Source: a virus. Taken from it: a stretch of 64,000 bases of DNA. Where the stretch lies: the IMG/VR virus record IMGVR_UViG_3300045988_087130, positions 25,785-89,784 of that record; one strand, given 5' to 3'. Both the position numbers and the translations under genes were made by a program. This document shows, piece after piece, positions 1 to 64,000 of this stretch (position 1 is the stretch's first letter; each line of letters starts with the position of its first letter). A model generated the notes under the pieces. It was not told where the DNA came from. It saw only the letters and a program-made list of their open reading frames with translations, and did no database searches.

Positions 1-804
1 ACAAAGTTCATTGGGTTCTTTAACAAGTGGCGCAAGGAGTTAGAATCATATGGATATATCAACTTCGCTAAGGTGGTAAATGCAGCCGACTGCGGTGTTC
101 CTCAGAACAGAAAACGTGTCTTCATGCTCTCTATACGAAATGATGGTGATAAGATAGATTATCATTTTCCGAGAAAGACAAAGCTGGAGAAACACTTGGT
201 AGATGTCTTGGAGGAAAATGTTGAAGAGAAGTTCTATCTTGGTGATGATCTGTTAACAGATGAGTGGGGGTATCTGATGTTTAAAGGAAAGAAGATATTT
301 GAAAGCGGTGTTTGCGCAAGAGAACCTATAAGTGCAGCGTTAAGAACACGTTCCAATGGTAAATGGATAAAAGGTGAAAGGCATGAGCAAAAGGTAGAAT
401 TAGGAAAGAATGTGGCTAATGCTATAACATCGGTGAGTAAGGACTCCTTGGTTGTATTGGGATTTTCGAGAGGAAGGCGAGGCGAAGTAGTGAACTATCA
501 CGAAAAGAAGGTCTCTAACACCATTCATACGTCAAGTGGAAGTGGTGGTAATATGGATGAATTTGTGCTAAACAAAACAAGGTTGCGCATTAGGCGTTTG
601 ACTCCGAGAGAACTCTTCCGTTTGATGGACGTTGACGAAGAATACATAGACCGGATGCTTGAAAGTGGCGTATCGAAGTCAAGTCTTCAAAAAGCTGCTG
701 GAAACTCTATAGTTGTAGCGTGCATGGAAATGATTTTTGAGGAACTTTGGTTTCCCGATAATAATGTTAAGATTGCTGATGATGGTCAGCTGTGTCTATT
801 TTAA
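1..804 (+). CDS. DNA (cytosine-5)-methyltransferase, C-terminal part (5' end lies outside window)
   Basis: Frame is open to the window edge; C5-MTase motif VIII PQNRKRVF and motif X GNSIVV; track start at 73 is a GTG inside a longer frame. Confidence 0.8.
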   Translation, partial: TKFIGFFNKWRKELESYGYINFAKVVNAADCGVPQNRKRVFMLSIRNDGDKIDYHFPRKTKLEKHLVDVLEENVEEKFYLGDDLLTDEWGYLMFKGKKIFESGVCAREPISAALRTRSNGKWIKGERHEQKVELGKNVANAITSVSKDSLVVLGFSRGRRGEVVNYHEKKVSNTIHTSSGSGGNMDEFVLNKTRLRIRRLTPRELFRLMDVDEEYIDRMLESGVSKSSLQKAAGNSIVVACMEMIFEELWFPDNNVKIADDGQLCLF

Positions 805-816
805 AGTTTTGACGAA

Positions 817-1086
817 ATGATGTTTTTGAATAATAAAGAGAAAAAGAAGAAAGTAAATGCTATCTCATACGAGATAGATGAGTTTATCTGGGGAAGAAAG
901 GATTTTGTTACCGATTGTCCCTATGGTGAGAAAGGAAGATATACCAATGCCGTTAATAAGGTCGGTGATTTGGGTTGCAACACTTGCGAATGGCAAGTAA
1001 GACACAACCCAAGAGCGCAAGTTGTGATGTGCTCACATCCAAAGGAGGAGAAGAGCGAGGTTAAGAAACTTTTTAAGGATTTATGA
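817..1086 (+). CDS. hypothetical small Cys-rich protein
   Basis: 89-aa ORF; CPYGEKG...CNTCEW...CSHP cysteine spacing suggests metal binding. Confidence 0.4.
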   Translation: MMFLNNKEKKKKVNAISYEIDEFIWGRKDFVTDCPYGEKGRYTNAVNKVGDLGCNTCEWQVRHNPRAQVVMCSHPKEEKSEVKKLFKDL

Positions 1087-1481
1087 TTATGGATAAGGAA
1101 AAATTAAAGAAAGATTACGAGAATGCTTGCAATGCTTACTTGGAGGCATTTTGTGAGAAGCATGAATTTTACGGATTGGATAATCCGGAGACATATTGGA
1201 TTGATACAGGTGGAATAGCCAATTGCGGTGATTTAACTTTCGATATGGCTACTATTGTAACTGATATTGACAAGGAAGCTCCCGAAGAAGAGTTGTTGAA
1301 GTGGTACGATTATACTATTGAAGCTAGTGAGTTCAATTTGCCTATTCCAAACTTCGATCATTGGCTTATAGGGTGTCCAAGAACACCCAAAAAATGGTTT
1401 GAAGACATGCGAGCAAAGCGCAAGGAGATTGATGATTTATTGAAGGAGGAAAATGAAAGATTGAAAAATGGAAAAGAGTAA
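1083..1481 (+). CDS. hypothetical protein
   Basis: 132-aa ORF, 4-nt overlap with upstream gene, co-directional. Confidence 0.45.
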   Translation: MIMDKEKLKKDYENACNAYLEAFCEKHEFYGLDNPETYWIDTGGIANCGDLTFDMATIVTDIDKEAPEEELLKWYDYTIEASEFNLPIPNFDHWLIGCPRTPKKWFEDMRAKRKEIDDLLKEENERLKNGKE

Positions 1482-1746
1482 CCTTTTTAATTATCTACAG
1501 AGGCTCTTCGATGAGGGTCTCTGTATAAACACTACCGAACTTGAATTCGGTACACTTGAAGTAACGGCAGAGAATCGAAGCCAAGGCAAGCAAATCACAT
1601 TCTTTGCAAAGGGCATGGAGGATGCAAAGCAGAAAGCTGCGGAATGGCAGGCTGGTCAAATACTCTTGAATTGCGAAGATTTCGAGGAGATTGTTATGTT
1701 CTTGGCTCAAAGAAAGAAACTTAAAAAGGAAATGTCAAATGGATAA
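1468..1746 (+). CDS. hypothetical protein
   Basis: 92-aa ORF, co-directional tight packing. Confidence 0.4.
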   Translation: MEKSNLFNYLQRLFDEGLCINTTELEFGTLEVTAENRSQGKQITFFAKGMEDAKQKAAEWQAGQILLNCEDFEEIVMFLAQRKKLKKEMSNG

Positions 1747-2044
1747 GAATTTTAGAAGTTGTTTTTGTTGCGTCCATTTTTTGGAAATACAAAATACAAG
1801 TACAGGAAATATTTTGAAATGCAAGAAAGGTAGCACTACGAAAGTACAAGGGAAGAGACTGACAGAAATTGCTGCAAGATGCAAAAACTACAAAGCGTGA
1901 GGCACACGTTAAAGAACATAGTAAGATGAAACTAAAGTTAAAGGTAATAGACAACAGGGGTATTTGAAAGAGAACGAAATGTGAAAAACTGCAAAACAAA
2001 TAGTAGATTCTATATAGTAAGATTAAAATATATTAATATAGATA

Positions 2045-2156
2045 ATAAACACATTAAATTATTTGCATATTACAATAATTCTTTGTATCTTTGCATCGTA
2101 ATTAAGAAACAAATGTTATTAATTAAAATGGTGAGACACACCACAAAAACTGTAAG
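2045..2156 (+). repeat. promoter-leader cassette, copy A of an intergenic repeat family
   Basis: About 85-90% identical to 7663-7780, 28648-28770, 51505-51630 and partly 35910-35975; carries TTTG(2062)/TAtcTTTG(2086) promoter and GGTGAGACACACC..AAAAACTGT leader 17 nt before ATG 2159. Confidence 0.7.
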
Positions 2157-2158
2157 AC

Positions 2159-2494
2159 ATGATGATTACATCAAATGATTGCTACAAGATTTTTCCAAGT
2201 ATCGAAAAGTTCTTCGAGAAGACCGAAAACAATTCGGTTGAAGAGTTGATTGATAATTTGCACCATGCTTTAGAGCGCAATGGTAATGCTCTTTGTGCAG
2301 ATGCAGTTTTTGACAAGGACAATAAAAAGTCTTTTTCCGTTTGGGTTTGCGGTAAGCATGGTAAGACAATGGATGAGCGAAATGACTTGCATACTTTGGA
2401 TGAAGTTAAACAAGCAGCTATCGAGCTTTCTACTAAGTTTGACTTGAACGATTATACAACGAACAAAATTCGTTATAAGAGTATCTGGGCTTAG
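2159..2494 (+). CDS. hypothetical protein
   Basis: 111-aa ORF directly downstream of cassette promoter. Confidence 0.45.
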   Translation: MMITSNDCYKIFPSIEKFFEKTENNSVEELIDNLHHALERNGNALCADAVFDKDNKKSFSVWVCGKHGKTMDERNDLHTLDEVKQAAIELSTKFDLNDYTTNKIRYKSIWA

Positions 2495-2600
2495 TGCCCA
2501 TACTCTTCAGGAGAAGTTAAATCGGTATTTTGGCGAAGAGGTTTGCCTCCTCGCCAATCTAATAAGGGAAAGGTGAGGCACACCTCAAAAACTGGTGGTA

Positions 2601-2909
2601 ATGACAAAGAAAGAAATTTTAAAAAAATGGCTTGAAGAACCAAAAGTGAGATATGGTAGCAATTCAAATTTCACTTTGGGATATGGTGATGGATGGGATT
2701 GGTGTAAAGATACCCTACGACCAGCTATTACGAAGAATGCGATGTTCCTTAGATTCTTAGAACATGGCTTCCGTGAGATAGAAGAGTTTTTGAAATCAAA
2801 AACCGGAAAGCCGAGCGAAGAGGATTGTTCCTTGTATTCTGTTGGATATAAGGATGGAGTCAAGGATGCCATAATTGCAATTAAGAATAGATTTGAAAAA
2901 TTAAAATAG
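2601..2909 (+). CDS. hypothetical protein
   Basis: ORF 2595-2909; first ATG at 2601; preceded by GGTGAGGCACACC..AAAAACTGG motif. Confidence 0.45.
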   Translation: MTKKEILKKWLEEPKVRYGSNSNFTLGYGDGWDWCKDTLRPAITKNAMFLRFLEHGFREIEEFLKSKTGKPSEEDCSLYSVGYKDGVKDAIIAIKNRFEKLK

Positions 2910-2917
2910 GAGGTTAA

Positions 2918-3208
2918 ATGGATTTAGGAAAGGCGATTAAGACAATTAGGGTAAGCAAAGGCTTGACCCAACGACAACTGAGTAAGGCTATCGGTTGTAG
3001 CGAGACAAACATGTTGTTTATGGAGACCGGAAGAACGTTTCCACGCAAGAGTAAGATTGATGCAATATGCAAGGTATTGGAGATTCCGATGTCTTATTTG
3101 TTGATGTTTGCTATTACACAGGATGATATTCCGGAAGATAAGCAGAGTTTGTACACAAGCATCGTTGAACCGATGCGAAATGAATTTATTAGGGAGTTAC
3201 TGCGATGA
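2918..3208 (+). CDS. XRE-family helix-turn-helix DNA-binding protein
   Basis: N-terminal LTQRQLSKAIGCSETNMLFMETG matches HTH_3 (Cro/CI-type) pattern. Confidence 0.6.
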   Translation: MDLGKAIKTIRVSKGLTQRQLSKAIGCSETNMLFMETGRTFPRKSKIDAICKVLEIPMSYLLMFAITQDDIPEDKQSLYTSIVEPMRNEFIRELLR

Positions 3209-3435
3209 AAAGATACTTTTATTTTTCCGCAAGATTCATTAAGAATGGACGTATGGCGTATTCCGCCGGAATATTAGAATCAGATGATGGGTATTTTGAT
3301 TTTGTTAAGGCCACAAAGGATATTGCACAAGAAGAAGGGGTTGATGTAAAAAAGGTTATCATAGTTTTTTGGACAGAGACCAATTCTATTATGATGGATA
3401 AGTTTAAAGCTTTAAAAGAAGAGGAAAATTGGTAG
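3205..3435 (+). CDS. hypothetical protein
   Basis: 76-aa ORF, ATGA overlap with upstream gene. Confidence 0.4.
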   Translation: MKRYFYFSARFIKNGRMAYSAGILESDDGYFDFVKATKDIAQEEGVDVKKVIIVFWTETNSIMMDKFKALKEEENW

Positions 3436-3617
3436 AATTTTACTTTGAAGGAAATATCATTTGGAAAAATTACGATTTCCATTTTATGCCTTGTGTAGGG
3501 GATAAAGTCGTGATTAACAATCTTACATACAAGATTAAGTCTCGTGTGTTCAAGTGCCAAGGAAAGACAGTTAAAGTTGTTTTAAAAAAGGTTGATAATG
3601 AAAATACGAATAGTTAA
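3429..3617 (+). CDS. hypothetical protein
   Basis: 62-aa ORF. Confidence 0.3.
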   Translation: MVEFYFEGNIIWKNYDFHFMPCVGDKVVINNLTYKIKSRVFKCQGKTVKVVLKKVDNENTNS

Positions 3618-3939
3618 ACATGTTTGTGCCGATGGAGTAGGAAGAGGTATCTTGGAATACCGCAACCATTGGTGGGAGAAATGGAGACCATTGCATCAGG
3701 AAGGCAAGTTGGCTTATGTAGCATATATGGGGGCGAATCCATATAAGTCTTTACAAGAAGAGTGCTTTGATATGCTCGAATTAAATGAAGAGCAGAGAAA
3801 GGTACGTGAACAGATGTTCCGCTACATCTTAGATGCAGAAGAGATATATGTTGGTGCAAGAATTGGTAGCGAGTATCATATCGGCTATGATGCTGAAAAT
3901 GATGAGAGTATGGAGACACTTAGAAATTTGGAGGAATAG
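3592..3939 (+). CDS. hypothetical protein
   Basis: 115-aa ORF. Confidence 0.4.
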   Translation: MIMKIRIVKHVCADGVGRGILEYRNHWWEKWRPLHQEGKLAYVAYMGANPYKSLQEECFDMLELNEEQRKVREQMFRYILDAEEIYVGARIGSEYHIGYDAENDESMETLRNLEE

Positions 3940-3941
3940 TT

Positions 3942-4238
3942 ATGCTCGGAAAGATTTTTTCGGTTATGACCGATATTATATATCGAAGAGAGGAAAGTTT
4001 GAATCTCTTTGAAGGAAAGAAGAAACTTGATAAGGTGGTGTCTGGTCGGGTAATCAGAGAACAAATCAAGTTGTTTGGTTTTACCGTCAGGACAAAGTAT
4101 TTTTATCAGATTTGCTGCCCACAAGTCAATATGAATGATACCCACGAGGTTTGCATATTGAATAAGGTCGAGGATTTGGTAAGAACAGAGTGCTATAACA
4201 AGGTCGTTGAATATTCAAACAGAAAACATCATGTCTAG
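3942..4238 (+). CDS. hypothetical protein
   Basis: 98-aa ORF. Confidence 0.4.
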   Translation: MLGKIFSVMTDIIYRREESLNLFEGKKKLDKVVSGRVIREQIKLFGFTVRTKYFYQICCPQVNMNDTHEVCILNKVEDLVRTECYNKVVEYSNRKHHV

Positions 4239-5055
4239 TGTTAATTGTTTCAGAAGAGTTCTGTTAGATGTCGGTGGCAAGAAGACAATAATCAGTGTTC
4301 CGCATGAAATGTCCGAAACCGAAGTAAATAAGGTTATGGTTGTTACCAGAGCCTATCTACAGCAGTATGTCTATGTCGAAATGATATTGGCAGAGTGTTT
4401 CATTCAGAAAATCGAAAAGAGTATTCTGAAGAAGAAATGCGTTAGGTTTGAAGTTAAGAAGAAGTGGGTGGACTGCAAGAAGAACCTTCGCAAGGTGGTT
4501 AAGTATTATGACGCTTATGTTCCTAATGCAGATTTCAATAACGAATTCGCAATGACGTTTTATGACAAGATTAGTGGAGACTTGTATAAGTTGCGAGATA
4601 AGATTGCGGTGAGGTTACAGAACTTAGGAATTGGTGAAAAATCGGGAGTCTATGCGAATGCAATCATCCTTTATAATCTCACCAACCTTTGTCTGGGAAC
4701 TTATGAGAATATCATCCGTAAGCTGTTTGAAGAATTGCACGTTAACTTAATGCAAGCGTTCAAGGATTTTGCCCCAATACTTGCTTTTGAGAACTCCTAT
4801 GACTTCATGGCGTTAGTGATGGATAAGGATTTCGAGAGACTGGCAGACCATTTGATGACCAAAGAAATTCTTTCTTATTTCGACAAGGTGAGAAAAGGTG
4901 TCTTTGACGAACAGACATTGAATAAGGCTGCTATCAATGCAACGGAAGACTTGAAAGACGATGAGAAGGATTTGCAGCGGACTTATATAGGAATTAATGA
5001 TTTTATGAAGAGTGACTTTCCTTTGGAGAGAACAACATCAAAGAAAGCAAGCTGA
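4231..5055 (+). CDS. hypothetical protein
   Basis: Track ORF 4207-5055 starts at TTG; first ATG at 4231 overlaps upstream stop by 8 nt. Confidence 0.45.
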   Translation: MSSVNCFRRVLLDVGGKKTIISVPHEMSETEVNKVMVVTRAYLQQYVYVEMILAECFIQKIEKSILKKKCVRFEVKKKWVDCKKNLRKVVKYYDAYVPNADFNNEFAMTFYDKISGDLYKLRDKIAVRLQNLGIGEKSGVYANAIILYNLTNLCLGTYENIIRKLFEELHVNLMQAFKDFAPILAFENSYDFMALVMDKDFERLADHLMTKEILSYFDKVRKGVFDEQTLNKAAINATEDLKDDEKDLQRTYIGINDFMKSDFPLERTTSKKAS

Positions 5056-5312
5056 TGAGAATAGAACCTAGTGAGTTCTTGCCGATAGGTAACGAATTTC
5101 AGAAAATCTTCGGTGTAAGCTTTGGAAAGTTTATAGATATGCGGTTTCTTTTGGCAAGAAAAGAACTGGTCTTCAACTTGCTTAAGTTCACGGATTGGCT
5201 TGAAGTGCGTTATCCGGATGAGTGTTTCATTGATGGAGTGAGTTACAATGCAGTTGTCGAGCGAAAGTTTGGCAAGCGAGGGGTTAAACTGATAAAAAAG
5301 TTATTAGGATGA
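5055..5312 (+). CDS. hypothetical protein
   Basis: 85-aa ORF. Confidence 0.4.
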   Translation: MRIEPSEFLPIGNEFQKIFGVSFGKFIDMRFLLARKELVFNLLKFTDWLEVRYPDECFIDGVSYNAVVERKFGKRGVKLIKKLLG

Positions 5313-6034
5313 AATATATGGGCAGCAAAGCGAGAATCGTGCATGAGATATTGCCGATTATGCAGGACAAGGAACATGATACGTTTGTAGATGCTTTCTG
5401 TGGTGGCTGTAGTGTTATTGAGAACGTTCCGGACACGTATCGCAGGATTGCCAACGATAAGAATAAGTATCTTATCGAAATGTGGAAGCATCTTCAGAAT
5501 GGAGGATTTGTCTTCAGTCATATTAGCAAGGAGACGTATGACAAGGCACGAGATTGCTATCACGGAAAGAATAATTTCTTTACGGAAGCTGGTGTAGGAC
5601 TAGTCGGCTTCATGGCAAGCTTTAATGGTCGCTTCTTTGATGGTGGCTATAGCGGACATAATGTTGTCGGCAAGAACGGAAAGGCAAGAGATTACATAAG
5701 GGAGCAGATTGAAAACACTATGCGTGATGTGCCTCTCATTAAAGGTGTTGAGTTCTATAGCGGCAGTTATGATGAACTTGTGATACCGGAGAGGAGTATA
5801 GTGTATTGCGATATACCTTACAAAGCTACGAAAAAGTACGATGTATCAAAGAACTTCGATTATGAAAGTTTCTATATTTGGTGCATGGAAATGGCTAGAA
5901 GAGGTCATAAGGTCTTTATCAGCGAGTACCAGATGCCACAAGAGTTCAGATGTGTTTGGGAAAAGGAAGTAACAAACTCTCTTAACCCGAATATCACAAA
6001 GAGACCAGTCGAAAGGTTGTTTACTATTGATTAG
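5309..6034 (+). CDS. Dam-like (D12-class) DNA N6-adenine methyltransferase
   Basis: N-terminal MKYMGSKARI and FCGGCSV (SAM motif I), downstream catalytic DIPY (DPPY-type) in the alpha-class order. Confidence 0.75.
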   Translation: MKYMGSKARIVHEILPIMQDKEHDTFVDAFCGGCSVIENVPDTYRRIANDKNKYLIEMWKHLQNGGFVFSHISKETYDKARDCYHGKNNFFTEAGVGLVGFMASFNGRFFDGGYSGHNVVGKNGKARDYIREQIENTMRDVPLIKGVEFYSGSYDELVIPERSIVYCDIPYKATKKYDVSKNFDYESFYIWCMEMARRGHKVFISEYQMPQEFRCVWEKEVTNSLNPNITKRPVERLFTID

Positions 6035-6043
6035 AAAGAAGAA

Positions 6044-6202
6044 ATGAAAGAAACTTATTGCTTGGAGGATACGCTTTACAATACAAAGCGTTACTTCACT
6101 ATAGAGAATGGAGTGGTATCAGGAACAGAACTTGCACAGGAAGACTTTAACGTATTTCTTGATCTTGCAAGTCGGCTTGGCTATAAGGTAGTGAAATTAT
6201 GA
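6044..6202 (+). CDS. hypothetical small protein
   Basis: 52-aa ORF found by hand, not in track (<60 aa). Confidence 0.25.
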   Translation: MKETYCLEDTLYNTKRYFTIENGVVSGTELAQEDFNVFLDLASRLGYKVVKL

Positions 6203-6360
6203 CAAGGCGAGTAAACAAGGATTGTCCGTTCACGGCAGAAGAATTGGATGAGTTAAGAGCTGCCTTGTATAATGTGAATACATCTTTTCACTGCTGTAAT
6301 GCAACTCCGGTAGATTGGGCGGCAGGATGGCAGCGGAACGATATAAGAAAGATAAGGTAG
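6199..6360 (+). CDS. hypothetical small Cys-containing protein
   Basis: 53-aa ORF found by hand; ATGA overlap with preceding small ORF. Confidence 0.25.
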   Translation: MTRRVNKDCPFTAEELDELRAALYNVNTSFHCCNATPVDWAAGWQRNDIRKIR

Positions 6361-6810
6361 GAAAGCCATAATCTACCAAATACCCACGTCTCAAAGCCGT
6401 GCGATGTCCAGCGTGGGGGCGGGATTGTAAACTTAGGAGTCGCACGGCTTTATTTGGAAGTTTCCATAACTACAAATAGCCTATCGCTAATGGTTGTTCC
6501 CTTGGGCAAGGAGATAGTTAATACCGCATCGTAAGATGTGAACACTTAAAATTTGCCGACAACCATTGGCAAAAGCCCATCAGTCAGCGACAGAACCCCT
6601 TGGGCAAGGTGGGAATGGTGCACAGTCTTCAAATTCGCATCTGTCGCTGACAAACGGATGAGTGGCATTGGCAACTGAAAGCAATGCGACCCTCGCAAAC
6701 TTGGAGCGGATTTTCTGATTAAACATTCCGTGTACTGAGTCACTGGGGAGGATTTGGCACCAACAAGGGTTTAAATCCCTTGTCATCCACTAATTTTAAA
6801 AGGTTAAATT
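6361..6810. other. ORF-free GC-rich structured element (candidate structured ncRNA or replication origin)
   Basis: No convincing ORF on either strand; perfect inverted repeats AAAGCCGTGCGA/TCGCACGGCTTT and GTCAGCGACAG/CTGTCGCTGAC; direct repeat CCCTTGGGCAAGG x2; GC content above flanks. Confidence 0.3.
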
Positions 6811-7038
6811 ATGAATGAGTATTGTGAGAATTTGATTTCAAATGGAGTTCCTAGCTGGATAGTAGAGGAGGCTTATAAATTTACAATTGAGCCTTTGAAA
6901 TCAACAGAAGGCTTGGTAGGAATTGATAAGGAAAATAGTGAGCTATATAGAAATGTCATTATCGCAGCCTATATTGAGGGTGCTAGTGCTACATTGGTAA
7001 AAGTGCAAAAATATTATGGCGGTGAGGAACATAGTTAG
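6811..7038 (+). CDS. hypothetical protein
   Basis: 75-aa ORF. Confidence 0.4.
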   Translation: MNEYCENLISNGVPSWIVEEAYKFTIEPLKSTEGLVGIDKENSELYRNVIIAAYIEGASATLVKVQKYYGGEEHS

Positions 7039-7255
7039 ACAATGGAACGAGGCAACTGAAGGATATTCGTACCGCTTCAAAGGTGGAGATATTTTCCTCC
7101 GGTTGGTTAAGGCTAATGGTAGTTATGAATTGCGTAACCCTATAGGTTATGGTGTTCAAGTAGTCATATGCAAAGACTTGGATGAAGCAGATGCAAAAGC
7201 CAAGGAAGTGCTAGAAGCGTTTTTTGAAGACAAAGTTAACATAAAAGTTATTTGA
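7016..7255 (+). CDS. hypothetical protein
   Basis: 79-aa ORF overlapping upstream gene by 23 nt; start uncertain. Confidence 0.35.
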   Translation: MAVRNIVRQWNEATEGYSYRFKGGDIFLRLVKANGSYELRNPIGYGVQVVICKDLDEADAKAKEVLEAFFEDKVNIKVI

Positions 7256-7527
7256 TTATGGACTTAGAATTATTGATAGATAAGATAGACTTGAGTCAAG
7301 GTGCAAGGCAGATAGCCAAGCAAGCCTTGGAGTTGGGAATAAAATGCCAAAAGGATAGTGCTTGGCATCCGGTAGAAGAATTACCTGAGCACAACAGACG
7401 CATTGTCGGTCTGACCAAGGTTCGCAAGCGTTTCAAGCATCTGAATTTCTTAGGCGAGGAATGGTGGAAGAAGTTCACGAAGTCAAACGCCATCTATAAA
7501 TGGGCTTATGTTGACGATCTAGTTTGA
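7252..7527 (+). CDS. hypothetical protein
   Basis: 91-aa ORF. Confidence 0.4.
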   Translation: MIMDLELLIDKIDLSQGARQIAKQALELGIKCQKDSAWHPVEELPEHNRRIVGLTKVRKRFKHLNFLGEEWWKKFTKSNAIYKWAYVDDLV

Positions 7528-7572
7528 TAGTAATCGTAGAAATCCATAATGCTATTTTGTTTTAAATGTTTG

Positions 7573-7613
7573 CCCCATCACTATATATAATAATGTAGTG
7601 GTGGGGATTTTTG
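7573..7613 (+). terminator. rho-independent terminator
   Basis: Hairpin CCCCATCACTA-loop-TAGTGGTGGGG followed by ATTTTTGTG. Confidence 0.6.
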
Positions 7614-7662
7614 TGTTAACGTCAGCAAATTACCCGTCTGTATTGTTATAGTATGTCAAATA

Positions 7663-7780
7663 ATAAAAGAAACACATTAAATAACTTGCATATTTCGATA
7701 ATTCTTTGTATCTTTGCATCGTAGTTAAGAAACAAATGTTATTAATTAAAATGGTGAGACACACCATAAAAACTGTAAGT
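7663..7780 (+). repeat. promoter-leader cassette, copy B
   Basis: Near-identical to copies A/C/D; -7 TAtcTTTG at 7709; GGTGAGACACACC at 7753. Confidence 0.7.
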
Positions 7781-7785
7781 TAGAT

Positions 7786-7938
7786 ATGAAACAATCAAAG
7801 TATTATATTGATTACGTAAAGGACGGCATGTACTTTATCTTGGTTCGTAGAAGAGACGAAGCTATCCTCTTTTCGAATAGCTGCTTGACAATGTTATCAA
7901 CGAGGCAAAGACTCGCAACATCAAAGGTTGTGATTGTG
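7786..7938 (+). CDS. hypothetical small protein
   Basis: 50-aa ORF found by hand directly after cassette leader. Confidence 0.2.
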
Positions 7939-7964
7939 TGATTCTTTAACTTTGAGGATTAGTT

Positions 7965-8285
7965 ATGAAAAATAATTCTATCTCATTCAGCGAGTTGGCT
8001 AATTTCAACGATAGCAACTCTTGTGTTATGGTTGCCTTGATTATTAATGATGAAGGCGAAGTTGACGAAATCAATGAATATCTTGCTAATGTGCTTGGAT
8101 TTTCCAAGGGTAAGAAAATCATAGGCTATCATCATATTGATGGCAATGACAATGGACGCAGTGACTATCTCTTTGAGTTTGACCATCCGGAGATTGCTTT
8201 CAATCCTATTGCTAGGTTAAAGTTTCCTGATTTGAAATGGACTAGTGATTTTGTAGATAATTTTGAACTTGATTATTTAATATAA
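7965..8285 (+). CDS. hypothetical protein
   Basis: 106-aa ORF. Confidence 0.45.
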   Translation: MKNNSISFSELANFNDSNSCVMVALIINDEGEVDEINEYLANVLGFSKGKKIIGYHHIDGNDNGRSDYLFEFDHPEIAFNPIARLKFPDLKWTSDFVDNFELDYLI

Positions 8286-8292
8286 AGTAGAT

Positions 8293-8553
8293 ATGGAAAA
8301 GAATAATGCTTATGTAGAGGTGTTGGCAAAGATTGCTAGCCTCATGGGTAGAACAAAGGAGTCTATTCAGATGTCGTCTTCAAATACTCATACGAGTATT
8401 ACGATGTTTACCGAAAACAATAGTAAGATAATTGGAAATTGGTATTTTGATGCTTCCGATAGCAAGGAGTTGATGAATGCCTCGTTCAATGGTCTTAAGA
8501 CTTTGGTTGAGTCTCTTGAGCACAATAAAAGCAATGACGGACAGGCAGCGTAA
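8293..8553 (+). CDS. hypothetical protein
   Basis: 86-aa ORF. Confidence 0.4.
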   Translation: MEKNNAYVEVLAKIASLMGRTKESIQMSSSNTHTSITMFTENNSKIIGNWYFDASDSKELMNASFNGLKTLVESLEHNKSNDGQAA

Positions 8554-8782
8554 GTACATTGAAAGTCTTATCAAGAAAGTGTTTCGTAATGCAGATTCGC
8601 AGAGCGAAATACTTTCCAGATTGGATAGGGTTGAGATTTCAAGCCATCAAGCTTCAGTAATGATACATGCGTTGAAGCTAGAGTGCAACATCGGTCGTTC
8701 CGTTCTGGCATATATGTTAATGGCGAACAATCTAAATCCAAAAATGGATGAGTTCTTTAGTATATTAGGTTACGATGAATGA
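8477..8782 (+). CDS. hypothetical protein (start uncertain, possibly ATG 8534)
   Basis: 101-aa ORF overlapping upstream gene. Confidence 0.35.
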   Translation: MPRSMVLRLWLSLLSTIKAMTDRQRKYIESLIKKVFRNADSQSEILSRLDRVEISSHQASVMIHALKLECNIGRSVLAYMLMANNLNPKMDEFFSILGYDE

Positions 8783-8811
8783 CGGATTCGTCAAGAAGAA
8801 AAGAAGTTGAT

Positions 8812-9087
8812 ATGAAAAAGGTATTTATGATAATTGCCGTTGCCGCTATCTTGGTAGGTTGCAAAGGTAAGGGTACAAGAGTCCAAATCTCGGATTCTGT
8901 TGACAAATTCAAGGTTGAGAAGTTGTTTGTCGCGGATAGTATAACAGTATACAGGTTCTATGACCAAGGAAATGCTATCTATTTCACTAACCGGAAAGGT
9001 AGGGTAGATGCAATACATTCCAAGTACAATCCGGTTACTCGTACATACAATGACGAGGTTAACGAAACTTTATGTGAAGGAGACTGA
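8812..9087 (+). CDS. putative lipoprotein
   Basis: From ATG 8812: MKKVFMIIAVAAILVGC, a signal peptide with LVGC lipobox. Confidence 0.5.
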   Translation: MKKVFMIIAVAAILVGCKGKGTRVQISDSVDKFKVEKLFVADSITVYRFYDQGNAIYFTNRKGRVDAIHSKYNPVTRTYNDEVNETLCEGD

Positions 9088-9090
9088 AAA

Positions 9091-9324
9091 ATGGAAAAGA
9101 GATTAACTAAGGAAGAGTTCCTGAAGGATTTATGGCATCCATACAACAAAGAACCAAGAAATCGTTCTAATATTCTATACTTGAATGCTGATGAAAATAT
9201 TTACGGCAAACAATACACTAAAGAAGACTACAAAGAGGGATGGAGGGATTTTGTATGTTTCTATAGTGTATGGAAATGGGCTTACCAAGATGATTTACTT
9301 CCAAAGGAAGGAGGTGAACAATGA
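9091..9324 (+). CDS. hypothetical protein
   Basis: 77-aa ORF. Confidence 0.4.
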   Translation: MEKRLTKEEFLKDLWHPYNKEPRNRSNILYLNADENIYGKQYTKEDYKEGWRDFVCFYSVWKWAYQDDLLPKEGGEQ

Positions 9325-9509
9325 CTAAATGGTACTCTGCAAAAGAAACTCCAAACTACGAAGAGTGGATTCTTACAGAATGGTATGATAGAGACGATGG
9401 AGGTCTTAAGTACGAAGCTGATTATCTTTACTGTTTTGTTTATTGGAAAGATTATGTAAAGAGAAACAACATCACAAAGTGGTGCTATATTAAAGATATA
9501 AAAGACTAG
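9321..9509 (+). CDS. hypothetical protein
   Basis: 62-aa ORF. Confidence 0.35.
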   Translation: MTKWYSAKETPNYEEWILTEWYDRDDGGLKYEADYLYCFVYWKDYVKRNNITKWCYIKDIKD

Positions 9510-9513
9510 GTGT

Positions 9514-9693
9514 ATGGAAGAATTTGAAATTGGAGAAAAAATTACTCTTGAAATACAAGAAGTAAAAGATATTAGTTGTCCAAGTTGCTTCTTTTGGGAT
9601 GAAGAAATTGGATGTACTAAATCTTGGGTGCAATGCTTTGCTGATAGACGTTCTGATGGTAAGAATGTAATCTTTAAAGAAGTAAAGGAGTAG
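9514..9693 (+). CDS. hypothetical small Cys protein, paralog of 54555-54740
   Basis: 59 aa, found by hand; shares C-terminal ...SDGKNVIFKEVKE with 54555-54740. Confidence 0.4.
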   Translation: MEEFEIGEKITLEIQEVKDISCPSCFFWDEEIGCTKSWVQCFADRRSDGKNVIFKEVKE

Positions 9694-9695
9694 CT

Positions 9696-9929
9696 ATGAG
9701 TAGAAATTTAATGAGAATGGCATTGATAATGGCTGCTACGGCAGCTTATTCACAAGATGATATTTTCGGGTACTCAAGCCATAGACTTGACGCACCAAGC
9801 GGCAATATTCCTTCCGTCAAGCAGAAGTGTCAGCCAAAGGCGCAGCATGAGTTCACCATTAAGGGTGTTAAGATTATGGCAGCTTCAAAGAAAGATGCCA
9901 TCAAAAAGTTTAATCATCGTAAAAAGTAA
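9696..9929 (+). CDS. hypothetical secreted protein
   Basis: N-terminal MRMALIMAATAAYSQ looks like a signal peptide. Confidence 0.4.
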   Translation: MSRNLMRMALIMAATAAYSQDDIFGYSSHRLDAPSGNIPSVKQKCQPKAQHEFTIKGVKIMAASKKDAIKKFNHRKK

Positions 9930-9935
9930 AGAGAT

Positions 9936-10490
9936 ATGTTATACGAAGCAAAGCAAGGAAGCAAGGCTTACGAGTTTATCAAGAACACTCTTGAAGCCGA
10001 AGAGAAAGAATACAAAGCTTACATGGAAAGAGTAAAACAAGCAATAGGCTTTGATTTTGAGAAGTATCAAGGTTATCAGCCTAACCGTAGCCTGCTGCGA
10101 GAGTATCAGATTACCGCCATTTGGATTCTTGCAGAGAAATACGAAGAACTCGATAAGAAAGTTTGGAGAAAAGTAGATTCTATGCGAATGGAAGATGGCT
10201 ATTATATAGCTGTTGCACCTAACAAGCGATGTAAGCAAGGCAAGGAAATAGCTACTGCGCTTACTTCTTATAAGGCTACAGTTAACCATTTTCAGGTAAT
10301 AAGAGAATTGGGCGTAGCAGTACCTGAAAGTAGAAGTTTCTCCATCACGCAACTTCTTCGTCATGGTGATTATATCTTTGTTTATTTGGATGATAGCATC
10401 CGAGCTGAAAAGAAAAATTCCGATTTGAAGGAAATTGCAATGGGTGAATACTGGGATATTGTCAATAGTAACTCAGAAATGGAGGTGTAG
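9936..10490 (+). CDS. hypothetical protein
   Basis: 184-aa ORF. Confidence 0.45.
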   Translation: MLYEAKQGSKAYEFIKNTLEAEEKEYKAYMERVKQAIGFDFEKYQGYQPNRSLLREYQITAIWILAEKYEELDKKVWRKVDSMRMEDGYYIAVAPNKRCKQGKEIATALTSYKATVNHFQVIRELGVAVPESRSFSITQLLRHGDYIFVYLDDSIRAEKKNSDLKEIAMGEYWDIVNSNSEMEV

Positions 10491-10492
10491 GT

Positions 10493-10609
10493 ATGGGCAA
10501 ATATAGCTTGGATATAACATCAAAGAATAAGCCATTTATGAACATAGAAGTTGAAGACGATAGAGTTCTTCTCGGTGCTTACGAAGGTGGGAAGATAGCA
10601 AGAAGGTAG
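10493..10609 (+). pseudogene. truncated copy of gene 54911-55135
   Basis: 38 codons MGKYSLDITSKNKPFMNIEVEDDRVLLGAYEGGKIARR then stop; full 74-aa paralog at 54911. Confidence 0.4.
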
Positions 10610-10648
10610 TGAAAGACCCTAACGCTTTTCGATGGGAGGAGTAAGAAA

Positions 10649-10945
10649 ATGGATGAGAATTTCTTGAATGTGCTCTATATCGAGCACACAGACAAAATAG
10701 GCGTTTTAAAGGATGATAAGGACGAAAGGGTATCAATTATCCTTGGGACGGACAAAACGCTTGTAGAACGCAAAAGAGAGGGCAAAATGTATCTTCTTGT
10801 ACCTTTGGCAAAGTACCACACATTTGTCTGCAAGGGTAATAGTATTGATGTGGATGGTGAGCATATCAAGAGTGAAATCTTCTTCCGTAAGGACGGTGCG
10901 CAGTGGATTGAGATTGACAAAGAAACGTTATCTAAGGTAGCGTAA
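10649..10945 (+). CDS. hypothetical protein (intact paralog of frameshifted 25470-25768)
   Basis: 98-aa ORF; MDENFLNVLYIEHTDKIGVL... aligns with the 25470 copy. Confidence 0.45.
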   Translation: MDENFLNVLYIEHTDKIGVLKDDKDERVSIILGTDKTLVERKREGKMYLLVPLAKYHTFVCKGNSIDVDGEHIKSEIFFRKDGAQWIEIDKETLSKVA

Positions 10946-10975
10946 TATATTATATAGGTTACTTGGCAGCGAGTC

Positions 10976-11000
10976 GTGAGCGGGACACGACAGAAATATA
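10976..11000 (+). promoter_or_regulatory. variant copy of GGTGAG..CACAC element inside a hairpin, followed by a T-run
   Basis: GTGAGCGGGACAC inside stem TTGGCAGC...GCTGCCAA, then TTTTTTGTTT just before the antirepressor ATG. Confidence 0.3.
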
Positions 11001-11060
11001 AACTCCCACTGGTATGCTGCCAATAACCTTTTTTGTTTAACAATATAAATTAGTTTTAAA

Positions 11061-12041
11061 ATGACAGGATTCAAAAGTGAAAATGTCGAATTGGAGGCTT
11101 TGCCAGTAGCCTCATCAGTTTTAAACAACTTCAAAGAAGGAGGTGTTAGAGTTGTAGAAATTATTGAGCATGATGGCAAGCAAGCCGTGAACGCAAGGGA
11201 ACTACACCAAAAGTTGGGAAACAAGAGGCAATTTGCCGATTGGATTAAGCAGCGAATTGAGCAGTATGGATTTGTTGAAAATCAAGACTATGAGGTTTTT
11301 CACAAAATTGTGAAAAACTCAAATGATGTTGAAAATCAAGACTTTTCTTCATCTGATAATTTTGCCAAACGAGAAAAGGGAGGCCGAAGTCGTGTAGAGT
11401 ATGCTCTTTCGCTAGACATGGCTAAGGAGCTGTGCATGGTTGAGAACAACGAGAAAGGCAGGATGATTCGCAAGTACTTCATTGAAGTTGAGAAGAAGGC
11501 TAGAACACAAAATCCATTTACTATTCCTCAGACTTATTCTGAAGCCTTGCTTCTTGCTGCAAACCAAGCAAAGCAAATCGAAAAGCAGCAATTGGCATTG
11601 GAGCAGAAGAAAATTGAGAATGACAAGCTGGTTGCAGATGGTAAGCGCAAGGACGCAACCATAGTACGTATGAAGCCTAAAGAGGTATTCACGGATGCGG
11701 TTGCAGGTAGCAAGGGCAATTGCCTAGTTGGTGAGGTTGCGAAGTTGATAACTCAAAATGGCTACAAGATTGGCGAAAAGCAATTTTTTGCTTGGTTGCG
11801 GGATAATGGCTACCTTGGAAAGAAAGGAGAGCGTTACAATATTCCTAACCAGCAGTATATGGGTAAGAATCCTTTCTTTTATATCAAGAGAGGTGTGCGT
11901 CAGGGTGATAATGGAGTGTTGCACACGACAAGTACAACAATGCTGACACCAAAGGGACAGATTTATTTTGTAAACAAGTTCCTTGGAAAAGGAGGTTTAC
12001 AAGGTGATTTGTTTGCGAATGGTGAGGCACACGATAAATAA
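11061..12041 (+). CDS. phage antirepressor (AntA-like N-terminus, KilAC C-terminal domain)
   Basis: AVNARELHQKLGNKRQFADWIKQRIEQYGFVENQDYEV fits the AntA/AntB pattern; C-terminal GSKGNCLVGEVAKLITQNGYKIGEKQFFAWLRDNGYL fits KilAC/ANT. Confidence 0.7.
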   Translation: MTGFKSENVELEALPVASSVLNNFKEGGVRVVEIIEHDGKQAVNARELHQKLGNKRQFADWIKQRIEQYGFVENQDYEVFHKIVKNSNDVENQDFSSSDNFAKREKGGRSRVEYALSLDMAKELCMVENNEKGRMIRKYFIEVEKKARTQNPFTIPQTYSEALLLAANQAKQIEKQQLALEQKKIENDKLVADGKRKDATIVRMKPKEVFTDAVAGSKGNCLVGEVAKLITQNGYKIGEKQFFAWLRDNGYLGKKGERYNIPNQQYMGKNPFFYIKRGVRQGDNGVLHTTSTTMLTPKGQIYFVNKFLGKGGLQGDLFANGEAHDK

Positions 12042-12046
12042 ACTGT
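12021..12046 (+). promoter_or_regulatory. GGTGAGGCACAC..AAACTGTATTG element overlapping the antirepressor stop
   Basis: Exact motif; encodes C-terminal GEAHDK. Confidence 0.4.
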
Positions 12047-12104
12047 ATTGTTAATAGGTGGGGATGTGGTTTAGGCTACACCTCCACAACAAAAATAAAT
12101 ATAG

Positions 12105-12395
12105 ATGGCAGATATTAATAAATTATCAAGAAGAGGCGGCAAAATATACGTATTAATCACTTCATACCAACATGGATTGGGTGAAGCAGTGGAGGTTGAC
12201 GCAGAAGTCTTCTCTACCATAGATAAGGCAAGAAAAGCGATAAGACACAAAGGGATGAACACTTTGGAGAATTACAAGCGAGTTTTGAATTGCGATGATT
12301 ATCTATGCAATATCTCAGATTCTTTCTTCCATATCTCAGACAGCGAAGGAGAAACGTGGGATAATTTCGACATCGTAGAACAAGAATTAAAATAA
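12105..12395 (+). CDS. hypothetical protein
   Basis: 96-aa ORF. Confidence 0.4.
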   Translation: MADINKLSRRGGKIYVLITSYQHGLGEAVEVDAEVFSTIDKARKAIRHKGMNTLENYKRVLNCDDYLCNISDSFFHISDSEGETWDNFDIVEQELK

Positions 12396-12402
12396 TAAAG
12401 CT

Positions 12403-12651
12403 ATGAAGATTGATGTTGTTAAAAATATTTTAGAAGATGCGAAGGAGTGTGGTTGCCTTGTGACGATTACACTTGCAAATGGACAGATATCTCATGTAAA
12501 CTTCAGTAAGCATATAAAGAAGTTTACTATAACAGATGATGTTATCTTAGATGAGGATGGGCATCTTGTGACAATAATTGATACGGATGGAAGTTGTGAC
12601 TACATTGATAGCGATTCCATCATTCGTATATTTAGTAAAGAAGGTTTATAA
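12403..12651 (+). CDS. hypothetical protein
   Basis: 82-aa ORF. Confidence 0.4.
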   Translation: MKIDVVKNILEDAKECGCLVTITLANGQISHVNFSKHIKKFTITDDVILDEDGHLVTIIDTDGSCDYIDSDSIIRIFSKEGL

Positions 12652-12923
12652 CAATTTATTAGATAAGAATATGGATGTAAATAACGCAGGTCAGCACGAT
12701 GGATGTGCTAAAACCGGATTGGGACAGAATTAGAAAGAAAAGGCGGAAGAGGATTTAACCTCTTACCGTCTTAAGTACAGAAGAAACATACTTGATGGTT
12801 ATTTATCTGAATACATCAAGCAAAAGTGTGTTGAAATATCAGAGAATGCAAATTATTTCAAGATTATTTTTAGAAAAGATGAAAATAAATTAGAGTTTTC
12901 TTGCATTTCTCGAAGGTTTTTAT

Positions 12924-12931
12924 TACCTTTG
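12924..12931 (+). promoter_or_regulatory. -7 element TAccTTTG of a sigma-A-type promoter
   Basis: TAccTTTG 29 nt upstream of ATG 12960. Confidence 0.4.
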
Positions 12932-12959
12932 CGAATGTAAACAACAAAACAATGAGCTT

Positions 12960-13364
12960 ATGAAAGTATTATCAATTCGCCAGCCGTATGCTTGGTTAAT
13001 CTCTATCGGCTGCAAGACCATTGAAAACAGAACCTGGAATAGAAAGTTCCGTGGTCGCTTCCTTATTCATGCTAGCCAAGCCAAACCCGAAAAACTTGAC
13101 GGATGGCAGGAGAGCGCAATGAAGAAATATTGCCAAGAGCATGGTATTGTTATTCCGGACTTCAAAGACTTGCCAACGTCAGCCATTATCGGCAGCGTAG
13201 AGTTGGATGATATTCAATTCCATGAGGCTTATCCGGATGCGTTTGCTGAAGATTTTCAGTATCACTGGTTCTTGAAGAATGCTAAATTGTTCGATGAGCC
13301 GATTAGAAACGTCAAAGGCAAGTTGTTCCTCTGGGATTATGAGTACAATGAAACCGAAAAGTAA
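12960..13364 (+). CDS. ASCH-domain protein
   Basis: N-terminal LSIRQPYAWLISIGCKTIENR matches the ASCH signature. Confidence 0.55.
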   Translation: MKVLSIRQPYAWLISIGCKTIENRTWNRKFRGRFLIHASQAKPEKLDGWQESAMKKYCQEHGIVIPDFKDLPTSAIIGSVELDDIQFHEAYPDAFAEDFQYHWFLKNAKLFDEPIRNVKGKLFLWDYEYNETEK

Positions 13365-13479
13365 AATAACAATACTTCTGTAATAAAAATACAAGTCGTT
13401 GAATGTTAGCATAAAAGTGCTTGTGGGTCTAAGAGGTAAATAAGAAAATAATATAAACATATTGTAAAATATTGAAGTT

Positions 13480-14196
13480 ATGAAGAAGAAATTAATAATT
13501 GCCATCATCGCAGCTATCGTTGTGCTAGGTGGCGGCATTGGTGGATGTGTGTACCATTTCAACCAAGTTAAGGATGAAAAAATGGCTAATTACAAGAAGG
13601 CGTTGTCTGATTATCGCTTCAATAGTAATAGATTGATATATTCTTTGGATTTCATAGCAACGGATTTTATTATCAATTGGAATTCTGCTATAATGAATAA
13701 AAAGGCTATGAACGCAAAGAATGAAATTGTTCCTTGCTCTGATTTTGAAGATGCCGTTTCTTCTCGATATGCCTTCTATGATAAGTATGGTGCATATAAG
13801 ATTTTGGATAGTGTATATGTCTCATTAGGAAAGCATTTGGAAAAGATGCGTGTAAATTCTAATGAAGATCAGCAAAAAATCGTGGAAAGCTGCAATAAGG
13901 AATACAAGGAGTTGAATAATGCTATTGTTTTTGTAAAAAAGCCTTATGGCGCATTGGTGCAATATTCAAAACAGAAAGGAGACTTGTTCTTTAAACTTTA
14001 TGCTTTTGATAGCGAATTGGCTAAAGTTTCCCCATTGGAAGAAGATAAGGGCGATGAGAGAACAAAAGTAATGAATATGGAATTATACGGAACGCATTTG
14101 TTTGTAACGGCTGACTTTGACAAAGAACCGCAAAAGGCAAAAAAGCAAAGTTATACGTTTAGTAACATTTCAACAAATTGGGTTTATTTGAAATGA
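13480..14196 (+). CDS. membrane-anchored hypothetical protein
   Basis: N-terminal hydrophobic helix KKLIIAIIAAIVVLGGGIGGCVY; 238 aa. Confidence 0.45.
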   Translation: MKKKLIIAIIAAIVVLGGGIGGCVYHFNQVKDEKMANYKKALSDYRFNSNRLIYSLDFIATDFIINWNSAIMNKKAMNAKNEIVPCSDFEDAVSSRYAFYDKYGAYKILDSVYVSLGKHLEKMRVNSNEDQQKIVESCNKEYKELNNAIVFVKKPYGALVQYSKQKGDLFFKLYAFDSELAKVSPLEEDKGDERTKVMNMELYGTHLFVTADFDKEPQKAKKQSYTFSNISTNWVYLK

Positions 14197-14280
14197 TATA
14201 TATATATATAAGGTGTAATTTTAAAATTAAGTTTCTAAAAGAAAATAAAGCTTAAAATAATAAAGAAATACACTAAATAA

Positions 14281-14312
14281 TTTGCGTGTTTCAGAATTTA
14301 TGCTTACCTTTG
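14281..14312 (+). promoter_or_regulatory. sigma-A-type promoter (TTTG-N20-TAccTTTG)
   Basis: TTTG 14281, TAccTTTG 14305; about 200-nt structured leader to ATG 14516. Confidence 0.45.
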
Positions 14313-14515
14313 CAAACGAAATCAGAAATGGTTCAACCGTGAAGTCGTGAGCATGGTTACTGGGATAAGAAGAAATTTAGAAGTCTTCGGACTTTTCTAT
14401 ACTTTTAGCCTCGTTCGCTACTCACGACAATAAGCGGACGGGGCTTTTGTTTTGCCCCAAAGGTAAGAGGCATACCTGTAAAACTGCCGTGTTTAATTAA
14501 TAATTATGTAGAGTA

Positions 14516-15118
14516 ATGAAAACGATTTCATTGAAATTGGTAGGCACTAAGCCTTTGATGGTTCACAATCCAAGAGTGGTTGACCCATTCGACAAGTACA
14601 AGAAACTTTTGCAGCCATTGACTAGCAAGAAGACAAAGACGGATGATGATTTATTGGAAATCTGCCGTTTGCAGTTCCTTGCCTCCTTGTATTATCGCAA
14701 TGGTGAGTACGTATTGCCACAATCTCACGTTGAGGGAAGTTTCCAAGCTGCTGCAAAAGAGCGTAAGTTGGGTAAGAAGTTTGAACGTTCCTTTGGTCTT
14801 TATGGTGATGGTGTGTTGCAATTCAAGGACAACAAGAAGACTCCTGAAGAACTTTTTGAGGTTGGGCGCACGAAAGAGGGATATTTTGACCCTAGTACAT
14901 CTTATGTAGATACGAGAGCTTGTGGCATCAAAGGCTCAATCAAAGTACCAGCGACAAGAGCCATCTTTCACGAATGGGAGACCGAGGTTACTTGTTGGTT
15001 TGACGAGACTCAGCTTAACGAGGATGAGGTTTTGCAAGTGGCAGAAGTCGCTGGTCTTCGTTATCACGTTGGTACTTACAGAAAATTGTATGGTGCTTTT
15101 AAAGTAGAAAGAAAATAA
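14516..15118 (+). CDS. hypothetical protein (possible tail assembly component, upstream of tape measure)
   Basis: 200-aa ORF; position only. Confidence 0.4.
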   Translation: MKTISLKLVGTKPLMVHNPRVVDPFDKYKKLLQPLTSKKTKTDDDLLEICRLQFLASLYYRNGEYVLPQSHVEGSFQAAAKERKLGKKFERSFGLYGDGVLQFKDNKKTPEELFEVGRTKEGYFDPSTSYVDTRACGIKGSIKVPATRAIFHEWETEVTCWFDETQLNEDEVLQVAEVAGLRYHVGTYRKLYGAFKVERK

Positions 15119-15230
15119 AATAGTAATTTGTATGATTTGGTGCGGAGAAGTCGGGTGAAGTCGAGTCATGTAAAGAGCGGTGAAGTTTAGTGAAGTGCGG
15201 TGTAGTGTAGTAAGGTATAGTTTAGAAGAA
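15119..15230. repeat. GT-rich degenerate direct-repeat island (GTGAAGT / GTGTAGT / GGTATAGT units)
   Basis: GGTGAAGTCGAGTC, GGTGAAGTTTAGTGAAGTGCGGTGTAGTGTAGTAAGGTATAGTTTAG; no plus-strand ORF. Confidence 0.45.
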
Positions 15231-15273
15231 CACAATGATGGTCATAGGTGAGGTTCGACTCCTCACCATTGTG
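15231..15273 (+). other. tRNA-like minihelix 1 (acceptor stem + T-arm only)
   Basis: CACAAT-GATGGTCATA-GGTGAGG-TTCGACT-CCTCACC-ATTGTG: 6-bp acceptor-like stem enclosing a 7-bp stem with canonical T-loop TTCGACT. Confidence 0.35.
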
Positions 15274-15363
15274 CAAAATATGTGGGGTACGGTACGGTAT
15301 GGTTCTGTCAGGTGGAGTCGAGTATGGTTTAGTACGGTATGGTGAGGTTTGGTAGAGACGAAC

Positions 15364-15406
15364 TCCCTACATGGTGGTTATCTAAGGTTCGATTCCTTGG
15401 TAGGGA
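15364..15406 (+). other. tRNA-like minihelix 2 (acceptor stem + T-arm only)
   Basis: TCCCTAC-ATGGTGGTTATC-TAAGG-TTCGATT-CCTTG-GTAGGGA: 7-bp acceptor-like stem plus T-arm with loop TTCGATT. Confidence 0.35.
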
Positions 15407-15427
15407 GCAATATTAAAAAATGAGGAT

Positions 15428-15907
15428 ATGAAAGAAGATACGAAAAATGTTTTTGATGGTTTTGATGTTTTTGATGGTCTGGAGGAAGAAATTCTTTCTA
15501 CATTTAAAGATGGTCAATTGATTTCGCATGAATGGTTGAAATTAAAGTTTGGTATTACCCCTTTATGTTGGGATGATTACAAGGATATTCAGAAGTTATT
15601 CCAAGCTAAGGATAAGCAGCAGTTTTATTATATGACCTTGGTAGATAAATTGCGTTGGGATATGTTGAAGCGAAAGAAATGCTATCTTAAAAATGTCTAT
15701 AGTTATGGCTATATGATTGTTTCAAAGGAAGAACAGGCTGAATATGGATTCACTCAAACTATGAAGGAAATCAAGGAGTCTTTGCGCAAAGGTGCTTTGA
15801 TAATAGGGAATGTGAGACCTTTGCCAATGTTTGCTGTATCATCCTATAATGATATTAAAAGCCGTTTCAGCACAATAAAAAGCGTGTTATCTTCGTTAAA
15901 GTTATAG
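15428..15907 (+). CDS. hypothetical protein
   Basis: 159-aa ORF immediately before the terminator and tape measure. Confidence 0.45.
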   Translation: MKEDTKNVFDGFDVFDGLEEEILSTFKDGQLISHEWLKLKFGITPLCWDDYKDIQKLFQAKDKQQFYYMTLVDKLRWDMLKRKKCYLKNVYSYGYMIVSKEEQAEYGFTQTMKEIKESLRKGALIIGNVRPLPMFAVSSYNDIKSRFSTIKSVLSSLKL

Positions 15908-15958
15908 GCTGTCGTGATTTGATGGTCTTTATATATAGAAGAAAATAAGTAAGAAATG

Positions 15959-15991
15959 AGCCTTCTGCATGTGAATGTGGAAGGCTTTTTT
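15959..15991 (+). terminator. rho-independent terminator
   Basis: AGCCTTC-loop-GAAGGCT followed by TTTTTT. Confidence 0.5.
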
Positions 15992-16099
15992 GTGTCTATA
16001 CCTTAATCTTTGCACTTAAATCTTTAGTGAAATTGCACGCCCTTATTCTTTCGTTATTCCTTTGATTATTAGCTAATTTTGCCAATAAAATTATAAAAT

Positions 16100-19000
16100 A
16101 TGGCAGAATTAAGATTCGATGTCAAAGCGAATTTCGAGCAGGTTACGAAACTTCGTTCCGAGTGTGAAAAATTGAGGGCTGAGTTGTTGAAGACCAATAA
16201 GTCAACCGACCCAGCTATTGTTGCGGATTTGACGGAAAAATATGCAGATGCAAGTAATCGCTTAAAGGACTTGACACAAGCTGCTTCAAGAGCCGCTTAC
16301 GTGATGTCTTCCGAGTTTAATAAAAGGATGCAGTCAGCATCAAAAGAAGTTTATAGCTATGAACTTCAAATGCAAGCAACAAAAGACCGTATAGAGAAAA
16401 TCCAACAGCAAATCACGAACAAGAGATTAACTCTTGGAGTAACTACGGATAAGTCATCCATAGATTCTTTACAGAAGAATATTGACTATTTGAAAGGTTC
16501 TTTGGCAGGACAAACTGCGCAATTAAAGAACCTAGAAGGAGGTGCTGTCGGTGCTCGTCAGACCTTGGAGAACATGCGGAATGAGTATGTTTTGTATGCA
16601 GGTTCAGCAAATCCGGCAAAAGATGCCACAAATATGTTGACCGATAGCATGAACCAAATGATAGAACGCATGAAGTCTGCTCCTACTGCCGGAGAGGGTA
16701 TGTCTAGCTTGTTTCAAAGGGTAACTGGTGATGCTCACATGCTTTCGGCTGCTTTGCTTGGCGGTTTAGGATTTGAACAACTGGCAAGTAGTATTTTCAA
16801 TACTCGCTCTCAATTCCAACAACTGGAAATATCTTTCAATACCATGCTTGGTAGTGCGGATAAGTCAAAGCAGTTAATGGATGAATTAATCGCTACAGCC
16901 GCAAAAACGCCTTTCGATATGTCCAGCATTACGAGTGGCGCAAAACAACTTTTGGCTTATGGTACGGAAGCGAAAGACGTAAATAAAACTCTAGTCCAGC
17001 TTGGCGATATTGCTTCGGGATTGAATATTCCGCTTGGAGACCTCGTTTACCTTTACGGAACGACCCTCGCACAAGGAAAAGTCTTTACAATGGACTTGCG
17101 TCAGTTCATGGGAAGAGGTGTTCCTTTGGCAGAAGAGTTGGGTAAAATCTTGCACCAAAACACAACGGAGGTTCAAGAGTCTGTTTCCAAGGGTAAGGTG
17201 ACATCAGACATCTTCAAGGAAGCCATCGCTAACATGACGCAAGCTGGCAGTCGCTTCGGAGGCCTGATGGAACAACAATCAAAGACCTTGGAGGGTCAGT
17301 GGAGTAACATTGGCGACTCCATCCAGCAAGCGTTCAACGAAATCGGCAAAAAATCCGAGGGCGTGTTCTCTAGTGGATTGTCAATTATTTCTGCTATGGT
17401 CGAGAATTGGCAGGAAGTCATTAAAGTAATTGGCGTTGCGGTCGTTGCCGTTGGCAGTTATCGTGCATCATTAATGGCGGCTGCTTCTATCCGTAAGGCA
17501 GAAGAGGCTCAGCAAGCCGATGATATGATGAAGGGGATTGATGCTGAAATCAAGCGTTTGCAAGACTTAGAAAACTCAAACTACAAGTCATTGGGTAAGG
17601 ATAAAAAGCAAGAACGAGTAAATAAACAACAAGACTTGGCAAGTGTTGTTGGAGATACCACTGTGTCCGATGATTTTGTAAAGGCAAGATTAGATGCAGC
17701 AGAGCAAGAGGGCATTATTACGGCACAAATGCGTTCCCAATTAGAGATGAAACGTGAACTCTTGCAGGCTCAGCAACAAGCAACAGCACAAAGCCAGATA
17801 GAACTTGACGAAGAAAAGAGGAAGACCGAGGAACTGCGTCAACAAAAAATAGAGTCTCTTAAAGATGATTTGAAGACTACTACAGAGAAAATATCAAATC
17901 TTGATGATAGGGATGTAGAGTTGGCTAGACAATATACAGCAGCCTTGAATGATTTGCAAGATGCCCAAGATGCCTTTGCTGAGGCTCAAAAATTAGTTGA
18001 GGAAACCGCTGATGGTGCAAACTTAGCTTTTGACGCAGAGGGTAATGCCGTGAATGCACTAGAAGCAAAGGAACGTTTGGCCACCGCTGCGAAGAAAGTG
18101 AATACTGCTCAAACAAATGTTTCGACAATTGCAAGTCAGCAAAGAGGAACTGCGCTTATTCGTGAGCAATTACAAGAGAGACAAGCAACACTACAAACGA
18201 AGTTGAATTCTGTTAGTCAAGCTACCAATACGACTACGAAAAAGGCTAGTACTTTAGCTACGGCTGCTTCAACGGTAAAAAATGCCATCCATACTGCAAG
18301 TGTTAAAATAATGACAACTGCTGAATTAATGCTTAGTAATGCTGTAAAATCCACAACTATGGCCTTAAAGGGAATGTGGGCTGCTATGCTTGCAAATCCG
18401 ATTACTGGTATTATAACATTGGTAACAACGCTTGCTAGTGCCGTTGCAATGTTCGGAGGTGAAGAGGAAGATATTTCTATTGACACAAAGCATTTTGGAG
18501 ATTCTGCTGAAAACACAAGGGCGAAAGTTGATGGCTTGCTTAACGTAATGAGGTCTTCTAAGGAAGGAACTGATGCTTACAACAAAGCTAAAGAAGAACT
18601 TATCCAAACATACGAGCAGTTCGGGATTAAGTGTGATGCCGAAAAGGACAATTTAACAACACTAAAAGGAAAGCATGATGAATTTGTTGCAACCTTACAA
18701 TTGGAGAATGCTGAAAGAGAAAAGGCTAATGCTTTAATGTCTGCCACTTCCCAATATACAGAAGCAAGAAACAAAGAAGATGACAATTTTAGCAAAGACT
18801 TATCCGGTCATTGGTATCAAGGTGGGCAACATGTAGATAAGGAAGATATAACATCAATACAAATGATGTATAATTCCATAGCAACAGATGAGGTTTTAGA
18901 TAGGCTGGCTAAGTTGAAGCAAAGAGTAGATGATAGCACATTGTCTTACAAGGAGCATATAGATGCTTTTAATATTTACACAAATGCAGTTAAAAAGACA

Positions 19001-22000
19001 TTTGCGCCTATTGATTCGTTCTTAGAAAAACAACATTACAATATCGCAACTATAGAGAATACTGACCATTCGATATTGGAGCATACGAGTAATCTTTCAA
19101 AATTAAAGATAAGTTATAAAAACGCAGAGGATGCGATAATGAAGGCGGCTGCTGAAAATGTAGATTGGAATAATACACAGGCTAGGTCACAATGGGTAGC
19201 TCAGCAAAATAAACAAAGCATAGATGCCTTAACTTCCTCAACAGACCAGCTTATTTCTATATGGAATCAGGAATATGGATTAAATTTGAAAATCCATTAT
19301 GATGATACAGAAATTCCAAGTTGGATGAAATCTTTAACGGATAAGCAGTTGCAATCTTTGATTAATAGACGTAAGGCAGATTTAAATAGGCAAGAGCAAT
19401 ACCGAACTAATCATAAAGGAAGTAAATTGCTGACAAAGCAAGGAAATCAGCTAAGAGACGAAAATGCCAATAGGCTTGATGTCGCTATGGCTGGTTCTAT
19501 TCTGAAAGATAGAGAGGCGAAAAGAAAAGCCGATGCAAATAAGCCGAAGGAAACGACAAAGAAAGCTACACCTAAGAAAACAGGTGCAACGGATGACCCA
19601 CAAGCAAGAGCGTATGAACGCAAGAAGGCTGAGGAAGACTATTCCAAGTCTATTTCATCCTATTCGGAGAAAGCCAGTGATGAGTTGTCAAAGCGAAGAA
19701 CGGAATTGATTAAGAATGAGACCGAAAAGGAGATTGCTCAAATTAATATGTCTTCAGACAAGGAGAAAAAGGCTATAGAGGATTCGATTGACAAACTCGT
19801 TGAGGCTAAGAAGAAGAAAGACCAGATCGTTTGGGTAAATTCGGGAAAAGGTCGTAAAGCCAACATGTGGAAACAGGGTAAGTCCGATGCGGAATACCGC
19901 AAAGAGGTATTGGGCACACAAATGGTTGACGACAAGGGTAATCATCTTGGGAAGACCATTGGGCAGAACTCAGAAGACCAAATTGCCTTGATTGAGAAAC
20001 AGAGGCAATTAAAGCTGAAGGAAATCCAGCAAGCAGAGATTAAGGACATGTTGGATTTCATGAAGCAATACGGCAGCTTAGAACAACAACGTTATGCTAT
20101 TCTGAAAGAATACACGGACAAGATAGACCTTGCTAGAGAGAAAGGTGATACTTTTGGCGCAGCGAGTGCGGAAATGGAGATGAACGACCAGTTGAAGAAG
20201 TTGAATTTTACGGATTTCAAAGATTCAATCAATTGGGATGTTGTCTTTCAGGATATGAACCGATTGAGTATTCCTTATCTTGAAGACCTTCGCAAGAAGA
20301 TGAAGGAGTTGCTTGGTTCGGGTACGTTGGAAATTGATGATATGAAAACCGTATCTGACCAAATCTACAAGATTGATGATGCGATTTCCGAGCAGAAGGA
20401 TAGATGGGGATTGGTTAATGATGCAGTCCGTGAACATCGTAGGCTTATTGATGAGGCGAAGGATGCGCAAGACCGATTGGCACAAGCTAGAAAGGTGGAG
20501 TTTGATGTCAAGGCTGACAACATGAGCCAAAGGAGAAAAATCCAAGGTGTGTTTGCGGAAAGTGGGATTAATATAGATACCAGTAATATTACTTCTGCCA
20601 ATAAGGACAAACTAATGGGTTCTACCAAGAATCTCAGTGTAAGCCAAACGGAGAAGTTACGTAAGCTTTTTGATGATTTGGCGGTTTCAGAGGTTAAGGT
20701 TGGAAAGGCAACAAAGGAAGTCGGAAAGGCGCAGGAAGAAGCCAAGGTAAAGCAGGATGCCGCAAAGAAGAGCTTGCACGATACTATCGAGGAATGGGCT
20801 GAGGGTTTGAGTAAAATCCAAGAGAAATTGAAAGACCTTCCTGGGTTAGTCGATGCTTTGGGTCTCGGAAACACAGGCTTTGGTAAAGCTGTGAATAACG
20901 GAATGGATGCATTGAACAGTGGAACACAAGCCTTTTCTGATTTTGCAAGCGGAAACTACATAGGTGCGGCTATGAATGGAATAAAAACCATTGGCTCGTT
21001 GGGCAAGATGTTCGGTATTGGTGGAGGTAATGGTGCAGAAGTTGCGAAGAAAACAGAAGAGCTGACCGAGAGCAATGATAGATTAATGTATTCCATTGAT
21101 AAGTTAAAAGAGTCTATTGACAAATCTTCCGGTTATACAGCCGTTAGCAACTATAATGCAGCTTACGATGCTCAAAAGCAGGTTAATACCCAAACGATGG
21201 ATATTCTCAAAACACAGATGGGGTATCATGGGGCACACCATTCAAATGCTTCTTATTGGAATCTTTCTGCACAAGATTATGCGGCAATCAATAAGACTTT
21301 GGCTGAGCAAAGTAAGATAAGGGGTGGTTATACTAATTCTTCGATAAACAAGGTCAATTCCTTGGAGGATATATACAAGCTCACTCCAGAGCAGATGGCT
21401 GACATTCGTACACATAATGCGGATGTATGGAAGAACATGACAGACCAAGGCAAGTATGATAAGACGGAATATTGGGAGCAATATACAGAACTGGCGGGAA
21501 AACTAGAGGAGTTGACGGAGCAAATCAATGAGAATTTGACTCAAACAACCTTTGATTCGATGAAGAGTGACTTCATAAACAATCTTATGGATATGAGCAA
21601 GTCTGCAAAGGATTTTTCTAATGACTTCACTACAATGCTCAACCAGTCGATGCTTAACTTCGCTTTGGGAGACCTTATGAATAAAAAGCTTAAGCCTCTT
21701 TATGATAGCTGGGCAAACAAGATGAAGGAGAATGGAGGAAGGCAGCTCACGCCAACCGAATTGAATAATCTTAAAGAAGAGTATGATAAGATAGTTCAAG
21801 AGGGTTTGGCTATTCGTGATAATATTGCTGATATTACGGGTTACAAGCAATCTTACGAGCAGTCCGCTTCTTCCGGTTCTTTTGAATCAATGAGCCAAGA
21901 TACAGGAGAAGAGTTGAATGGTCGTTTCACAGCGGTACAAATTGCTACAGAGGGAACGTATGAGGAAACAAAGCTCATAAATACCAAGTTGGATGCTATT

Positions 22001-22228
22001 GCGGCTCGTGATGGTGGCACAGAGGGTAGCTTACTAACAGCTAGCGTGAATACTATTATGGGTAATGTGGGTAACATTTGGTTAGCCGTTGATGAGGATA
22101 GGACTATCCTTGCACAAAGCTTGATGTACTTGCAGTCGATTGATGAGCGACAAGAGCGATGGCATAAGCCTATGCTGCAAGCATTCAATGATATTCACGA
22201 ATTAAAAGACAAGATGAGCAGATTGTAA
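16100..22228 (+). CDS. tail tape measure protein
   Basis: 2042-aa ORF, long coiled-coil-prone Q/E/K/A-rich stretches, by far the largest gene; the internal minus-strand ORFs are spurious. Confidence 0.75.
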   Translation: MAELRFDVKANFEQVTKLRSECEKLRAELLKTNKSTDPAIVADLTEKYADASNRLKDLTQAASRAAYVMSSEFNKRMQSASKEVYSYELQMQATKDRIEKIQQQITNKRLTLGVTTDKSSIDSLQKNIDYLKGSLAGQTAQLKNLEGGAVGARQTLENMRNEYVLYAGSANPAKDATNMLTDSMNQMIERMKSAPTAGEGMSSLFQRVTGDAHMLSAALLGGLGFEQLASSIFNTRSQFQQLEISFNTMLGSADKSKQLMDELIATAAKTPFDMSSITSGAKQLLAYGTEAKDVNKTLVQLGDIASGLNIPLGDLVYLYGTTLAQGKVFTMDLRQFMGRGVPLAEELGKILHQNTTEVQESVSKGKVTSDIFKEAIANMTQAGSRFGGLMEQQSKTLEGQWSNIGDSIQQAFNEIGKKSEGVFSSGLSIISAMVENWQEVIKVIGVAVVAVGSYRASLMAAASIRKAEEAQQADDMMKGIDAEIKRLQDLENSNYKSLGKDKKQERVNKQQDLASVVGDTTVSDDFVKARLDAAEQEGIITAQMRSQLEMKRELLQAQQQATAQSQIELDEEKRKTEELRQQKIESLKDDLKTTTEKISNLDDRDVELARQYTAALNDLQDAQDAFAEAQKLVEETADGANLAFDAEGNAVNALEAKERLATAAKKVNTAQTNVSTIASQQRGTALIREQLQERQATLQTKLNSVSQATNTTTKKASTLATAASTVKNAIHTASVKIMTTAELMLSNAVKSTTMALKGMWAAMLANPITGIITLVTTLASAVAMFGGEEEDISIDTKHFGDSAENTRAKVDGLLNVMRSSKEGTDAYNKAKEELIQTYEQFGIKCDAEKDNLTTLKGKHDEFVATLQLENAEREKANALMSATSQYTEARNKEDDNFSKDLSGHWYQGGQHVDKEDITSIQMMYNSIATDEVLDRLAKLKQRVDDSTLSYKEHIDAFNIYTNAVKKTFAPIDSFLEKQHYNIATIENTDHSILEHTSNLSKLKISYKNAEDAIMKAAAENVDWNNTQARSQWVAQQNKQSIDALTSSTDQLISIWNQEYGLNLKIHYDDTEIPSWMKSLTDKQLQSLINRRKADLNRQEQYRTNHKGSKLLTKQGNQLRDENANRLDVAMAGSILKDREAKRKADANKPKETTKKATPKKTGATDDPQARAYERKKAEEDYSKSISSYSEKASDELSKRRTELIKNETEKEIAQINMSSDKEKKAIEDSIDKLVEAKKKKDQIVWVNSGKGRKANMWKQGKSDAEYRKEVLGTQMVDDKGNHLGKTIGQNSEDQIALIEKQRQLKLKEIQQAEIKDMLDFMKQYGSLEQQRYAILKEYTDKIDLAREKGDTFGAASAEMEMNDQLKKLNFTDFKDSINWDVVFQDMNRLSIPYLEDLRKKMKELLGSGTLEIDDMKTVSDQIYKIDDAISEQKDRWGLVNDAVREHRRLIDEAKDAQDRLAQARKVEFDVKADNMSQRRKIQGVFAESGINIDTSNITSANKDKLMGSTKNLSVSQTEKLRKLFDDLAVSEVKVGKATKEVGKAQEEAKVKQDAAKKSLHDTIEEWAEGLSKIQEKLKDLPGLVDALGLGNTGFGKAVNNGMDALNSGTQAFSDFASGNYIGAAMNGIKTIGSLGKMFGIGGGNGAEVAKKTEELTESNDRLMYSIDKLKESIDKSSGYTAVSNYNAAYDAQKQVNTQTMDILKTQMGYHGAHHSNASYWNLSAQDYAAINKTLAEQSKIRGGYTNSSINKVNSLEDIYKLTPEQMADIRTHNADVWKNMTDQGKYDKTEYWEQYTELAGKLEELTEQINENLTQTTFDSMKSDFINNLMDMSKSAKDFSNDFTTMLNQSMLNFALGDLMNKKLKPLYDSWANKMKENGGRQLTPTELNNLKEEYDKIVQEGLAIRDNIADITGYKQSYEQSASSGSFESMSQDTGEELNGRFTAVQIATEGTYEETKLINTKLDAIAARDGGTEGSLLTASVNTIMGNVGNIWLAVDEDRTILAQSLMYLQSIDERQERWHKPMLQAFNDIHELKDKMSRL

Positions 22229-22300
22229 AAGCTATAAAGGGTGTCATATTACGTGATACCCTTTATATCCTTAAATAAATATAAAAGTTTAATATGAATA

Positions 22301-22331
22301 TTTGATTATTAAACTAAATGTTGTATATTTG
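22301..22331 (+). promoter_or_regulatory. sigma-A-type promoter (TTTG-N19-TAtaTTTG)
   Basis: TTTG 22301, TAtaTTTG 22324; 25 nt before ATG 22356. Confidence 0.4.
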
Positions 22332-22355
22332 CAAGCGTAATTAAACTTTTATATT

Positions 22356-23408
22356 ATGAACAGAATAAAGGAAATTTTACAAGAGATAGGAATGTCTCAA
22401 AAAACGTTGGCTGAAAAGATAGGCATGACGGAGGTCGGTGTTAGCAAGATTGTTAATGGCACTTCAACAAAGGAGACCATGAAGAAAATAGCCAATATCC
22501 TAGGTGTTAAGGTCGAAGACCTGTACTATAAAGATAATATGGTTAAATATCGTGGAGAACTTGACTTGAATGGCACCAAGATACCTTGTTATGTTTTGGG
22601 CAACGGAACTAGGGTAATATCTGGTCGTGGAATGCAAGAAGCATTAAAGATGGTAGATACGGAAGATGGTAAGCAAACTGCCGGGACCAGATTAGTGAGA
22701 TATTTAAATCAAAAATCTCTTAACCCTTTTATTTCCAAATACATAGAAATGGACCACTTGTCACCTTTGGTGTGTAACGATAATGGAAAGGTTCTTCATG
22801 GTTATAAGGCAACCGCTTTGGCGGACATCTGTGATGCTTTTTTGGAGGCACGCAAGAACATTCCGTTATCACCTAGACAAGAGATTATAGCCGAGCAATG
22901 CGAAATCCTCATGCGTGCATTCGCTAGGGTTGGTATCATCGCATTGGTAGATGAGGCAACAGGCTTTGATAAGGAAAAGAGCGAGGTTAAGGACAAGCTG
23001 CAAACGTTCTTTAATCAATTCCTCTTAGAGGAGGCTGCGAAGTGGGTTAAGGTGTTCCCCGACCAATTCTTTATGGACATATACAAGATGAGGGGCTGGA
23101 CGTGGCATGAGTCGAGGAATATGCCTGGTGTTATGGGCAATTGGATAAGAGATATTGTCTATGAGCGCATAGCGCCAATTATGGAGGAACTTGACAAGAG
23201 AAATCCAAAGAATGAGCATGGAAACCGTACAAAGAGATTTCATCAGTTCATTAACCAAGAGAAGGGAATACCAAAACTGAAGGAGTATCTCTCTTCCATT
23301 CATGCTTTGGTTGTGGTGTCAGATTATGATTGGGCAAAGTTTATGGATAATCTGAACAAAGTATATCCTAGAACCGACATTGAGTTGTTCTTGGCTTTCG
23401 ATGCATAA
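22356..23408 (+). CDS. XRE-family HTH protein with a large C-terminal domain
   Basis: N-terminal MSQKTLAEKIGMTEVGVSKIVNG HTH; 350 aa; C-terminal domain not recognised. Confidence 0.55.
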   Translation: MNRIKEILQEIGMSQKTLAEKIGMTEVGVSKIVNGTSTKETMKKIANILGVKVEDLYYKDNMVKYRGELDLNGTKIPCYVLGNGTRVISGRGMQEALKMVDTEDGKQTAGTRLVRYLNQKSLNPFISKYIEMDHLSPLVCNDNGKVLHGYKATALADICDAFLEARKNIPLSPRQEIIAEQCEILMRAFARVGIIALVDEATGFDKEKSEVKDKLQTFFNQFLLEEAAKWVKVFPDQFFMDIYKMRGWTWHESRNMPGVMGNWIRDIVYERIAPIMEELDKRNPKNEHGNRTKRFHQFINQEKGIPKLKEYLSSIHALVVVSDYDWAKFMDNLNKVYPRTDIELFLAFDA

Positions 23409-23414
23409 AACAAA

Positions 23415-23450
23415 GAAGAGGAACGTATGATGCGTTCCTCTTTCTTTTTA
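23415..23450. terminator. bidirectional rho-independent terminator between convergent genes
   Basis: AAGAGGAACG-TATGAT-GCGTTCCTCTT flanked by A-run upstream and TTTCTTTTTA downstream. Confidence 0.6.
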
Positions 23451-23921
23451 TAGTTTCTTTTCTTCCAGTAATTCGTCAACTCTCGCTTGAAATGCCAGCT
23501 CTGTCTCTGAAAGGCTGTAGCCAGAGTAGGAATAGCTTGTCCCGATGATGTGGCCATCAAACCTTCCAGTATTGTCATCCTTTGTGAAAGTGCCTTTGTA
23601 ACCCTTGTATTGGAATACTATTTCCTTATTATCCTCCTGCTTGTCCTTGTCGTAAGACTTAGCTATCTTAATCAGGTAACAGAAGCCGAACATGAATAGG
23701 CAAGAGATAAAGGAAGAGATTGAGAATCCAACCATTGCCCATCCTATCGCCTTCGTCTCCTGCTCTCCAAAGAAGCCCATCATCAAGCCGATGGCAAACA
23801 ATAATATAGTTAACCATAGTGCTACTGTACTAATTAACGAGAGAACACGGAATACCGCTGTACCTCTCAAATTGAAAAAATCATTCATAGCCGTAAAAGT
23901 TTTAATTATTAATACTTGCAA
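23448..23921 (-). CDS. small membrane protein (possible superinfection-exclusion-type function)
   Basis: Minus-strand 157-aa ORF with two hydrophobic helices; sits directly downstream of the minus-strand repressor. Confidence 0.45.
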   Translation of the reverse strand: MQVLIIKTFTAMNDFFNLRGTAVFRVLSLISTVALWLTILLFAIGLMMGFFGEQETKAIGWAMVGFSISSFISCLFMFGFCYLIKIAKSYDKDKQEDNKEIVFQYKGYKGTFTKDDNTGRFDGHIIGTSYSYSGYSLSETELAFQARVDELLEEKKL

Positions 23922-23936
23922 GGAATGTTCCTTACG

Positions 23937-24239
23937 TTACTTAACACTTTCCAACTTGTCCAGCACGTCCCTAGCCTCAGCAATGGACGATGCGGAATAC
24001 AACTCACCACCTTGTTTTATTAGGGCGATGAAATCACCCATAGCATCTACTTTGTTCTGCTTATCAAACAATTCTGCTACAGGACAGCCTATAGCGTTTG
24101 CTATTTTTTCGATAGTTGATATACGCAAGTCGTTTTTCTCGCTAAGTAAACGAGAAACCGAAACTCTATTCATACCCATCCGGTCTGCTAAGTCTTGTTG
24201 CGTTACACCATATTTATTAAGAACATCTTTAAATCTCAT
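23937..24239 (-). CDS. CI-like XRE-family repressor
   Basis: Minus strand; N-terminal GVTQQDLADRMGMNRVSVSRLLSEKN HTH; divergent from the rightward genes across an operator-rich intergenic region. Confidence 0.65.
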   Translation of the reverse strand: MRFKDVLNKYGVTQQDLADRMGMNRVSVSRLLSEKNDLRISTIEKIANAIGCPVAELFDKQNKVDAMGDFIALIKQGGELYSASSIAEARDVLDKLESVK

Positions 24240-24440
24240 AATATGTAATACGTTACATTGATATTTTCTTGCAAAGATAAGAATAATATTTGAAATGTAG
24301 CATATATACGTAAAAGTATTAACGAAGTTTAAAGAATAGTACGTTACAAATGAATATCTGTTAATTAACCTAAATACGTTACACTTTCTTTCTAAAATAT
24401 TTTGTAGTGTAACGTAAATATGTTACCTTTGCATTGTGAT
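24240..24440. promoter_or_regulatory. divergent promoter/operator region (ACGTTACA operator repeats)
   Basis: ATACGTTACA 24248, GTACGTTACAAA 24339, ATACGTTACAC 24374, inverted GTGTAACGTAAATA 24407; rightward TTTG 24401/TAccTTTG 24424; leftward -7 CAAAgaTA 24272. Confidence 0.55.
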
Positions 24441-24522
24441 TAAAAAACAAAGGTCACAATAACATTATTAATTTAGCTGAGGTTGCACCTCCGAGTCGGC
24501 ACTCGTAAAACGGTATAGCAAT

Positions 24523-24705
24523 ATGACTACTTCAATGCTAAGAAGAAACTTGATTCAGAAGTTCGTTATGATAGAGTTCGTAAGCAACAGGATAAACACC
24601 CAAAAGGACGTTGATAGAATGTTGAATATGATAACAATAAAGCTCAATATGAACAACGATGAGGCTAAGAGCTTCTTGCGTGAGAGCATCGGACTTGCAA
24701 AGTAA
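24523..24705 (+). CDS. hypothetical protein (first rightward gene of the switch)
   Basis: 60-aa ORF after an 80-nt hairpin-rich leader. Confidence 0.35.
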   Translation: MTTSMLRRNLIQKFVMIEFVSNRINTQKDVDRMLNMITIKLNMNNDEAKSFLRESIGLAK

Positions 24706-24739
24706 GTAATTTAAGTTTAATGTTTAAAATTGAAAGATT

Positions 24740-25075
24740 ATGGCTACTACATTTAAGAATATGATGAGAGAAGTGATGAATATGGCACACAGAGCCTTTC
24801 AGCTTAAAGGTGCTTATATGAGTTGGGCAGAATGCTTGAAGCAAGCTTGGCAGGTTATCAAGCTGAAGGCTCGCATGAAGAAGCAGGTCGTTGAGTTCTA
24901 CTTTCAGAAAATGAATGGTGAGATTCGTCAGGCTTTCGGCACTTTGATGGAGAGTCATATTGACTACACTCCAAACGGCAAGGGTTACGCTTGCAAGGAC
25001 TGCACAAAGTATTGGGATGAAGTCAAGGGAGAGTGGAGACAATTCAAGAACTACAACTTGATTAGAGTTGCTTAA
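24740..25075 (+). CDS. hypothetical protein
   Basis: 111-aa ORF. Confidence 0.45.
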   Translation: MATTFKNMMREVMNMAHRAFQLKGAYMSWAECLKQAWQVIKLKARMKKQVVEFYFQKMNGEIRQAFGTLMESHIDYTPNGKGYACKDCTKYWDEVKGEWRQFKNYNLIRVA

Positions 25076-25108
25076 CAAGGTTATTAACGATTTAAAAAGA
25101 AACTAGAT

Positions 25109-25408
25109 ATGAGCGCAAAGATTATCGTGATGCAAGGCAACATGGTTGCAACCATCGAAGAGACGAACAAGGACACATTTCTCAAGCGTGGAGAGTATAA
25201 AGAGACCGATCTGGACAGACATAAGCGTGAGGTCGATTTCTTGATTACAAGCATCGCTAACCGCTACGAAGTGACATTCAATCACAAGGTAGAGCTGAAG
25301 GAAAGCCGAAGCATCAAGAAAAGCGAATATTTCGATAACATTTACTACGTTACCGAGAATGCATTGAAAAAGCTGAAAAAGCAATACTCATACGAGTGTG
25401 ATTTGTAA
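25109..25408 (+). CDS. hypothetical protein
   Basis: 99-aa ORF. Confidence 0.45.
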   Translation: MSAKIIVMQGNMVATIEETNKDTFLKRGEYKETDLDRHKREVDFLITSIANRYEVTFNHKVELKESRSIKKSEYFDNIYYVTENALKKLKKQYSYECDL

Positions 25409-25416
25409 TAGATTTC

Positions 25417-25439
25417 GTGAGGCACACACTAAACTGCAC
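25417..25439 (+). promoter_or_regulatory. GTGAGGCACACAC..AAACTGCAC element
   Basis: Exact motif 30 nt upstream of ATG 25470. Confidence 0.4.
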
Positions 25440-25469
25440 CGGACTTTGGACATTAAATATTTAAGAGAT

Positions 25470-25768
25470 ATGGATAAGAATTTGATGAATGCTCTTTACG
25501 TTGAGCATGATGGCAAGATTGGCGTTTTAAGCTCAGATGAGCACAAGGTGGTATCACAGGTTATCGGTACGGATTTGACGCTTGTGTACGACAAGAAAGA
25601 GAGTAATACGTACCTTTTATACCATTGACCCAAGCCCACAAGTTCGAGTGCAAGGGTAGCCACATCATTGTGGATGGCAAGCGGTTCGATTCGGACATCT
25701 TTTTTAGAAAGAATGGTTGCCAATGGATTCAGATGCAATCAAAAGAAATGCTATCAATGGTAGCGTAA
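25470..25768 (+). pseudogene. frameshifted paralog of 10649-10945
   Basis: Reads MDKNLMNALYVEHDGKIGVL... in-frame to 25628 (TYLLYH*), then continues in the -1 frame as ...IPLTQAHKFECKGSHIIVDGKRF...; the shift sits at T4 run 25615-18, and one extra T restores the full-length protein. Confidence 0.5.
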
Positions 25769-25778
25769 CAATATATAA

Positions 25779-25805
25779 GGTGAGGCACACCCGAACAACT
25801 GCACA
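25779..25805 (+). promoter_or_regulatory. GGTGAGGCACACC..AACAACTGCAC element
   Basis: Exact motif 10 nt after the 25768 stop. Confidence 0.4.
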
Positions 25806-25955
25806 TTATCTTTGATGTTTAACAATTAAATTCCGTGAATAATGGAAAGAAGAAGTAATGTGCAGCAATGTGCCACGATAGCTGGTCGTGCTGACGAGGA
25901 CAGAAGTCCTCCAAAGCAAAACAAACGTTAATGTTTTAAATTAAACGCTAAAGCG

Positions 25956-25987
25956 TTTGCAAGTTAAAGAAAATAGCATTAACTTTG
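25956..25987 (+). promoter_or_regulatory. sigma-A-type promoter (TTTG-N20-TAacTTTG)
   Basis: TTTG 25956, TAacTTTG 25980; begins a roughly 300-nt structured leader. Confidence 0.4.
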
Positions 25988-26289
25988 CAGCCGAAATAAC
26001 AAGGTTGTGAAGTAAGGCGCACGACTGACTGATATTTGAATAATTTTACAAAATAAATATTTTCATTTGCTCCAAGCGTGGAGCATCGTCATTCCGTTCA
26101 TCGCCTTACATAAGTGGACGGTTGACACAAGCCCTGTCCGCACTCGTGACTTTAGCGGATGGGGCTTTTCGTTTCCACCACAGCCAAATGTAATTATTAA
26201 CAATTTAAATTTGGAGTTACTATGACAGAAAATGTAAACCGAATGATGGGGAATCCGCCAGTGTTCCCATCGGGTATTGTGAAACTGGT

Positions 26290-27060
26290 ATGACAGGTGA
26301 TGGAGAAGAAAGAATCACCTCGTTGGAAATTGCTGAAATGGCAAACAAACGACATTCCGATGTTATGCGCTCTATCCGAAATATGGAGAAAGCATGGCTT
26401 CAAGTTAACGGACGCAATTTTGCGCTCGTTGATTATCAAGACCAAAAAGGAGAACATAGACCATGTTATTCTCTTACAAAGAAAGAAAGCCTTTATATTG
26501 CTACCAAGTTTGATGATGTAATGCGTGCAAAGCTCATCAATCGTTGGGAGGAGTTGGAAATTAAGCATCGTGAGCAGGTGCAATCCGAGCAAATGAAGCC
26601 TCAGCAAAGTTTCTTGCAAGACAAGTTGACGGTTGCCAATTGGGTAATGGACTCGTTGCGATATAGTGATGCCGCACGATTGCAGTTGGTGAGTCAGATA
26701 GCAGAACCTTATGGTGTTCCGGTTCCCGATTACGTCCACGCTCCGAATGGTGCTTCGCACGCAGTCAGTGAATTATTGAAAGAACGTGGTGTTGAGTTAT
26801 CAGCCATCAAGTTCAATAAGCTGGCATTGGCTGCTGGCTTATTGGAAGAGAAGACCCGAAAGGGTACGCACGGCAAGGTTCACAAGTACTATTCCGTCAC
26901 AGAGAAAGGATTGGAGTATGCTTTGAATGACATCTACAAGGATGTGCCTGGACAAACCATTCCAAAGTGGTATGACAACAAGTTTGGGGAGGTGTTGGAA
27001 ATCATCGGTTACAAGCCATCTAGTCAAGGAGATATGTTTGCAAGCGGTGAGACACACTAG
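26290..27060 (+). CDS. Rha-family phage regulatory protein
   Basis: N-terminal ITSLEIAEMANKRHSDVMRSIRNM fits the Phage_pRha signature; C-terminus ...QGDMFASGETH parallels that of 11061-12041; a 23-codon uORF (26222-26293) overlaps the start. Confidence 0.65.
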   Translation: MTGDGEERITSLEIAEMANKRHSDVMRSIRNMEKAWLQVNGRNFALVDYQDQKGEHRPCYSLTKKESLYIATKFDDVMRAKLINRWEELEIKHREQVQSEQMKPQQSFLQDKLTVANWVMDSLRYSDAARLQLVSQIAEPYGVPVPDYVHAPNGASHAVSELLKERGVELSAIKFNKLALAAGLLEEKTRKGTHGKVHKYYSVTEKGLEYALNDIYKDVPGQTIPKWYDNKFGEVLEIIGYKPSSQGDMFASGETH

Positions 27061-27070
27061 AACAACTGTA
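27046..27070 (+). promoter_or_regulatory. GGTGAGACACAC..AACAACTGT element overlapping the Rha stop codon
   Basis: Exact motif; encodes C-terminal GETH. Confidence 0.4.
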
Positions 27071-27188
27071 GTAATATTGATATATAATCGAGAAGGAGGG
27101 GAATGCGTGATGCACTCTCCTCTTTTTTTATGGTGAAAGTTTTTGTTTTTCACAATATAGATAAGTGTTGTTAAACTGAGTGCTAATT

Positions 27189-27220
27189 TTTGGTAGAGTG
27201 GAATATAATAGTTATCTTTG
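27189..27220 (+). promoter_or_regulatory. sigma-A-type promoter (TTTG-N20-TAtcTTTG)
   Basis: TTTG 27189, TAtcTTTG 27213. Confidence 0.45.
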
Positions 27221-27247
27221 TGGTCGAATTTCAAAACTTATAAGGAC

Positions 27248-28144
27248 ATGAAGATATTAGAACCGAGATATGAAATCCTATCCCAAGGTGAGGGCATGGA
27301 TGGAGTTTATAAACAGATAGAGTTGTGCGGTCGCACATGTTATGCGTCAAGTATGAAGATAGATAAAGACAGCGCAAAGCCTTTCGTTGAGCGTATGGTA
27401 AGCAGCAATCATCTTGCCATGTGTGAGCATGGAACAATTTATCTCCATATTGCTTACGATAATGACTTCTTTGTTCCGGAGTCTCTACTGGTCAAACACT
27501 ATCGTGAGAACAAGTATTCCAAGGTGATGCAGATAGGTAACGATTACTATATTACGACCAACTACAGAGTTATAGTAGAGAATGAATGGTTTGATGATTT
27601 GGACTATATCTGCGAGCCTATGGAATGGCATGAGAAGCGAATAACCGTCCGCTTTACAACTCAGATAGCGGTAAGTAGAGAGGCTAACAGACATCGTGTA
27701 GATTCCATAGCGGAACAAAGCACTCGATATTGCAACTATAGCAAGGATAAGTTCGGAGGCGAGATTGCTATCAACAAGCCAAAGTGGGTTAGCGATGATG
27801 ATGCGGTTAATCCATTGTCTTTTGATGGTGGAACATTTGTTGACCTATCAAAGAACATCGGTAGTTATGAGCATTGGAGTCCAGTAGAAAAATGGTGGTT
27901 TGCCAATAGAGTATGCGAAATGATGTATTTGTCTTTGGTCAAGGATGATGGTCTTAAGCCACAGGATGCGAGAACGATACTTCCTCTTGATACCAACACG
28001 GAGTTGATTCATACAGCATTCGTGAGTGATTGGCTTCATTTCTTCGATTTGCGATCAAAAGGAACTACCGGAAAGCCTCATCCAGATATTGAGGTCTTGG
28101 CAACCCCATTGATGAATGAGTTCAAGGAACGAGGTTTGATTTAA
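27248..28144 (+). CDS. thyX: flavin-dependent thymidylate synthase
   Basis: ThyX signature REANRHRVDSIAEQSTRY (RHRx7-8S...RY); first ATG at 27248 (track start 27218 is TTG). Confidence 0.8.
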   Translation: MKILEPRYEILSQGEGMDGVYKQIELCGRTCYASSMKIDKDSAKPFVERMVSSNHLAMCEHGTIYLHIAYDNDFFVPESLLVKHYRENKYSKVMQIGNDYYITTNYRVIVENEWFDDLDYICEPMEWHEKRITVRFTTQIAVSREANRHRVDSIAEQSTRYCNYSKDKFGGEIAINKPKWVSDDDAVNPLSFDGGTFVDLSKNIGSYEHWSPVEKWWFANRVCEMMYLSLVKDDGLKPQDARTILPLDTNTELIHTAFVSDWLHFFDLRSKGTTGKPHPDIEVLATPLMNEFKERGLI

Positions 28145-28150
28145 TCGCTT

Positions 28151-28621
28151 ATGAAGAAGAAAGCCAAGCAAATAGCCAATGTGATGAGCAATGACTCTTT
28201 GGAGGTTGTTGCTCAGATGATTGTTGATGAGGCTAAAGGTGTGCGCTATGAAGTGTATGCTGATGGCTCTAGTAAGAACAACAAGTGTGGTTGCGGTTGG
28301 CTTGTGCTTCATAAGGGAGCGATTATCAAAAGTGGGAAATATACATTTATCACAGCCAAAGTGAACGATTCGGTGAGAGCCGAAATAAGGGCGGTCATTC
28401 AAGCATTGGGTGATTGCCCTCTTTTGTGTTCTGTTGATGTATATGTGGATTGCCAAGTGGCTATAGAGAGAATACAGGCTTGCAAGTTAGGAGACTTACA
28501 GCCTATATATAATAAGGTAGCGAAAGGCAAGGTGATAAGATACCATTGGGTTAAGGCTCATAGAGGTAATATGTATAATGAAATGGTGGATTCTTTGGCT
28601 TTTTCTGCTACAGAAAGTTAA
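28151..28621 (+). CDS. rnhA: ribonuclease H (RNase HI-like)
   Basis: YADGSS...GCGWL, AEIRAVIQAL, VDCQVAIERI, WVKAHRGNMYNEMVDSLA match the RNase HI catalytic layout. Confidence 0.75.
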   Translation: MKKKAKQIANVMSNDSLEVVAQMIVDEAKGVRYEVYADGSSKNNKCGCGWLVLHKGAIIKSGKYTFITAKVNDSVRAEIRAVIQALGDCPLLCSVDVYVDCQVAIERIQACKLGDLQPIYNKVAKGKVIRYHWVKAHRGNMYNEMVDSLAFSATES

Positions 28622-28647
28622 TTTTGCGCCTACATATATAATAAGCG

Positions 28648-28770
28648 TTAAAATGCAAAAGAAATACATTAAATAATTTGCATATTTCGATAATTCTTTG
28701 TATCTTTGCATCGTAATTAAGAAACAAGGTTACTAATTAAAAAGGTGAGACACACCGTAAAAACTGTGAT
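28648..28770 (+). repeat. promoter-leader cassette, copy C
   Basis: Near-identical to copies A/B/D; TAtcTTTG 28701; GGTGAGACACACC 28744; ATG 28776. Confidence 0.7.
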
Positions 28771-28775
28771 TCGTT

Positions 28776-28997
28776 ATGAATACTAGATTGAGTAAGAAAG
28801 AAACAATGGTTTATGGCAATATCGAAGTGATGGCTGATGTAATTGGTGGTAACAAGTACTTTACATTTGCTGAGTTGTATGATTTCGATTTGGATAATAC
28901 CAAGGATGAGTTGAAAGAAATCTTAAACTCTTTGACAGAGAAAGGTTACTTGAAGAGTTTTCACGATTTCTACGAAACTTATCGAGTTTTAAAGTAA
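28776..28997 (+). CDS. hypothetical protein
   Basis: 73-aa ORF driven by cassette C. Confidence 0.4.
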   Translation: MNTRLSKKETMVYGNIEVMADVIGGNKYFTFAELYDFDLDNTKDELKEILNSLTEKGYLKSFHDFYETYRVLK

Positions 28998-29044
28998 GAA
29001 TAACAAAGGGGATATGAAATCCCCTTACAATATAAATTTAGAGC

Positions 29045-29069
29045 GTGAGACACACGTAAAACTGTATTG
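29045..29069 (+). promoter_or_regulatory. GTGAGACACAC..AAAACTGTATTG element
   Basis: Exact motif; the AAACTGTATTG tail is identical to the copy at 12036. Confidence 0.4.
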
Positions 29070-29163
29070 AAACAATGAAAAAGGTATTCACAATTGAGAA
29101 TGCGTTAGCGTTTTTATTTGCTCTTGAAATAGTATCATTAATTTATTTTCTTGGATAGGGCTT

Positions 29164-29382
29164 ATGCAGATTAAGTTTGGTAAGATAAAGTTTACTGCGG
29201 CTAAGTCCGAAAAAGGATGCCGCTTTGATGCTTGCTACAAAGGGGAGCATGTGGTTTTTGAGAGTGAAGATATGTCTTTGTATGATGATGTTTTTTCTGA
29301 TAATAACAGAAGAGCAAAGGCTGCAAAGAGAGTGATTTACGAGAATATTAAGCACAAGTATTATGAGACCCATAGAGATTAG
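29164..29382 (+). CDS. hypothetical protein
   Basis: 72-aa ORF. Confidence 0.35.
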   Translation: MQIKFGKIKFTAAKSEKGCRFDACYKGEHVVFESEDMSLYDDVFSDNNRRAKAAKRVIYENIKHKYYETHRD

Positions 29383-29791
29383 CGATTTCAACGCTGCCGA
29401 TGAATTTGTCGTTGAGGCAATGATGCAAGATGGCAAATTCAAGGTTATCGGCAAGGTTATTATTGATAATAATCTTCTGAATGATGATGATTTGGAAACT
29501 ATCTGGGATTATGCCAACTGGGAGACGAACGGCTATGAAAAGATGGTTGTCTCTAACGGAGTGTACAAAGGCTTGAAAGCATTTAGCGATGGGCGTTTGT
29601 TCTATGTAATTACTGATGATGAGGTTGGAGTGGTAAATGACAATATCATGGTACGTAAGCATTATGATGTCAACAATGGCTATTATATTAAGTCATCAAG
29701 GTTGCACAAGGAACAATCCAGGGACTTATGGTGCTTTGGTAGCCGTGAGACTATTGAGAACGAATATAGGTCAAATAAAAAACTGTTTTAA
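29363..29791 (+). CDS. hypothetical protein
   Basis: 142-aa ORF. Confidence 0.4.
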   Translation: MRPIEISDFNAADEFVVEAMMQDGKFKVIGKVIIDNNLLNDDDLETIWDYANWETNGYEKMVVSNGVYKGLKAFSDGRLFYVITDDEVGVVNDNIMVRKHYDVNNGYYIKSSRLHKEQSRDLWCFGSRETIENEYRSNKKLF

Positions 29792-31026
29792 ATTGAGTAG
29801 TATGATTTCATACAAGTACAAGTTATACCGGACGAAGAAGACGAGGCATTTGGATAAGATGCTCCGAGAGGCTTGCTATGTTTGGAATCATGCGCTTGCC
29901 TTGCAGAAGAGATACTATAAGTTGTATCACAAGTATATTCCTAGATTTATGATGCATCATCATTTTGCTAAACGATATAAGCCAATTTTGCTTAACAGCC
30001 ATACCGTTAGGGAAATCTTGGATAGATTAGATGTAGCTTACAAGCGTTTCTTTAAGCATGATGCAAAGCGTCCACCTAAGTTCAAAAAGATGGTTGAATT
30101 TAGTTCGTTCGTTTTCAAAGATAATGGTTATTCCCTTAGTGGAAACGAGTTTGTGATAAACAAGATAAAGAAGTCCTTCAAGTTCTCTCTGAGCCGTCCT
30201 TACGATGGCAAGGTTAAGAGGGTATCAGTCAAGCGCAACAAGCTGGGCGAGTACTTCATTATCCTTTGCTTGGACAAGCAAGCCGAGCCTTACGGAAAGT
30301 CACACGATGGTGCATCCGTGGGCATCGACTTTGGATTGAAGAAGTACATGACTTTGAGCGATGGTCGTGAGATTGATAATCCTCAGTTCCTTAAAGCTGA
30401 CTTGCAGGAGCTTAGGCGCAGGTCTCGCAACCTCTCGAAGTGCAAGAAGGGCAGCAACAACCGCAAGCGCAAGAAGATGGAATTGGAGCGATTGTATCGG
30501 GATATTGTGAACAAACGTTCCGATTTCCAGTGGAAGCTGGCTCACGAACTTTGCAAGCGTTACGACTTGATTTGCTTGGAGGACTTGAACTTGGAGGTAA
30601 TGGCAAAGCGTTGGGGACGCAAGATGTCTGACTTGGCACATAGCGATTTCGTTGTGAAGTTGGAGCACGTAGCGAAGAAGTATGGCGTTAAGGTTCATAA
30701 GATAGACCGCTTCTTCCCATCGAGCCGCCTTTGCACTTGTGGTTATAAGAACGATAAGCTGTCATTGGGTGATAGGATTTGGACTTGCCCTAGTTGTGGT
30801 GCTGTTCATCCTAGAGACCTCTTCGCAGCTGAGAATATACTTCGGCAGGGCATTGCCGAATTGGGGAGTGGTAGTAAGTCACCCAAGCACTCGCAAGGGC
30901 GCAGCCACGTTAACAACCCAACAATCCCTTGTAAATAGCAATGGAGTGTGCCATGTATGCAATAGACTTAGCTCAACGCAAGCAACTTGAAGGATAAAAA
31001 CAAAATACAAAATTAAGAATAAGCAT
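29780..31026 (+). mobile_element. putative IS1341-like element (TnpB only); ends not defined
   Basis: Single tnpB with an 88-bp 3' flank before the next gene; compositional island. Confidence 0.4.
29802..30938 (+). CDS. tnpB: IS200/IS605-family TnpB (OrfB, IS1341-type), no TnpA partner
   Basis: N-terminal YKYKLYRTKKTRHLDKMLREACYVWNHALAL (OrfB_IS605 N-terminus) and C-terminal zinc ribbon CTCGYKNDKLSLGDRIWTCPSCGAVHPRD; GC-richer than its surroundings. Confidence 0.8.
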   Translation: MISYKYKLYRTKKTRHLDKMLREACYVWNHALALQKRYYKLYHKYIPRFMMHHHFAKRYKPILLNSHTVREILDRLDVAYKRFFKHDAKRPPKFKKMVEFSSFVFKDNGYSLSGNEFVINKIKKSFKFSLSRPYDGKVKRVSVKRNKLGEYFIILCLDKQAEPYGKSHDGASVGIDFGLKKYMTLSDGREIDNPQFLKADLQELRRRSRNLSKCKKGSNNRKRKKMELERLYRDIVNKRSDFQWKLAHELCKRYDLICLEDLNLEVMAKRWGRKMSDLAHSDFVVKLEHVAKKYGVKVHKIDRFFPSSRLCTCGYKNDKLSLGDRIWTCPSCGAVHPRDLFAAENILRQGIAELGSGSKSPKHSQGRSHVNNPTIPCK

Positions 31027-31377
31027 ATGGAAGAATTAAGAGGTGTTTACACATTACCCGTCTTGTATAATGAACAAAGTGGTAGAAATGTAGGTGTATC
31101 TGTAAGAAGAGAACTTGGAGTAGTTGTTGCAATCGACAATGAAGATGAGTTTAAGGGTGTTTTTTCAAAGGATGGTGAGGTGGATGTATTCAAGCAGTTA
31201 CTATCACAAGAAGTGTATCGTTACTATACAGAACACAATGCATTCCCTATTGAGCCTTTGATTTCTTACAAGATGGATGGCGATATTATCTTTGACTATG
31301 TTGAAGTAACTATCGGAAAGATGTACGGCGGTTATGTATATATCGTGCATTACAACTTTGCAAGCACGGCATCATAA
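31027..31377 (+). CDS. hypothetical protein
   Basis: 116-aa ORF. Confidence 0.4.
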   Translation: MEELRGVYTLPVLYNEQSGRNVGVSVRRELGVVVAIDNEDEFKGVFSKDGEVDVFKQLLSQEVYRYYTEHNAFPIEPLISYKMDGDIIFDYVEVTIGKMYGGYVYIVHYNFASTAS

Positions 31378-31392
31378 TAAATAAGATAGACT

Positions 31393-31524
31393 ATGACGGT
31401 AGTAGATAGAATTAGAATTACGGCTCAGATTGCAGTATTGAAGGAGATTGCTCTTGACTATAAGGGAAAGACAATAGATAACATCATCCAACAGCTAGAA
31501 GCAAGATTGAGTGTACCGAAATAA
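31393..31524 (+). CDS. hypothetical small protein, paralog of 56564-56704
   Basis: 43 aa found by hand; ...DYKGKTIDNIIQQLEARL closely matches ...DYQGKTIDNIIQQMEARL. Confidence 0.3.
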   Translation: MTVVDRIRITAQIAVLKEIALDYKGKTIDNIIQQLEARLSVPK

Positions 31525-31550
31525 GTTCAAATTTCAATAGTTGGAAGATT

Positions 31551-31907
31551 ATGAGTGGTGGACGTTTTGATTATGCCCAGTATAGGATTGCTGACATATA
31601 CACAAAGATAGAAGATTATGTTGATGGTCATCCATTGGATGAGGAAGATGAAAGATGTTTCCTCGAAGACCGATGGTTGGAGGAGGATGAAGACAAGTAT
31701 GTTAGAAAGCATCATCATACGATGCCTAATAGATATGGCTTATCTAAAGAGACTATCAAGGAATTCAAAAAGGGTATTGAACTTCTGAAGAAAGCTCAGG
31801 TTTATGCCCAAAGAATTGATTGGCTTCTTTCCGGTGATGATGGAGAAGATAATTTCCATCTACGTTTGAAAGAGGATTTGGCAAATTTAAAAAGTAAAAA
31901 AGGGTAG
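31551..31907 (+). CDS. hypothetical protein
   Basis: 118-aa ORF. Confidence 0.4.
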   Translation: MSGGRFDYAQYRIADIYTKIEDYVDGHPLDEEDERCFLEDRWLEEDEDKYVRKHHHTMPNRYGLSKETIKEFKKGIELLKKAQVYAQRIDWLLSGDDGEDNFHLRLKEDLANLKSKKG

Positions 31908-31910
31908 ATT

Positions 31911-32405
31911 ATGAGTTGGAATTATCGTTTAGATACACCTATGATGCAATTAGCTGAAGAGGTGAATAAGAAATATGATACCGATGCTGGTAAGATGCTT
32001 CTTTGCACTTATCTCTTTATGGTATCAAGTGAAGAGGTCAAGGACAAGCAAGCTTTCTTTGATTGGGTAGAAGAATTGAGTAAGTCTAGCAAGTGTGATG
32101 CGGTAAGGGAGTACGTGAAAATCAAGGACAAAGCCGATTGGCTGCATGGTGGATTCTGTAAGCCGATTTACCGCCACTACAAGGGCAATTTCTATGAGTA
32201 TCTTGGAGAGGTTACTGATAGCGAGACTTCTGAAGCTAAGGTTGCGTATCAAGCAGTGTGCGGACAACATGAAGTTTGGGTGCGACCAAAGGAAATGTTC
32301 TTTGGTAATGTTGAGGTAGATGGTAAGTCTGTTTCTAGATTTGAGAAAATAGATTTAAAGGACTTAGAGAAAAAAGCAGAGATTAATGGACAGAGAAAAG
32401 ATTAA
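31911..32405 (+). CDS. DUF1653-like domain protein
   Basis: C-terminal IYRHYKGNFYEYLGEVTDSETSEAKVAYQAVCGQHEVWVRPKEMF resembles the DUF1653 YRHYKGG..Y core. Confidence 0.45.
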   Translation: MSWNYRLDTPMMQLAEEVNKKYDTDAGKMLLCTYLFMVSSEEVKDKQAFFDWVEELSKSSKCDAVREYVKIKDKADWLHGGFCKPIYRHYKGNFYEYLGEVTDSETSEAKVAYQAVCGQHEVWVRPKEMFFGNVEVDGKSVSRFEKIDLKDLEKKAEINGQRKD

Positions 32406-32547
32406 GAGCTTGTTAGGTCAAGCAATCTTGCGAGTTAATGAAGTCGTACCGGATTTCGAAGACTTGGATAAGGTTCTTCCTTTGCTTAGACAGGCGATTG
32501 ATGAATTAGATAAGTCAGAATCGGGTTCAGTTTAGAAAGGGTGAAAA

Positions 32548-33075
32548 ATGGCAAATAGGCAGACGATAAAACCAAAGGTAGTTCCATTTGAGATAGCCAA
32601 ACTTCTGAAGGAGGTTGGCTACGATGAGAAGATAGCCGAATTTTGGGCTTATGCTAGTCCTTGGACAGCAAAGGGTGGCATTCGTAAGGGTGGAAAATAT
32701 AATGAGCATTACGGCAGTTATATCGCTTATTCAAATTCCGAGTGGGAGAAATCCAATATTGAGTTTTCTGCTGCCTTAAAGTTGAATAGTAAGCATCCGG
32801 CAATATCCGCTCCGAACTATGATATGGTGTTAGATTGGCTTTTAGAGCATTTCGGTTACTATATTTGTGTTGCAAATATTTCGAAAGGTAAGTTCTGTTG
32901 GCAAACTACATCATGGTGTGTAGAGGAAGGCTTGTGTCATACGGATGGTAAGGAATATTCCAGTAGATACGAGGCAATGGATGCCGCTTTCAAGAGTATC
33001 TTAAAGGCACGTTTGAAGTATGAAAATGATGAGAAACTGCAAACGTTTCTCAAAAGAATTAAAATGGAAAATTAA
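32548..33075 (+). CDS. hypothetical protein
   Basis: 175-aa ORF. Confidence 0.4.
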   Translation: MANRQTIKPKVVPFEIAKLLKEVGYDEKIAEFWAYASPWTAKGGIRKGGKYNEHYGSYIAYSNSEWEKSNIEFSAALKLNSKHPAISAPNYDMVLDWLLEHFGYYICVANISKGKFCWQTTSWCVEEGLCHTDGKEYSSRYEAMDAAFKSILKARLKYENDEKLQTFLKRIKMEN

Positions 33076-33076
33076 G

Positions 33077-34294
33077 ATGAACAAACAGAAAATGATAGAG
33101 TGGATAGCCACTTGTGATACTGGTATCTCTTCTAAAACCATGTGGAGTGCATTGATGGGGGTAAAGCGAAAGAAAGATTTGAATATTCCTAAAGACAATA
33201 GTGACTTCCGTAGATGCTATGACATGGTAGAATACGGACACGTAACCTTGGATGAGCTACAGGTTGTAAAGAAGCAATATCCTTGGTTTGCTCCTGTTGT
33301 TGACAATTGGAAGGAATTGTCTCTTTTGTTTGAAGAAGAGCTGGACAAACGCTTGTATATGCGTATTCGTCAGCTATGTGAAGAGTCAGACATTATCCGG
33401 TATGAGAAAAGGGGAGAACTTTATTATGAGAGGAATTTTTGGTATAATATCACAATAATCAAATTAAGAATGAAGAAAATTATCTTAATGTTTTGTATTG
33501 CGATACTCGGCATGAGTGCGCTTACAAGTTGTCATTCGGTTTCTCCTGATGCAGACGAAGAAGCCGTAATCGTAAAGAAGCCTTGGTTTATTGGGCATGG
33601 AGGTGTTGAACAGCAAGCAGTGCAGACTGGTCTCACTTGGTGCTGGTGGTCAACGAGTGGTTATTACTTCAAGATTGTTCCAGTCCGTCACGAGATTACC
33701 TTAGATGATTTGTTTAGTGACGATAACACGCCACTTGACTTCCATACTGTAATCATTACTCAGATTGAGCAAGGCAAGTCCCCAATTCTTTTGCAGAATT
33801 ATGGTGAGAAATGGTTTGATACTAATCTCAACAATTATTTCTGCAATCTGGTTCGAGACCATATTTCTCAGCATTCCCCATTTGACTTGATGTCGAATCG
33901 GCAAGTGCTTAATCAGATTGACACCAAGATACGCAAGCAGATGCAGGACTATGTGAACGCTCTATCAAAGAAAAAGCAGATGCCTATCATCATAAAGGAG
34001 GTTATCATTGGTAAAGCTACACCAAACAAGGAACAGCTTAATGAAATGAACCGCACGGCAAAGGTCGTGCAAGCCAAGCAGACACAAGAACGTGAATATG
34101 AAGTGCAGATAGCAAGAGAAAAGGCTGAGCGACAAAAGGCAAAGGCAGATAAGGCATATATGGAAGAAATGAATCTTTCCGCTGGTCAGTTTATCAACCT
34201 TAAGTGGATTGAGACAGTAGCAAATAAGCAAGGAGCAAATATTGATGTTATGGTTGGCCCTGCGGAAAGCATGTGGAATATAAGACGCAATTAA
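33077..34294 (+). CDS. membrane-anchored SPFH/band-7-like domain protein (possibly two fused genes)
   Basis: Continuous frame; internal MKKIILMFCIAILGMSALTSC lipoprotein-type signal at about 33469; the downstream region resembles an SPFH domain followed by a coiled coil. Confidence 0.4.
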   Translation: MNKQKMIEWIATCDTGISSKTMWSALMGVKRKKDLNIPKDNSDFRRCYDMVEYGHVTLDELQVVKKQYPWFAPVVDNWKELSLLFEEELDKRLYMRIRQLCEESDIIRYEKRGELYYERNFWYNITIIKLRMKKIILMFCIAILGMSALTSCHSVSPDADEEAVIVKKPWFIGHGGVEQQAVQTGLTWCWWSTSGYYFKIVPVRHEITLDDLFSDDNTPLDFHTVIITQIEQGKSPILLQNYGEKWFDTNLNNYFCNLVRDHISQHSPFDLMSNRQVLNQIDTKIRKQMQDYVNALSKKKQMPIIIKEVIIGKATPNKEQLNEMNRTAKVVQAKQTQEREYEVQIAREKAERQKAKADKAYMEEMNLSAGQFINLKWIETVANKQGANIDVMVGPAESMWNIRRN

Positions 34295-34320
34295 TTAATT
34301 TTCAAATCGAGTAAACAAGA

Positions 34321-34671
34321 ATGAACAAAGACAAATTAAAGGTCAGCTTTGAGATTGACCGTTACAAGGTGATTGGTATGCTTTCACGTAATTGTGAGAA
34401 TGCTGAAGAGTACAACGAGATTATGGAAATCCTTGAAGGCAAGAATGAGTTTGTGCGTGATGCGAATGGTAACGAGGAGCTTGCAAGCCGCATTTGCAAT
34501 TATGCTTTGGACTCTATCTTGGTAGAGAATCCAGACTTGACTCTTCGTAAGCGTTTGGATAAGGAACAGAAAGACGAGGATGTTCCTGATTCCAATGTCA
34601 TCGAAATCAAAGGTGATGACGCAAAAAAACTTGTAGAAACCCTCTGTGGTATTCTTCGCAAGGATAAATGA
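34321..34671 (+). CDS. hypothetical protein
   Basis: 116-aa ORF. Confidence 0.4.
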   Translation: MNKDKLKVSFEIDRYKVIGMLSRNCENAEEYNEIMEILEGKNEFVRDANGNEELASRICNYALDSILVENPDLTLRKRLDKEQKDEDVPDSNVIEIKGDDAKKLVETLCGILRKDK

Positions 34672-34711
34672 TGTAAAAATCATCAAAAGAGTTTAAATAA
34701 ACACTAAAACA

Positions 34712-34743
34712 TTTGCAAGTGTGAAATAAAATGCTTATCTTTG
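34712..34743 (+). promoter_or_regulatory. sigma-A-type promoter of the tRNA operon (TTTG-N20-TAtcTTTG)
   Basis: TTTG 34712, TAtcTTTG 34736; about 140-nt leader before tRNA-Glu. Confidence 0.45.
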
Positions 34744-34888
34744 CATCGTGTTTGAAACAGATGGCCTTCAATGAGGTTTCTTCTACCATAATAAGTCAAG
34801 ACTTAGGAGTTTACGGCATGGTTTCCAGGTTATCCTGCCCAGCTAGACTATAACAAGGCAACTCTAATTAGGGTGAGAATCCCTAGAT

Positions 34889-34961
34889 GCTGCATTAGAC
34901 AAGTGGTTAAGTCGCCAGTTTTTCACGCTGGTATTCAAAGGTTCGAATCCTTTATGCAGTA
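34889..34961 (+). tRNA. tRNA-Glu (anticodon TTC)
   Basis: Hand-folded: acceptor GCTGCAT/ATGCAGT, anticodon stem CCAGT/GCTGG with loop TTTTCAC, T-arm AAAGG-TTCGAAT-CCTTT. Confidence 0.6.
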
Positions 34962-34967
34962 CAAATT

Positions 34968-35038
34968 TGCCCTATGGTGTAATGGCAACACTACAGGTTT
35001 TGGTTCTGTCATTAGTGGTTCGAATCCGCTTGGGGCAA
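34968..35038 (+). tRNA. tRNA-Gln (anticodon TTG)
   Basis: Acceptor TGCCCTA/TGGGGCA, anticodon stem ACAGG/TCTGT with loop TTTTGGT, T-loop TTCGAAT. Confidence 0.55.
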
Positions 35039-35069
35039 CAAGGTGATATTTGATATGTATTCCACAAAT

Positions 35070-35154
35070 GGTGCAATATTCAAGCGGCTAAAGAAGACTG
35101 ACTGTAAATCAGTTCCCATTGCGGGTTCGGTGAGTTCGAATCTCTCTTGCACCA
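35070..35154 (+). tRNA. tRNA-Tyr (anticodon GTA), type II with long variable arm
   Basis: Acceptor GGTGCAA/TTGCACC; D-loop AGCGGCTAAA; anticodon loop CTGTAAA; variable arm CCC-ATTGC-GGG; T-loop TTCGAAT; 85 nt. Confidence 0.65.
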
Positions 35155-35178
35155 CAAGAGTAACTTTGTCAGATTACG

Positions 35179-35250
35179 GGGAATGTAGCTCAGAAGTAGA
35201 GCACTTGGTTCGTAACCAAGGGGGCATTGGTGCAACTCCAATCATTCCTT
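35179..35250 (+). tRNA. tRNA-Thr (anticodon CGT)
   Basis: Acceptor GGGAATG/CATTCCT, D-arm GCTC-AGAAGTA-GAGC, anticodon stem CTTGG/CCAAG with loop TTCGTAA; unusual T-loop TGCAACT. Confidence 0.5.
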
Positions 35251-35253
35251 TAC

Positions 35254-35325
35254 GCTTTCGTAGCTCAGTGGCAGAGCATAGGATTTTTAATCCTAGGGTC
35301 GAAGGTTCGAATCCTTCCGTTGGCA
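35254..35325 (+). tRNA. tRNA-Lys (anticodon TTT)
   Basis: D-arm TAGCTCAGTGGCAGAGC, anticodon stem TAGGA/TCCTA with loop TTTTTAA, T-arm GAAGG-TTCGAAT-CCTTC; acceptor stem has two internal mismatches, so ends are uncertain. Confidence 0.5.
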
Positions 35326-35498
35326 CAATGATACACAAGAAGAGAGCCGTGATGTTTGTTCTGTTGGAATCTCGGACATCTGTCAACGGATAACGTAGGA
35401 AGCAGATGGGGCGAATAAAGTTGTGAATAAGCTTATGAACTAGGGAAGCAAGCGGAATGGCCTCTTTTTTGTGCTTCATTTGATGGTTTAACGAAAAA

Positions 35499-35777
35499 TT
35501 GAAGAATATGAAAAGTCCGTTAAGAATGGCAGTCGCTTTAGAAAAGAACAACAAGGTATATCCAAAAGATGTACGGAAGTTCTTGATGGGATTGTACGCC
35601 ACGCTGCATTTGACAGATAACGCAACGGCTAAAGATATGGAAAAGCTGGTATATTATGCTTTTCGGAACGGTTACCTGCTAGGTGTCAAGTCTGAAGGAG
35701 GTGATGACCAAAAAGCGTATGACCGACTGCCGGATTTGGGAGTAGAAGAAGATATTGGTGATGATTCAAGAAGATAG
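35499..35777 (+). CDS. hypothetical protein
   Basis: 92-aa ORF after the tRNA cluster. Confidence 0.35.
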   Translation: MKNMKSPLRMAVALEKNNKVYPKDVRKFLMGLYATLHLTDNATAKDMEKLVYYAFRNGYLLGVKSEGGDDQKAYDRLPDLGVEEDIGDDSRR

Positions 35778-35813
35778 TTGATAAAATTTGGTAATTAGTT
35801 AGTAAAGTTTTTT

Positions 35814-35846
35814 AGGCTTTGGTGTGTGAACATCGAAGCCTTTTTA
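35814..35846 (+). terminator. rho-independent terminator
   Basis: AGGCTT-TGGTGTGTGAACATCG-AAGCCT followed by TTTT. Confidence 0.55.
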
Positions 35847-35909
35847 TATATAATAAGGTAAAATAAAAGCTGAAATGTTAACAAGACCCATATATCAGTT
35901 ACGAAAGGT

Positions 35910-35975
35910 TAAAATACAAAAGAAAAACATTAAATAACTTGCATATTTCAAAACTTATTCGTATCTTTGCATCGT
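35910..35975 (+). repeat. promoter cassette, partial copy E
   Basis: AAAATACAAAAGAAAAACATTAAATAACTTGCATATTTC..TAtcTTTGCATCG shared with copies A-D; the leader is diverged. Confidence 0.55.
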
Positions 35976-36025
35976 CAATCAAGATAAGTTGGTTGATTTG
36001 CCGAGTGACAAGTTTCACTCAATAA

Positions 36026-36068
36026 GGTGAGAGCGACACCAAGGGGTAAGACCCGAAACAACTAGCAC
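36026..36068 (+). promoter_or_regulatory. variant GGTGAGAGCGACACC...AAACAACTAGCAC element
   Basis: Motif variant with an inserted GCG, 9 nt upstream of ATG 36077. Confidence 0.35.
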
Positions 36069-36076
36069 AATTGATT

Positions 36077-37006
36077 ATGTCTAAGCAGACTGGTTTTTCA
36101 TTCGCAAGTTCAAAGAAGTCATTAATCGAGACTATTGACGAAATCAAGAAGTCAAAGATGCCTCGCAACGAAAAGATTGTTGCATTGAAGGCTTGCGGTC
36201 TTCGTGAGAAAGAAATCTCCGATATGTTGAAGGTTTGTGTACCAAGCGGTTCAACTTCAACGAGATTCGTTTATACATTCGGTGTTGAGATTGAATGTGT
36301 TCATGCCGAGCGCAATGCCTTGATAGAGGCGGGTCGTCAGAATGGTGTTGATATTCATTCTGAGGGCTATAACCACACCGACAACAAGAGTTATTTCAAG
36401 ATTGTTAGTGATTCTTCAGTTGGTGGTGATGTTGACCCTAACGAGGTTGTAAGTCCGGTATTGAATGGCAATACAAATGGTATGGCAACTTTGAAGAAGG
36501 CTATCAAGTCTTTGGATGCCGTAGGTGCAAGAGTAAATTCTACTTGTGGCCTTCACGTTCATATCGGTGCAGCAAAGTTGACAGGTGAGCAATATGTTAA
36601 CGTCTTCAAGAATTATCAGAAGCTTGAAAGATTGATTGATAGCTTCATGGCTCCTTCAAGAAGAGGCAATTGCCGTTGGGCAGCCAGCTTGCTTGACAAA
36701 GATTTCTCTAATTGCCGTGGCAATTACGATATTAGACGTAATGTATTTCATGGAGACAGATATTACAAGGTCAATGCAGAGAGTTTTGCACGTCACAAGA
36801 CTATCGAGTTTCGCCAGCATCAAGGTTCAACTAATTACAAGAAGATTGAAATGTGGGTTAAGTTCTGCGCAAAGCTTGTCGGTTGGTCTCGTAACAATGT
36901 CTTCACTAGTGAGGTTATGAACATCGAAGATATACCTTTCTTGAATAAAGAAGAAAAGGCTTTCTTCCAGAGCCGTAAGGATGCATTTGCAGCCAATAAC
37001 GACTAA
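36077..37006 (+). CDS. putative amidoligase (Amidoligase_2 family, glutamine-synthetase-like fold)
   Basis: FGVEIEC (E-x-E metal site) and CGLHVHIGA motifs typical of the phage Amidoligase_2 family; first ATG at 36077. Confidence 0.55.
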   Translation: MSKQTGFSFASSKKSLIETIDEIKKSKMPRNEKIVALKACGLREKEISDMLKVCVPSGSTSTRFVYTFGVEIECVHAERNALIEAGRQNGVDIHSEGYNHTDNKSYFKIVSDSSVGGDVDPNEVVSPVLNGNTNGMATLKKAIKSLDAVGARVNSTCGLHVHIGAAKLTGEQYVNVFKNYQKLERLIDSFMAPSRRGNCRWAASLLDKDFSNCRGNYDIRRNVFHGDRYYKVNAESFARHKTIEFRQHQGSTNYKKIEMWVKFCAKLVGWSRNNVFTSEVMNIEDIPFLNKEEKAFFQSRKDAFAANND

Positions 37007-37080
37007 TTGATGTAGTCCTAGGGTAAAACCCCTAGGACACAAAAATCAAGTATTACTAAGAAAAAAGAAAGGGTAAAGAT

Positions 37081-37614
37081 ATGTGTGTTATTATTGTATG
37101 TCCGAAAGGTACTACTTTGCCATCCGTTGATGAGCTGAAGGCAGCGTATATGAGAAATCCCGATGGTTGCGGATTTGTGAGTGAGTCTGACCATTATAAG
37201 AGCTTGCATTTCTCTACATTTATACGTAGATTGATGAAGCGAGATATAAATGAGAATGTAATCATACATTTTAGATTTGCTACTCATGGTTCTGTCTGTG
37301 TCAAGAATTGTCATCCGTTCTACAAGGCTGGTTATTGGTTCGCCCATAATGGAGTGCTCCCGATCTGCTCCGAGCATGATAAAACGGATAGTCAGATTTG
37401 CTTTGAACGTTTCATTTATCCTACTATCAAGAAATATGGTTGGGGTTCTGATGAACATATGAAAGAAATGAATAAATGGACAGCTCATGGTTCTAAGTTT
37501 GCAATGTTGCATAATGGTGAGATTTTGAAGTCCGGTAAATTCATAGAGCGTGATGGACGGTTCTATTCTAATTTGAATCATTTGGGTTATATGAGAAATG
37601 TCATAAACTTTTAG
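37081..37614 (+). CDS. class-II (Ntn) glutamine amidotransferase domain protein
   Basis: N-terminal MC (Cys2 nucleophile) and HFRFATHGSVCVKNCHPF matching the GlmS-type H.R.AT.G....N.HPF motif. Confidence 0.55.
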   Translation: MCVIIVCPKGTTLPSVDELKAAYMRNPDGCGFVSESDHYKSLHFSTFIRRLMKRDINENVIIHFRFATHGSVCVKNCHPFYKAGYWFAHNGVLPICSEHDKTDSQICFERFIYPTIKKYGWGSDEHMKEMNKWTAHGSKFAMLHNGEILKSGKFIERDGRFYSNLNHLGYMRNVINF

Positions 37615-37839
37615 ATATTTTAATGTTTAGGTTCTTTTTAATTCGACAAGCGTCAGATGTCCGTGAGGATATTTGGCGTTTTTTTTTGTTATATAAGGCG
37701 TTTTATTTTGTGTTGCAATTAATTATTCATTTTTGTGATAAAATAGCCTTAAATCGCTTATAAATACCCTTATTACTCACTTTTAACCAAAAGTGAGATA
37801 CCTGCAAACGCTTTAATGCATTAATTGCTTTTTTCGTAT

Positions 37840-37847
37840 TATCTTTG
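37840..37847 (+). promoter_or_regulatory. -7 element TAtcTTTG of a sigma-A-type promoter
   Basis: TAtcTTTG 29 nt upstream of ATG 37876. Confidence 0.4.
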
Positions 37848-37875
37848 CACTAGTTTTAACAAATATATCGAAAGA

Positions 37876-38733
37876 ATGAAAGATAAAATTTTCCAGTTAC
37901 TAAAACAAGAGTATAAGTCTCTTGGGTTAGGTGATGAAGTTCTTCAGGCACATGCTGAAATGCTTGACAAGATGGGGCTTGTTACTGATGACAACATCGA
38001 GACAGTGGTTGCTAGTCAAAAGAGTTTTTTGGAGTCCTTGCAAAAGGACAATGACCGCAGAGTTACCGATGCCAAGAAAAAGTTCGAGGAGGCACAGAAG
38101 GCTAAAGAAGATGCTGAACGCAAGGCTGCTGAAGAAGAAGCTAAGAAGAAAGCTGACGAAGAAGCCAAGAAAGCCGCTGAAGAAGCCGAAAAGAAACGTT
38201 TGGAGGAATTGGCAAAGAAAAACGAAATGCCGGACTATCTCAAAAAGTACTTTGAAGAGCAGACAGCAGAGAAGAAAGCTTCTGAGGAAGCAAGAACCAA
38301 GGAACGTGAAGAGTTTAAGAAACTCGTTGAGACCTTGACTCAGAAAAATACAGACCAAGCCAAGGCTTACAACGAACAGATGGAGGAGCAAAGCAAGACC
38401 ATTAAGGAATTGCAAGAAACAATCCAAAAGCAAGCTGATGAGGCTAAGGCTAAGGAAGAGGCTGCTGCAAAGGCAAAGGCAAAGGCAGACCACGATGCGA
38501 AGATTTTATCGAAGGCTAAGAAGTTGGGCATTCCCGATAGTCGTATTGACGAGGGTTTCAATCTGAGCGATGATGCTACAGATGAAGCTATCGATACATA
38601 CCTCTCAAAGGTAGCGAACAACTACAAGGCGTTGCAACAACCACAATTCGGGGGCAGCTATCGTGCAAGCGAAGGTGAGCCAACAAAGGAGGAAGTTGAC
38701 AATGTAGCCGCATCATTAGTTCAGTCACTTTAA
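37876..38733 (+). CDS. putative head scaffolding protein
   Basis: E/K/A-rich coiled-coil protein directly upstream of the capsid-like genes; internal ORFs 37927-38493(-) and 37931-38338(+) are low-complexity artefacts. Confidence 0.5.
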   Translation: MKDKIFQLLKQEYKSLGLGDEVLQAHAEMLDKMGLVTDDNIETVVASQKSFLESLQKDNDRRVTDAKKKFEEAQKAKEDAERKAAEEEAKKKADEEAKKAAEEAEKKRLEELAKKNEMPDYLKKYFEEQTAEKKASEEARTKEREEFKKLVETLTQKNTDQAKAYNEQMEEQSKTIKELQETIQKQADEAKAKEEAAAKAKAKADHDAKILSKAKKLGIPDSRIDEGFNLSDDATDEAIDTYLSKVANNYKALQQPQFGGSYRASEGEPTKEEVDNVAASLVQSL

Positions 38734-38745
38734 AAATTGAAAAAC

Positions 38746-39198
38746 ATGAATCAGGAATTGAAGACTACGAAAAAGCAAATTGTCTTTGGTGAGGATTCCG
38801 TCATTATCCAGAAATGGGAAGGCGACATCAAGGGCGGTCGTGCTTTGGATTGGACAGGTGTAAACGATGAAGTTCTTTACGCAGGTCGTGTTATCGTGAC
38901 AGATGATAAGGGAACTTACAAGCCATTGCCTATCGAAGCAGGCAATTATAAGGCTTTGGGTACAGCCAGTGACCCATTGGAGCATTACAAGTATGCAGGT
39001 GTTCTCTATCGTTCCATTCTGAACGGTGAGCCAGCGGCAATTATGACTGCTGGACAAGTAAACAAGGTAGCAGCTAAGGCTGCGAATGGTGCAGACTATC
39101 CGGATGCGTTCCTTACAGCTATGCCAAAGATTGCTTTGGTTAGCGATGAGGATGCTAACAAGTTCGATGAGTCTGATGCAACTATGGATAAAGACTAA
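38746..39198 (+). CDS. hypothetical head protein
   Basis: ORF 38737-39198 with ATG at 38746; sits between the scaffold and the capsid candidate. Confidence 0.4.
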   Translation: MNQELKTTKKQIVFGEDSVIIQKWEGDIKGGRALDWTGVNDEVLYAGRVIVTDDKGTYKPLPIEAGNYKALGTASDPLEHYKYAGVLYRSILNGEPAAIMTAGQVNKVAAKAANGADYPDAFLTAMPKIALVSDEDANKFDESDATMDKD

Positions 39199-39215
39199 AA
39201 GAAGGAGGATAACAG

Positions 39216-40304
39216 ATGGGAAAATCACTTTATTTTCAGTTGGTCAATAAATACTTCCCACAACTTGTTGCAAGTGTAGTAGAGAAGTTGAACGGCAAGA
39301 ATCAGACCACATTGACCTATATGTACCGAGACCACTTGACTAACACATATAGTCAGGACGGACGATGGGCATCAATTACTGCGGAATATACACGAGTTGC
39401 TGCTGACGTTGTATCAATGGATGCAGAACTCCCATTGAAGAGCCGTGATAAGGTTTCAACCGCTGAGGGGCAAATCCCAAAGGTTGGTATGAAGCTTTAC
39501 ATGACAGAGAAGCAGCTTAAGGATTTGGATAACATGATTGCGCAACGTTTGCCTCAACCACAGATTTTGCGTAACTTGTTTGCAGACCTTCCTCGTTGTA
39601 TTCAGGCGGTTTACGAGCGTATTGAAGATATGTTCCTCAGTGAGCTGTCAACAGGTGTAGCTTTGGCAACTCGTTCCGGTGGTACTGGTGTCCGAGTTGA
39701 TGTAGGTTTTGCCGAGAAAAATAAGTTTGGTCACGGTGCTAAGGCTTGGGATGCAGAGGACGCAACCCCACTTGATGATATTCAATTGGTTTACGACAAG
39801 GCGATGGAAGACCAAAACACCATCACTACTTGTTACCTTGATGATTACACAATCAAATTGCTTGGCAAGAACAAGCAGGTTCGTGCTCAGTTTGCCTTCA
39901 ATCAAGGCATTGCAATTAATAGTAATAGCAATATTCCTATTTTGAGCTTTGAGCAGATTGCGTCTATCTTTAGAAATAAGTGGCAGACCAACTTGGTACG
40001 TGTAGCCCGTACAATCAAGACCGAGCTTAATGGCAAGAAGGGAACACACAATCCTTGGGCTAAGGGTCACATGACCTTTACATGCTATGATAACCTTGGT
40101 GATTTGTTCTGGACTAACGTAGCCGAAGCTACAAGACCAGTTGCAGGTGTTACTTATCAGTCAGCCGATGAGTATATCTTGGCTAGCCGTTATTCTACTA
40201 ACGACCCACTCCGTGAGTTCACTAGCTCACAAGCAATGGTTGTTCCTATCTTGAATAACGTTGATGCCATCTACTCTTTGGACTCAACACAAGCAGTAGG
40301 TTAG
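39216..40304 (+). CDS. putative major capsid protein
   Basis: 362-aa ORF following the scaffold; assigned by size and position only. Confidence 0.4.
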   Translation: MGKSLYFQLVNKYFPQLVASVVEKLNGKNQTTLTYMYRDHLTNTYSQDGRWASITAEYTRVAADVVSMDAELPLKSRDKVSTAEGQIPKVGMKLYMTEKQLKDLDNMIAQRLPQPQILRNLFADLPRCIQAVYERIEDMFLSELSTGVALATRSGGTGVRVDVGFAEKNKFGHGAKAWDAEDATPLDDIQLVYDKAMEDQNTITTCYLDDYTIKLLGKNKQVRAQFAFNQGIAINSNSNIPILSFEQIASIFRNKWQTNLVRVARTIKTELNGKKGTHNPWAKGHMTFTCYDNLGDLFWTNVAEATRPVAGVTYQSADEYILASRYSTNDPLREFTSSQAMVVPILNNVDAIYSLDSTQAVG

Positions 40305-40308
40305 GCTT

Positions 40309-40767
40309 ATGAGAGGTGAGGTAATTAGTCCGTTCCGTGATAAGTTCCATTTTAACACCATCTATGAAGTTGGTGCAATCTTGGACTTTGACGAAGAACG
40401 TATGAACTCCCTTATCGAGCGTAAGCTTTGCAAGATGTTGGAGGTGCAGGATGATAATCATTCTGCATCTCCAGAAGACGATAAGGAAATTAAAGATACT
40501 CCTAAAAAGGAAGTCTTGAATGATGGGAAGGTAAATCCTGTAAAGGAAGAAGAAAAGAAATCAGAAGAGACACCCAAGAAGGAAGTCTTGAAGGAGAAGA
40601 AGGAGAGTAAGCCTAAAAAGGAGAAAAACAGCAAAAAGGATGCTGCCGAGTCAACCGAAGAGACTTCTGAAAAGGAGAATGTAGAAAATGAACTTGACGA
40701 AAAAGCAAAGAGCGAGCAGGAGGCTGCAAAGAAAATCGCTGAGGCTATGAGTCAGGCTCAGAAATAA
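40309..40767 (+). CDS. hypothetical Lys/Glu-rich protein
   Basis: 152 aa with KKEVL...KKE repeats. Confidence 0.4.
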   Translation: MRGEVISPFRDKFHFNTIYEVGAILDFDEERMNSLIERKLCKMLEVQDDNHSASPEDDKEIKDTPKKEVLNDGKVNPVKEEEKKSEETPKKEVLKEKKESKPKKEKNSKKDAAESTEETSEKENVENELDEKAKSEQEAAKKIAEAMSQAQK

Positions 40768-40776
40768 TGATGTCAC

Positions 40777-41112
40777 ATGAAGATAAGAGAATACATTTCG
40801 CAGAAGTTGCGTGCTTGGAATATTACCGATGCCCAATTGGAAGATATTTCGTCAGGTATAGACCTTGACGAAGAATATACGTCTGATAATTCGCAGGTTG
40901 TAGGCAAGGCGATGATTTCCGTAATCGAGGAACTTATGCTTGCTCCATATATGAGCAATGTGAATGAAAATGGATTCTCTGTCTCTTGGGACTACTCTAG
41001 GATAGGACAATACTATATGTGGCTTTGCCGAAAATATGGTGTTGCTCCGGATAATGAAGTGGTGGCAGCTTTAGGGCTTTCCACTATCACGGATAAGTCT
41101 GATATTTGGTAA
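40777..41112 (+). CDS. hypothetical structural protein
   Basis: 111-aa ORF. Confidence 0.4.
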   Translation: MKIREYISQKLRAWNITDAQLEDISSGIDLDEEYTSDNSQVVGKAMISVIEELMLAPYMSNVNENGFSVSWDYSRIGQYYMWLCRKYGVAPDNEVVAALGLSTITDKSDIW

Positions 41113-41123
41113 ATGTCTAGGTT

Positions 41124-41438
41124 ATGTTATATTCCCCTCATATATTAAAGAAGAAGTTCGTGAATAAGGTTGTCAACAAGTACAACGAGGTCATTAGCTC
41201 TTCTGAGGAATGGAAAGAAATGGGGCGTTGTCGATGCGATGACAACTCTACCGAGCATTTCACTACCGATAATGGTAGCATATATACACCGAAATATCAC
41301 ATTGTTTGTGACAAGTGCCAGATTTCCGAAGGTGATGAAGTCAAGGTCTATTCCAATGATGGAAGCTACCGAGGAGGTGGAAAGGTCTATAATGCCCCTA
41401 AGTGCAATTATCTTGGTTATATGAGTATCTATGTCTGA
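41124..41438 (+). CDS. hypothetical protein
   Basis: 104-aa ORF. Confidence 0.4.
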   Translation: MLYSPHILKKKFVNKVVNKYNEVISSSEEWKEMGRCRCDDNSTEHFTTDNGSIYTPKYHIVCDKCQISEGDEVKVYSNDGSYRGGGKVYNAPKCNYLGYMSIYV

Positions 41439-41721
41439 TGTTATAAAGGATGAGCTAGACGCTTTCTTTGCGCAGGGAGAAAGGGAAGTTGATGAGTTTC
41501 TTGACAGGTTAGGTAAAACAGCCGTTGAGCTTGATAAGACTAACGGAAACTACCGAAACCGCACAGGTAATCTCAGAAGGTCTAACTATAGTAAAGTACA
41601 TGACCACACCTTGACCCTTGGCAACAAAGCGGAATATGCGTCAGATGTTTCCTCTAGGGGATATGATGTTATAGATTCGGGTATTCAGTATATCAAGAAA
41701 GAAATCGAGGATATGCGATGA
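41431..41721 (+). CDS. hypothetical protein
   Basis: 96-aa ORF with 8-nt overlap. Confidence 0.4.
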   Translation: MSDVIKDELDAFFAQGEREVDEFLDRLGKTAVELDKTNGNYRNRTGNLRRSNYSKVHDHTLTLGNKAEYASDVSSRGYDVIDSGIQYIKKEIEDMR

Positions 41722-42146
41722 TAACAGAAATAGATGCTGGTCATGTAATCTATGATGACTTGGAGCTTATGGGAATGGAACGAAGACTGAAAGGACATCT
41801 GAAAAAGGGTGGACTTGATGGGGAAGAACCTATGGTCGGTGAGAAGATTCCCGATGATGGCATGATAGTCATCATCCCTAAGCGTATGAGTGCAGACAAG
41901 ACATATTTCAATGATTGTACTATAGAGGTAAATATATTGCTCAAAGATATAGAGGGCGAGGCTAATCCTCAGTTGAACGAGCTTTTAAAGAAGGCTATTG
42001 AAATCCTGTCCGACAATGAAGTCGGAAAAGCAGAGGATGTATGGTATCGTTATTCTATCCGATCCCACGGCATAGAGCAAGAGAGTAGGTTTAGTTGCCA
42101 TTACGCAAACATTACTATTGATTTTGAAACATTAAACGTAAGATAA
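41718..42146 (+). CDS. hypothetical protein
   Basis: 142-aa ORF with ATGA overlap. Confidence 0.4.
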   Translation: MITEIDAGHVIYDDLELMGMERRLKGHLKKGGLDGEEPMVGEKIPDDGMIVIIPKRMSADKTYFNDCTIEVNILLKDIEGEANPQLNELLKKAIEILSDNEVGKAEDVWYRYSIRSHGIEQESRFSCHYANITIDFETLNVR

Positions 42147-42147
42147 G

Positions 42148-42705
42148 ATGAAACCATTTATTGGAATCAAGAGAATTTGGTATGGTGCTCCTCTTACCGA
42201 GGCAAATACACCTGCTAAGTTGGCTACATGGTTGAAAACCGCTACAGAGGTCTTGAACAGCCATGAGGGAACATGGGGATATTCTCAGGATGACCCTAGT
42301 GTTACCGAGTACAAGAACGAGCTGAACGGACAGGTTTACTATCGTGACAAGACCGATGAGGGTGCTAAGACTATTACATTCTCTATTGGTGTCTTCTCAT
42401 GGAAGAACAAGGTTGACCTTCAAGGTGGTAAGATGTACGATTCAACCGGAGCAGCGACTACAACGGAGGCGAACGCAGTAGGTTGGTCTTCTAGTCAAGA
42501 TTTGGAAAACATCAACAAGTGTATTGTTGCTCAGACCAAGACAGGAAACTACATCGTTTTCTCAAATGCGGCTATCGTAGCCAAGGGAGACCAGCAGGAC
42601 AAGAATATCACTTTGGGTATTTCTGCCGTTGCCATGGAAAGTGAGACCGATGGTGTGGCTGGCGAGTACCAATGGGAAGGTTCTGCAGTTGTGGAACAGG
42701 AATAA
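42148..42705 (+). CDS. hypothetical structural protein (possible major tail protein)
   Basis: 185 aa; last gene before a strong terminator; position only. Confidence 0.35.
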   Translation: MKPFIGIKRIWYGAPLTEANTPAKLATWLKTATEVLNSHEGTWGYSQDDPSVTEYKNELNGQVYYRDKTDEGAKTITFSIGVFSWKNKVDLQGGKMYDSTGAATTTEANAVGWSSSQDLENINKCIVAQTKTGNYIVFSNAAIVAKGDQQDKNITLGISAVAMESETDGVAGEYQWEGSAVVEQE

Positions 42706-42725
42706 GGTATAAACGACAAATGATA

Positions 42726-42760
42726 GAGGGGGATGGTATTACTGCCGTTCCCTTTTTTTA
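42726..42760 (+). terminator. rho-independent terminator
   Basis: GGGGGATGG-TATTACT-GCCGTTCCC (with wobble pairs) followed by TTTTTTT. Confidence 0.5.
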
Positions 42761-42771
42761 TATTAAGAACT

Positions 42772-43155
42772 ATGAGTAAGGCAAGTAAATTAGTTGCGGA
42801 TGCTATTCTTGGGAAGGATTCCGTAACAACAATGGTGAATGGAAAGACTTATTGTATTTCACCGCCAACTATTATAAAATTGGTAAAGGCGGCTAAATAC
42901 CTTGACCGTTTTGAGGAAGGCAAATCGCCAGGGGAAATCTTATGGATGATGAAAGATTTAGGTGACGCTTGCAAGGCATTATCTGTGTTTATACAAGGCG
43001 ATGAATCCATTAGTGATGAATTATCTAAAGGAACACTAGAAGATGTTGTCAATGGCTTGCAAATGGCTTATTCTCTAATTTCAATAAAGGATTTTCAGAA
43101 GCTATCAATTTTGGCGAAGAGTGCGGCAAGGATGATAGCAAAACCACGACCATAG
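42772..43155 (+). CDS. hypothetical protein
   Basis: Track ORF 42733 starts inside the terminator; first ATG after it is at 42772. Confidence 0.35.
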   Translation: MSKASKLVADAILGKDSVTTMVNGKTYCISPPTIIKLVKAAKYLDRFEEGKSPGEILWMMKDLGDACKALSVFIQGDESISDELSKGTLEDVVNGLQMAYSLISIKDFQKLSILAKSAARMIAKPRP

Positions 43156-43387
43156 GAAACGATACACTCTTAGGCATGATTGCATCTTTTATGGATAGTC
43201 TGCATTTGTCGTACCAAGAGGTCGTGAGAGAAATACCTTATAGGAACTTGCTACTGATGGTAAAAGACAAGCAAAGAGTAGCATATGGTGATGTAATGTA
43301 TGAGGTAACGGAAGAAGAGTTTGGAATGAACTTCAAAAAAGGATAAGTTTAAAATTATGCAAATAAAACATTAAAAGCACTAAAACG

Positions 43388-43419
43388 TTTGCAAGTTAGA
43401 GAAATATTATTTATCTTTG
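43388..43419 (+). promoter_or_regulatory. sigma-A-type promoter (TTTG-N20-TAtcTTTG)
   Basis: TTTG 43388, TAtcTTTG 43412. Confidence 0.45.
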
Positions 43420-43477
43420 CAAGCGCAGAACAAAAAGGATAAATAGCGAATTAAGATATTGAATAAGATATTAGAGA

Positions 43478-43562
43478 CACGAAACCCGATGGACTATACC
43501 GAAAGGCAGTCCGAGTCACTATTCCTTTGACTTTGCAATCGGTAGTTTCGTGTTTTTGTGTT
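43478..43562 (+). promoter_or_regulatory. leader hairpin plus U-run (attenuator-like) before gene 43572
   Basis: ACACGAAAC...(60 nt containing GGACT-loop-AGTCC)...GTTTCGTGT followed by TTTTGTGTTT, 10 nt before the ATG. Confidence 0.35.
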
Positions 43563-43571
43563 TAAAATAAG

Positions 43572-43874
43572 ATGCAAGACGTAAGGTTAATATTCGAGAT
43601 ACTTGTTTCCATGTTGCTTTGCGTTTGTCTCATATTGCTTGCTGTAAGTAGATATAGGCAAAAGAAAAAGCGTGAAGAACCGGAGCGAAAGGAAATGGAC
43701 TTGATAGACTTCTTTTCTTTGGGAGGAGTTGCCTATTATTGGAACAAAGGTGGTAAGCAGCAGAAATGCTACACATACGAAGAATTTCTGAAAATCAAGG
43801 CTGACTACGTGGAGCTTTGGCTGAATCAGAATAGATATATTTTTAACTCTCAATTAGATAGCGATGATATATAA
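43572..43874 (+). CDS. small membrane protein
   Basis: N-terminal hydrophobic helix IFEILVSMLLCVCLILLAV. Confidence 0.4.
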   Translation: MQDVRLIFEILVSMLLCVCLILLAVSRYRQKKKREEPERKEMDLIDFFSLGGVAYYWNKGGKQQKCYTYEEFLKIKADYVELWLNQNRYIFNSQLDSDDI

Positions 43875-44094
43875 AGTATTAGTTTTGTTGCCGACAATAG
43901 TTGTATCAGATGGCATTGTTGGTATAGCTTGGCTAGGAAAAGTCTTTAGCTGGCGATATGGAAAGAACAAGAAAAAGAGCAAGAATGTGTCCTTAATGAT
44001 AGGATATAATACAGGAATGTCTCTTAAGTCGAAAATAGACGATAACGCTGCGGATGATTATTTAAGACGCATTGCCGAAGAAAACAGAATCTAA
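43864..44094 (+). CDS. small membrane protein
   Basis: N-terminal hydrophobic VLVLLPTIVVSDGIVGIAWL; 76 aa. Confidence 0.4.
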   Translation: MIYKVLVLLPTIVVSDGIVGIAWLGKVFSWRYGKNKKKSKNVSLMIGYNTGMSLKSKIDDNAADDYLRRIAEENRI

Positions 44095-44106
44095 ATTCAA
44101 GGGTTA

Positions 44107-44127
44107 GAAGCCCTTTTTACAACCATA
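44107..44127 (+). terminator. rho-independent terminator
   Basis: AAGGG-TTAGAA-GCCCTT followed by TTTT. Confidence 0.5.
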
Positions 44128-44265
44128 TTACTTGTGGTTATTTTTATACATCGGTTTTTATTAACGATTGTTTTTTATGGTAGATAAATGTATAAAAACG
44201 AGCACAAGTTCCCTTATAGATGGACTAAAAAAGATGCTAATTTCACAAAAGACAAAGGTAAGGTA

Positions 44266-45295
44266 ATGTCTTGCTTCTGTTGCGGAGGTGGCAGTTCCTT
44301 TGGTTATAAGTTAGCTGGCTACGATGTTGTAGCCTGTAACGAGATAGACCCAAAGGTTATGAAGATGTACTTGAAGAATCACGATGTCAAGTATTCTTTC
44401 AATTGTGATATTCGTGAGCTGATTGCCAATATCAATATAGGGGGGGCATATTATGAAAGAAGAGTTGCATAATCTGGATATATTGGATGCTAGTTTCCCA
44501 TGTTCGGTATTCAGTATTGCAGGTGACCGCCAAAAGGCTTGGGGAAAGGAAAAAGTATTCCGAGAAGGTCAGAAAGCACAAAGGCTTGACGATTTGGCTT
44601 TTTACTCAATCGCCCTCGCTCAAGAACTACAACCAAAGGTAGTGGTTTTTGAGAATGTCCAAGGTTTGTTGCAAGGTGAAGCTATCGAGTACGTGAAAGA
44701 GATTTACAGGCAGATGGATAATGCCGGATATATCTTGCAGCATTGGTTGCTTAATGCACGTAATATGGGTGTTCCTCAGAATCGACCTAGGGTGTTCTTT
44801 CTAGGATTACGCAAAGACCTTTGCAAGCCGTTTATGGTTCAGAAGGATTTGTTCGAGCGAGTGCCTAAGATAGATATGGACTTCAACGAGAAAGAAATTG
44901 TCTTGGATGAGTTTTCGGACTATAGTGGAAGACAGATTCCAAAAGGAGTGATGAAGTATTGGGAGCATAGAAACGAGAAAGACAATTCTATCGGTGATAT
45001 TGTCAAACGGATGGATAATCGTCTTTCTATGTTCAATAATATGTTTCTTAAAAAGGATAAAGTATGCAATACTATATCAGCAATGGAAGATAGGCTTGTG
45101 TATTTTGATAATCCAAGTTATATTTCAGCGCATGATACGATTTTAGCATCAACATTCCCGATGGATTATGACTTTAATGGCATGAAACCTTGGTTTGCTT
45201 GCGGAATGTGTGTTCCTCCAGTTATGATGGCTAATGTAGCTACGAGAATCTGGGATTGTTGGTTGTCAAAGATTAAAAAGGAGGAATGCGCATGA
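44266..45295 (+). CDS. DNA (cytosine-5)-methyltransferase interrupted by a frameshift at a G7 tract
   Basis: Motif I FCCGGGSS in ORF 44188-44472; motifs IV FPCSVFSIAG, VI ENVQGLL, VIII QNRPRVFF in ORF 44453-45295; the frames join if the G run 44440-44446 has 6 or 9 G. Confidence 0.7.
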
Positions 45296-46029
45296 TAACA
45301 GCAAGTATGAATTCGGGTGAGATGCGTAGGGTACGAAACTTAGATGAAGCTAGAATCTATGAGTTTCAGATGCGAAAAGCTAATGAGCTTAAACGTGAAA
45401 TGAGAAAGCAGAGTGTAAGACAGATAACCAAGACATACGAATTGGTTACACGGAATGCCGATTATTTCATCGTTGTAGGTGTAAAGCATGGAGGTGTCTT
45501 TGTCTCAGGTGTATTCATTTATCTGAAGGAAACTAACGAGTATATTCCTATGAGCAGAAATGAGGGGTATAGCGAGGATTGTTTTGCTATGAGCGTTCAT
45601 TTTCTGAAGAGATATGCAGAAAGGTATTTGAAAAAGGATTTGCCGATAGCAAAGATATTACAAAAGATATATACATCGTTTACAGGTGCGGTTCAGCTTT
45701 ATAGTGACGACAAGACAAAAAGGGTGGTGTTTGCTATTCCGGAAGGGCTTATACTCACAGAATACGAGCAAGAAAAGCGTATCATCCACTACAAAACCTT
45801 TGTAAGCATGGATATGCTAAAGAAGACACAAATGCAAAGTTACGAGAAGATTAGTGCATTTCTAATGGAATCATGTCAGCAAATAGCTATGGCAAGAGAA
45901 GCAGGAAATGACGAAAAGCTGGGCGTTGTGTACAGAAGGTTTTATGATGATATTGATTTGATAGATACAAAGGAGGCGCAAGCCATATATTCAAGTTTCT
46001 TCGAAAAAGGAGGTAACAATGAAAGATAA
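45286..46029 (+). CDS. hypothetical protein overlapping the C5-MTase stop (candidate restriction partner, unproven)
   Basis: 247-aa ORF starting 10 nt inside the MTase gene end; no recognisable motif. Confidence 0.4.
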   Translation: MRMITASMNSGEMRRVRNLDEARIYEFQMRKANELKREMRKQSVRQITKTYELVTRNADYFIVVGVKHGGVFVSGVFIYLKETNEYIPMSRNEGYSEDCFAMSVHFLKRYAERYLKKDLPIAKILQKIYTSFTGAVQLYSDDKTKRVVFAIPEGLILTEYEQEKRIIHYKTFVSMDMLKKTQMQSYEKISAFLMESCQQIAMAREAGNDEKLGVVYRRFYDDIDLIDTKEAQAIYSSFFEKGGNNER

Positions 46030-46522
46030 ATGTATAACAAGGTTTCTAGGTGATATTAAGCCTATAGAGAATTACGAAAGGTATTATGTTAGCAAGCTGG
46101 GACATGTCTTTACTATTGGGAGAACGTCTCAATTAAAGGAAATCGCACCTTGCAAGACACCAAAAGGTTATTTGAAGGTATGGCTTTACAAGAACGGAAA
46201 GCGAAAGATGTTCTATGTTCATCGTTTGGTAGCGCAGGCATTCTTGGAGAATCCAGATGCGTTGCCGATGGTGAATCATAAGGATTTCGACAAGACGAAT
46301 AACGATGTAGATAACTTGGAGTATTGTACCGCAAGATACAATGTGATTTATTCTGCTATAGCAAAGAAAACCTCTTCCGAATACTTGGGTGTGACTTGGA
46401 ATAAGAGTGTAAGAAAATGGCAAGCTCAGTACCAGGTAGGTAAGAAGAAAACTTATATCGGATGCTTTGGTACGCAAGAAGAGGCTCACGAAGCTTATGT
46501 TAACGCTATAAAAGAGATTTGA
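46019..46522 (+). CDS. HNH homing endonuclease (HNH_3) with AP2 DNA-binding domain
   Basis: VNHKDFDKTNNDVDNLEY (H-x-D...NN...NLE HNH_3 core) and YLGVTWNKSVRKWQAQYQVGKKKTYIGCFGTQEEAHEAY (AP2). Confidence 0.65.
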   Translation: MKDKCITRFLGDIKPIENYERYYVSKLGHVFTIGRTSQLKEIAPCKTPKGYLKVWLYKNGKRKMFYVHRLVAQAFLENPDALPMVNHKDFDKTNNDVDNLEYCTARYNVIYSAIAKKTSSEYLGVTWNKSVRKWQAQYQVGKKKTYIGCFGTQEEAHEAYVNAIKEI

Positions 46523-46523
46523 C

Positions 46524-47237
46524 ATGCTTAAATTTGATAGAATATACAATTCCGACTGTATAGAAGGAATGAAGCAAATAGGGAGTGGGGATGTCAATTT
46601 AATTGTTACTGACCCACCATATTGTATCTCCTATAAGACCGGATGGAGAGCAGACGACCATCGTTTTTCGAAGGAAATACTCAATGACGATAATGAGCAA
46701 TTGATTATTGATTATATGAGCGAATGCTACCGGATATTGAAGGATGATAGTGCCGCTTACGTCTTTTGTTCAGCTAAGACCTTGGACTTTTTTATGCAAC
46801 AAGCTAGGAACGCAGGGTTTACCATTAAGAATGTGCTCATTTGGCGAAAGAACAACCATACGGCTGGAGATTTAGAGGCGCAATATGGGCAATGTTACGA
46901 GCCAATCCTGTACTTGAATAAAGGCAGACGAACCATAAACGGAAAGCGTTTGGAGGACGTATGGGACTTTGATAGAGTTCCATCTGATAAATTGGTACAT
47001 CAGAATGAGAAACCAATTCCCTTGCTTATGCAATGCATCTTGAAATCATCGGACGAAGGAGATTTGGTATTTGATGGTTTTATGGGTTCAGCAAGTACTG
47101 CTCTGGCTTGTATGCGTACAAACAGGAATTTCCTTGGCTTTGAGTTAGACGGGGAATATTTCAAGGTAGCACAAAAAAGAATCAAAGAAGAAATGTTTAA
47201 TCAAAAAGATATGTTTGGATATGCTGGAGATAGATAA
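46524..47237 (+). CDS. beta-class N6-adenine/N4-cytosine DNA methyltransferase
   Basis: N-terminal catalytic TDPPY, C-terminal SAM site FDGFMGSASTALAC. Confidence 0.75.
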   Translation: MLKFDRIYNSDCIEGMKQIGSGDVNLIVTDPPYCISYKTGWRADDHRFSKEILNDDNEQLIIDYMSECYRILKDDSAAYVFCSAKTLDFFMQQARNAGFTIKNVLIWRKNNHTAGDLEAQYGQCYEPILYLNKGRRTINGKRLEDVWDFDRVPSDKLVHQNEKPIPLLMQCILKSSDEGDLVFDGFMGSASTALACMRTNRNFLGFELDGEYFKVAQKRIKEEMFNQKDMFGYAGDR

Positions 47238-47967
47238 GATTTATCAAGTTGATTGTCTGGATGGTATGAGCAAGATTGATGACAAGTCCGTCTCGCTTAT
47301 ACTCACAGACCCTCCATATGAAATTTCAAGGGATTCCAATTATGCAAAGTCCGCTCCTACTGGTAAAGATACTGATAGATTCCGCATATCTATCGACTTT
47401 GGAGACTGGGATAAACAGGAAGCATTTGATATAGGCTCTATGATAAAAGAATCCTACAGGTGCTTGAAAGATGGTGGATATATAGTTTGTTTCTATGATT
47501 TGTGGAAGATTGGGGTCGTAAAGGATGCGATGATTAATGTCGGATTTAAACAAATTAGATTTATAGAATGGATAAAAACAAATCCTGTTCCAATAAATAG
47601 TAAGACAAACTATCTCACAAACGCAAGAGAGGTCGCTGTGTGTGGGGTGAAAGGTAAAAATCCTATCTTTAAAAGCGAATATGACAATGGAGTATATAGC
47701 TTTCCAATCTGTCGTGATAAGGGGAGATTTCATCCTACCCAGAAGCCTGTTAGTCTTTTCAGAAGCATTATAAACAAGCATTCCTGCAAAGGAGATATTG
47801 TACTAGATTGCTGTATAGGTAGTGGAACTACGGCTATTGCGTGTATTCAAGAAAATCGTAATTTTATTGGTTTTGAAACTAATAGAGAGTTTTACGACAA
47901 AGCAAACGAGAGAATAGAAAATGAATTAATGATAAAGCAAGATAGTTTATTTAGTAATGAAAGTTAG
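47215..47967 (+). CDS. beta-class N6-adenine/N4-cytosine DNA methyltransferase
   Basis: TDPPY motif; C-terminal LDCCIGSGTTAIAC. Confidence 0.75.
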   Translation: MDMLEIDKIYQVDCLDGMSKIDDKSVSLILTDPPYEISRDSNYAKSAPTGKDTDRFRISIDFGDWDKQEAFDIGSMIKESYRCLKDGGYIVCFYDLWKIGVVKDAMINVGFKQIRFIEWIKTNPVPINSKTNYLTNAREVAVCGVKGKNPIFKSEYDNGVYSFPICRDKGRFHPTQKPVSLFRSIINKHSCKGDIVLDCCIGSGTTAIACIQENRNFIGFETNREFYDKANERIENELMIKQDSLFSNES

Positions 47968-48692
47968 TGGGTGATATGATGGAGCTAAATAGAATTTATC
48001 AAGGTGATTGCCGAAAGCTTCTAAAGCAGCTAGACGATGAATGTATAGACCTAGTATGCTCTGATGTTGCTTATCCGGTACAAGCTAGAGGTGGGCGCAG
48101 TAGTATGAGTGGATATTGGACGGATTCTCAAACTAGAAAAGGTAAGATATTCAAGAGTAATGACATAGATATTTCGGAGTATATCAACGAACTATATCGA
48201 GTACTAAAGGATAAGACTCATTGCTATCTTATGTGTAACGACTATAATCTGATGCACTTTCTAAATGAGATAGGACGGAGTGAGTTTCACTTCACAAAGT
48301 GTTTAATATGGGATAAATGCACTAAGGTGTGTGGAACGTATTATATGAACCAAAAAGAGTATATCATTATGCTTCGTAAGGGAGGTGGAAAGCCAATTAA
48401 TGAGTTTGGCACATCTGACATTCTGAGTGTTCCTATTCCAACCAACAAACGCAGGGATAAAGAAGGATTGATCAATCAGACCGAAAAACCAGTTAAGTTG
48501 ATGGAGATTCTAATCAGAAACTCAACAAATGTAGGTGATGTTGTTCTTGACCCATTTATGGGGAGTGGCACAACAGCAAGGGCTTGCGTTAATCTTGAAA
48601 GAAAGTATATAGGCTTCGAAATAGACCAGCGGCAAGTAGATTTTTCCAATAACGAATTAAAGAGCATGAGTAGGCAATTAAGTCTGTTTTAA
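47967..48692 (+). CDS. beta-class DNA methyltransferase homolog with atypical catalytic motif SDVAY
   Basis: Aligns with its neighbours (CSDVAY in place of TDPPY); C-terminal LDPFMGSGTTARAC is intact. Confidence 0.6.
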   Translation: MGDMMELNRIYQGDCRKLLKQLDDECIDLVCSDVAYPVQARGGRSSMSGYWTDSQTRKGKIFKSNDIDISEYINELYRVLKDKTHCYLMCNDYNLMHFLNEIGRSEFHFTKCLIWDKCTKVCGTYYMNQKEYIIMLRKGGGKPINEFGTSDILSVPIPTNKRRDKEGLINQTEKPVKLMEILIRNSTNVGDVVLDPFMGSGTTARACVNLERKYIGFEIDQRQVDFSNNELKSMSRQLSLF

Positions 48693-48696
48693 AACA

Positions 48697-48921
48697 ATGG
48701 ATATGAGTATGGTTATTCAATGTAACACAGTTGTAAGAAATGGGAATAAAGAGATAACGGATGCTCTTATAAAAGCCATTAAGGATGAAGCCTCGAAGCG
48801 TGGGTTGGTACGTGATGAATTGGTTGAATATTGCAACCAATTGTTAAGGAAAGGCGAAATCAAGGCTTGTATTAAGAATTTGTTTTATAATTTCAAACGT
48901 TATTTTTGGAGGTATTATTGA
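48697..48921 (+). CDS. hypothetical protein
   Basis: 74-aa ORF. Confidence 0.35.
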   Translation: MDMSMVIQCNTVVRNGNKEITDALIKAIKDEASKRGLVRDELVEYCNQLLRKGEIKACIKNLFYNFKRYFWRYY

Positions 48922-48922
48922 T

Positions 48923-49552
48923 ATGAGAAGAAGAAAGTTGAACAAGTCTCCAGTGTTAGGATTCTGCGGATTTGTTATCGGTTACGAGTGCAAGGAAAAG
49001 GGAATAAAGCTGATGGAGTGCGATAAGGCGCAAGCAGATGCAATCATAGTTCCTCATCACTTTTCACACAAGGTAACGAAGAATAGTTGCTTGAATCTTT
49101 TGGTATTGTATAAGGATAAGATAAGGGGTGCAATGCAAATAGGGTATGGAATCCGACCGCACATCAAGACTGAAAAGGGCGAAGTGTTGGATTACCATCA
49201 AGTGAGGGAATTTGACAGAATGTGGTTGTCTGATGATATGCCAAAGTTTAGTGAGACGATTTGCCTATCTCTTTTGCATAAGTATATTAGGGCAACACAT
49301 AAGGAAATCAAGTACCTTATATCTTATGCCGATACGTCCATAGGTAACAAGGGAACTATATATAAAGCAGCAAACTATGAGCATATTGATACCATTAAGG
49401 CAGATTTCTATGTGTTACCAAGTGGTGAGCGTGTGCATCCGGTTACTATGTGGCATCGGCACAAGACAAGAGCATGGGAGGTTCTAACGGAACTATACCC
49501 AGGAATAAAAAAGGCAGAAGGGTTTCAACTTAAATTTCTAAAGAAGTTATGA
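48923..49552 (+). CDS. hypothetical protein embedded in the methyltransferase array
   Basis: 209 aa; no recognised motif; sits between MTase paralogs. Confidence 0.4.
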   Translation: MRRRKLNKSPVLGFCGFVIGYECKEKGIKLMECDKAQADAIIVPHHFSHKVTKNSCLNLLVLYKDKIRGAMQIGYGIRPHIKTEKGEVLDYHQVREFDRMWLSDDMPKFSETICLSLLHKYIRATHKEIKYLISYADTSIGNKGTIYKAANYEHIDTIKADFYVLPSGERVHPVTMWHRHKTRAWEVLTELYPGIKKAEGFQLKFLKKL

Positions 49553-49764
49553 AGAAAAGAAATAAATATATTCCTTGTCATTTGCATCCAGATTCTGAGC
49601 ATTGGGTTAGAAAGGGGGACTCTTGGAAAGCAAAGATTGCTTACGAATCCGAGGAGGATGCTTGGGAGTTTCTGAACCAGCGATCCGAACTGAAGGCGAT
49701 TGGGTATGTGGCGTATCAATGTAAGACTTGCCATTTCTGGCACGTGGGGAGAAAACTATCGTGA
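49549..49764 (+). CDS. small zinc-ribbon-like protein
   Basis: CHLH...H and a C-terminal CKTCHFWH Cys/His pair. Confidence 0.35.
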   Translation: MKKRNKYIPCHLHPDSEHWVRKGDSWKAKIAYESEEDAWEFLNQRSELKAIGYVAYQCKTCHFWHVGRKLS

Positions 49765-49798
49765 AATGGTTTAACTGATAGAAATAGATTTATAGAAG

Positions 49799-50569
49799 AT
49801 GGAATTAAATAAGATATATAATGAGGATTGTCTAGTGGGAATGAAACAGATTCCGGACGCAAGTGTGGATTGTATTATCTGCGATTTGCCGTATGGTGCT
49901 CTCAATAAAAAGAGTGAGGGCGGTGGCTGGGATAGCATTATTCCGTTTGAACCATTGTGGAAGGAATATCTGCGCATAACCAAACCAAATGCAGCCATTA
50001 TTCTTTTCTGTCAAGGTATGTTTACCGCACAGCTTATGATGTCGCAGCCGAAACTCTGGAAATATAATCTTATTTGGAGCAAGCAGCGGGTAACAGGCTT
50101 TTTGAATGCCAACAAGATGCCTCTGCGCTCACATGAGGATATTGCAGTATTCTATCGGAAACAACCTATCTACAATCCTCAGATGGTAAAATGTGCGCCA
50201 CATCAAAGGAATCATCGAAGGGGCGATGGCTCTCATAGTTTGAAGCGAGGTTGTTATGGCGATCATAAAGAAGTGCCTACTATCATATCAGATGAGAAAT
50301 TCCCAAAGAGCATTATCTGCTTCGACAAAGAACATTCTGCCAACACCTTCCACCCCACTCAAAAGCCAGTCGCTCTTATTCAGTACCTCATCCGTACCTA
50401 CTCCAACGAGGGCGACACCATCTTAGACAACTGCATGGGCAGCGGTACTACCGCTATCGCAGCCATCCGTGAAAAGCGAAATTTCATCGGGTTCGAGTTA
50501 AATAAAGAATATTACGACAAGGCTTGTAAGCGCATTAAGTTAGAAATTATGCAACCCAGCCTATTCTAA
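49799..50569 (+). CDS. beta-class N6-adenine/N4-cytosine DNA methyltransferase
   Basis: CDLPY catalytic motif; C-terminal LDNCMGSGTTAIAA. Confidence 0.75.
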   Translation: MELNKIYNEDCLVGMKQIPDASVDCIICDLPYGALNKKSEGGGWDSIIPFEPLWKEYLRITKPNAAIILFCQGMFTAQLMMSQPKLWKYNLIWSKQRVTGFLNANKMPLRSHEDIAVFYRKQPIYNPQMVKCAPHQRNHRRGDGSHSLKRGCYGDHKEVPTIISDEKFPKSIICFDKEHSANTFHPTQKPVALIQYLIRTYSNEGDTILDNCMGSGTTAIAAIREKRNFIGFELNKEYYDKACKRIKLEIMQPSLF

Positions 50570-50588
50570 AATGTAAATAGTTGAGAAT

Positions 50589-50975
50589 ATGAAAAAAGAA
50601 GATAGACTTAAAATATATCGCAAATACGATGGGCATTGTGCTTATTGCGGCAAGAGTATAGAGTATAAGGATATGCAGGTTGACCATCTTGTTCCGAAGA
50701 ATCGAGGTTGTTACTCTCGGTGGAGCGACAAGGAGGGAAGGTTTGTCGTTTTTCATGGCGATGACTGTATGGAGAACTATATGCCATCTTGCAGGTCTTG
50801 TAATCTTCGTAAGCGTGATATGAGTTTGGAACAATTTCGCTCAGAGATTACTAGACAGGCTAAAGGATTGCTTAATGGTAAGGCTTCTTTCCAAGTAAAG
50901 ATGTCGCTCGCTTATGGCTTAATAGAAGAGCACTTTGATAAACAAATTGAGTTCTATTTTGAGAAATTTAAATAG
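50589..50975 (+). CDS. HNH endonuclease (paralog of 63110-63520)
   Basis: CAYCG...DHLVPKNRG...CRSCNLRKRD HNH zinc-finger core; about 60% identical to 63110-63520. Confidence 0.6.
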   Translation: MKKEDRLKIYRKYDGHCAYCGKSIEYKDMQVDHLVPKNRGCYSRWSDKEGRFVVFHGDDCMENYMPSCRSCNLRKRDMSLEQFRSEITRQAKGLLNGKASFQVKMSLAYGLIEEHFDKQIEFYFEKFK

Positions 50976-50983
50976 TTGAGGAT

Positions 50984-51391
50984 ATGAAGAAGAAAGGATA
51001 TTACGAATACGACCCTGTTATCTATCCAAGAAGGTTATGTGTCGCTATTGGAATGAACCAAGAGGATGCCAACAAGTGTTTTGAAGGTAGAAATGGCGAG
51101 GTTTTGAGGGTTGATTTCTCTAATTCTGACGCAGCAACCTACGATAACGTTAGAGAAAAGGCGAATAATAAGCTTTGTTCATTTGTTAATTTTGCAAGCA
51201 AGGATTCTATGAGGATGGGGACTTGTTGTCATGAAGCTTCTCACGTCTGCGATGCCATCGAGGATGCTATTGATATGAAGCACGGCGGCGAGCCTTCTGC
51301 CTACTTGATAGGTTGGATTGCATCTTGCATCAACAAGGCTCGTTTGGGTATTGGTGATTTCGTTGAAATTAAAGATAAGGAAGAAAAGTAG
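50984..51391 (+). CDS. hypothetical protein
   Basis: 135-aa ORF. Confidence 0.4.
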   Translation: MKKKGYYEYDPVIYPRRLCVAIGMNQEDANKCFEGRNGEVLRVDFSNSDAATYDNVREKANNKLCSFVNFASKDSMRMGTCCHEASHVCDAIEDAIDMKHGGEPSAYLIGWIASCINKARLGIGDFVEIKDKEEK

Positions 51392-51421
51392 CTCAAAGAC
51401 AAAATACCTTTGAGTGCTTTA

Positions 51422-51462
51422 CCCCATCACTATATATAATAATGTAGTAGTGGGGATTTTTG
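51422..51462 (+). terminator. rho-independent terminator (copy of 7573-7613)
   Basis: CCCCATCACTA-loop-TAGTAGTGGGG followed by ATTTTTGTG. Confidence 0.6.
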
Positions 51463-51504
51463 TGTTAACATCAGCAAATTATTTGCTCATATTATTATAG
51501 TGTG

Positions 51505-51630
51505 TTAAAAGATAAAAGAAATACATTAAATAACTTGCATATTTCGATAAATCTTTGTATCTTTGCATCGTAATTAAGAAACAAGGTTATTAATTAAAAA
51601 TGGTGAGACACACCATAAAAACTGTAATAA
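51505..51630 (+). repeat. promoter-leader cassette, copy D
   Basis: TAtcTTTG 51558; GGTGAGACACACC 51602; together with the terminator forms a roughly 210-bp repeat matching 7573-7780. Confidence 0.7.
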
Positions 51631-51634
51631 GAAA

Positions 51635-52009
51635 ATGAAAAAGTTTTTTGAAAACTTATCTGAAAAGATTAATGATGCGGCTTTTGAGGCGCAGCTTGAT
51701 GATTTCGCTTGCGAGTTTGATGCTATTGACAAACCTGCCGAAATCGTGGTGTCTGTTAAGAGTAGAAAGGTTATCCATTCAGATGGAAATATTTCTTCTT
51801 ATCCATATTATAATGTAGATAAGATTAATATCTATGATGAAGACGGAGAAGACGTTTCTTCAAAATATCCTTTGTTCTGCAAAAGAGTTAAGGATTGCGT
51901 GCCTTCTTATAAAGATGTTGAGAAAGACTTGATGGAGGCAAATATGAGCGATACCGAGCTTTATTTTGGCTCAGAAGCTAATTATTTGCGTTATAAGTAT
52001 GGTAACTAA
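51635..52009 (+). CDS. hypothetical protein
   Basis: 124-aa ORF driven by cassette D. Confidence 0.4.
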   Translation: MKKFFENLSEKINDAAFEAQLDDFACEFDAIDKPAEIVVSVKSRKVIHSDGNISSYPYYNVDKINIYDEDGEDVSSKYPLFCKRVKDCVPSYKDVEKDLMEANMSDTELYFGSEANYLRYKYGN

Positions 52010-52167
52010 ATTGTTTGGATATGGAGTACGAAAATAAGTTTGTAGGTCTTTCATCTGTAACGAGTCACGACCTTGAAATATTAAGGTATGAACTAGAGTA
52101 TGGATGGAAATTGGCTCTTATGCCAAATGATGTATGGTACAACTAATTACATTTAAGATTTCAAATT

Positions 52168-52407
52168 ATGGCATATTATAAAGTTAGTGTAGATGTATCG
52201 GATTTATTCGATGATATGCTCGTCCAAACACAGAAGAGTTTTCTTATTGACAAGTTTTGCTCTTTAGCAACAGACCAGCAGATAGAGGTAGTAAGCGAAA
52301 TGCTGGAGAACCTTAATGGCGATCAGACAGCTAAAGTTATTGAAGATGCTTTTGACAACTTGCATGAGCAAGCCCAGGAGCACGTAATTAACTATGTGAA
52401 AGGATAA
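52168..52407 (+). CDS. hypothetical protein
   Basis: 79-aa ORF. Confidence 0.4.
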   Translation: MAYYKVSVDVSDLFDDMLVQTQKSFLIDKFCSLATDQQIEVVSEMLENLNGDQTAKVIEDAFDNLHEQAQEHVINYVKG

Positions 52408-52411
52408 AGCT

Positions 52412-52603
52412 ATGATGTTTATAAAACGCAAGTGTTTGTTGACTCTTGAAGGAGGTTATCAGATTCAAGCCATCCTTACCATCCCTAAGCCGATAAAGCC
52501 CATCTTTCCAAAGGAAATGGAGCGTCAGTTTGTAAAGCAATTCAATGAATCGCAGCCAAATGCGGTTCACAAGGTTATTAAGTGTCACATAATGAGAAAT
52601 TAA
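52412..52603 (+). CDS. hypothetical protein
   Basis: 63-aa ORF. Confidence 0.3.
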   Translation: MMFIKRKCLLTLEGGYQIQAILTIPKPIKPIFPKEMERQFVKQFNESQPNAVHKVIKCHIMRN

Positions 52604-52776
52604 TGATATGGAAAAGAAAGAATATTCTGTTGTCGAATTTATTCAACATCTTAAAGATAAGCCATATATTAAGCTTTATAAAGCTGCTCGTTTAGCTGAA
52701 ATTAAGATAAGAAGAGAAATGAGAATATTATGGCGAGGAGTTTATGTAGATAGAGAATAGATGTATAAAGCATAAA

Positions 52777-53037
52777 ATGAAGGTTATGGTTACAGCAAAT
52801 TTTGAAATTGGAAATAAAGAGTTTGAGGTACGTTTCATACGAGAATCAGGTTATCCTCCAACAAAGAATGAACGTGGTTCTTCATTGGTTGAGTATGATG
52901 TAACGACATACAAAGATAATCAGCCAATGATGAAGAAGTTCAATCAAAAGAAACGTGTTTATTTCGACCTTGAAGGTAATGTTTACAAAAGTAAACAGAG
53001 TAATAAGGTATGGTTTAATCTTTATAAAGCAAGTTAA
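52777..53037 (+). CDS. hypothetical protein
   Basis: 86-aa ORF. Confidence 0.4.
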   Translation: MKVMVTANFEIGNKEFEVRFIRESGYPPTKNERGSSLVEYDVTTYKDNQPMMKKFNQKKRVYFDLEGNVYKSKQSNKVWFNLYKAS

Positions 53038-54047
53038 TGGTTATGGAAGAAAAAATTAATATAGCGGAAATCCTTAAGGATAAGCCGCAAGGAACTAAGT
53101 TATATGACTTGTTATATAATATAGATGTAGAGTTAGATACCATCAGTACTACTGATACAGAAACAGTAGCTTGGTGTACAAATGAGACTGATAATAATAC
53201 TACTTGCCATCGTGGTTATTCCGAATTTGGTACTGTAAGAGGAGGACTTAATGGCTTACAGATTCTCCTTCCTTCTAAGGAGATGCGTGACTGGGGCAAG
53301 TTCGCCTGGAAGAAAGGCGATGTATTGGTTTGCACAGATGGCAAAGCAGAGGTTATCTTTGAGAGATTTGATGATGACAATTACACTTCATTTGTCGGTA
53401 AGCACTATCTTGAGAGTTATGGTAAAGATGGCGATTTGCTAGATTATGAGCAGGAACATCTCTGTGATACGGCTAATTACACCAAAGAATCCGATGAGAC
53501 TGTTCAATGCTACATCAACACTATTGAGGAACGTTTGGGTGGCAAACTCAATCGTAAGACCCTTGAAGTAGAGAAGGCTCAGCCAGAGTTCAAGGATGGG
53601 GATATAGCTTTTGCTGATTTTGGTAATACACAAGCTGTATTTATAGTATCAGGCAAAACTGACTTATCAGAAGGTTATAACTCGTTTATTGCTTTAGATT
53701 TAAGAGGCTTAACTTTGGATATGGGATGTATGAGTTTCTTTAAGAAAGACCTTTGTAAACTTCGCCTTGCCACAGATGAAGAGAAGCAGCAACTCTTTGA
53801 TGCCCTCACCGAAGAAGGCAAGGCTTGGGATGCCGAGAAGAAAGAAGTTGTTGGCTTGAAGCCAAAGGTTGAGCTGAAACCATTTGACAAAGTGTTAGTC
53901 AAAGATAACCCTTATGGAAGTTGGGAGCCAGCTCTCTTTTGGAAGAAAGTAGATGCAATAGACCTTCATCCCTATATGGTTATAGGAGGTAAAAGGTATA
54001 GATTTTGCGAACCTTACGAAGGCAACGAGCACTTTTTGAACGACTAA
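53037..54047 (+). CDS. hypothetical protein with internal repeats
   Basis: 336 aa; recurring G-D-hydrophobic blocks (KKGDVLVCTDGKAEVIF / FKDGDIAFADFGNTQAVF / FDKVLVKDNPYGSW). Confidence 0.45.
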   Translation: MVMEEKINIAEILKDKPQGTKLYDLLYNIDVELDTISTTDTETVAWCTNETDNNTTCHRGYSEFGTVRGGLNGLQILLPSKEMRDWGKFAWKKGDVLVCTDGKAEVIFERFDDDNYTSFVGKHYLESYGKDGDLLDYEQEHLCDTANYTKESDETVQCYINTIEERLGGKLNRKTLEVEKAQPEFKDGDIAFADFGNTQAVFIVSGKTDLSEGYNSFIALDLRGLTLDMGCMSFFKKDLCKLRLATDEEKQQLFDALTEEGKAWDAEKKEVVGLKPKVELKPFDKVLVKDNPYGSWEPALFWKKVDAIDLHPYMVIGGKRYRFCEPYEGNEHFLND

Positions 54048-54065
54048 ACATGTGGAGGGTTAGGT

Positions 54066-54392
54066 ATGAAAGAGCTTAAAGATTTGGTTGCTGGTGATGA
54101 AGTACTAGTTACAGGTACATTTCACAGACGTATCGCCAAGGTTGATAAAGTGACAAAGACTCAAATTATTATTGATAACGCTAGATTCAGAAGAGATTCG
54201 GGCTGGCAATGCGGTAGTGATAGATGGAATGTTAGAATAATATCTGTTCCTACAGAAAAGGAAATATCAGATATTAAAGAAGAGAATTTTCGCAAGGAGC
54301 TCCTCTATGCTATCAGTTCTTTTGATTTCAAACGCTTATCAACAGATGAGTTAAAACAAGTGTACAATATTGTAAAAGGCAAAGAAAAATGA
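54066..54392 (+). CDS. hypothetical protein
   Basis: 108-aa ORF. Confidence 0.4.
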   Translation: MKELKDLVAGDEVLVTGTFHRRIAKVDKVTKTQIIIDNARFRRDSGWQCGSDRWNVRIISVPTEKEISDIKEENFRKELLYAISSFDFKRLSTDELKQVYNIVKGKEK

Positions 54393-54554
54393 AAAAGAAT
54401 AAATACTCATTAAAGATAAGTCGTAGTTTCTTTGGTGAAACTACCCTTGATGGTTATCCTATAGATATATATTCGAATGACGAATTGAAGATTCTGAAGA
54501 ACCTGCTAACAAAGGTTTTGGGTGAAGTAAATGAATATATAAAAGACTAGGCGT

Positions 54555-54740
54555 ATGAAAGAGCTTAAAGTTGGAGAAAGAGTAACCATTACTCTTGAAG
54601 CTGTTGAACATGACACTTGTGAAGGATGCTTCTTTAAAGGAGTGGCTGGCTATTGTGGCGCAGCTCCACTTGGATTGAAGTGTCTTCCTAAATATCGTTC
54701 AGACAAAAAGAATGTAATCTTTAAAGAAGTAAAGGAGTAA
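54555..54740 (+). CDS. hypothetical small Cys protein (paralog of 9514-9693)
   Basis: 61 aa; C-terminal ...SDKKNVIFKEVKE. Confidence 0.4.
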   Translation: MKELKVGERVTITLEAVEHDTCEGCFFKGVAGYCGAAPLGLKCLPKYRSDKKNVIFKEVKE

Positions 54741-54746
54741 AAGTGT

Positions 54747-54908
54747 ATGTATTTTGAATATAGAATAGTCAAGATTGAGAAAGGTCTTTTTCTTATAGAG
54801 TATAAGACCGCTCCTTATGGAGTTTGGCATGAAGTAAAAAACAAACAGTTCAAGACTAAGCCAAAGGCAGAAGCTTGGGCTAGAAAGAACTTAGAAATGG
54901 AGGTGTAG
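54747..54908 (+). CDS. hypothetical small protein
   Basis: 53-aa ORF found by hand; C-terminal ...EMEV plus the junction repeats the end of 9936-10490. Confidence 0.25.
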   Translation: MYFEYRIVKIEKGLFLIEYKTAPYGVWHEVKNKQFKTKPKAEAWARKNLEMEV

Positions 54909-54910
54909 GT

Positions 54911-55135
54911 ATGAGCAAATATAGCTTGGATATAACGTCAAAGGATAAGCCCTTTATAAACATAGAAGTTGAAGACGATAGAGTTCTTCTCGGTGCTTAC
55001 GAAGGTGGGAAGATAGCAAGAAGATTGTTCTTTATCAACAAAGAACAGTTGGGACTTCTCATAGATGGTTTAAGGGCTGCAAACATCCTTATTCACAATG
55101 AGGTGGATTTAAGTCAGTTTATAATACATAAATAG
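54911..55135 (+). CDS. hypothetical protein (full-length copy of truncated 10493-10609)
   Basis: 74 aa MSKYSLDITSKDKPFINIEVEDDRVLLGAYEGGKIARR... Confidence 0.4.
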   Translation: MSKYSLDITSKDKPFINIEVEDDRVLLGAYEGGKIARRLFFINKEQLGLLIDGLRAANILIHNEVDLSQFIIHK

Positions 55136-55173
55136 CTGTTTAACCATCCCTTATGGGATAAAATATAAGTAAT

Positions 55174-55419
55174 ATGAATAAAAAAGTAAGTGAATTTGTG
55201 CGTAAGTATGTTGAGGAGCACTTGGATAAGAGTGACCCAAAACAAGAGTTTGAGGTGTTTGTAGTATGGCAGTGCTACATTCTTGGTAATGCGAAGTGGT
55301 TGTTATCAACAACGCTTCCAGATGGTATGTACTACGAGGTGACATACAACAAAGTCAAGAATGAGTTCTATCTCGATGCTTACAAGAAATTTGAGAATCG
55401 TTGCATTCCAAACAAGTAA
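55174..55419 (+). CDS. hypothetical protein
   Basis: 81-aa ORF. Confidence 0.4.
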   Translation: MNKKVSEFVRKYVEEHLDKSDPKQEFEVFVVWQCYILGNAKWLLSTTLPDGMYYEVTYNKVKNEFYLDAYKKFENRCIPNK

Positions 55420-55520
55420 CTAACCACCCTCTCCTGTAAAAGGGAGAGGGTGAAAAGAAGATAAAAGCGTTCTTTGACTTAGTGGATTACCGCAAATAAT
55501 AATTAAAATATAGAAATATA

Positions 55521-55552
55521 TTTGGCTATATGAAAATATTGTTTTACCTTTG
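55521..55552 (+). promoter_or_regulatory. sigma-A-type promoter (TTTG-N20-TAccTTTG)
   Basis: TTTG 55521, TAccTTTG 55545; the track ORF start 55550 lies inside the promoter, so ATG 55598 is taken as the start. Confidence 0.45.
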
Positions 55553-55597
55553 CACAATAAAAAATGGCATATATGGAATAATAAAAACAATCAACTT

Positions 55598-56128
55598 ATG
55601 AAGACGGACGCATTAGCTGTAGCCAATTACTTTATAGAATTGGCACAGAAAGAAGATAAGCCTATACATTTGTTAGGCTTGGTTAAACGTGTGTATATAG
55701 CGCACGGTTTTTCTCTTGCTTTGAATCATAGGGGATTGATAAATCCTAGATTTGACAAGGTTGAAGCATGGAAGTATGGTCCTGTTATACCATCTGTGTA
55801 TCATACATTCAAGCAACAACAACATACAGCAAATGAAATCAAGGATTTTGCTACAAATATGGTTTGGGACGAGAATAATTTCAAGCCAGATTGGGTTACT
55901 CCAAAGCTAGAAAATACAGAAGACAAAAAGGTTGTAGAGCTTGTGTGGAAAAGATACAAGAGTTTTAGTGATTCTGAATTAGTATCTCTAACACATAAAA
56001 AGGGTACTCCATGGTTTCTATGCTACATTGAGAATGAAAATGTGCCAATTCCAGACGAATTGACTACAGTTTATTACAAGCAATTAATTGAAAATATAGT
56101 TAATGCGCATGAAAGAAAATCTGTATGA
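55598..56128 (+). CDS. Panacea-domain (DUF4065/SocA-like) protein, putative antitoxin
   Basis: LGLVKRVYIAHGFSLALNHRGLINPRFDKVEAWKYGPVIPSVYHTFK fits the DUF4065 core (K..KLlYy..gw.La..g.pLF.e.feAW..GPV.p.vY). Confidence 0.6.
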   Translation: MKTDALAVANYFIELAQKEDKPIHLLGLVKRVYIAHGFSLALNHRGLINPRFDKVEAWKYGPVIPSVYHTFKQQQHTANEIKDFATNMVWDENNFKPDWVTPKLENTEDKKVVELVWKRYKSFSDSELVSLTHKKGTPWFLCYIENENVPIPDELTTVYYKQLIENIVNAHERKSV

Positions 56129-56480
56129 TATTCTGTCTGCTGATAACAAAAGCACAGAAAAGCTAGAGGAACTAAACACATCCATTGGCGGCAAACCTTT
56201 GGAAGAAACAATTGCATACCAACGTGCTGTAATAGACAAAATGCGTGAAGAAATAGAAGGTCTAAAGCAGGACAGAAAACAACGTAAGATATTTGGATAT
56301 TGCATATTTGGTTTTATGTGTGCTTATATGGCAGCTGCAATAGTTATTGTATTTTTCTGTGGCTTTGGTTTAATATACCTTTCAGATAAGGTTATATTAA
56401 CATTGATTGGCAGTACTCTTGTCGAAGTTATAGGAGTTTTCGCATTTGTAGCTAGATACCTATTCCATAAGAAAGATTAA
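56103..56480 (+). CDS. small two-helix membrane protein, putative toxin partner
   Basis: Starts 26 nt inside the upstream gene (ATG 56103 or 56109); C-terminal IFGYCIFGFMCAYMAAAIVIVFF and VILTLIGSTLVEVIGVFAFVA hydrophobic helices. Confidence 0.45.
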   Translation: MRMKENLYDILSADNKSTEKLEELNTSIGGKPLEETIAYQRAVIDKMREEIEGLKQDRKQRKIFGYCIFGFMCAYMAAAIVIVFFCGFGLIYLSDKVILTLIGSTLVEVIGVFAFVARYLFHKKD

Positions 56481-56505
56481 TAAAAATAATTTAGTATATT
56501 ACGTA

Positions 56506-56538
56506 AGCGGTAATCCACAAGTTGGGTTGCCGCTTTTT
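56506..56538 (+). terminator. rho-independent terminator
   Basis: AGCGGTAA-loop-TTGCCGCT followed by TTTTTGT. Confidence 0.5.
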
Positions 56539-56563
56539 GTATTCAACAATTTAAAAGAAGAAT

Positions 56564-56704
56564 ATGATAGACAGATTCAGACTTACATCACAGTTAGCCA
56601 TCCTTCAAGAGGTAGCTGCCGACTATCAAGGCAAGACAATAGATAATATCATTCAGCAGATGGAGGCAAGGTTGGATGAAGTAATTAAACAAGAAACAAT
56701 ATAG
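56564..56704 (+). CDS. hypothetical small protein (paralog of 31393-31524)
   Basis: 46-aa ORF found by hand. Confidence 0.3.
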   Translation: MIDRFRLTSQLAILQEVAADYQGKTIDNIIQQMEARLDEVIKQETI

Positions 56705-56708
56705 AAGT

Positions 56709-57014
56709 ATGGATAAGAAAGAGAAATCAATCAATAGTCATATTGATAAGGCTATAGGCTATTCAGATAAGGCTCATGACGAGTTGCAAATTGCTCTGAA
56801 TATAGCTTTGGAAGGAAAAGGGATTAGTAACGAGGAAAAGGAACTTCTAAGCGTTGGATTTGCAACAGGAACAGAAGAAGCCGTAGAGCGTGTTGCTGAT
56901 GGTAGTTGTAATGATGAACATATCAGTGCATGGGATAGCCCAATTAGAGACTGCCGAATATCTGAGGTATATCGCATGACAGGTGAGCAGATACGTGAAT
57001 ATTTTAATTTATAA
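56709..57014 (+). CDS. hypothetical protein
   Basis: 101-aa ORF. Confidence 0.4.
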   Translation: MDKKEKSINSHIDKAIGYSDKAHDELQIALNIALEGKGISNEEKELLSVGFATGTEEAVERVADGSCNDEHISAWDSPIRDCRISEVYRMTGEQIREYFNL

Positions 57015-57016
57015 CT

Positions 57017-57379
57017 ATGGATAAGAAGAAAGTTAAAGAGCTGATTGAGCAGATACAGAAGTATTGCGACCAAGCTTATAGCCCTAATTGGCAGTCAAAG
57101 TCATTTGAGGAGTTTGTTAAGTTAGGCAACATCTGTAGAGAAGCTATCAAGGAGCTATCCAAGTCAGACTGGGTATCTGTTGAGGATGGGTTGCCCGAGT
57201 ATGGCGAGAATGTTCTTGCTATATCAAAAGATGGGGATATGAATGTGTCTTACAGACGTAAGATTCCAAGAGATAAAATTAGTAGAGAGGTTATGGATGA
57301 TAACGGATTCATTCTAAACTTCAATTTGTGTTGTAGCACTATCACTCATTGGAAACCTATTGAAAAGTTGGAGGAATAA
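57017..57379 (+). CDS. hypothetical protein
   Basis: 120-aa ORF. Confidence 0.4.
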   Translation: MDKKKVKELIEQIQKYCDQAYSPNWQSKSFEEFVKLGNICREAIKELSKSDWVSVEDGLPEYGENVLAISKDGDMNVSYRRKIPRDKISREVMDDNGFILNFNLCCSTITHWKPIEKLEE

Positions 57380-57852
57380 ATCGCAAGTCTTGTGAGTTGT
57401 ATGAACCAAAGTAAAAAGGGGTAGTTGCCGCTACCCCGAAAAAGATTCATTCTGCTTATACTAAGAAAGAAAAGCAAGTCCCATTTTTGGGATAGATGCG
57501 CTTTCCGTTCCTAATGATGTACTTGCAGAAAACACGAACCTTGTTGTCATTTGGATTCTTTTCCATCAAAAGTCCCTCCATCGTTTATCCAGACTTCTCT
57601 ATCTGGGGGAATACTGCCCACTACAAAGCAGTACAAGAAAAAAGCCCCTAAGCGGCAACTAAGGGGCTTTGTAATCTCCTTGAACAGAGGAAGAACGGCG
57701 TGTAGTGTCGCCGATGGGGGACTATGATGTCCTAGAATCCGAGTGCAAAGGTAATCATTTATATGATTATATAAACAATAACAATGTTAATGTGTTTTAA
57801 ATATGTTCTAATTTAGACTACTCTAAAATAATATATAAATTTATAGTTAATT

Positions 57853-58260
57853 ATGGACAGAAATCAAGCTAAAGAATTTTATCCTATTCTGCAAGCTTTT
57901 GCAGAAGGAAGAGTGATTGAGTGTAGGACAAAACCGAGTGCCGTAAAAGGTACAAGTGTCCCGAATGAATGGACGGAAATGAAAGAGATTGAGTACTGGA
58001 ATAATACAGAGTATCGCATTAAGCCAGAGGTGAAGTTTCGCCCATTCAAGGATGCAGAAGAGTGCTGGAATGAAATGCTCAAACATGAACCATTTGGGTT
58101 TACGAAATTTAAAAATGCAAAAGGTGGATATTATATGGTTACGTTTATCGCAAGTGGTGTAATAGTTGGCATGAATAATACTCCATTTAGTTATGAAAAT
58201 ATGTTTGATGGTTATACATTTGCCGATGGAACTCCATTCGGTGTAAAAGTGGAGGAATAG
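57853..58260 (+). CDS. hypothetical protein
   Basis: 135-aa ORF after a 470-bp ORF-free region. Confidence 0.4.
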   Translation: MDRNQAKEFYPILQAFAEGRVIECRTKPSAVKGTSVPNEWTEMKEIEYWNNTEYRIKPEVKFRPFKDAEECWNEMLKHEPFGFTKFKNAKGGYYMVTFIASGVIVGMNNTPFSYENMFDGYTFADGTPFGVKVEE

Positions 58261-58262
58261 TT

Positions 58263-58475
58263 ATGGCAGCATGGTTAGCAGTTGATAAAAATGGTACAGA
58301 ATGTATCTATGCAGTAAAGAAACCTATTAGAGGTAAAGACAAGTGGGGTCCAGATTCATGGGACTATCGTTATGACTATGCTTTCTATGATTTCGTTGAA
58401 CTCCCCAAAGGCAGCATTAAGAAACTCATCGGAAGAGGGCTTACTTGGAGTGATGAACCAGTAGAATTAAAATAA
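58263..58475 (+). CDS. hypothetical protein
   Basis: 70-aa ORF. Confidence 0.4.
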   Translation: MAAWLAVDKNGTECIYAVKKPIRGKDKWGPDSWDYRYDYAFYDFVELPKGSIKKLIGRGLTWSDEPVELK

Positions 58476-58940
58476 AAAAGGAGGTGTCTCCAGTGAGCAC
58501 CTCCCCGAAAGAGTTAAAACGTAAGCTTACGATTTACTTGTTGATAAAGAAGTGGAATGGTTTACCATGAGCGTACTCAATAGTACCATCCTTTCTGCGA
58601 CGAGACCAACAGAAAACTTCAGTACCACTCTCTTTCTTTTGCAAATTAGAAAACATATGAGGCAACAACCTCCTTTCTGGCATTATACCCAAAAGCGGAA
58701 TTGCTTTGAGCACCTTGCATGGAGCCGCCATACAAAGAAAAACCCCAGCACTGGACTGGGGAAAATGTCTTTCGAGCGGAGGGCTAGGAGACTTTTATTG
58801 TTGGCGATTTCGCCAGGAGGCTGTTTACCTCGTTTCTAATTTGCGCTGCAAAGGTAGTGATTATTTTAATAACAATATCAATAACAAAGTTAATAAAGTA
58901 AAAACAACAGTCTATTTAGACTTTATATAAACATATAAAT

Positions 58941-59327
58941 ATGAAAGTAGAAAATATCAAGTTCAAGGCTAAGCGTCTTGATGGCAAAGGATGGGTTGAA
59001 GGTAGTCTAATCAGAAGTACTACTGGGATAAAGGAAAGAGCCTACATAGTAGATAACTTTAGCAGTATGAGCGATTATAGTGTTATTGGTGTTGACCCTT
59101 CTACTGTCTGTCAGTTCACAGGGCTGAAAGACTGTGAGGGCAAAGAGATTTGGGAAGGAGACATAGTGGAGCGTGTGATATATGACCTATGTAAGGGTTC
59201 TGCCAAGGTAAAAGCAGTAATCGAATATTTGGACGGAGCATTTGTAGCTATTACTGATGGAATACCTTATTCTTTATACTTTAAGTATATTAAGGTAGTT
59301 GGCAATAAATTCGGTAAGGAGGAGTAG
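58941..59327 (+). CDS. hypothetical protein
   Basis: 128-aa ORF. Confidence 0.4.
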   Translation: MKVENIKFKAKRLDGKGWVEGSLIRSTTGIKERAYIVDNFSSMSDYSVIGVDPSTVCQFTGLKDCEGKEIWEGDIVERVIYDLCKGSAKVKAVIEYLDGAFVAITDGIPYSLYFKYIKVVGNKFGKEE

Positions 59328-59330
59328 CGT

Positions 59331-59591
59331 ATGATAAAAACAATATTAGAAAAAGTATCTAAAAAGCTGAATGCTTTAGCTGCTAAGGTGTTTAAGAAAG
59401 AGACTTATCCGTATCCTCCTCTTTCAAGAAGAGAACGAAGAAAGTTTGAACGTGACAACAAAAAGGCTGAGAAGAATATAGCATTATGTCGTAGATGTAT
59501 GAAGGATGCTCCTAGTTGGTGGTGTCCAGGAGAACGTTGTTATTTCTTCCCTTACCGAAAACATGTATTATTTGGAGACAAAAATAAGTAG
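59331..59591 (+). CDS. hypothetical basic protein
   Basis: 86 aa; R/K-rich with CRRC..C..C cysteines. Confidence 0.4.
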   Translation: MIKTILEKVSKKLNALAAKVFKKETYPYPPLSRRERRKFERDNKKAEKNIALCRRCMKDAPSWWCPGERCYFFPYRKHVLFGDKNK

Positions 59592-59594
59592 CGT

Positions 59595-59897
59595 ATGGAA
59601 AAGAAGTTTGAAGAGATAGTTGCGGAAGGCAATATAGTTGTGATAGATGATTGTGGTTATTGGATTGTGTTATGCAAATGTTGGAAACCAGAATACCACA
59701 ATCTGTTCTGCTATCTTTATCTCAGTAAGAATAGTAAAAATTTGATGGTAGGTTCTCATTTTACAATGACAGAGGATAAAAAGAAATCTACTCGGTTGGC
59801 TACCAACGAGGAGCGTCTTATGCTTTTTGAAGAAATGTTCAAGTATGGCATTGCTCTCAATAAGCAAGAGCATCATCTGATAGGTAAGTTGTGGTAA
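59595..59897 (+). CDS. hypothetical protein
   Basis: 100-aa ORF. Confidence 0.4.
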   Translation: MEKKFEEIVAEGNIVVIDDCGYWIVLCKCWKPEYHNLFCYLYLSKNSKNLMVGSHFTMTEDKKKSTRLATNEERLMLFEEMFKYGIALNKQEHHLIGKLW

Positions 59898-59916
59898 TTG
59901 AAAGATAAAATAGCGT

Positions 59917-60219
59917 ATGAAGATTAGATTGGCAAAGAAAATAATGAAGCATAAATGTACTTTCCTCGATTTAGAAGAGAAGTACAAAAAGAAAGGGTAT
60001 AATGTCAAGTGGTTGCTTGCAATGGCATCTTACGATAAAAGAAAGAGGTGTCGGAATGCCTTACCATTCGACCACCGCATCACAAAGGCGATAAACCTTA
60101 GCGCAAAGTGCAAAGCAAGGGATATTCTTCACGATATAGAGAAGAACGGTTGCCGAACTCCTTTTAACCAAAAGAATGTAGAATCTTGCAGACGTAAGGT
60201 TGAAGGTTATAAAGTTTAA
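59917..60219 (+). CDS. hypothetical protein
   Basis: 100-aa ORF. Confidence 0.4.
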   Translation: MKIRLAKKIMKHKCTFLDLEEKYKKKGYNVKWLLAMASYDKRKRCRNALPFDHRITKAINLSAKCKARDILHDIEKNGCRTPFNQKNVESCRRKVEGYKV

Positions 60220-60239
60220 CAATTAAAAAGAAATGAGAT

Positions 60240-61442
60240 ATGAATGAGTTTACAAAGGTCTTTGCAAAGACAATAGAAGATGAAGCTATCAAGCAGATAG
60301 AAGTTCTATCCAATAGCGATGCTTACTCTGGTTGTGAAATAAGAATAATGCCAGATTGTCACGCAGGTAAAGGCTGTACTATTGGCACGGTGATAGAGCT
60401 GGACAAAAGAGTAGTTCCTAACACCGTAGGAGTAGATATAGGTTGCGGAATGAAAGTCGTTAGACTTGGTAAAGTTAATATTAATCTACAGAAATTTGAC
60501 GAAGCAGTCAATACGTTGATTCCGTCTGGTTTTAATATCAACGAAGAAGCTTCTGCATACATACATGGATTAGTTGACGGCAATATGTTTGGTAAATTTC
60601 GTTCTTGGGATAGTATTAATGGGATGGATATAGTATATCGTTCTGTTGGTTCTCTTGGCGGTGGCAATCACTTTATTGAGTTAGATGCAAATGAAGAAGG
60701 AGAGAAGTTTCTTGTGATACATACAGGAAGTAGAAACCTTGGTGTTAGGGTATGCAACTATTACCAAAAACTTGCCTACGAGTATTGTCGTAAGAAAATA
60801 GCAGATAAGTCTGAGGTTATTGCCAAGTTGAAAAGCGAAGGAAGAGAAAAGGAAATACAGAGTGCTATAAAGTTGTTAGGTACTAGAGATATTAGCAAGG
60901 AACTTTCTTACTTGGAGGGCGATTTGCTTGATGATTACTTAAATGATATGCGTATAGTTCAGAAGTATGCCGAGCATAATAGAAGAATTATAGCTAACAG
61001 ACTCGTCAATGCTCTAGGTGTGGATATTGACCCAAATTCAGACAAGCATTCTTTTACAACTATTCACAACTATATAGATACAGACAAGGGCATATTGCGA
61101 AAAGGAGCTATCAGTGCAAAGAAAGACGAGATTGTCATTATTCCTATGAATATGCGTGACGGTTCTCTTATCTGTAAAGGTAAAGGAAACAAGGAATGGT
61201 TATGCTCAGCCCCACATGGCGCAGGTAGATTAATGTCTCGTACACAGGCAAAGAAAGAGTTATCTATGGATTCTTACAAGAATGAAATGAATGGTATCTA
61301 TTCCACATCAGTTTGTGAAGAAACCATTGATGAAGCACCTATGGCATACAAACCAACCGAAGAGATTGTTGAGCTAATAAAACCTACGGTTGATGTGATA
61401 GATGTTATTAAACCAATTTACAACTTTAAAGCAAAATTATAA
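60240..61442 (+). CDS. rtcB: RtcB-family RNA ligase (short form)
   Basis: RtcB hallmarks MPDCHAGKG, VGVDIGCGM, GGGNHFIEL, HNYID, SAPHGAGR all present. Confidence 0.75.
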   Translation: MNEFTKVFAKTIEDEAIKQIEVLSNSDAYSGCEIRIMPDCHAGKGCTIGTVIELDKRVVPNTVGVDIGCGMKVVRLGKVNINLQKFDEAVNTLIPSGFNINEEASAYIHGLVDGNMFGKFRSWDSINGMDIVYRSVGSLGGGNHFIELDANEEGEKFLVIHTGSRNLGVRVCNYYQKLAYEYCRKKIADKSEVIAKLKSEGREKEIQSAIKLLGTRDISKELSYLEGDLLDDYLNDMRIVQKYAEHNRRIIANRLVNALGVDIDPNSDKHSFTTIHNYIDTDKGILRKGAISAKKDEIVIIPMNMRDGSLICKGKGNKEWLCSAPHGAGRLMSRTQAKKELSMDSYKNEMNGIYSTSVCEETIDEAPMAYKPTEEIVELIKPTVDVIDVIKPIYNFKAKL

Positions 61443-61645
61443 TGAGCAAGGAAACATTTGACTTCTCGGAGGCTCTGAGAAGAATGAAGGAAGGGAAGAA
61501 AGTGAGAAGGGTAATTTGGGAAGAATGTGGAGCTTATATCCATATTGTCTCTGAGACTATTGTGGCTGTATGCGATGGGCAATTCTTTCCTTGTGTTTTC
61601 AAAGATTCTGAGGATATACTTGCAACAGACTGGGAGGAGGTGTAA
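61442..61645 (+). CDS. hypothetical protein
   Basis: 67-aa ORF. Confidence 0.35.
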   Translation: MSKETFDFSEALRRMKEGKKVRRVIWEECGAYIHIVSETIVAVCDGQFFPCVFKDSEDILATDWEEV

Positions 61646-61647
61646 GG

Positions 61648-61713
61648 ATGAAAAAGAAAGTATTGACCCTCACCGTCAGCAAGCAGTGGTTCGACATGAT
61701 AGTAGTATTATGA
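61648..61713 (+). pseudogene. 21-codon 5' fragment duplicating the start of ASCH-like gene 62362
   Basis: MKKKVLTLTVSKQWFDMIVVL* against MKKILTLTVNKEWFSRILLGEK... at 62362; the HNH gene lies between them. Confidence 0.4.
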
Positions 61714-62360
61714 TAAAAGGAACAGAAGTAAATATCATACAAGGTGAAATTTGGAAGCCCATAAAAGGTTACGAAGGTTTATATTTTATTAGTAATCTTA
61801 GCAGGGTGAAAAGGATTACACCCAGAGGTAAGTTTAAGGAACGTTTATTGTACAAGAGACAAAATGATGCAGGTTATTGGTGCGTGTCACTTTGTAAGAA
61901 CGGAAAAGCAAAATGTAAGCGTGTACATAGATTGGTTGCTGAAGCGTTTATTCCTAATCCCGAGAATAAAACACAAGTTGGGCATAAAGACGAGACTCGG
62001 ACTAATGATTCTATCGAAAACTTAGAATGGGTAACTCCGAAAGAAAATTGCAATATGCCGTTACATAAACTGCGTATTGCTAACTCACAAACTGGGAAAA
62101 AGGATAGTTTGGAAACTAAACTAAAGAAACGCAATGCACAATTGGGAGAAAAAAGTCATTTATACGGCAAGAGGGGTAAAGATAATAGGTTTTCTAAACC
62201 CATATTGCAATACAATAAAAATGGCGAACTAATGAAGGAATACGAAAATGCTGAAGAAGCGTATAGAATTACGGGAATAGCAAGTTCGCATATCAGAGAA
62301 TGTTGCAACGGTTTAAGAAAAACCTCTGGTGGATATTGTTGGAAATTTAAAAATAAATAA
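61710..62360 (+). CDS. HNH homing endonuclease (NUMOD4 + HNH_3)
   Basis: IKGYEGLYFISNLSRVKRI (NUMOD4) and VGHKDETRTNDSIENLEWVTPKEN (HNH_3); the long track ORF 61527 begins upstream, but ATG 61710 follows the fragment stop. Confidence 0.65.
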   Translation: MIKGTEVNIIQGEIWKPIKGYEGLYFISNLSRVKRITPRGKFKERLLYKRQNDAGYWCVSLCKNGKAKCKRVHRLVAEAFIPNPENKTQVGHKDETRTNDSIENLEWVTPKENCNMPLHKLRIANSQTGKKDSLETKLKKRNAQLGEKSHLYGKRGKDNRFSKPILQYNKNGELMKEYENAEEAYRITGIASSHIRECCNGLRKTSGGYCWKFKNK

Positions 62361-62361
62361 A

Positions 62362-62733
62362 ATGAAGAAGATTTTAACACTTACAGTAAACAAAGAATGG
62401 TTTTCTCGTATTTTGCTGGGTGAAAAGACGGAAGAGTATCGTGAGATTAAGCCGTATTGGGTAGCACGATTGTTTCAAAACAATAGCAATATTGTTGATG
62501 TGCAATATTTAGCTTCAGGTTTAGTAGGGCGCACGGATTTGCTTAAAGGCTATATTGACGCACAGAGAATTGTGTTAAAACAATATACCCACGTCCTCTT
62601 CATCAATGGCTACCGCAAGGATAGCCCACGAATTGAGAAGGAGATTGAGAGTATTACCATCGGCAAGCCTAAGAAAGGCTTATGCCCCGACAAGTGGCTT
62701 GATACTGAGTTTTTTATCATTAAATTTAAGTGA
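62362..62733 (+). CDS. ASCH-like domain protein
   Basis: LTLTVNKEWFSRILLGEKTEEYREIKPYW resembles the ASCH N-terminal signature. Confidence 0.45.
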   Translation: MKKILTLTVNKEWFSRILLGEKTEEYREIKPYWVARLFQNNSNIVDVQYLASGLVGRTDLLKGYIDAQRIVLKQYTHVLFINGYRKDSPRIEKEIESITIGKPKKGLCPDKWLDTEFFIIKFK

Positions 62734-62734
62734 T

Positions 62735-63106
62735 ATGAAAGTAAAGAATTTACCAAAGAAGATTTACCTCAATATCTGTAGCAATAAAAAAGAGGTTGAT
62801 TTTAACGACTGTGATATTGTAACATATTGCACGAAAAAGATTGATGATACTGATTGCAATACAGAAAACGTTCCTTACGTGAATGCGGCATCATTATGGC
62901 ACGACCTAAAAGAAGAGAAGCCTCCATTAAGAAAGTGGGTGATGTTCCGATATAGTGGAGGTGGCGTAAATCCTACTGCTCTTTACTATGGAGCGATGAG
63001 TGATGACGTATGGCTTGTCACTAGAGGAGACGGAACACAGCGTATAGAAGTTCTGTACGAGTGTTACGATAAGATTGAGTGGTTTGATTTTGACGAACTG
63101 AAATAA
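62735..63106 (+). CDS. hypothetical protein
   Basis: Track ORF 62606-63106; ATG 62735 follows the upstream stop. Confidence 0.4.
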   Translation: MKVKNLPKKIYLNICSNKKEVDFNDCDIVTYCTKKIDDTDCNTENVPYVNAASLWHDLKEEKPPLRKWVMFRYSGGGVNPTALYYGAMSDDVWLVTRGDGTQRIEVLYECYDKIEWFDFDELK

Positions 63107-63109
63107 GTT

Positions 63110-63520
63110 ATGAAGAAGGAAGATAGAATCAAAGTTTGGGAGAAATACGACCATCATTGCGCATACTGTGGAAGAGAAATAAAACTCGAAGATATGCAAA
63201 TCGACCATTTCATTCCAAAGAATCGTGGAAACTATTCACGTTGGAGTGATAAAGAAGGTAAGTATATCGTTTCTCATGGTGAGGATAGTATGGAGAATTA
63301 TATGCCTTCTTGCCGAGCTTGTAACTTTCGAAAGCGAGATATGAGTATAGGTCAATTCCGTGAAGCTATCAAGGAACAGGCGAAAGGTTTGCTTAAAGGT
63401 GCTGCAAAGTTTCAGGTAAGCATGAGTATCGCTTATGGTCTGCTCAACCCTGCTTTTGACAAGCCTATAGTATTCTATTTTGAGAAGTTTAAAAAGAATG
63501 ATAAAAAGTACAACAAATGA
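63110..63520 (+). CDS. HNH endonuclease (paralog of 50589-50975)
   Basis: CAYCG...DHFIPKNRG...CRACNFRKRD HNH core. Confidence 0.6.
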   Translation: MKKEDRIKVWEKYDHHCAYCGREIKLEDMQIDHFIPKNRGNYSRWSDKEGKYIVSHGEDSMENYMPSCRACNFRKRDMSIGQFREAIKEQAKGLLKGAAKFQVSMSIAYGLLNPAFDKPIVFYFEKFKKNDKKYNK

Positions 63521-63888
63521 AAGAATATAAATATACAAATAAAGAGGAAAGACCCATTCCAAAATATAAGAATGGTGATATTGCTTGGTATATAGATAGT
63601 TGGTTTGAACATCCGCAACGCTGTATAGTAAAGGGGTGTTGCAAAGTATCTTGGTTTGAAGGGAATAAATTTAATTCTTCGGGTTGGTGGATAGATTATA
63701 GATACAAACCCGACCATTGTAAACGAACCGTACAGCATACAATTAGAGAAGAAGAGCTTTTTGATACCGAGCAAGAGGCTTTAATTGCATTGTTCGAGGA
63801 GTTTAAAGATAAAGTAAAAACAAAAATAGACTTCTTTAGCAAAGAGGCAAAAAGACTAGGCATAAAACAGCAGTTGTTATTACAATAA
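63517..63888 (+). CDS. hypothetical protein
   Basis: 123-aa ORF. Confidence 0.4.
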   Translation: MKEYKYTNKEERPIPKYKNGDIAWYIDSWFEHPQRCIVKGCCKVSWFEGNKFNSSGWWIDYRYKPDHCKRTVQHTIREEELFDTEQEALIALFEEFKDKVKTKIDFFSKEAKRLGIKQQLLLQ

Positions 63889-63893
63889 TAAGA

Positions 63894-63923
63894 AAGGGTA
63901 GGGCAAAAGCTCTACCCCTTTTG
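63894..63923 (+). terminator. rho-independent terminator
   Basis: AAGGGTAGG-GCAAAAGCT-CTACCCCTT followed by TTGC; bulged stem. Confidence 0.45.
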
Positions 63924-64000
63924 CTAAAAAACTATTTTTTAGCCCCATCCATCGACCAGTCTTGGTATGACAAGGCAATGCGTTGGGTTGACCCTGACTG

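Follow-up and report, generated by a model that had tools for sequence, protein, structure and literature searches.

What reaction do two adjacent enzyme genes with their own transcription signals carry out for a phage of the human gut? The region 35960-37690 of the window (the whole stretch of DNA analyzed here, 64,000 nucleotides long) is a self-contained two-gene unit of a gut Prevotella/Segatella-type phage, in which a ligase gene is followed by the gene for a small cysteine hydrolase. The unit and its signals are laid out as follows.

35814..35841, + strand: terminator-like hairpin and T run, a 12-pair stem and then TTTTTATATAT
35901..35985, + strand: copy of a Bacteroidota-type promoter cassette of ~85 nt (repeat families D1 and D4)
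35962-35969, + strand: -7 element TATCTTTG, inside this copy of the promoter cassette
36026..36040, + strand: 5'-leader hairpin GGTGAGAGCGACACC, a variant of the window's conserved leader motif
36077..37006, + strand: Amidoligase_2 carboxylate-amine ligase, 309 aa
37015..37038, + strand: intercistronic stem-loop GTCCTAGGG-TAAAAC-CCCTAGGAC, no T tract after it
37081..37614, + strand: minimal stand-alone class-II (Ntn) GATase-like cysteine amidohydrolase, 177 aa
37648..37687, + strand: terminator-like hairpin (37648-37681) running into a T9 run (37679-37687)

The two genes have their own promoter cassette and leader hairpin, and terminators flank them on both sides. The hairpin at 35814-35841 closes an upstream 92-aa ORF and gives the cassette its 5' insulation, and the terminator at 37648-37687 ends the unit ahead of the head genes. 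A promoter at 35962, a variant of the leader motif, and a closing T9 run had all been read from the sequence in a first-pass annotation, and each of them was found in place. The ~85-nt cassette that holds the -7 element is present in 8-9 copies within the window (family D1, n = 8; family D4, n = 9), including one upstream of the tRNA array (34675-34759) and one upstream of a Rha-family regulator gene (25919-26003). The leader hairpin is one of seven sites of the motif GGTGAG(N2-6)CACC in the window, all on the + strand, where chance would give 0.1. Its loop exceeds those of the other six by 2 nt. Among known RNA families, the sole match between 35700 and 37900 was the sRNA BTnc201 at the terminator, which falls far short of the family threshold (E = 0.32).

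The ligase gene starts at the ATG at 36077, while the mechanical ORF begins at the TTG at 36071. Its product carries the blocks FGVEIEC and CGLHVHIGA and matches PF12224 (Amidoligase_2) with an E value of 4.4e-33 and a score of 115.6 bits (cut-off, 22), residues 66-268 being aligned with positions 3-245 of the 245-position profile; it also matches phrog_2443, "amidoligase enzyme" (E = 2e-53). This profile match, the predicted fold, and the literature agree on the Amidoligase_2 assignment that had been made from the two blocks. Judging from the predicted structure, residues 66-268 form a catalytic domain of the glutamine-synthetase/glutamate-cysteine-ligase (GS/GCL) fold. Within it lie the motifs E71-x-E73, H160-x-H162, and E244-x-R246, whose six named residues are invariant among 44 close sequences and 11 very diverse phage sequences (a single alignment of these 11 was too divergent to seed a scan, and two narrower alignments were used). 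By analogy with GCL and GS, we take the ExE, HxH, and ExR residues to bind metal and ATP. The identity to characterized GS-fold ligases is only 9-17%, so that the carboxylate that is activated need not be glutamate. No biochemical study of any Amidoligase_2 member was found in the literature, and sequence comparison gave no solved structure of the family. Ahead of the catalytic domain, residues 14-52 form a small three-helix N-terminal domain, for which neither a profile search against PDB sequences nor Pfam scans of 24 members returned a significant family match.

The product of 37081-37614 begins with MCVII and contains HFRFATHGSVCVKNCHPF. Its match to PF13230 (GATase_4) has an E value of 8e-7, scores 28.7 bits (cut-off, 23), and is confined to residues 47-95, and PF13522 gave 22.9 bits, under the cut-off of 27; the family claim first made from Cys2 and a GlmS-type motif is borne out by the former profile. 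Six residues (M1, C2, R65, N90, G91, and D103) are invariant across 46 homologs. From the alignments, Cys2 is the predicted nucleophile, and Arg65, Asn90-Gly91, and Asp103 are the putative residues for glutamine or γ-glutamyl recognition and for the oxyanion: R65 aligns with R73 of GlmS and N90-G91 with N98-G99, and D103, from a TD(S) motif aligned to 1te5, would be the equivalent of the α-amino-binding Asp123 of GlmS. A profile of the 46 homologs matches GlmS (1xff) at an E value of 8e-6, and the best match of the hydrolase among sequences of solved structures is 1te5, a YafJ-like protein of the GATase_4 type. The predicted fold has the four layers of Ntn hydrolases, with GlmS as its top structural match, and it is as near to the hydrolase EgtC as to GlmS.

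In the characterized class-II amidotransferases, the GAT domain is fused to a synthase domain, and in GlmS, PurF, AsnB, and GltB this domain of ~200-240 aa is fused to a synthase domain with an ammonia channel; EgtC, by contrast, is a stand-alone hydrolase. The window hydrolase shares with GlmS, PurF, AsnB, and GltB the N-terminal Cys nucleophile, the Arg/Asn-Gly/Asp glutamine site, and the Ntn fold, but differs from them as a stand-alone domain of 177 aa, which ends directly after the core sheet. No fusion to a synthase domain was seen among the 120 listed of 657 close matches, nor in any of the 148 cluster representatives listed (clusters at 50% identity); the longer relatives whose tails were inspected have low-complexity acidic tails. 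Neither the hydrolase nor the ligase has a signal peptide or a membrane segment in its sequence.

The order of the two genes is strictly kept. The ligase gene precedes the GAT-II gene in all 94 ligase-anchored and all 80 capsid-anchored Bacteroidales phage loci, and both genes are under purifying selection. In the lineage of the window, the pair always lies directly upstream of a scaffold-like gene, a 150-aa gene, and the major capsid gene, but the Bacteroidales pairs occupy at least three contexts: upstream of scaffold and capsid genes, directly after cro beside a CI-type repressor, and after NinG. Because the order is fixed across at least three genomic contexts, the pair behaves as a mobile accessory cassette that stands outside the capsid module. 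A link to capsid assembly was considered and rejected, since ligases ~50-60% identical to that of the window are found in prophages after cro beside the repressor (L188) or after NinG (L190), the solo ligase of Porphyromonas phages shares an accessory island with HicAB and candidate anti-CRISPR genes, and in other phyla the pair sits among early or replication genes. Phages bearing the pair are also found as Prevotella and Phocaeicola prophages, and a contig binned into a Segatella copri MAG is near-identical (99%) to the phage of the window. In human-gut data this phage is abundant, hundreds of IMG/VR stretches matching it. The defense-system models of PADLOC-DB v2 gave no match at E ≤ 0.01 for the ligase, the hydrolase, or the upstream 92-aa ORF.

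In place of translational coupling, a structurally conserved hairpin separates the two genes. The stem-loop of the window begins 8 nt past the ligase stop codon, and a hairpin was found at the same intercistronic position in all eight lineages folded (-14 to -20 kcal/mol; z of -3.5 to -7), with stem sequences unrelated between the lineages. Probably this hairpin uncouples or tunes the expression of the two genes. In a ninth lineage (L104), an intercistronic hairpin was noticed by eye.

Does the small protein, then, feed ammonia to the ligase? This would be glutamine-dependent amidation, in which the GAT-II protein hydrolyzes glutamine and passes ammonia to the ligase, which amidates a carboxylate, e.g., the Glu or DAP of the peptidoglycan stem peptide or another envelope component, so that the surface of the lysogen is altered and superinfection blocked. 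Such an amidation and superinfection idea is said to have been put forward for phiEco32 by Iyer et al. in 2009, and the superinfection-exclusion proposal is echoed in the secondary literature. The full set of glutaminase residues is invariant in the hydrolase, so that ammonia donation is compatible with its sequence, and the GlmS match, the strict adjacency of the ligase and GAT-II genes (94 of 94 loci), and the moron-like insulation with a host-type promoter in phages found as Prevotella and Phocaeicola prophages all speak for it. However, no GAT-II-ligase fusion was seen among the listed homologs, a conserved hairpin lies where coupling would be expected, and both proteins are without export or membrane signals. 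The known peptidoglycan amidation pair MurT/GatD resembles the window pair as a two-gene operon of a ligase and a glutaminase, and it does amidate a carboxylate. MurT is built on the Mur-ligase fold, GatD belongs to the class-I triad GATases, and neither fold matches the window proteins.

The partners of distant ligases also bear on this question. Across 55 distant ligase lineages (clusters at 60% identity or less), the neighbors within 5 kb on each side were a GGACT/AIG2 gene alone in 15 and a GAT-II gene alone in 14, while 5 lineages had both partners and 21 had none, so that 34 of 55 have one or both; these counts are rough, as they were made with self-built HMMs. Among annotated phages, those of Bacillus and Geobacillus have the ligase with a γ-glutamylcyclotransferase, and those of Arthrobacter have the gene order GGACT, ligase, GAT-II. 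In phage C75C1, four small ORFs downstream of the ligase, a GAT-II domain is fused to a GGACT domain. This fusion was seen in C75C1 only and was rejected as a common architecture, and a GGACT domain was absent from all 148 representative hydrolase relatives checked. The co-occurrence of GAT-II and GGACT in 5 lineages, and their fusion in one phage, suggest that the two do not simply stand in for each other. A cyclotransferase is unable to supply ammonia but is able to cleave γ-glutamyl amides. The many lineages that lack any GAT-II, or have only a γ-glutamylcyclotransferase, indicate that the ligase is independent of a glutaminase subunit, and we consider amidation by ammonia transfer rather unlikely. 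The second gene had been called an amidotransferase in the first-pass annotation. Its family placement stands, but the role of ammonia donor that this name implies is not the best reading, in view of the stand-alone domain, the predicted fold that is as near to EgtC as to GlmS, and the distant ligases with a cyclotransferase or no partner.

From the partner pattern in the 55 lineages and the GAT-II/GGACT fusion, we infer instead that the pair makes and cleaves a γ-glutamyl amide, the small protein not being an ammonia-donating subunit. We give a probability of roughly 45% to the reading that temperate Bacteroidales phages carry the unit as an autonomous accessory cassette, with a host-type promoter and a terminator, which encodes such a γ-glutamyl-amide "make and cleave" enzyme pair. 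As suggested by the fold and the conserved residues, the ligase would use ATP and Mg2+ to convert a carboxylate to an acyl-phosphate, most likely the γ-carboxylate of a glutamate, free or at the end of a peptide, and would join the activated carboxylate to an amine other than ammonia. The candidate amines are small metabolites (a polyamine or an amino acid) and macromolecular amino groups. The hydrolase would be processed to expose Cys as the N-terminal nucleophile, bind a free α-amino and α-carboxylate moiety, as in L-glutamine or γ-glutamyl-X, and cleave the γ-amide via a γ-glutamyl thioester; it may thus act as a deglutamylase of the EgtC/PuuD type that frees or recycles the amine, rather than as an ammonia-channeling subunit.

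There are precedents for such a division of labor. In the ergothioneine (EgtA/EgtC) and putrescine (PuuA/PuuD) pathways, a GS-fold ligase works with a glutamine-amidotransferase-like hydrolase. Unlike the window unit, these pathways have intervening enzymes (EgtB in the former, PuuB and PuuC in the latter), PuuD is a class-I GATase while the window hydrolase is of class II, and at 13-17% identity to the window proteins there is no evidence-backed common substrate. Several points speak against the make-and-cleave reading: the 21 lineages with neither partner, the GAT-II and GGACT genes that occur together, the low identity to characterized ligases, and the glutaminase residues of the hydrolase. 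In addition, if one bond is formed by the ligase and broken by the hydrolase with no enzyme in between, the result would be a futile cycle, unless time or target keeps the two apart or the host contributes enzymes. As the unit has two genes only, either the intermediate chemistry would be done by the host, or the two enzymes would be a writer and an eraser.

The latter option can be taken further. The cassette may serve reversible γ-glutamylation of a macromolecule, the conserved three-helix N-terminal domain of the ligase recruiting the target, as a mobile conflict or lysogenic-conversion module of temperate gut Bacteroidales phages; the target would be a lysine or N-terminus of a host or phage protein, or an amino group of a nucleic acid. 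We regard this extension as doubtful. Improbable to a similar degree is a pupylation-like tagging, in which the GAT-II-like thiol enzyme would deamidate or trim a peptide or protein ending in glutamine or glutamate, the ligase would couple the resulting carboxylate to a host or phage protein, at a lysine or an N-terminal amine, and the mark would also be reversed by GGACT or GAT-II. Beside the pair there is no conserved gene for a small tag, the 57-aa ORF that separates the two genes in L003-L005 being absent from the window, and the N-terminal domain of the ligase matches no known family. The invariant Asp103 favors a substrate with a free α-amino group, which the C-terminal residue of a protein does not have.

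A role in modifying nucleic acids had also been suggested for the pair, and the surroundings in the window gave reason to consider it.

27218-28144: ThyX
48923-49552: Mom-family gene (PF25680, E = 3e-35)
60240-61442: RtcB

The ThyX, the RtcB, and the seven DNA methyltransferase genes noted earlier were all confirmed in the window. The Mom-family gene at 48923-49552 had been overlooked. In a hypermodification of DNA or RNA bases, the pair would decorate a modified base that bears an amine or a carboxyl group; the candidates are a hypermodified thymidine, the product of Mom, and a base of the neighboring phage tRNAs. Genes of the Pfam amidoligase and glutamine-amidotransferase families do occur within some viral thymidine-hypermodification clusters (Lee et al., 2021; PMC8989533). 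Genes for DNA modification abound in the window, the methyltransferases and Mom among them, and an array of five tRNAs lies directly upstream of the unit. The N-terminal domains of Arthrobacter-phage ligases also gave weak, sub-threshold HTH matches (HTH_18, E = 0.0065; HTH_23, E = 0.04), but the window ligase's own domain gave no HTH match, and a DNA-binding HTH is at most a candidate reading for it. Of a thymidine-hypermodification cluster, ThyX alone was found: a Pfam scan of ~40 ORFs, mostly + strand ORFs of at least 150 aa, gave no dUMP hydroxymethylase, aGPT-Pplase, or TET/JBP, and no + strand ORF of at least 60 aa in the window has a Walker-A motif, which indicates that a 5-HMUDK-type kinase is missing from these ORFs too. 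The earlier view that the window does not support a thymidine-hypermodification role agrees with these scans. A link of the pair to Mom was likewise rejected, because the taxa with Mom and those with the ligase do not overlap, this phage excepted, and the cassette moves among contexts that have no modification genes. With no tie to nucleic-acid modification in the window or in the relatives, the suggestion is not supported, and we judge base hypermodification very unlikely. The more cautious statement of the first-pass annotation, that such pairs have no assigned substrate, agrees with the literature.

How does the pair relate to what has been described before? It is of a known kind, first described in 2009 (PF12224, PHROG 2443). 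Amidoligase_2 neighborhoods of phages and prophages, with a GAT-II "thiol peptidase" or an AIG2/GGACT cyclotransferase, were reportedly set out in that year by Iyer, Abhiman, Burroughs, and Aravind. The window pair has the same ligase family, partner family, adjacency, and phage setting as these cassettes, and the alternation of partners is reproduced here. It differs from them as a minimal two-gene form with an unusually short GAT-II of 177 aa, carried by temperate Bacteroidales (Segatella/Prevotella) phages and equipped with its own promoter cassette, leader and intercistronic hairpins, and terminators. The phiEco32-type clusters (Pseudomonas K4/TC6, Klebsiella KpnP_VR7901, and Rhizobium RHph_I3_11) also hold Amidoligase_2 and class-II GATase genes in one early-gene cluster. 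These clusters of proteobacterial podophages are larger, however, with 4-5 enzymes that include a GAT-II of 420 aa (GATase_6/7), a second ligase (PF14395, COOH-NH2_lig), and an R2K/RimK-like ATP-grasp enzyme, and their Amidoligase_2 proteins are ~25% identical to the window ligase and lack its N-terminal domain.

Amidoligase_2 genes were seen in phages of Arthrobacter, Mycobacterium, Bacillus, Pseudomonas, Klebsiella, and OM43, in crAss-like phages, and in the giant virus Catovirus. Together with GAT-II or γ-glutamylcyclotransferase partners, they are scattered over very many phages, and since 2009 they have been the subject of computational prediction only. The finding reported here adds a member and its regulatory anatomy to this known family, not a new function. 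The window pair is the simplest version, as it consists of two genes, is insulated, and is strictly conserved. A macromolecular writer and eraser, if true, would mean that phages encode a kind of covalent modification not described before. If the pair does make and cleave a γ-glutamyl amide, the search for the substrate would narrow to amines, and a clean in-vitro test would become possible.

The ligase (Amidoligase_2, PF12224; 309 aa) and the small class-II (Ntn) glutamine-amidotransferase-like protein GAT-II (GATase_4, PF13230; 177 aa) are encoded in a single insulated transcription unit on the + strand. The promoter, the leader, the two genes and the T9 run were re-read, and everything that the first-pass annotation had stated of the sequence in this region was borne out:

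35814-35841, +, terminator-like hairpin closing the preceding 92-aa ORF
35901-35985, +, copy of the ~85-nt, Bacteroidota-type promoter cassette, with TATCTTTG at 35962-35969
36026-36040, +, 5' leader hairpin GGTGAGAGCGACACC, of the type GGTGAG(N2-6)CACC
36077-37006, +, ligase gene
37015-37038, +, intercistronic stem-loop
37081-37614, +, GAT-II gene
37648-37681, +, hairpin 3' of both genes, running into a T9 tract (37679-37687)

The promoter cassette occurs in 8-9 copies in the window, this one included, and further copies precede the tRNA array (copy at 34675-34759) and the gene of a Rha-family regulator. The leader hairpin has seven sites in the window, all on the + strand (2130, 2572, 7753, 25779, 28744, 36026, and 51602), against a chance expectation of 0.1; most lie a few tens of nucleotides 3' of a cassette copy, AAAAACTG usually comes next, and the hairpin may affect how the phage transcripts are translated or how stable they are. 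No Rfam family was found in the cassette region. The intercistronic stem-loop, which overlaps the ligase stop codon or lies just 3' of it, was present in all eight lineages folded (-14 to -20 kcal/mol; z-scores -3.5 to -7), with unrelated stem sequences, and was recognized by eye in a ninth. In the related loci L003 (11000-11173), L004, and L005, whose ligases are ~50% identical, a 57-aa ORF that is absent from the window follows a GC-rich hairpin between the two genes.

Ligase residues E71, E73, H160, H162, E244, and R246 are invariant across all phage versions compared (Bacteroidales, Porphyromonas, Arthrobacter, Bacillus, Geobacillus, Faecalibacterium, and proteobacterial). Residues 14-52 form an additional three-helix domain, which matched no family and is kept in the Bacteroidales, Porphyromonas, and Arthrobacter versions. 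Purifying selection acts on both genes (31-39 natural alleles; pN/pS 0.17 in the ligase, 0.07 in GAT-II), and neither protein matched the PADLOC defence models.

All 94 ligase-anchored loci, at identities down to 39%, have the ligase followed by GAT-II, as do all 80 capsid-anchored loci. In the window's lineage, the pair lies upstream of head genes; in a second lineage, of prophages, it directly follows a cro-like gene, divergent from a repressor of the CI/HTH_3 type, and in a third it comes after NinG. Because the surroundings differ between lineages, the pair is a mobile two-gene cassette. These changing surroundings also rule out a capsid-module gene. Several lineages also have a WYL_2 (PF10902) gene close to the cassette, as in the loci L188 (11412-11756, directly 3' of GAT-II), L001 (18752-19090), and L003 (17072-17449). 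A 99% identical ligase was found on a contig binned with a Segatella copri MAG, relatives occur as prophages in Prevotella and Phocaeicola genomes, and the matching IMG/VR stretches number in the hundreds.

All genes are on the + strand in the window, a siphovirus-like genome that also encodes ThyX and RNase H, as well as:

16100-22228, +, tape-measure protein gene
29637-30938, +, TnpB-like ORF (IS605 OrfB, Cas12f1-like TNB domain, and HTH)
34889-35326, +, five tRNA genes (Glu-UUC, Gln-UUG, Tyr-GUA, Thr-CGU, and Lys-UUU)
48923-49552, +, Mom-family DNA-modification gene (PF25680, E 3e-35)
60240-61442, +, RtcB

The tRNA array is directly 5' of the pair, and scaffold-like, decoration-like, and major-capsid genes are directly 3'. 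Together with RtcB, the array may point to a counter-measure against anticodon nucleases by which tRNAs are repaired or replaced. The Mom-family gene, which the first-pass list had missed, is inside an island (44453-50569) with an HNH endonuclease and five of the seven DNA methyltransferases that the window encodes, and the phage DNA may carry Mom-type adenine modification besides methylation. The mechanical ORF 33020-34294 is probably two joined genes; the true SPFH lipoprotein start is likely near 33497, given the internal lipoprotein-type signal MKKIILMFCIAILGMSALTSC ahead of the SPFH/Band-7 domain. ORF 55550-56128 has a SocA/Panacea antitoxin domain (PF13274, E 8e-18). A 141-nt direct repeat (family D6; 10470-10610 and 54888-55028) is 94% identical over a distance of 44 kb, and a second repeat pair (31403-31509 and 56568-56674) is 71% identical.

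In annotated Geobacillus GR1 and Bacillus phages, the ligase is accompanied by a gamma-glutamylcyclotransferase (GGACT) without GAT-II; the order is GGACT, ligase, GAT-II in the Arthrobacter phages Laroye and Ottawa. The cluster of proteobacterial podophages is larger and includes a 420-aa GAT-II along with an R2K ATP-grasp and a COOH-NH2 ligase of the phiEco32 type, and the ligase is solo in Porphyromonas phages. Among 124 further viral contigs, whose ligases fall into 55 clusters at a cut-off of at most 60% identity, a rough count with self-built HMMs within 5 kb gave 15 clusters with GGACT alone, 14 with GAT-II alone, 5 with both, and 21 with neither. Phage C75C1 (L316, OQ984151.1) encodes a 298-aa fusion (3001-3897), annotated solely as a gamma-glutamyl cyclotransferase, of an N-terminal GATase_4-like and a C-terminal GGACT domain (PF06094, E 3e-21), four small ORFs 3' of its Amidoligase_2 gene. 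A GGACT domain was present in 0 of the 148 small GAT-II representatives listed (50%-identity clusters), and the longer relatives whose tails were inspected had acidic low-complexity ones.

Glutamine-dependent amidation of a carboxylate, e.g., envelope modification for superinfection exclusion, is an idea attributed to Iyer et al. (2009) and repeated in later papers, and we consider it unlikely. Because the alternative partners GGACT and GAT-II have a gamma-glutamyl amide as their common target, ammonia cannot come from a cyclotransferase, and GAT-II is often missing beside the ligase, we tentatively favour, at a probability of about 0.45, a ligase that forms gamma-glutamyl amides paired with an Ntn hydrolase specific for the gamma-glutamyl group, with an amine as the substrate of the two. 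This preference also draws on the structural neighbours, where the characterised ligases activate the gamma-carboxylate of glutamate, and on the characterised class-II amidotransferases, which are fused to synthase domains, EgtC being a stand-alone hydrolase. The ligase would form a gamma-glutamyl amide on an amine, on which the small GAT-II would act as hydrolase, following the logic of EgtA/EgtC and PuuA/PuuD cut down to two genes. A ligase that tags a peptide or protein in the manner of Pup seems to us somewhat more doubtful than carboxylate amidation. The first-pass annotation had read the genes as a candidate amidotransferase-containing modification pair, for small molecules or nucleic acids; a nucleic-acid role is without support in this analysis, and decoration of bases is very improbable, since the window's + strand ORFs contain no Walker-A kinase (60 aa or more) and, among those of at least 150 aa that were scanned, no aGPT-Pplase, TET/JBP, or dUMP hydroxymethylase, the last already remarked on as unseen, and, this phage apart, phages with Mom and phages with the ligase are separate sets.

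The pair is already known as a kind, which the Pfam text for PF12224 captures. It was reportedly described computationally in 2009, phage genome papers have noted it repeatedly with its function given as unknown, and no experimental characterisation was found in the searchable literature. Our analysis adds a Bacteroidales version that is minimal and strictly conserved, its regulatory anatomy (promoter cassette, leader hairpin, covarying intercistronic hairpin, and terminators), its mobile-cassette behaviour, and the partner alternation with counts, plus one fusion; the alternation and the fusion move the mechanistic interpretation away from "amidotransferase" and closer to a turnover of gamma-glutamyl amides.

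Follow-up and report, generated by a model that had tools for sequence, protein, structure and literature searches.

Closely packed orphan DNA-modification genes in a large gut phage, with a probable phase-variable cytosine methyltransferase

The window analysed here, a 64,000-nucleotide stretch of viral DNA, contains an island that is a dense suite of orphan phage DNA-modification genes. It comprises one C5-cytosine methyltransferase (MTase), up to four beta-class amino-MTases (M1–M4) and one Mom-family enzyme. Our favoured reading, held with reasonable confidence, is that the island serves as an anti-restriction suite for a phage of roughly 100–130 kb, probably with a Bacteroidota host, and that it includes a probable phase-variable m5C methylase. 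The source is a large tailed human-gut phage, with contigs reaching about 130 kb. It probably infects Bacteroidota, for example Segatella/Prevotella, as suggested by a Segatella copri MAG contig that matches at 91% identity, a Phage_int_SAM_5 integrase in the relative L002, and a search for Shine-Dalgarno enrichment that found none. This assignment is weakened, however, by disagreement between MAG bins (Segatella versus Waltera).

The region from 44.2 to 51.0 kb is a co-directional, operon-like string of genes with intergenic gaps of -20 to +34 nt. Its features, and two further MTase genes of the window, are as follows.

1–804, + strand: second C5-cytosine MTase, cut by the window edge; PF00145 positions 123–322, E 4e-25; motifs QNRKR, ENV, GN
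5309–6034, + strand: D12 (Dam) class N6-adenine MTase; PF02086, E 4.5e-17; motif IV CDIPY
44171–44176, + strand: T6 run in the C5 upstream region, 12 nt upstream of ATG 44188; length varies among relatives
44188–44472, + strand: C5-cytosine MTase, 5' piece (motif I, FCCGGGSSFGY); PF00145 profile positions 2–51; start ATG 44188 or 44266
44439–44446, + strand: hypermutable tract A+G7 in the C5 gene; aligned alleles of 92 loci
44453–45295, + strand: C5-cytosine MTase, 3' piece (motifs IV FPC, VI ENV, VIII QNRPR); PF00145 positions 56–322, E 2.2e-31
45292–46029, + strand: ORF245, conserved lineage-restricted protein whose gene always follows C5 immediately (ATGA overlap); 98/98 loci; dN/dS 0.08–0.12
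46019–46522, + strand: HNH-AP2 (NUMOD4) homing-type endonuclease; HNH_3, AP2 and NUMOD4; PHROG 59, E 9e-39; PADLOC homing endonuclease; 98/98 loci
46524–47237, + strand: M1, beta-class amino-MTase, motif IV TDPPY, motif I FMGSASTA; PF01555, E 1.1e-36; core gene
47215–47967, + strand: M2, beta-class amino-MTase, TDPPY, optional cassette; PF01555, E 1.2e-35; probable start ATG 47221
47967–48692, + strand: M3, beta-class MTase, proline-less motif IV SDVAY, FMGSGTT; PF01555, E 7.8e-31; core gene
48697–48921, + strand: small 74-aa ORF between M3 and Mom; 85 loci; dN/dS 0.2–0.3
48923–49552, + strand: Mom-family protein (GNAT-type, adenine-N6 hypermodification family); PF25680, PHROG 1384, PDB 8bv8; 91 loci
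49549–49764, + strand: 71-aa Cys/His-rich protein, putative zinc ribbon, overlapping the Mom stop by 4 nt; weak match only, PHROG 15216
49799–50569, + strand: M4, beta-class MTase, motif IV CDLPY, rare optional cassette; PF01555, E 4e-33; PHROG 67, E 1.4e-78
50589–50975, + strand: HNH128, free-standing HNH endonuclease, optional; PHROG 2118, E 1.7e-36; 76 loci

Comparison of 98 loci separates a fixed core (C5, ORF245, HNH-AP2, M1, M3 and Mom) from three optional cassettes: M2 in 36 loci, M4 in 5 and HNH128 in 76, including all five that carry M4. Both HNH genes had been predicted at 46019 and 50589; the polymorphism of the M2 and M4 cassettes had been overlooked. The cassettes M2, M4 and HNH128 have been gained or lost between near-identical genomes. 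M2 is missing in L004 and L005, and in L002 and L003 its position holds a different PF01555 gene (268 aa) together with a 103-aa ORF. The 3' end of the 71-aa Cys/His-rich gene is a recombination breakpoint. Wherever the window could be usefully compared with L001 and L004, all island genes show purifying selection.

The C5 gene was originally described as one ORF at 44266–45295. The PF00145 match stands, but the span is 1030 nt, no multiple of three, and the gene lies in two frames (44188/44266–44472 and 44453–45295) that join at a G7 run, 44440–44446. The nearest solved structure is 8yf3 (E 1.5e-33). Because of the frameshift the 5' piece stops at a premature TAA; the frame of the 3' piece is open from 44441. 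In the relative L001 the gene is a single ORF of 368 aa. Relatives read ATG-GGG-GGG (G7, in frame) where this genome reads ATA-GGGGGGG, one base over, and its C5 gene (ATA+G7) is thus predicted to be in an OFF state. The same split gene recurs in at least eight independent ENA and Logan assemblies, so the frameshift is real. Neither the frameshift nor the hypermutable G tract had been noticed before.

Tract lengths, which are assembly consensus calls rather than reads and come in many cases from one IMG/VR compilation (3300045988), could be compared in 92 aligned loci. The alleles were G7 (60), G8 (15), G6 (6), G9 (1), AG7 (6), AG6 (2), AG8 (1) and an interrupted GGGGAGG (1). The ATG background shows G6, G7, G8 and G9, and the ATA background G6, G7 and G8. 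The reading frame is kept in 63 loci and lost in 29; in the two ATA+G6 loci it is restored. Ten pairs of loci that are identical across about 3 kb (0.000% divergence) nevertheless differ in tract length, and mixed alleles occur in three of the eight flank haplotypes that recur. By parsimony there have been at least 24 ON/OFF changes, against 28.5 with shuffled labels. Length variation is also seen in the three longer T runs that were compared: T9 at 37679, T7 at 42753 and T6 at 44171, the last reading T6 in 76, T7 in 6, T8 in 3 and T9 in 3 of 88 loci. All three sit outside ORFs or at their very start.

Is this variation a switch? Or does it reflect homopolymer noise from sequencing and assembly, or else slippage, whether neutral or slightly harmful, in a dispensable gene that is decaying in parts of the population? 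We regard the second possibility as unlikely, while giving it real weight. Since the longer T runs vary too, part of the tract pattern may be neutral homopolymer instability. Lesions elsewhere disrupt the C5 gene in three of the 92 loci, and the ATA background most often carries the out-of-frame G7, a point against strong selection for the ON state. However, one locus in three carries something other than G7, a rate far in excess of the consensus error expected of short-read assemblies, and the ATA+G7 allele, at least, is heritable because its recurrence spans different assemblers as well as independent assemblies. Shorter coding homopolymers (G4–5, A6, T6) are nearly invariant, with 0–2 variants for G5, A6 and T6 (16–91 loci); no second coding G7 run exists against which homopolymer error could be gauged like for like. 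Nor does the gene look dispensable: its dN/dS is 0.03–0.06 (window against L001 and L004), and all 29 tract-OFF alleles are intact apart from the tract. The tract is also retained against codon bias, GGG making up 8.3% of Gly codons and GGGGGG occurring in none of the 42 other Gly-Gly dicodons, and lineages in which dS is saturated still have it, among them L100 (CTG-GGG-GGG) and L097 (G6, OFF).

On this sequence evidence the C5 gene probably encodes a phase-variable m5C methylase. Slippage would change the length of the G7 run, full-length enzyme being expected from G7 on ATG or G6 on ATA, with other lengths truncating the protein after motif I. Ribosomal or transcriptional slippage may let some full-length enzyme through from the OFF alleles, or the two fragments might complement one another. 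Switching would presumably be reversible and adaptive, and its likely benefit would be bet-hedging, as m5C blocks some type II enzymes and exposes DNA to methylation-dependent (type IV) nucleases.

The beta-class genes at 46524, 47215, 47967 and 49799 all match PF01555 (N6_N4_Mtase; E 1e-31 to 1e-37), and their motif IV strings (TDPPY, TDPPY, SDVAY and CDLPY) read as first described. An F.GSGTT site had been ascribed to all four; it is present in M3, whereas M1 has FMGSASTA and M2 and M4 have C(I/M)GSGTT. Nor are M1–M4 recent tandem duplicates, as the label of tandem paralogs implied, since they are only about 31–33% identical to the first, M1. The SDVAY string of M3 had been taken as a possible sign of lost activity. 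It is retained, however, by 13 of 14 relatives checked, at identities as low as 80% (the remaining one has SDVVY), and dN/dS is 0.03–0.10 for M3 and 0.10–0.12 for M1 (window against L001 and L004). DVAY aligns to the DPPY of CcrM, and DLPY is invariant in all 121 sequences of the M4 subfamily. SDVAY and CDLPY are therefore read as variants that purifying selection has maintained within their subfamilies, not as decay. The proteins with a non-canonical motif IV (M3, M4 and the Dam-class enzyme) remain putative MTases.

The variant-motif enzymes, above all M3, might alternatively not be DNA adenine or cytosine MTases; they could be inactive DNA-binding proteins, act on another substrate, or assist the neighbouring Mom as accessory or specificity factors. 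Both motif IV prolines of M3 are absent, M3 lies upstream of Mom at every locus of the lineage, either directly or with only the 74-aa ORF between, and a PF01555 gene adjoins Mom in one unrelated Mom locus (L099). We nonetheless consider this improbable. M3 keeps the FMGSGTT that binds SAM as well as the motif IV D and Y, under the selection noted above, and many of the clade's 50%-identity clusters contain D-x-x-Y variants short of one proline or both. In addition, L098 has Mom without any neighbouring MTase, and Mu Mom in vitro needs no partner protein from the phage (PMC13219725).

The Mom-family gene itself had been listed as an unknown 209-aa protein. It matches Pfam PF25680 Mom (E 3e-35, 122 bits), PHROG 1384 (E 2.6e-32) and Mu Mom, PDB 8bv8 (E 1.1e-23 over residues 3–176), and its dN/dS is 0.02–0.03 (window against L001 and L004). 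Its homology to the phage Mu enzyme suggests that it probably acylates adenine N6 using an aminoacyl-tRNA. It belongs to a subfamily without two residues essential in Mu, R151 being Ser and S124 Thr, so Mu-type chemistry is tentative. With a Mom-type hypermodification gene included, the modification suite is broader than first thought. The 74-aa ORF beside it gave no family match in Pfam or PHROG.

The predicted total of seven MTases in the window holds, because neither a Pfam survey of the remaining 101 ORFs on the plus strand (no further MTase among the 25 families listed) nor a motif scan of the window (no additional ORF with (D/N/S)PP(Y/F/W)) added to it. PF00145 likewise confirmed the second C5-MTase at 1–804, and PF02086 placed the Dam-like gene at 5309 in the D12/Dam class, with a non-canonical motif IV, CDIPY, missed earlier. 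Three of the five amino-MTases of the window thus have a conserved non-DPPY motif IV (DVAY, DLPY, DIPY). Pfam bears out the MTase array as originally predicted; the C5 frame, the identity of Mom, and the motif and paralogy claims needed correction.

No cognate restriction enzyme for the MTases is present, and we therefore infer an anti-restriction role, the most likely one for an orphan suite of this density. Assuming the predicted activities and specificities, the enzymes would mark the phage's own DNA and so keep the restriction systems of diverse host strains from cutting it. The MTases might instead serve mainly phage or lysogen regulation (expression timing, packaging, host epigenetic change). 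Prophage-encoded MTases that alter host phenotype are known (PamA, PMC13076061), a relative (L002) has an integrase, and repressor- and antirepressor-type genes are present in the window. Seven enzymes of three classes and a Mom-type hypermodifier with cassette turnover would seem to fit an arms race better, and we think a mainly regulatory role quite improbable. That the C5 MTase and the ORF after it (45292–46029) form a type II restriction-modification pair, as was also proposed, is very improbable: the two strictly co-occur (98/98 loci, including lineages at 63–65% identity), but a confident structure model of ORF245 shows no restriction-nuclease fold, and the supposed 10-nt overlap of an ORF from 45286 becomes, with the probable start ATG 45292, an ATGA overlap with the C5 stop that is not diagnostic because like overlaps run along the whole gene string.

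The island resembles the orphan MTase clusters of other phages in having stand-alone MTases of several classes and standard families (PF00145, PF01555, PF02086), without cognate nuclease, co-oriented in a non-structural region and interleaved with homing endonucleases. Unlike these, it is unusually dense, counted as six MTase genes plus Mom in 6.3 kb (C5 and M1–M4 itemised); its fixed core and optional cassettes are resolved from about 98 genomes; and its non-DPPY motifs are conserved. Phage Mu Mom carries out 6-NcmdA hypermodification (PDB 8bv8; Silva et al. 2026, PMC13219725; Karambelkar et al. 2020, PMC7261163). The homologue here shares clear sequence homology, with R111, D149, H58 and Y159 conserved, and is likewise a phage gene in an anti-restriction context. 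It differs in W181 to Arg and W48 to Asp as well as at R151 and S124, all four substitutions being fixed across a large subfamily, in having a small Cys/His protein downstream and no com-like gene upstream, and in being embedded among MTases.

Phase-variable MTases are known in bacteria as phasevarions, including the polyG-controlled cj0031 of Campylobacter (PMC4889913) and examples from SSR surveys (PMC7383803). There too a homopolymer inside the MTase coding sequence sets the frame, and close relatives carry ON and OFF alleles. The present gene, by contrast, is phage-borne rather than chromosomal, an orphan C5 enzyme rather than part of a Type I, III or IIG system, has a short tract (G6–G9), and comes probably from a phage of a Bacteroidota gut commensal.

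In Campylobacter phages, polyG tracts are reportedly located in receptor-binding protein genes. Hypermutable tracts in these phages, as cited in PMC12823448, have been reported as a means of changing which hosts are recognised and of escaping bacterial resistance (Sorensen et al. 2021, Cell Rep 35:109214). As far as that account goes, phage-encoded polyG yields ON/OFF diversity within phage populations there as here; our tract belongs to a DNA-modification gene, in another group of phages with another group of hosts. A further precedent is given by the prophage MTase genes of Bibersteinia trehalosi (M.Btr192IV), which contain a tetranucleotide SSR, 12 x CAAG; both copies are equal in repeat length, the genes are not expressed, and the authors considered the significance unclear (PMC4996451). 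Both cases place a simple sequence repeat within the coding sequence of an MTase gene carried by a phage or prophage, but in the C5 gene described here polymorphism of repeat length is documented across a population.

The gene for the cytosine methyltransferase (C5), which heads the DNA-modification island at 44.2-51.0 kb, is not one uninterrupted frame in the window. The frame shifts at 44439-44446: one frame (44188/44266-44472) encodes motif I and the following one (44453-45295) encodes motifs IV-X, and the two meet at a run of seven G residues (G7) at 44440-44446, so the single ORF of the original prediction was wrong. Together the pieces span positions 2-51 and 56-322 of the 324 in the PF00145 profile (Pfam), which is a full-length family match, and catalytic motifs I, IV, VI and VIII are all found (FCCGGGSSFGY, SFPCSVFS, VFENVQGL and PQNRPRVF). 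The repaired protein, or that of a relative, matches structure 8yf3 (E 1.5e-33) and M.HaeIII. The only close relative among GenBank phages, MT835576.1 (human faeces, ~95% identity), has C5 as a single ORF of 368 aa, with ATG-GGG-GGG in place of the window's ATA-GGGGGGG.

Is the split C5 an old pseudogene? Or, is it an error of assembly? Fourteen loci from independent ENA and Logan assemblies (related loci are numbered L001 to L100) were gathered through contigs encoding the neighbouring ORF. C5 is split as in the window in 8 of the 14; the remaining six have an in-frame G7, although in one of these, L008, C5 is shortened by a separate C-terminal lesion. The pseudogene explanation is rejected, since none of the alleles with an out-of-frame tract (OFF) carries a second lesion. 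Assembly error is rejected for the ATA+G7 allele because the split was found in at least eight independent assemblies. The split gene is a caution for annotation, as it resembles a pseudogene or an assembly error yet is a recurrent allele. Among the eight split loci, L010, L011 and L014 have ATG followed by eight G residues in the run (ATG+G8), and the window-type loci have ATA+G7. The reading of ATA+G7 as an inserted A beside an unchanged tract was revised once the G8 alleles turned up; it would most simply be a G8 with the first G changed to A.

A scan of IMG/VR brought 80 more loci, and the tract was compared in 92 loci aligned over ~3 kb, from C5 to M1, the first of four beta-class methyltransferase genes. 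On the ATG background the alleles are G7 (60 loci), G8 (15), G6 (6) and G9 (1), and on the ATA background G7 (6), G6 (2) and G8 (1). The tract is in frame (ON) in 63/92 and out of frame in 29/92. In ten pairs of loci the tract lengths are different even though the masked flanks show 0.000% divergence; for example, on identical flanks L095 has G6, L088 and L089 have G7 and L083 has G8. Of the eight flank haplotypes that recur, three have mixed tract lengths. On a neighbour-joining tree, parsimony requires at least 24 ON/OFF changes, against a mean of 28.5 for shuffled labels. The tract is a coding repeat whose length sets the frame, and that length is repeatedly polymorphic among genomes, compared as assembly consensus sequences, that are otherwise identical or nearly so. 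Both ATA+G6 loci are back in frame, as a reversible switch predicts, which suggests that C5 switching may be reversed. One allele of the 92, in L076 (IMGVR_UViG_3300045988_096313), has an interrupted tract, GGGGAGG (Met-Gly-Arg), which would fix C5 in frame as a natural 'locked-ON' variant.

In-silico repair of the tract restores a clean full-length ORF in 29/29 OFF alleles. C5 lesions outside the tract are present in three loci only, each on a G7 background, and the 7-nt tract is behind 29 of the 32 disrupted alleles of this 1-kb gene. The stops in L008, L053 and L063, which have an in-frame G7, come prematurely after residues 328, 120 and 25; C5 is apparently lost on occasion by routes other than the tract.

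With a dN/dS of 0.03-0.06, C5 is under strong purifying selection. GGG accounts for only 8.3% of the glycine codons across 25 genes of this phage, and GGG-GGG is used in none of the 42 other Gly-Gly dicodons. The G run is nevertheless retained in every lineage, including those with saturated synonymous sites: L002/3 have G7 at saturated synonymous divergence, L100 keeps G7 though the preceding codon is CTG and not ATG, and the most diverged locus, L097, has a frameshifted G6. Apart from the G run, the 64-kb window has a single long homopolymer, an intergenic T9 at 37679-37687, after a GATase_4-like gene. Its lengths in relatives are T6 (20), T7 (20), T8 (20) and T9 (6), and the run may lie in a promoter region 5' of the capsid module. 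Among 16-91 loci, coding runs of G4-5, A6 and T6 have 0-2 length variants. Three longer T runs (37679, 42753 and 44171), outside ORFs or at their very start, vary in length. The run at 44171-44176, 12 nt 5' of the C5 start, is T6 in 76 loci, T7 in 6, T8 in 3 and T9 in 3, and might, quite apart from the G tract, modulate the expression of C5. The T7 at 42753-42759, at the start of ORF 42733, is found as T6 (6), T7 (13) and T8 (3). We take long homopolymers to be truly unstable in this phage, and one of them to have been kept within C5 as a switch, the lengths being those of assembly consensus sequences and the coding comparison being with shorter runs rather than a matched coding G7.

We consider it fairly probable that C5 carries a genuine hypermutable ON/OFF switch. 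That the switch serves adaptive bet-hedging is a more tentative proposal. If true, methylated genomes would leave each burst alongside unmethylated ones, a hedge between hosts with type II (methylation-sensitive) and type IV (methylation-dependent) restriction. Restriction-modification is the commonest bacterial defence, and gut Bacteroidota strains vary widely in their restriction-modification systems and methylation-dependent nucleases.

The genes from 44.1 to 51.4 kb are all on the plus strand and tightly packed; neighbours are spaced by -20 to +34 nt, and there are several overlaps of the ATGA type. The genes discussed below, with the second C5 enzyme of the window, are:

1-804, plus strand: second C5 enzyme, C-terminal part (PF00145)
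45292-46029, plus strand: ORF245, adjoining the 3' end of C5
46019-46522, plus strand: HNH-AP2, with homing-endonuclease architecture (HNH_3, AP2 and NUMOD4 in Pfam; PADLOC homing-endonuclease models)
46524-47237, plus strand: M1, beta-class methyltransferase
47215-47967, plus strand: M2, beta-class methyltransferase
47967-48692, plus strand: M3, beta-class methyltransferase
48923-49552, plus strand: Mom-family protein
49799-50569, plus strand: M4, beta-class methyltransferase
50589-50975, plus strand: HNH128, HNH endonuclease (Pfam HNH)

The original count of seven methyltransferases in the window stands, because no further methyltransferase family was listed when the remaining 101 plus-strand ORFs were scanned with Pfam, and a motif scan of the window found no other ORF with (D/N/S)PP(Y/F/W). 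Presence and absence were counted over 98 loci. C5, ORF245 and HNH-AP2 are universal; M1 and M3 are present in 96/98 and Mom in 91/98, the gaps being mostly truncated contigs. HNH128 is found in 76/98, M2 in 36/98 and M4 in 5/98. In L002/3 and one other locus a different PF01555 gene occupies the M2 position. M4 is absent from the 95%-identical MT835576.1, with the breakpoint within the 3' end of a 71-aa gene. The array in the window is almost the largest version seen among the loci. The anti-restriction methylation suite originally proposed is supported as the reading of this island, and we regard an anti-restriction role as very probable. Taken as a whole, the original prediction is confirmed in part and its interpretation upheld in part.

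The adjoining positions of C5 and ORF245 had raised the possibility of a type II restriction-modification pair, which would require ORF245 to be an endonuclease. ORF245 has no match in Pfam, PHROGs or PADLOC. It has 75 database homologues, all within this phage group except one (34% identity). The fold of ORF245 (45292-46029) was predicted with AlphaFold2 from 13 sequences, giving a confident model (pLDDT 82.6, pTM 0.79). Searched with Foldseek, the model has no PDB match at E <= 0.001 and a single match in BFVD, to an uncharacterised siphovirus protein. No restriction-type nuclease fold is present among its PDB and BFVD matches, and a weak RelE-like sub-domain is the only functional lead. In addition, ORF245 is intact in the 29 genomes with a frameshifted C5, a state incompatible with an active cognate nuclease. 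By PADLOC, the HNH genes are of homing-endonuclease type. No endonuclease gene of such a system was therefore found beside the methyltransferase, and we reject the pair, with ORF245 as restriction partner of C5, as extremely improbable.

M1 to M4 all match PF01555 (Pfam, E 1e-31 to 1e-37; each <= 1e-30), with motif IV N-terminal to motif I: motif IV is at residues ~30-35 and (F/C)xGS(G/A)(T/S)T at ~185-215. The motif IV strings are TDPPY, TDPPY, SDVAY and CDLPY, as first described, so that among the amino-methyltransferases the textbook DPPY is present only in M1 and M2; M3 (DVAY) and M4 (DLPY) both keep the D and Y. Another point of the original prediction did not hold: it gave all four enzymes the F.GSGTT site, whereas M1 has FMGSASTA. 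A recent tandem duplication is rejected as the origin of the four, because M2, M3 and M4 are only 31-33% identical to M1. They are old paralogs or separate acquisitions.

The SDVAY of M3 had been seen as a possible sign of lost activity. The variant is conserved: of 14 relatives compared, with identities as low as 80%, 13 have SDVAY and the other has SDVVY. M3 also keeps FMGSGTT and has a dN/dS of 0.03-0.10, and all of this argues against that suggestion. The DPPY of CcrM aligns with the DVAY of M3. An exhaustive search covered 1.8 billion cluster representatives; in the 150 best, motif IV is TDPPY 79 times, D-x-P-Y (x not proline) ~22 times, DPAY 5 times and DVAY 4 times, and its D and Y are almost invariant. 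The M4 subfamily is very large, with D-L-P-Y in 121/121 sequences down to 65% identity. The variant motif IV enzymes look like working subfamily variants. The remaining methyltransferase, at 5309-6034, is of the D12/Dam class (PF02086, E 4.5e-17, above cut-off); its motif IV is CDIPY instead of DPPY, the third non-canonical catalytic tetrad in the genome.

The 209-aa protein at 48923-49552, previously called unknown, belongs to the Mom family by sequence homology: it matches PF25680 (E 3e-35, 122 bits vs a cut-off of 27.1), PHROG 1384 (E 2.6e-32) and the crystal structure of phage Mu Mom, 8bv8_A (E 1.1e-23). Mom-like matches are present in 177 GenBank phage records (tblastn). Mu Mom is a GNAT protein with an essential HTH-like insertion at residues ~175-209 (PMC13219725). 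It transfers glycine from Gly-tRNA(Gly) to the N6 of adenine in dsDNA, and the adduct rearranges to 6-NcmdA (Silva et al. 2026, PMC13219725). Three of its residues are essential (R111, S124 and R151) and six others are important (H58, Y59, D149, Y159, W48 and W181; PMC13219725). In a pairwise HMMER alignment with 8bv8, whose register was checked by the S124A mutation of the crystal and which ends at Mu residue 187, the essential set is incomplete in the window protein: R111 is kept, S124 is Thr and R151 is Ser. D149, H58 and Y159 are also kept, and Y59, W181 and W48 are changed to Phe, Arg and Asp. In the query and its 120 homologues (>=62% identity) these states are fixed (T 113/121, S 117/121, R 120/121). 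The dN/dS of Mom is 0.02-0.03. Judged by sequence, the window protein and its homologues define a coherent subfamily. Its altered active site has Thr for S124 and Ser for R151, and the adenine hypermodification that it installs might be a different one.

No tRNA-Gly to feed Mom was found among the tRNA genes of the window, a cluster of five at 34889-35326 (Glu-TTC, Gln-TTG, Tyr-GTA, Thr-CGT and Lys-TTT). The 71-aa protein has no family match that would make it Com-like, and it lies downstream of Mom, not upstream. M3 is upstream of Mom throughout the lineage. We do not infer M3-Mom coupling, because in another phage (L098) a 70%-identical Mom has no methyltransferase neighbour; an obligate link is unsupported beyond the lineage. 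In L010, L011, L012 and L014 gene callers give a Mom of 179 aa, not 209 aa. The same four relatives have a few substitutions near the 5' end of the gene and no indel, and the shorter form is probably a matter of start-codon choice, not truncation.

Related contigs reach 108-134 kb, with one of 222 kb, and the window also encodes a tape-measure protein, capsid E-family protein, antirepressors, TnpB, RtcB and a ThyX-like protein. A relative carries a Phage_int_SAM_5 integrase. Shine-Dalgarno sites at starts are not enriched (26% vs 24% background) and the leaders are A-rich. In GTDB genomes only two MAG contigs were found, with conflicting taxa: one, 91% identical, sits in a Segatella copri bin and the other, 63% identical, in a Waltera bin. 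The host is likely to belong to the Bacteroidota, which is favoured because Shine-Dalgarno sites are absent.

Several other genes may be recorded. An Amidoligase_2 gene (36071-37006) followed by a weak GATase_4 match (37081-37614) lies just 5' of the capsid genes and is kept in L002 and L004; such pairs are linked to peptide or base-modification chemistry. The TnpB/IS605 OrfB protein (29637-30938) has a Cas12f-like TNB domain, and L100 has TnpB with a Y1 transposase just downstream of the modification island. The RtcB RNA ligase is at 60240-61442 (E 7e-64), the ThyX-like protein (27218-28144) matches positions 59-187 only of the Thy1 profile, and a third homing-type endonuclease (NUMOD4/HNH_3) is at 61527-62360. 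In L004, a 122-kb contig, a protein at 19465-20160, ~9 kb downstream of the island, has Sequestin and Tad2-like domains, a family name associated with anti-Thoeris counter-defence.

Among the established anti-restriction devices of phages are clusters of orphan methyltransferases and Mom-like genes. The arsenal itself is ordinary; it is the probable switch and the Mom subfamily that deserve follow-up. The fullest reading is that of a true contingency locus, in which a polyG tract defying codon bias would rapidly toggle an orphan m5C methyltransferase beside a Mom subfamily with a possibly different hypermodification. This is plausible, though we would put it somewhat short of probable. Fixed modifications, cassette swaps and a stochastic toggle would together show how one phage lineage keeps many host strains accessible. 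The island's several small methyltransferases with natural non-DPPY motifs are possible new DNA-modifying tools, as is the abundant Mom subfamily with its substitutions at residues essential in Mu.

The polyG tracts of Campylobacter phages are reportedly located in receptor-binding genes. Their hypermutability has been shown, according to Sorensen 2021 as cited in PMC12823448. In bacteria, phase-variable methyltransferases are well known (PMC7383803, PMC4889913, PMC13076061). For phage-borne ones, the open-access literature gave only a note on Bibersteinia prophage methyltransferase genes, which have an SSR inside, without length variation or expression (PMC4996451), and no report of tract-length variation in such a gene across natural populations. 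If the reading is true, C5 would be the first phage-borne phase-variable DNA methyltransferase backed by population data. It would extend phase variation, so far a strategy of bacteria that has been reported in phages only for polyG tied to host recognition, to epigenetic counter-defence by phages.

Follow-up and report, generated by a model that had tools for sequence, protein, structure and literature searches.

The window (the whole 64-kb stretch of DNA that was analyzed) comes from a tailed phage. It encodes a 2042-aa tape measure protein, an E-type major capsid protein, antirepressors, and an RtcB ligase, and it carries a TnpB insertion. Besides a C5 cytosine DNA methyltransferase, it has four N6/N4 methylase genes that are interleaved with genes for HNH/AP2 homing-type endonucleases (Table 1). 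Human gut metagenomes contain many relatives of this locus (more than 170 contigs). Among reference-genome contigs, the only match is a MAG bin of Segatella (Prevotella) copri, a weak lead to the host. Shine-Dalgarno-like motifs are not generally used in the genome (15 of 92 ORFs versus a background of 12%), and their scarcity fits a Bacteroidota host. On the same count, the idea that the G run described below serves as a Shine-Dalgarno sequence for an internal ATG was rejected.

The C5 methylase gene contains a run of seven G's in the context AATATCAATATA GGGGGGG CATATTATGAAAG, which falls within the reading frame at codons 85 to 87 of a 368-codon gene. Written as codons, the region reads AAT ATC AAT ATA GGG GGG G CAT ATT ATG AAA. 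The initial annotation, which held that a G7 run at exactly these positions splits the methylase into two ORFs, was right both in the coordinates and in the placement of the motifs. ORF A ends at a TAA that is met after the frameshift, and ORF B follows in the +1 frame, with an overlap of 20 nt. The Met at which ORF B starts, just after the tract, is kept in most tract-bearing homologues (Val, encoded by GTG, in L208). The same annotation predicted that six or nine G's would fuse the two frames into a full-length enzyme. Both lengths do bring the frames together. After removal of one G, the resulting 368-aa ORF matches PF00145 (E = 2.5e-40; profile positions 2 to 322 of 324), its closest PDB relative is 8yf3_A (7.6e-34), and the canonical motifs I, IV (PC), VI (ENV), VIII (QxRxR), and X (GxxVPP) are all present, in order. 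The architecture of the enzyme is Type II-like.

Table 1. Features of the methylase locus in the window
Feature	Position	Strand	Remarks
Non-coding T6 run	44171-44176	+	12 nt upstream of the methylase ATG; length-polymorphic, T5 to T9
C5 cytosine DNA methyltransferase, whole gene	44188-45295	+	PF00145; read as an OFF allele by +1 frameshift
ORF A, N-terminal methylase fragment	44188-44472	+	94 aa; motifs I to III; PHROG 116, DNA methyltransferase (5.4e-17)
A6 run inside the methylase	44227-44232	+	minor second frameshift site; A7 in 5/187 relatives
Motif I (FCCGGGSS), in ORF A	44275-44298	+	
G7 homopolymer, probable hypermutable tract	44440-44446	+	between motif III (DIRE) and motif IV (FPC); encodes Gly-Gly as GGG GGG
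ORF B, C-terminal methylase fragment	44453-45295	+	280 aa; motifs IV to X; +1 frame; starts at Met
Motif IV (FPC), in ORF B	44495	+	
Motif VI (ENV), in ORF B	44651	+	
Motif VIII (QNRPR), in ORF B	44777	+	
Motif X (GMCVPP), in ORF B	45203	+	
Downstream ORF	45292-46029 (ORF call, 45286-46029)	+	ATG overlaps the methylase stop (ATGA)
First of four N6/N4 methylase genes	46524-47237	+	"SGD" loop at 46581-46607, AGT GGG GAT GTC

No restriction subunit adjoins the C5 methylase, and a linked cognate endonuclease, as in a Type II restriction-modification system, is not evident. The downstream ORF had been proposed as a cognate restriction enzyme. This proposal is not supported, since the ORF has no Pfam, PHROG, or PADLOC match and no nuclease-like fold, and it is not found beside the methylase in several relatives (L205, L208, L210, L211, and L216). 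The gene after it encodes an HNH/AP2 homing-type endonuclease. The suggestion that the locus is a phasevarion is likewise not supported: that term refers to a methylase of a chromosomal restriction-modification system (Type I, III, or IIG) of a bacterium, whose switching alters the expression of multiple genes, whereas this gene lies in a tailed-phage genome with no restriction subunit next to it.

The tract is the only run of six or more G's or C's in the window. G/C hexamers are found at one locus (two overlapping matches), versus 8.8 ± 3.4 matches in dinucleotide shuffles. Because the shuffles give more, a single G7 is not above the expectation from base composition, and long G/C runs are otherwise avoided by the genome. 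The feature that exceeds chance is its placement: all of the tract-bearing relatives examined have the run at identical codon positions.

Length variation of the tract and upkeep of the gene

Among the best 80 matching relatives in IMG/VR, 77 have an uninterrupted 1104-nt methylase match and 79 have an in-frame tract. This list is biased toward full-length matches and hid the out-of-frame alleles. Because it favored full-length genes, an unbiased sample of tract alleles was collected with an anchored DNA pattern, AATATCAATAT-N(4-14)-CRTATTATGAA. In 119 IMG/VR viral contigs, the pattern yielded 84 in-frame tracts (81 G7, two AG6, and one GGGGAGG), 23 tracts in the +1 state (22 G8 and one AG7), eight in the -1 state (all G6), and four in the +2 state (three G9 and one AG8), so that 29% are out of frame. 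The same pattern identified 50 true sites in metagenome contigs, 28% of them out of frame, and the out-of-frame lengths there include SPAdes contigs at 41x, 64x, 78x, and 194x coverage. When both collections, which share some contigs, are pooled (n = 170), 120 sites are in frame, 34 are +1, 9 are -1, and 7 are +2. Thus, 50 of 170 (about 29%) are out of frame, and a single polypeptide is encoded at 71% of the sites. At the protein level, the cluster of full-length methylases has 2651 members, and there are two clusters of C-terminal fragments, with 362 and 97 members, whose sequences begin at the tract or immediately after it.

The only relative in the phage GenBank collection, the unannotated MT835576 (93.7% identity), has an intact gene that reads ATG GGG GGG CAT. 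A first comparison with this sequence suggested an extra A before an in-frame G7, an explanation that was ruled out by the wider sample, in which relatives show two in-frame codon backgrounds, ATG+G6 and ATA+G6. Since the codon before the tract is ATA in the window lineage, ATA+G6 is the in-frame (ON) state there, and ATA+G7 and ATA+G8, being out of frame, are OFF. As a member of the ATA clade, the window has thus gained a G within the tract. The ATA+G6 ON allele was found in five contigs (L167, L196, L258, L263, and L296), and AG6, AG7, and AG8 all occur inside the window's own clade.

To place the alleles on a phylogeny, an NJ tree was built from the flanks (1.2 kb), leaving out the tract itself. 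Fitch parsimony gave 26 ON/OFF changes for 29 OFF tips, no different from shuffled labels (mean, 25.3; range, 20 to 29); because near-identical sequences are poorly resolved in the tree, the 26 changes are an upper estimate. Many independent tract events are required, and the variation is recurrent rather than the result of one ancestral mutation. Contigs with zero substitutions in the 1.2-kb flanks carry G6, G7, and G8 (L142, L173, and L158) or G7, G8, and G9 (L101, L150, and L085). The OFF alleles are spread over several flanking haplotypes, and tract state does not track phylogeny.

The gene is otherwise well maintained. After correction of the tract only, 27 of the 29 OFF alleles give intact 368-aa ORFs, and four OFF alleles from divergent lineages fuse into intact enzymes of 352 to 365 aa. 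Nucleotide diversity at codon positions 1, 2, and 3 (0.036, 0.019, and 0.110, respectively) indicates that the methylase is under purifying selection. Disruptions outside the tract occur in about 5 of 94 contigs; in L100 and L132, the methylase stops at codon 17, in line with a frameshift at the A6 run. The non-coding T run upstream of the gene also varies in length (T6 in 164 contigs, T7 in 16, T8 in 7, and T9 in 4, with some contigs counted twice, and T5 in L277). The T8 and T9 alleles fall mostly in one sub-clade. A link between T-run length and the OFF state (Fisher p = 0.009) stems mostly from that sub-clade and does not support a second switch.

Conservation of the tract and poly-G runs in other methylase genes

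Homologues with 56 to 86% protein identity, some of them in other gene neighborhoods, have G7 or G8 at the same spot (G6 in the OFF allele of L208) (Table 2). The extra G is supplied by varied neighbor codons, either by ATG, TCG, CTG, ACG, or GCG or by a following GCA or GGT.

Table 2. Tract region in divergent methylase homologues
Contig	State	Codons
L211		TCG GGG GGG CAA
L212		ATG GGG GGG CAA
L217		CTG GGG GGG CAG
L214		AAT GGG GGG GCA
L216 (56% identity)		AGT GGG GGG GCA
L210		CTT GGG GGG GGT
L201	OFF, G8	ACG + G-run
L205	OFF, G8	GCG + G-run
L206	OFF, G7	C + G7, as read AAT CGG GGG GGC
L208	OFF, G6	GC + G6, as read GCG GGG GGC

In seven lineages, the Gly codons of the tract are GGG in 14 of 14 cases, versus 15 of 147 (10%) of the remaining Gly codons in these genes. 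GGG accounts for 9% of the Gly codons in the window overall, where GGGGGG encodes 1 of 44 Gly-Gly dipeptides, namely, that of the tract. The "GGG" residues of motif I are always in mixed codons, and homologues that lack the Gly-Gly loop (P0010 and the 53 to 56% group) have no tract. Among close relatives, 15 of 32 fourfold-degenerate sites are invariant; because the two such sites of the tract are therefore uninformative at this range, the codon argument rests on the divergent lineages. Judged by codon usage in these lineages, the tract is preserved beyond the coding need of the protein.

G/C runs of seven or more in the related loci (1.1 Mb) lie almost exclusively in methylase genes. Relatives have a second poly-G tract, whose interrupted counterpart in the window is the SGD loop of the first N6/N4 methylase gene. 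In three close relatives, the homologous loop ("...IESGGV..DPPY") is encoded as AGT GGG GGG GTG. The uninterrupted alleles differ in length (G6, OFF, in L082; G7, ON, in L116; and G8, OFF, in L102), whereas 81 of 81 interrupted alleles, the window's included, have the same length. Distant relatives have G7 to G9 in this loop, in the ON state in L201, L205, and L214 and in the OFF state in L212 and L208 (position 4406). Further N6/N4 methylase tracts are located before the FxGxG motif (ON in L208 and OFF in L217) and before HPTQKP (OFF in L097).

It is tempting to view these human gut phages, probably phages of Prevotella/Segatella, as a group with independent poly-G switches in the C5 methylase and in at least two N6/N4 methylases, each switch being set in a loop shortly ahead of a catalytic or AdoMet motif. 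A single phage lineage would then keep producing progeny that differ in their combinations of methylation marks. We offer such epigenetic bet-hedging at the level of the virion tentatively, at somewhat short of even odds. If true, it would balance the evasion of classical restriction enzymes against the evasion of methylation-dependent defenses across strain-diverse hosts.

Interpretation of the split gene

The G7 tract is probably a slipped-strand contingency locus in an orphan C5 methylase of the phage, with the window representing an OFF allele; from the comparative sequence evidence, we put the probability of this reading at about 0.65. On the consensus contigs, the marks of a contingency locus are found together, i.e., an in-frame homopolymer (such tracts usually lie near the 5' end), variation by unit length, recurrence, and an intact gene with a conserved tract. 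According to this scheme, G's would be gained or lost at replication, producing in-frame ON and truncated OFF states, and the ATA+G7 (+1) allele of the window would have been derived from an ATA+G6 ON allele. The changes would arise by polymerase slippage and would be reversible. By analogy with agt of phage T2 (see below), ON phages would be shielded from restriction enzymes that are blocked by the m5C mark, and OFF phages would lack the corresponding mark and might escape methylation-dependent (Type IV-like) host defenses. A mixture of both may constitute bet-hedging between these two types of host. The window's ATA+G7 allele circulates in several human gut samples; because it is identical across them, switching seems to be too slow to randomize the consensus in each host, and this particular allele could belong to a lineage that simply lost the gene. 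G7 is also at the short end of the tracts known to phase-vary.

The main rival, which we consider unlikely though well ahead of the others, is a non-adaptive one: a mutation-prone Gly-Gly pair in a dispensable accessory methylase, with effectively irreversible OFF alleles that are young pseudogenes drifting upward after transmission bottlenecks. Several observations are in line with this. (i) The OFF allele of the window is stable across several samples, an OFF sub-clade exists (T9+G8, in L098, L136, L180, and L190), and the L201-L204 lineage was found as G8 only, in four samples. (ii) The tract varies about as much (29%) as non-coding T6/T7 runs of similar length do (14 to 45%), and the near-neutral loss of a dispensable gene would look alike. 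(iii) The gene suffers the occasional other disruptions mentioned above, and the equivalent tract in the neighboring N6/N4 methylase is interrupted in most close relatives. However, a synonymous GGA, GGT, or GGC would erase the liability, yet the tract codons are uniformly GGG down to 56% identity, and varied flanking codons keep the run at seven or more G's. The rarity of further decay in the OFF alleles of a gene under purifying selection also argues against this explanation, as does the recurrence of independent poly-G tracts in unrelated methylase genes of the same phages.

Far less probable is a functional split enzyme, in which the N-terminal fragment and a C-terminal fragment re-initiated at the ATG at 44453 would form an active methylase, with the frameshift being silent or lowering the activity. 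Split C5 methylases, whether natural (M.AquI) or engineered, can be functional. A Met (Val in L208) lies within three to four codons after the tract in most tract-bearing lineages and is absent in tract-less homologues; in the -1 state, a TGA that overlaps the start (ATGA/GTGA) terminates the upstream frame, and in the +1 state, the ORFs overlap as in the window. However, the break between motifs III and IV interrupts the Rossmann-type AdoMet-binding domain, whereas the site known to be permissive is the one between motifs VIII and IX. In an M.AquI-type enzyme, the split should be conserved in orthologues, but here it coincides with a length-variable tract and most relatives encode one polypeptide. 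The general disuse of Shine-Dalgarno-like signals in the genome does not favor re-initiation either.

A sequencing or assembly indel at the homopolymer, with the true phage gene intact, is more improbable still and, for the window, practically ruled out. The initial annotation had offered a slipped-strand switch and an indel error side by side; comparative genomics, through the length variation and the conservation of the tract, speaks for the former. Homopolymers are the commonest sites of indel errors, and the lack of correlation between tract state and phylogeny is what random error would give. Nevertheless, the identical ATA+G7 allele is present in at least seven other contigs (L200, L277, L299, L300, L302, L303, and L304), most of them from different samples, studies, and assemblers. 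The exact 280-aa ORF B product occurs on 14 contigs from independent samples; of the six that were retrieved, five are ATA+G7, with zero to six mismatches in 843 nt, and one (L301) is ATA+G8 with zero mismatches. Over about 13 kb of comparison between the window and its closest relatives, the tract is the only uncompensated indel within a gene, the other length differences being in non-coding T runs. Nearby coding A6/T6 runs vary in only 0 to 3% of the contigs, in contrast to the non-coding runs in the same contigs. Because errors would ignore coding status, this pattern points to real mutation filtered by selection. That OFF alleles are heritable is also indicated by their sharing within lineages, as in L201-L204 and in the T9+G8 sub-clade. 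The OFF lengths at 41x to 194x coverage also weigh against error, as do the contig names, which are those of short-read SPAdes/MEGAHIT assemblies and not of the more homopolymer-prone long-read ones.

Least probable of all is programmed recoding, in which a ribosomal +1 frameshift or RNA polymerase slippage would restore the full-length enzyme from G7. In its favor, transcriptional slippage can occur on homopolymers, and around the tract both frames are open. However, a programmed frameshift should be conserved in its configuration among orthologues, most of which are in frame without recoding, no single recoding event fixes all three out-of-frame lengths (+1, -1, and +2), transcriptional slippage in bacteria is efficient on A/T runs of about nine or more, and GGG GGG G is, to our knowledge, not a known +1 shift site.

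Comparison with known switching systems

Orphan methylases of phages are generally regarded as a fixed part of the anti-restriction arsenal. Were conserved homopolymers to switch them, as the contingency-locus reading would have it, gut phage populations would be epigenetically heterogeneous by design. This would bear on the prediction of host range, on how stable therapeutic phages are, and on how to read the "broken" methylases of viromes, which are commonly written off as errors or pseudogenes. Because the locus is common in public human gut metagenomes, existing reads can be used to test the hypothesis. In the literature searched, no report of repeat-switched phage methylases was found.

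In gene layout, the window resembles the "Quimbyviridae," gut phages of Bacteroidota whose methylases, in a neighborhood with RtcB, have been read as anti-restriction (Benler et al. 2021, PMC8008677). The likeness includes adenine and cytosine methylases beside an RtcB tRNA ligase, many antirepressors, a phage of about 65 to 75 kb, and Prevotella among the predicted hosts. It is a likeness of layout, and homopolymer switching does not figure in that paper.

With regard to switching, the locus is comparable to bacterial methylases that are switched by simple sequence repeats, such as the Type III mod phasevarions and cj0031, a Type IIG methylase of Campylobacter jejuni that is switched by poly-G (PMC4889913). 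In both cases, the repeat is in frame, the tract is conserved, and its length differs between isolates; in the bacterial genes, slippage at the repeat turns methylation ON or OFF, as is proposed here. The bacterial phasevarion methylases are chromosomal restriction-modification genes, mostly N6-adenine specific, that act via host gene regulation or defense. Unlike these, the gene described here is an orphan C5 methylase on a phage, with no restriction partner and a short tract (G6 to G9), and it is probably the phage's own DNA that benefits.

In Campylobacter phages, poly-G tracts reportedly lie in receptor-binding genes and affect host recognition. The tracts of those phages are known to be hypermutable, in a study whose title concerns phenotypic diversity and the evasion of bacterial resistance (Sorensen et al., Cell Rep 2021, cited in PMC12823448). 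They resemble the tract in the window as phage-borne poly-G tracts that reportedly give ON/OFF diversity in phage populations, and they differ from it in that they do not concern DNA modification.

The closest parallel in kind is the alpha-glucosyltransferase gene (agt) of phage T2, in which an A9 run has been experimentally shown to be a reversible frameshift contingency locus (Gomez, Barrick and Waters, bioRxiv 2025, PMC12633550). Loss of the agt modification allows escape from TgvAB and exposes the phage to McrA/BC (PMC12633550). As in T2, the homopolymer of the window lies inside a DNA modification gene of a phage, and the same trade-off is proposed here. The two differ in that the T2 locus is an A run in a glucosyltransferase gene of a virulent coliphage, whereas ours is a G run in an m5C methylase gene of an uncultured gut phage, proposed from comparative genomics. 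They also differ in that the tract described here is conserved across deep lineages and is repeated in several methylase genes. If our reading is true, it would take the recent finding on T2 agt beyond a laboratory coliphage, to a gut phage that is natural and widespread.

Possible re-initiation of translation downstream of the G tract

In most tract-bearing lineages, a Met codon lies three to four codons or fewer past the poly-G tract of the C5 methylase gene (44447-44455 in the window; also in the related proteins P0003-P0009, P0014, and P0032 and at locus L206). This position is occupied by Val (GTG) at locus L208 and by Leu in P0010, a homologue without the tract. In the -1 alleles, the TGA that closes the upstream frame overlaps the post-tract start codon (ATGA/GTGA). 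The Met codon may act as a re-initiation site, which would sustain translation of the C-terminal fragment, or of coupled genes downstream, when the tract is out of frame (OFF).

Other homopolymer runs

An A6 run near the 5' end of the C5 methylase gene is extended to A7 in a few relatives (L077, L081, L100, and L132) and is a second frameshift site of this gene, rarer than the G tract. Three non-coding T runs also vary among close relatives. The methylase start codon lies 12 nt downstream of the T6 run, whose T8/T9 alleles belong mostly to one sub-clade, which frequently carries G8 (OFF) at the G tract.

Within the N6/N4 methylase genes of related phages (L082, L097, L102, L116, L201-L205, L208, L212-L214, and L217), there are likewise "Gly-Gly" tracts of G7-G9, which directly precede DPPY, FxGxG, or HPTQKP motifs and are found in ON (in-frame) as well as OFF states. 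The window counterpart is broken. At this site, the three unbroken close alleles (L082, L102, and L116) have three different lengths, and the interrupted alleles have a single length (81/81).

Features of the window outside the G tract
Feature	Position	Remarks
TnpB/IS605 OrfB-type gene	29637-30938	OrfB_IS605 and Cas12f1-like TNB domains; inserted in the phage genome
Non-coding T9 run	37679-37687	T7-T9 in close relatives
Non-coding T7 run	42753-42759	T6-T8 in close relatives
Non-coding T6 run	44171-44176	T5-T9 in close relatives
A6 run, C5 methylase gene	44227-44232	
HNH/AP2/NUMOD homing-type endonuclease gene	46019-46522	
Broken N6/N4 tract (gene 46524-47237)	46581-46607	AGT GGG GAT GTC
RtcB gene	60240-61442	
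HNH/AP2/NUMOD homing-type endonuclease gene	61527-62360	

Contig sizes and homing-type endonucleases

Among the matches listed, the related IMG/VR contigs form two size groups, one of about 64-70 kb and one of about 108-134 kb. Contigs of the larger size could represent concatemers or circular genomes that were joined incorrectly.

Homing-type endonuclease genes are interspersed in the methylase cluster and adjoin the RtcB gene, and the first of them shares a few bases with the genes next to it. In the methylase relatives P0013 and P0026, the frame passes after about residue 230-250 into unrelated C-terminal sequence, which is HNH-like in P0026 ("DHLVPK...CRSCNLRK"), thereby suggesting homing-endonuclease insertions within the methylase gene.
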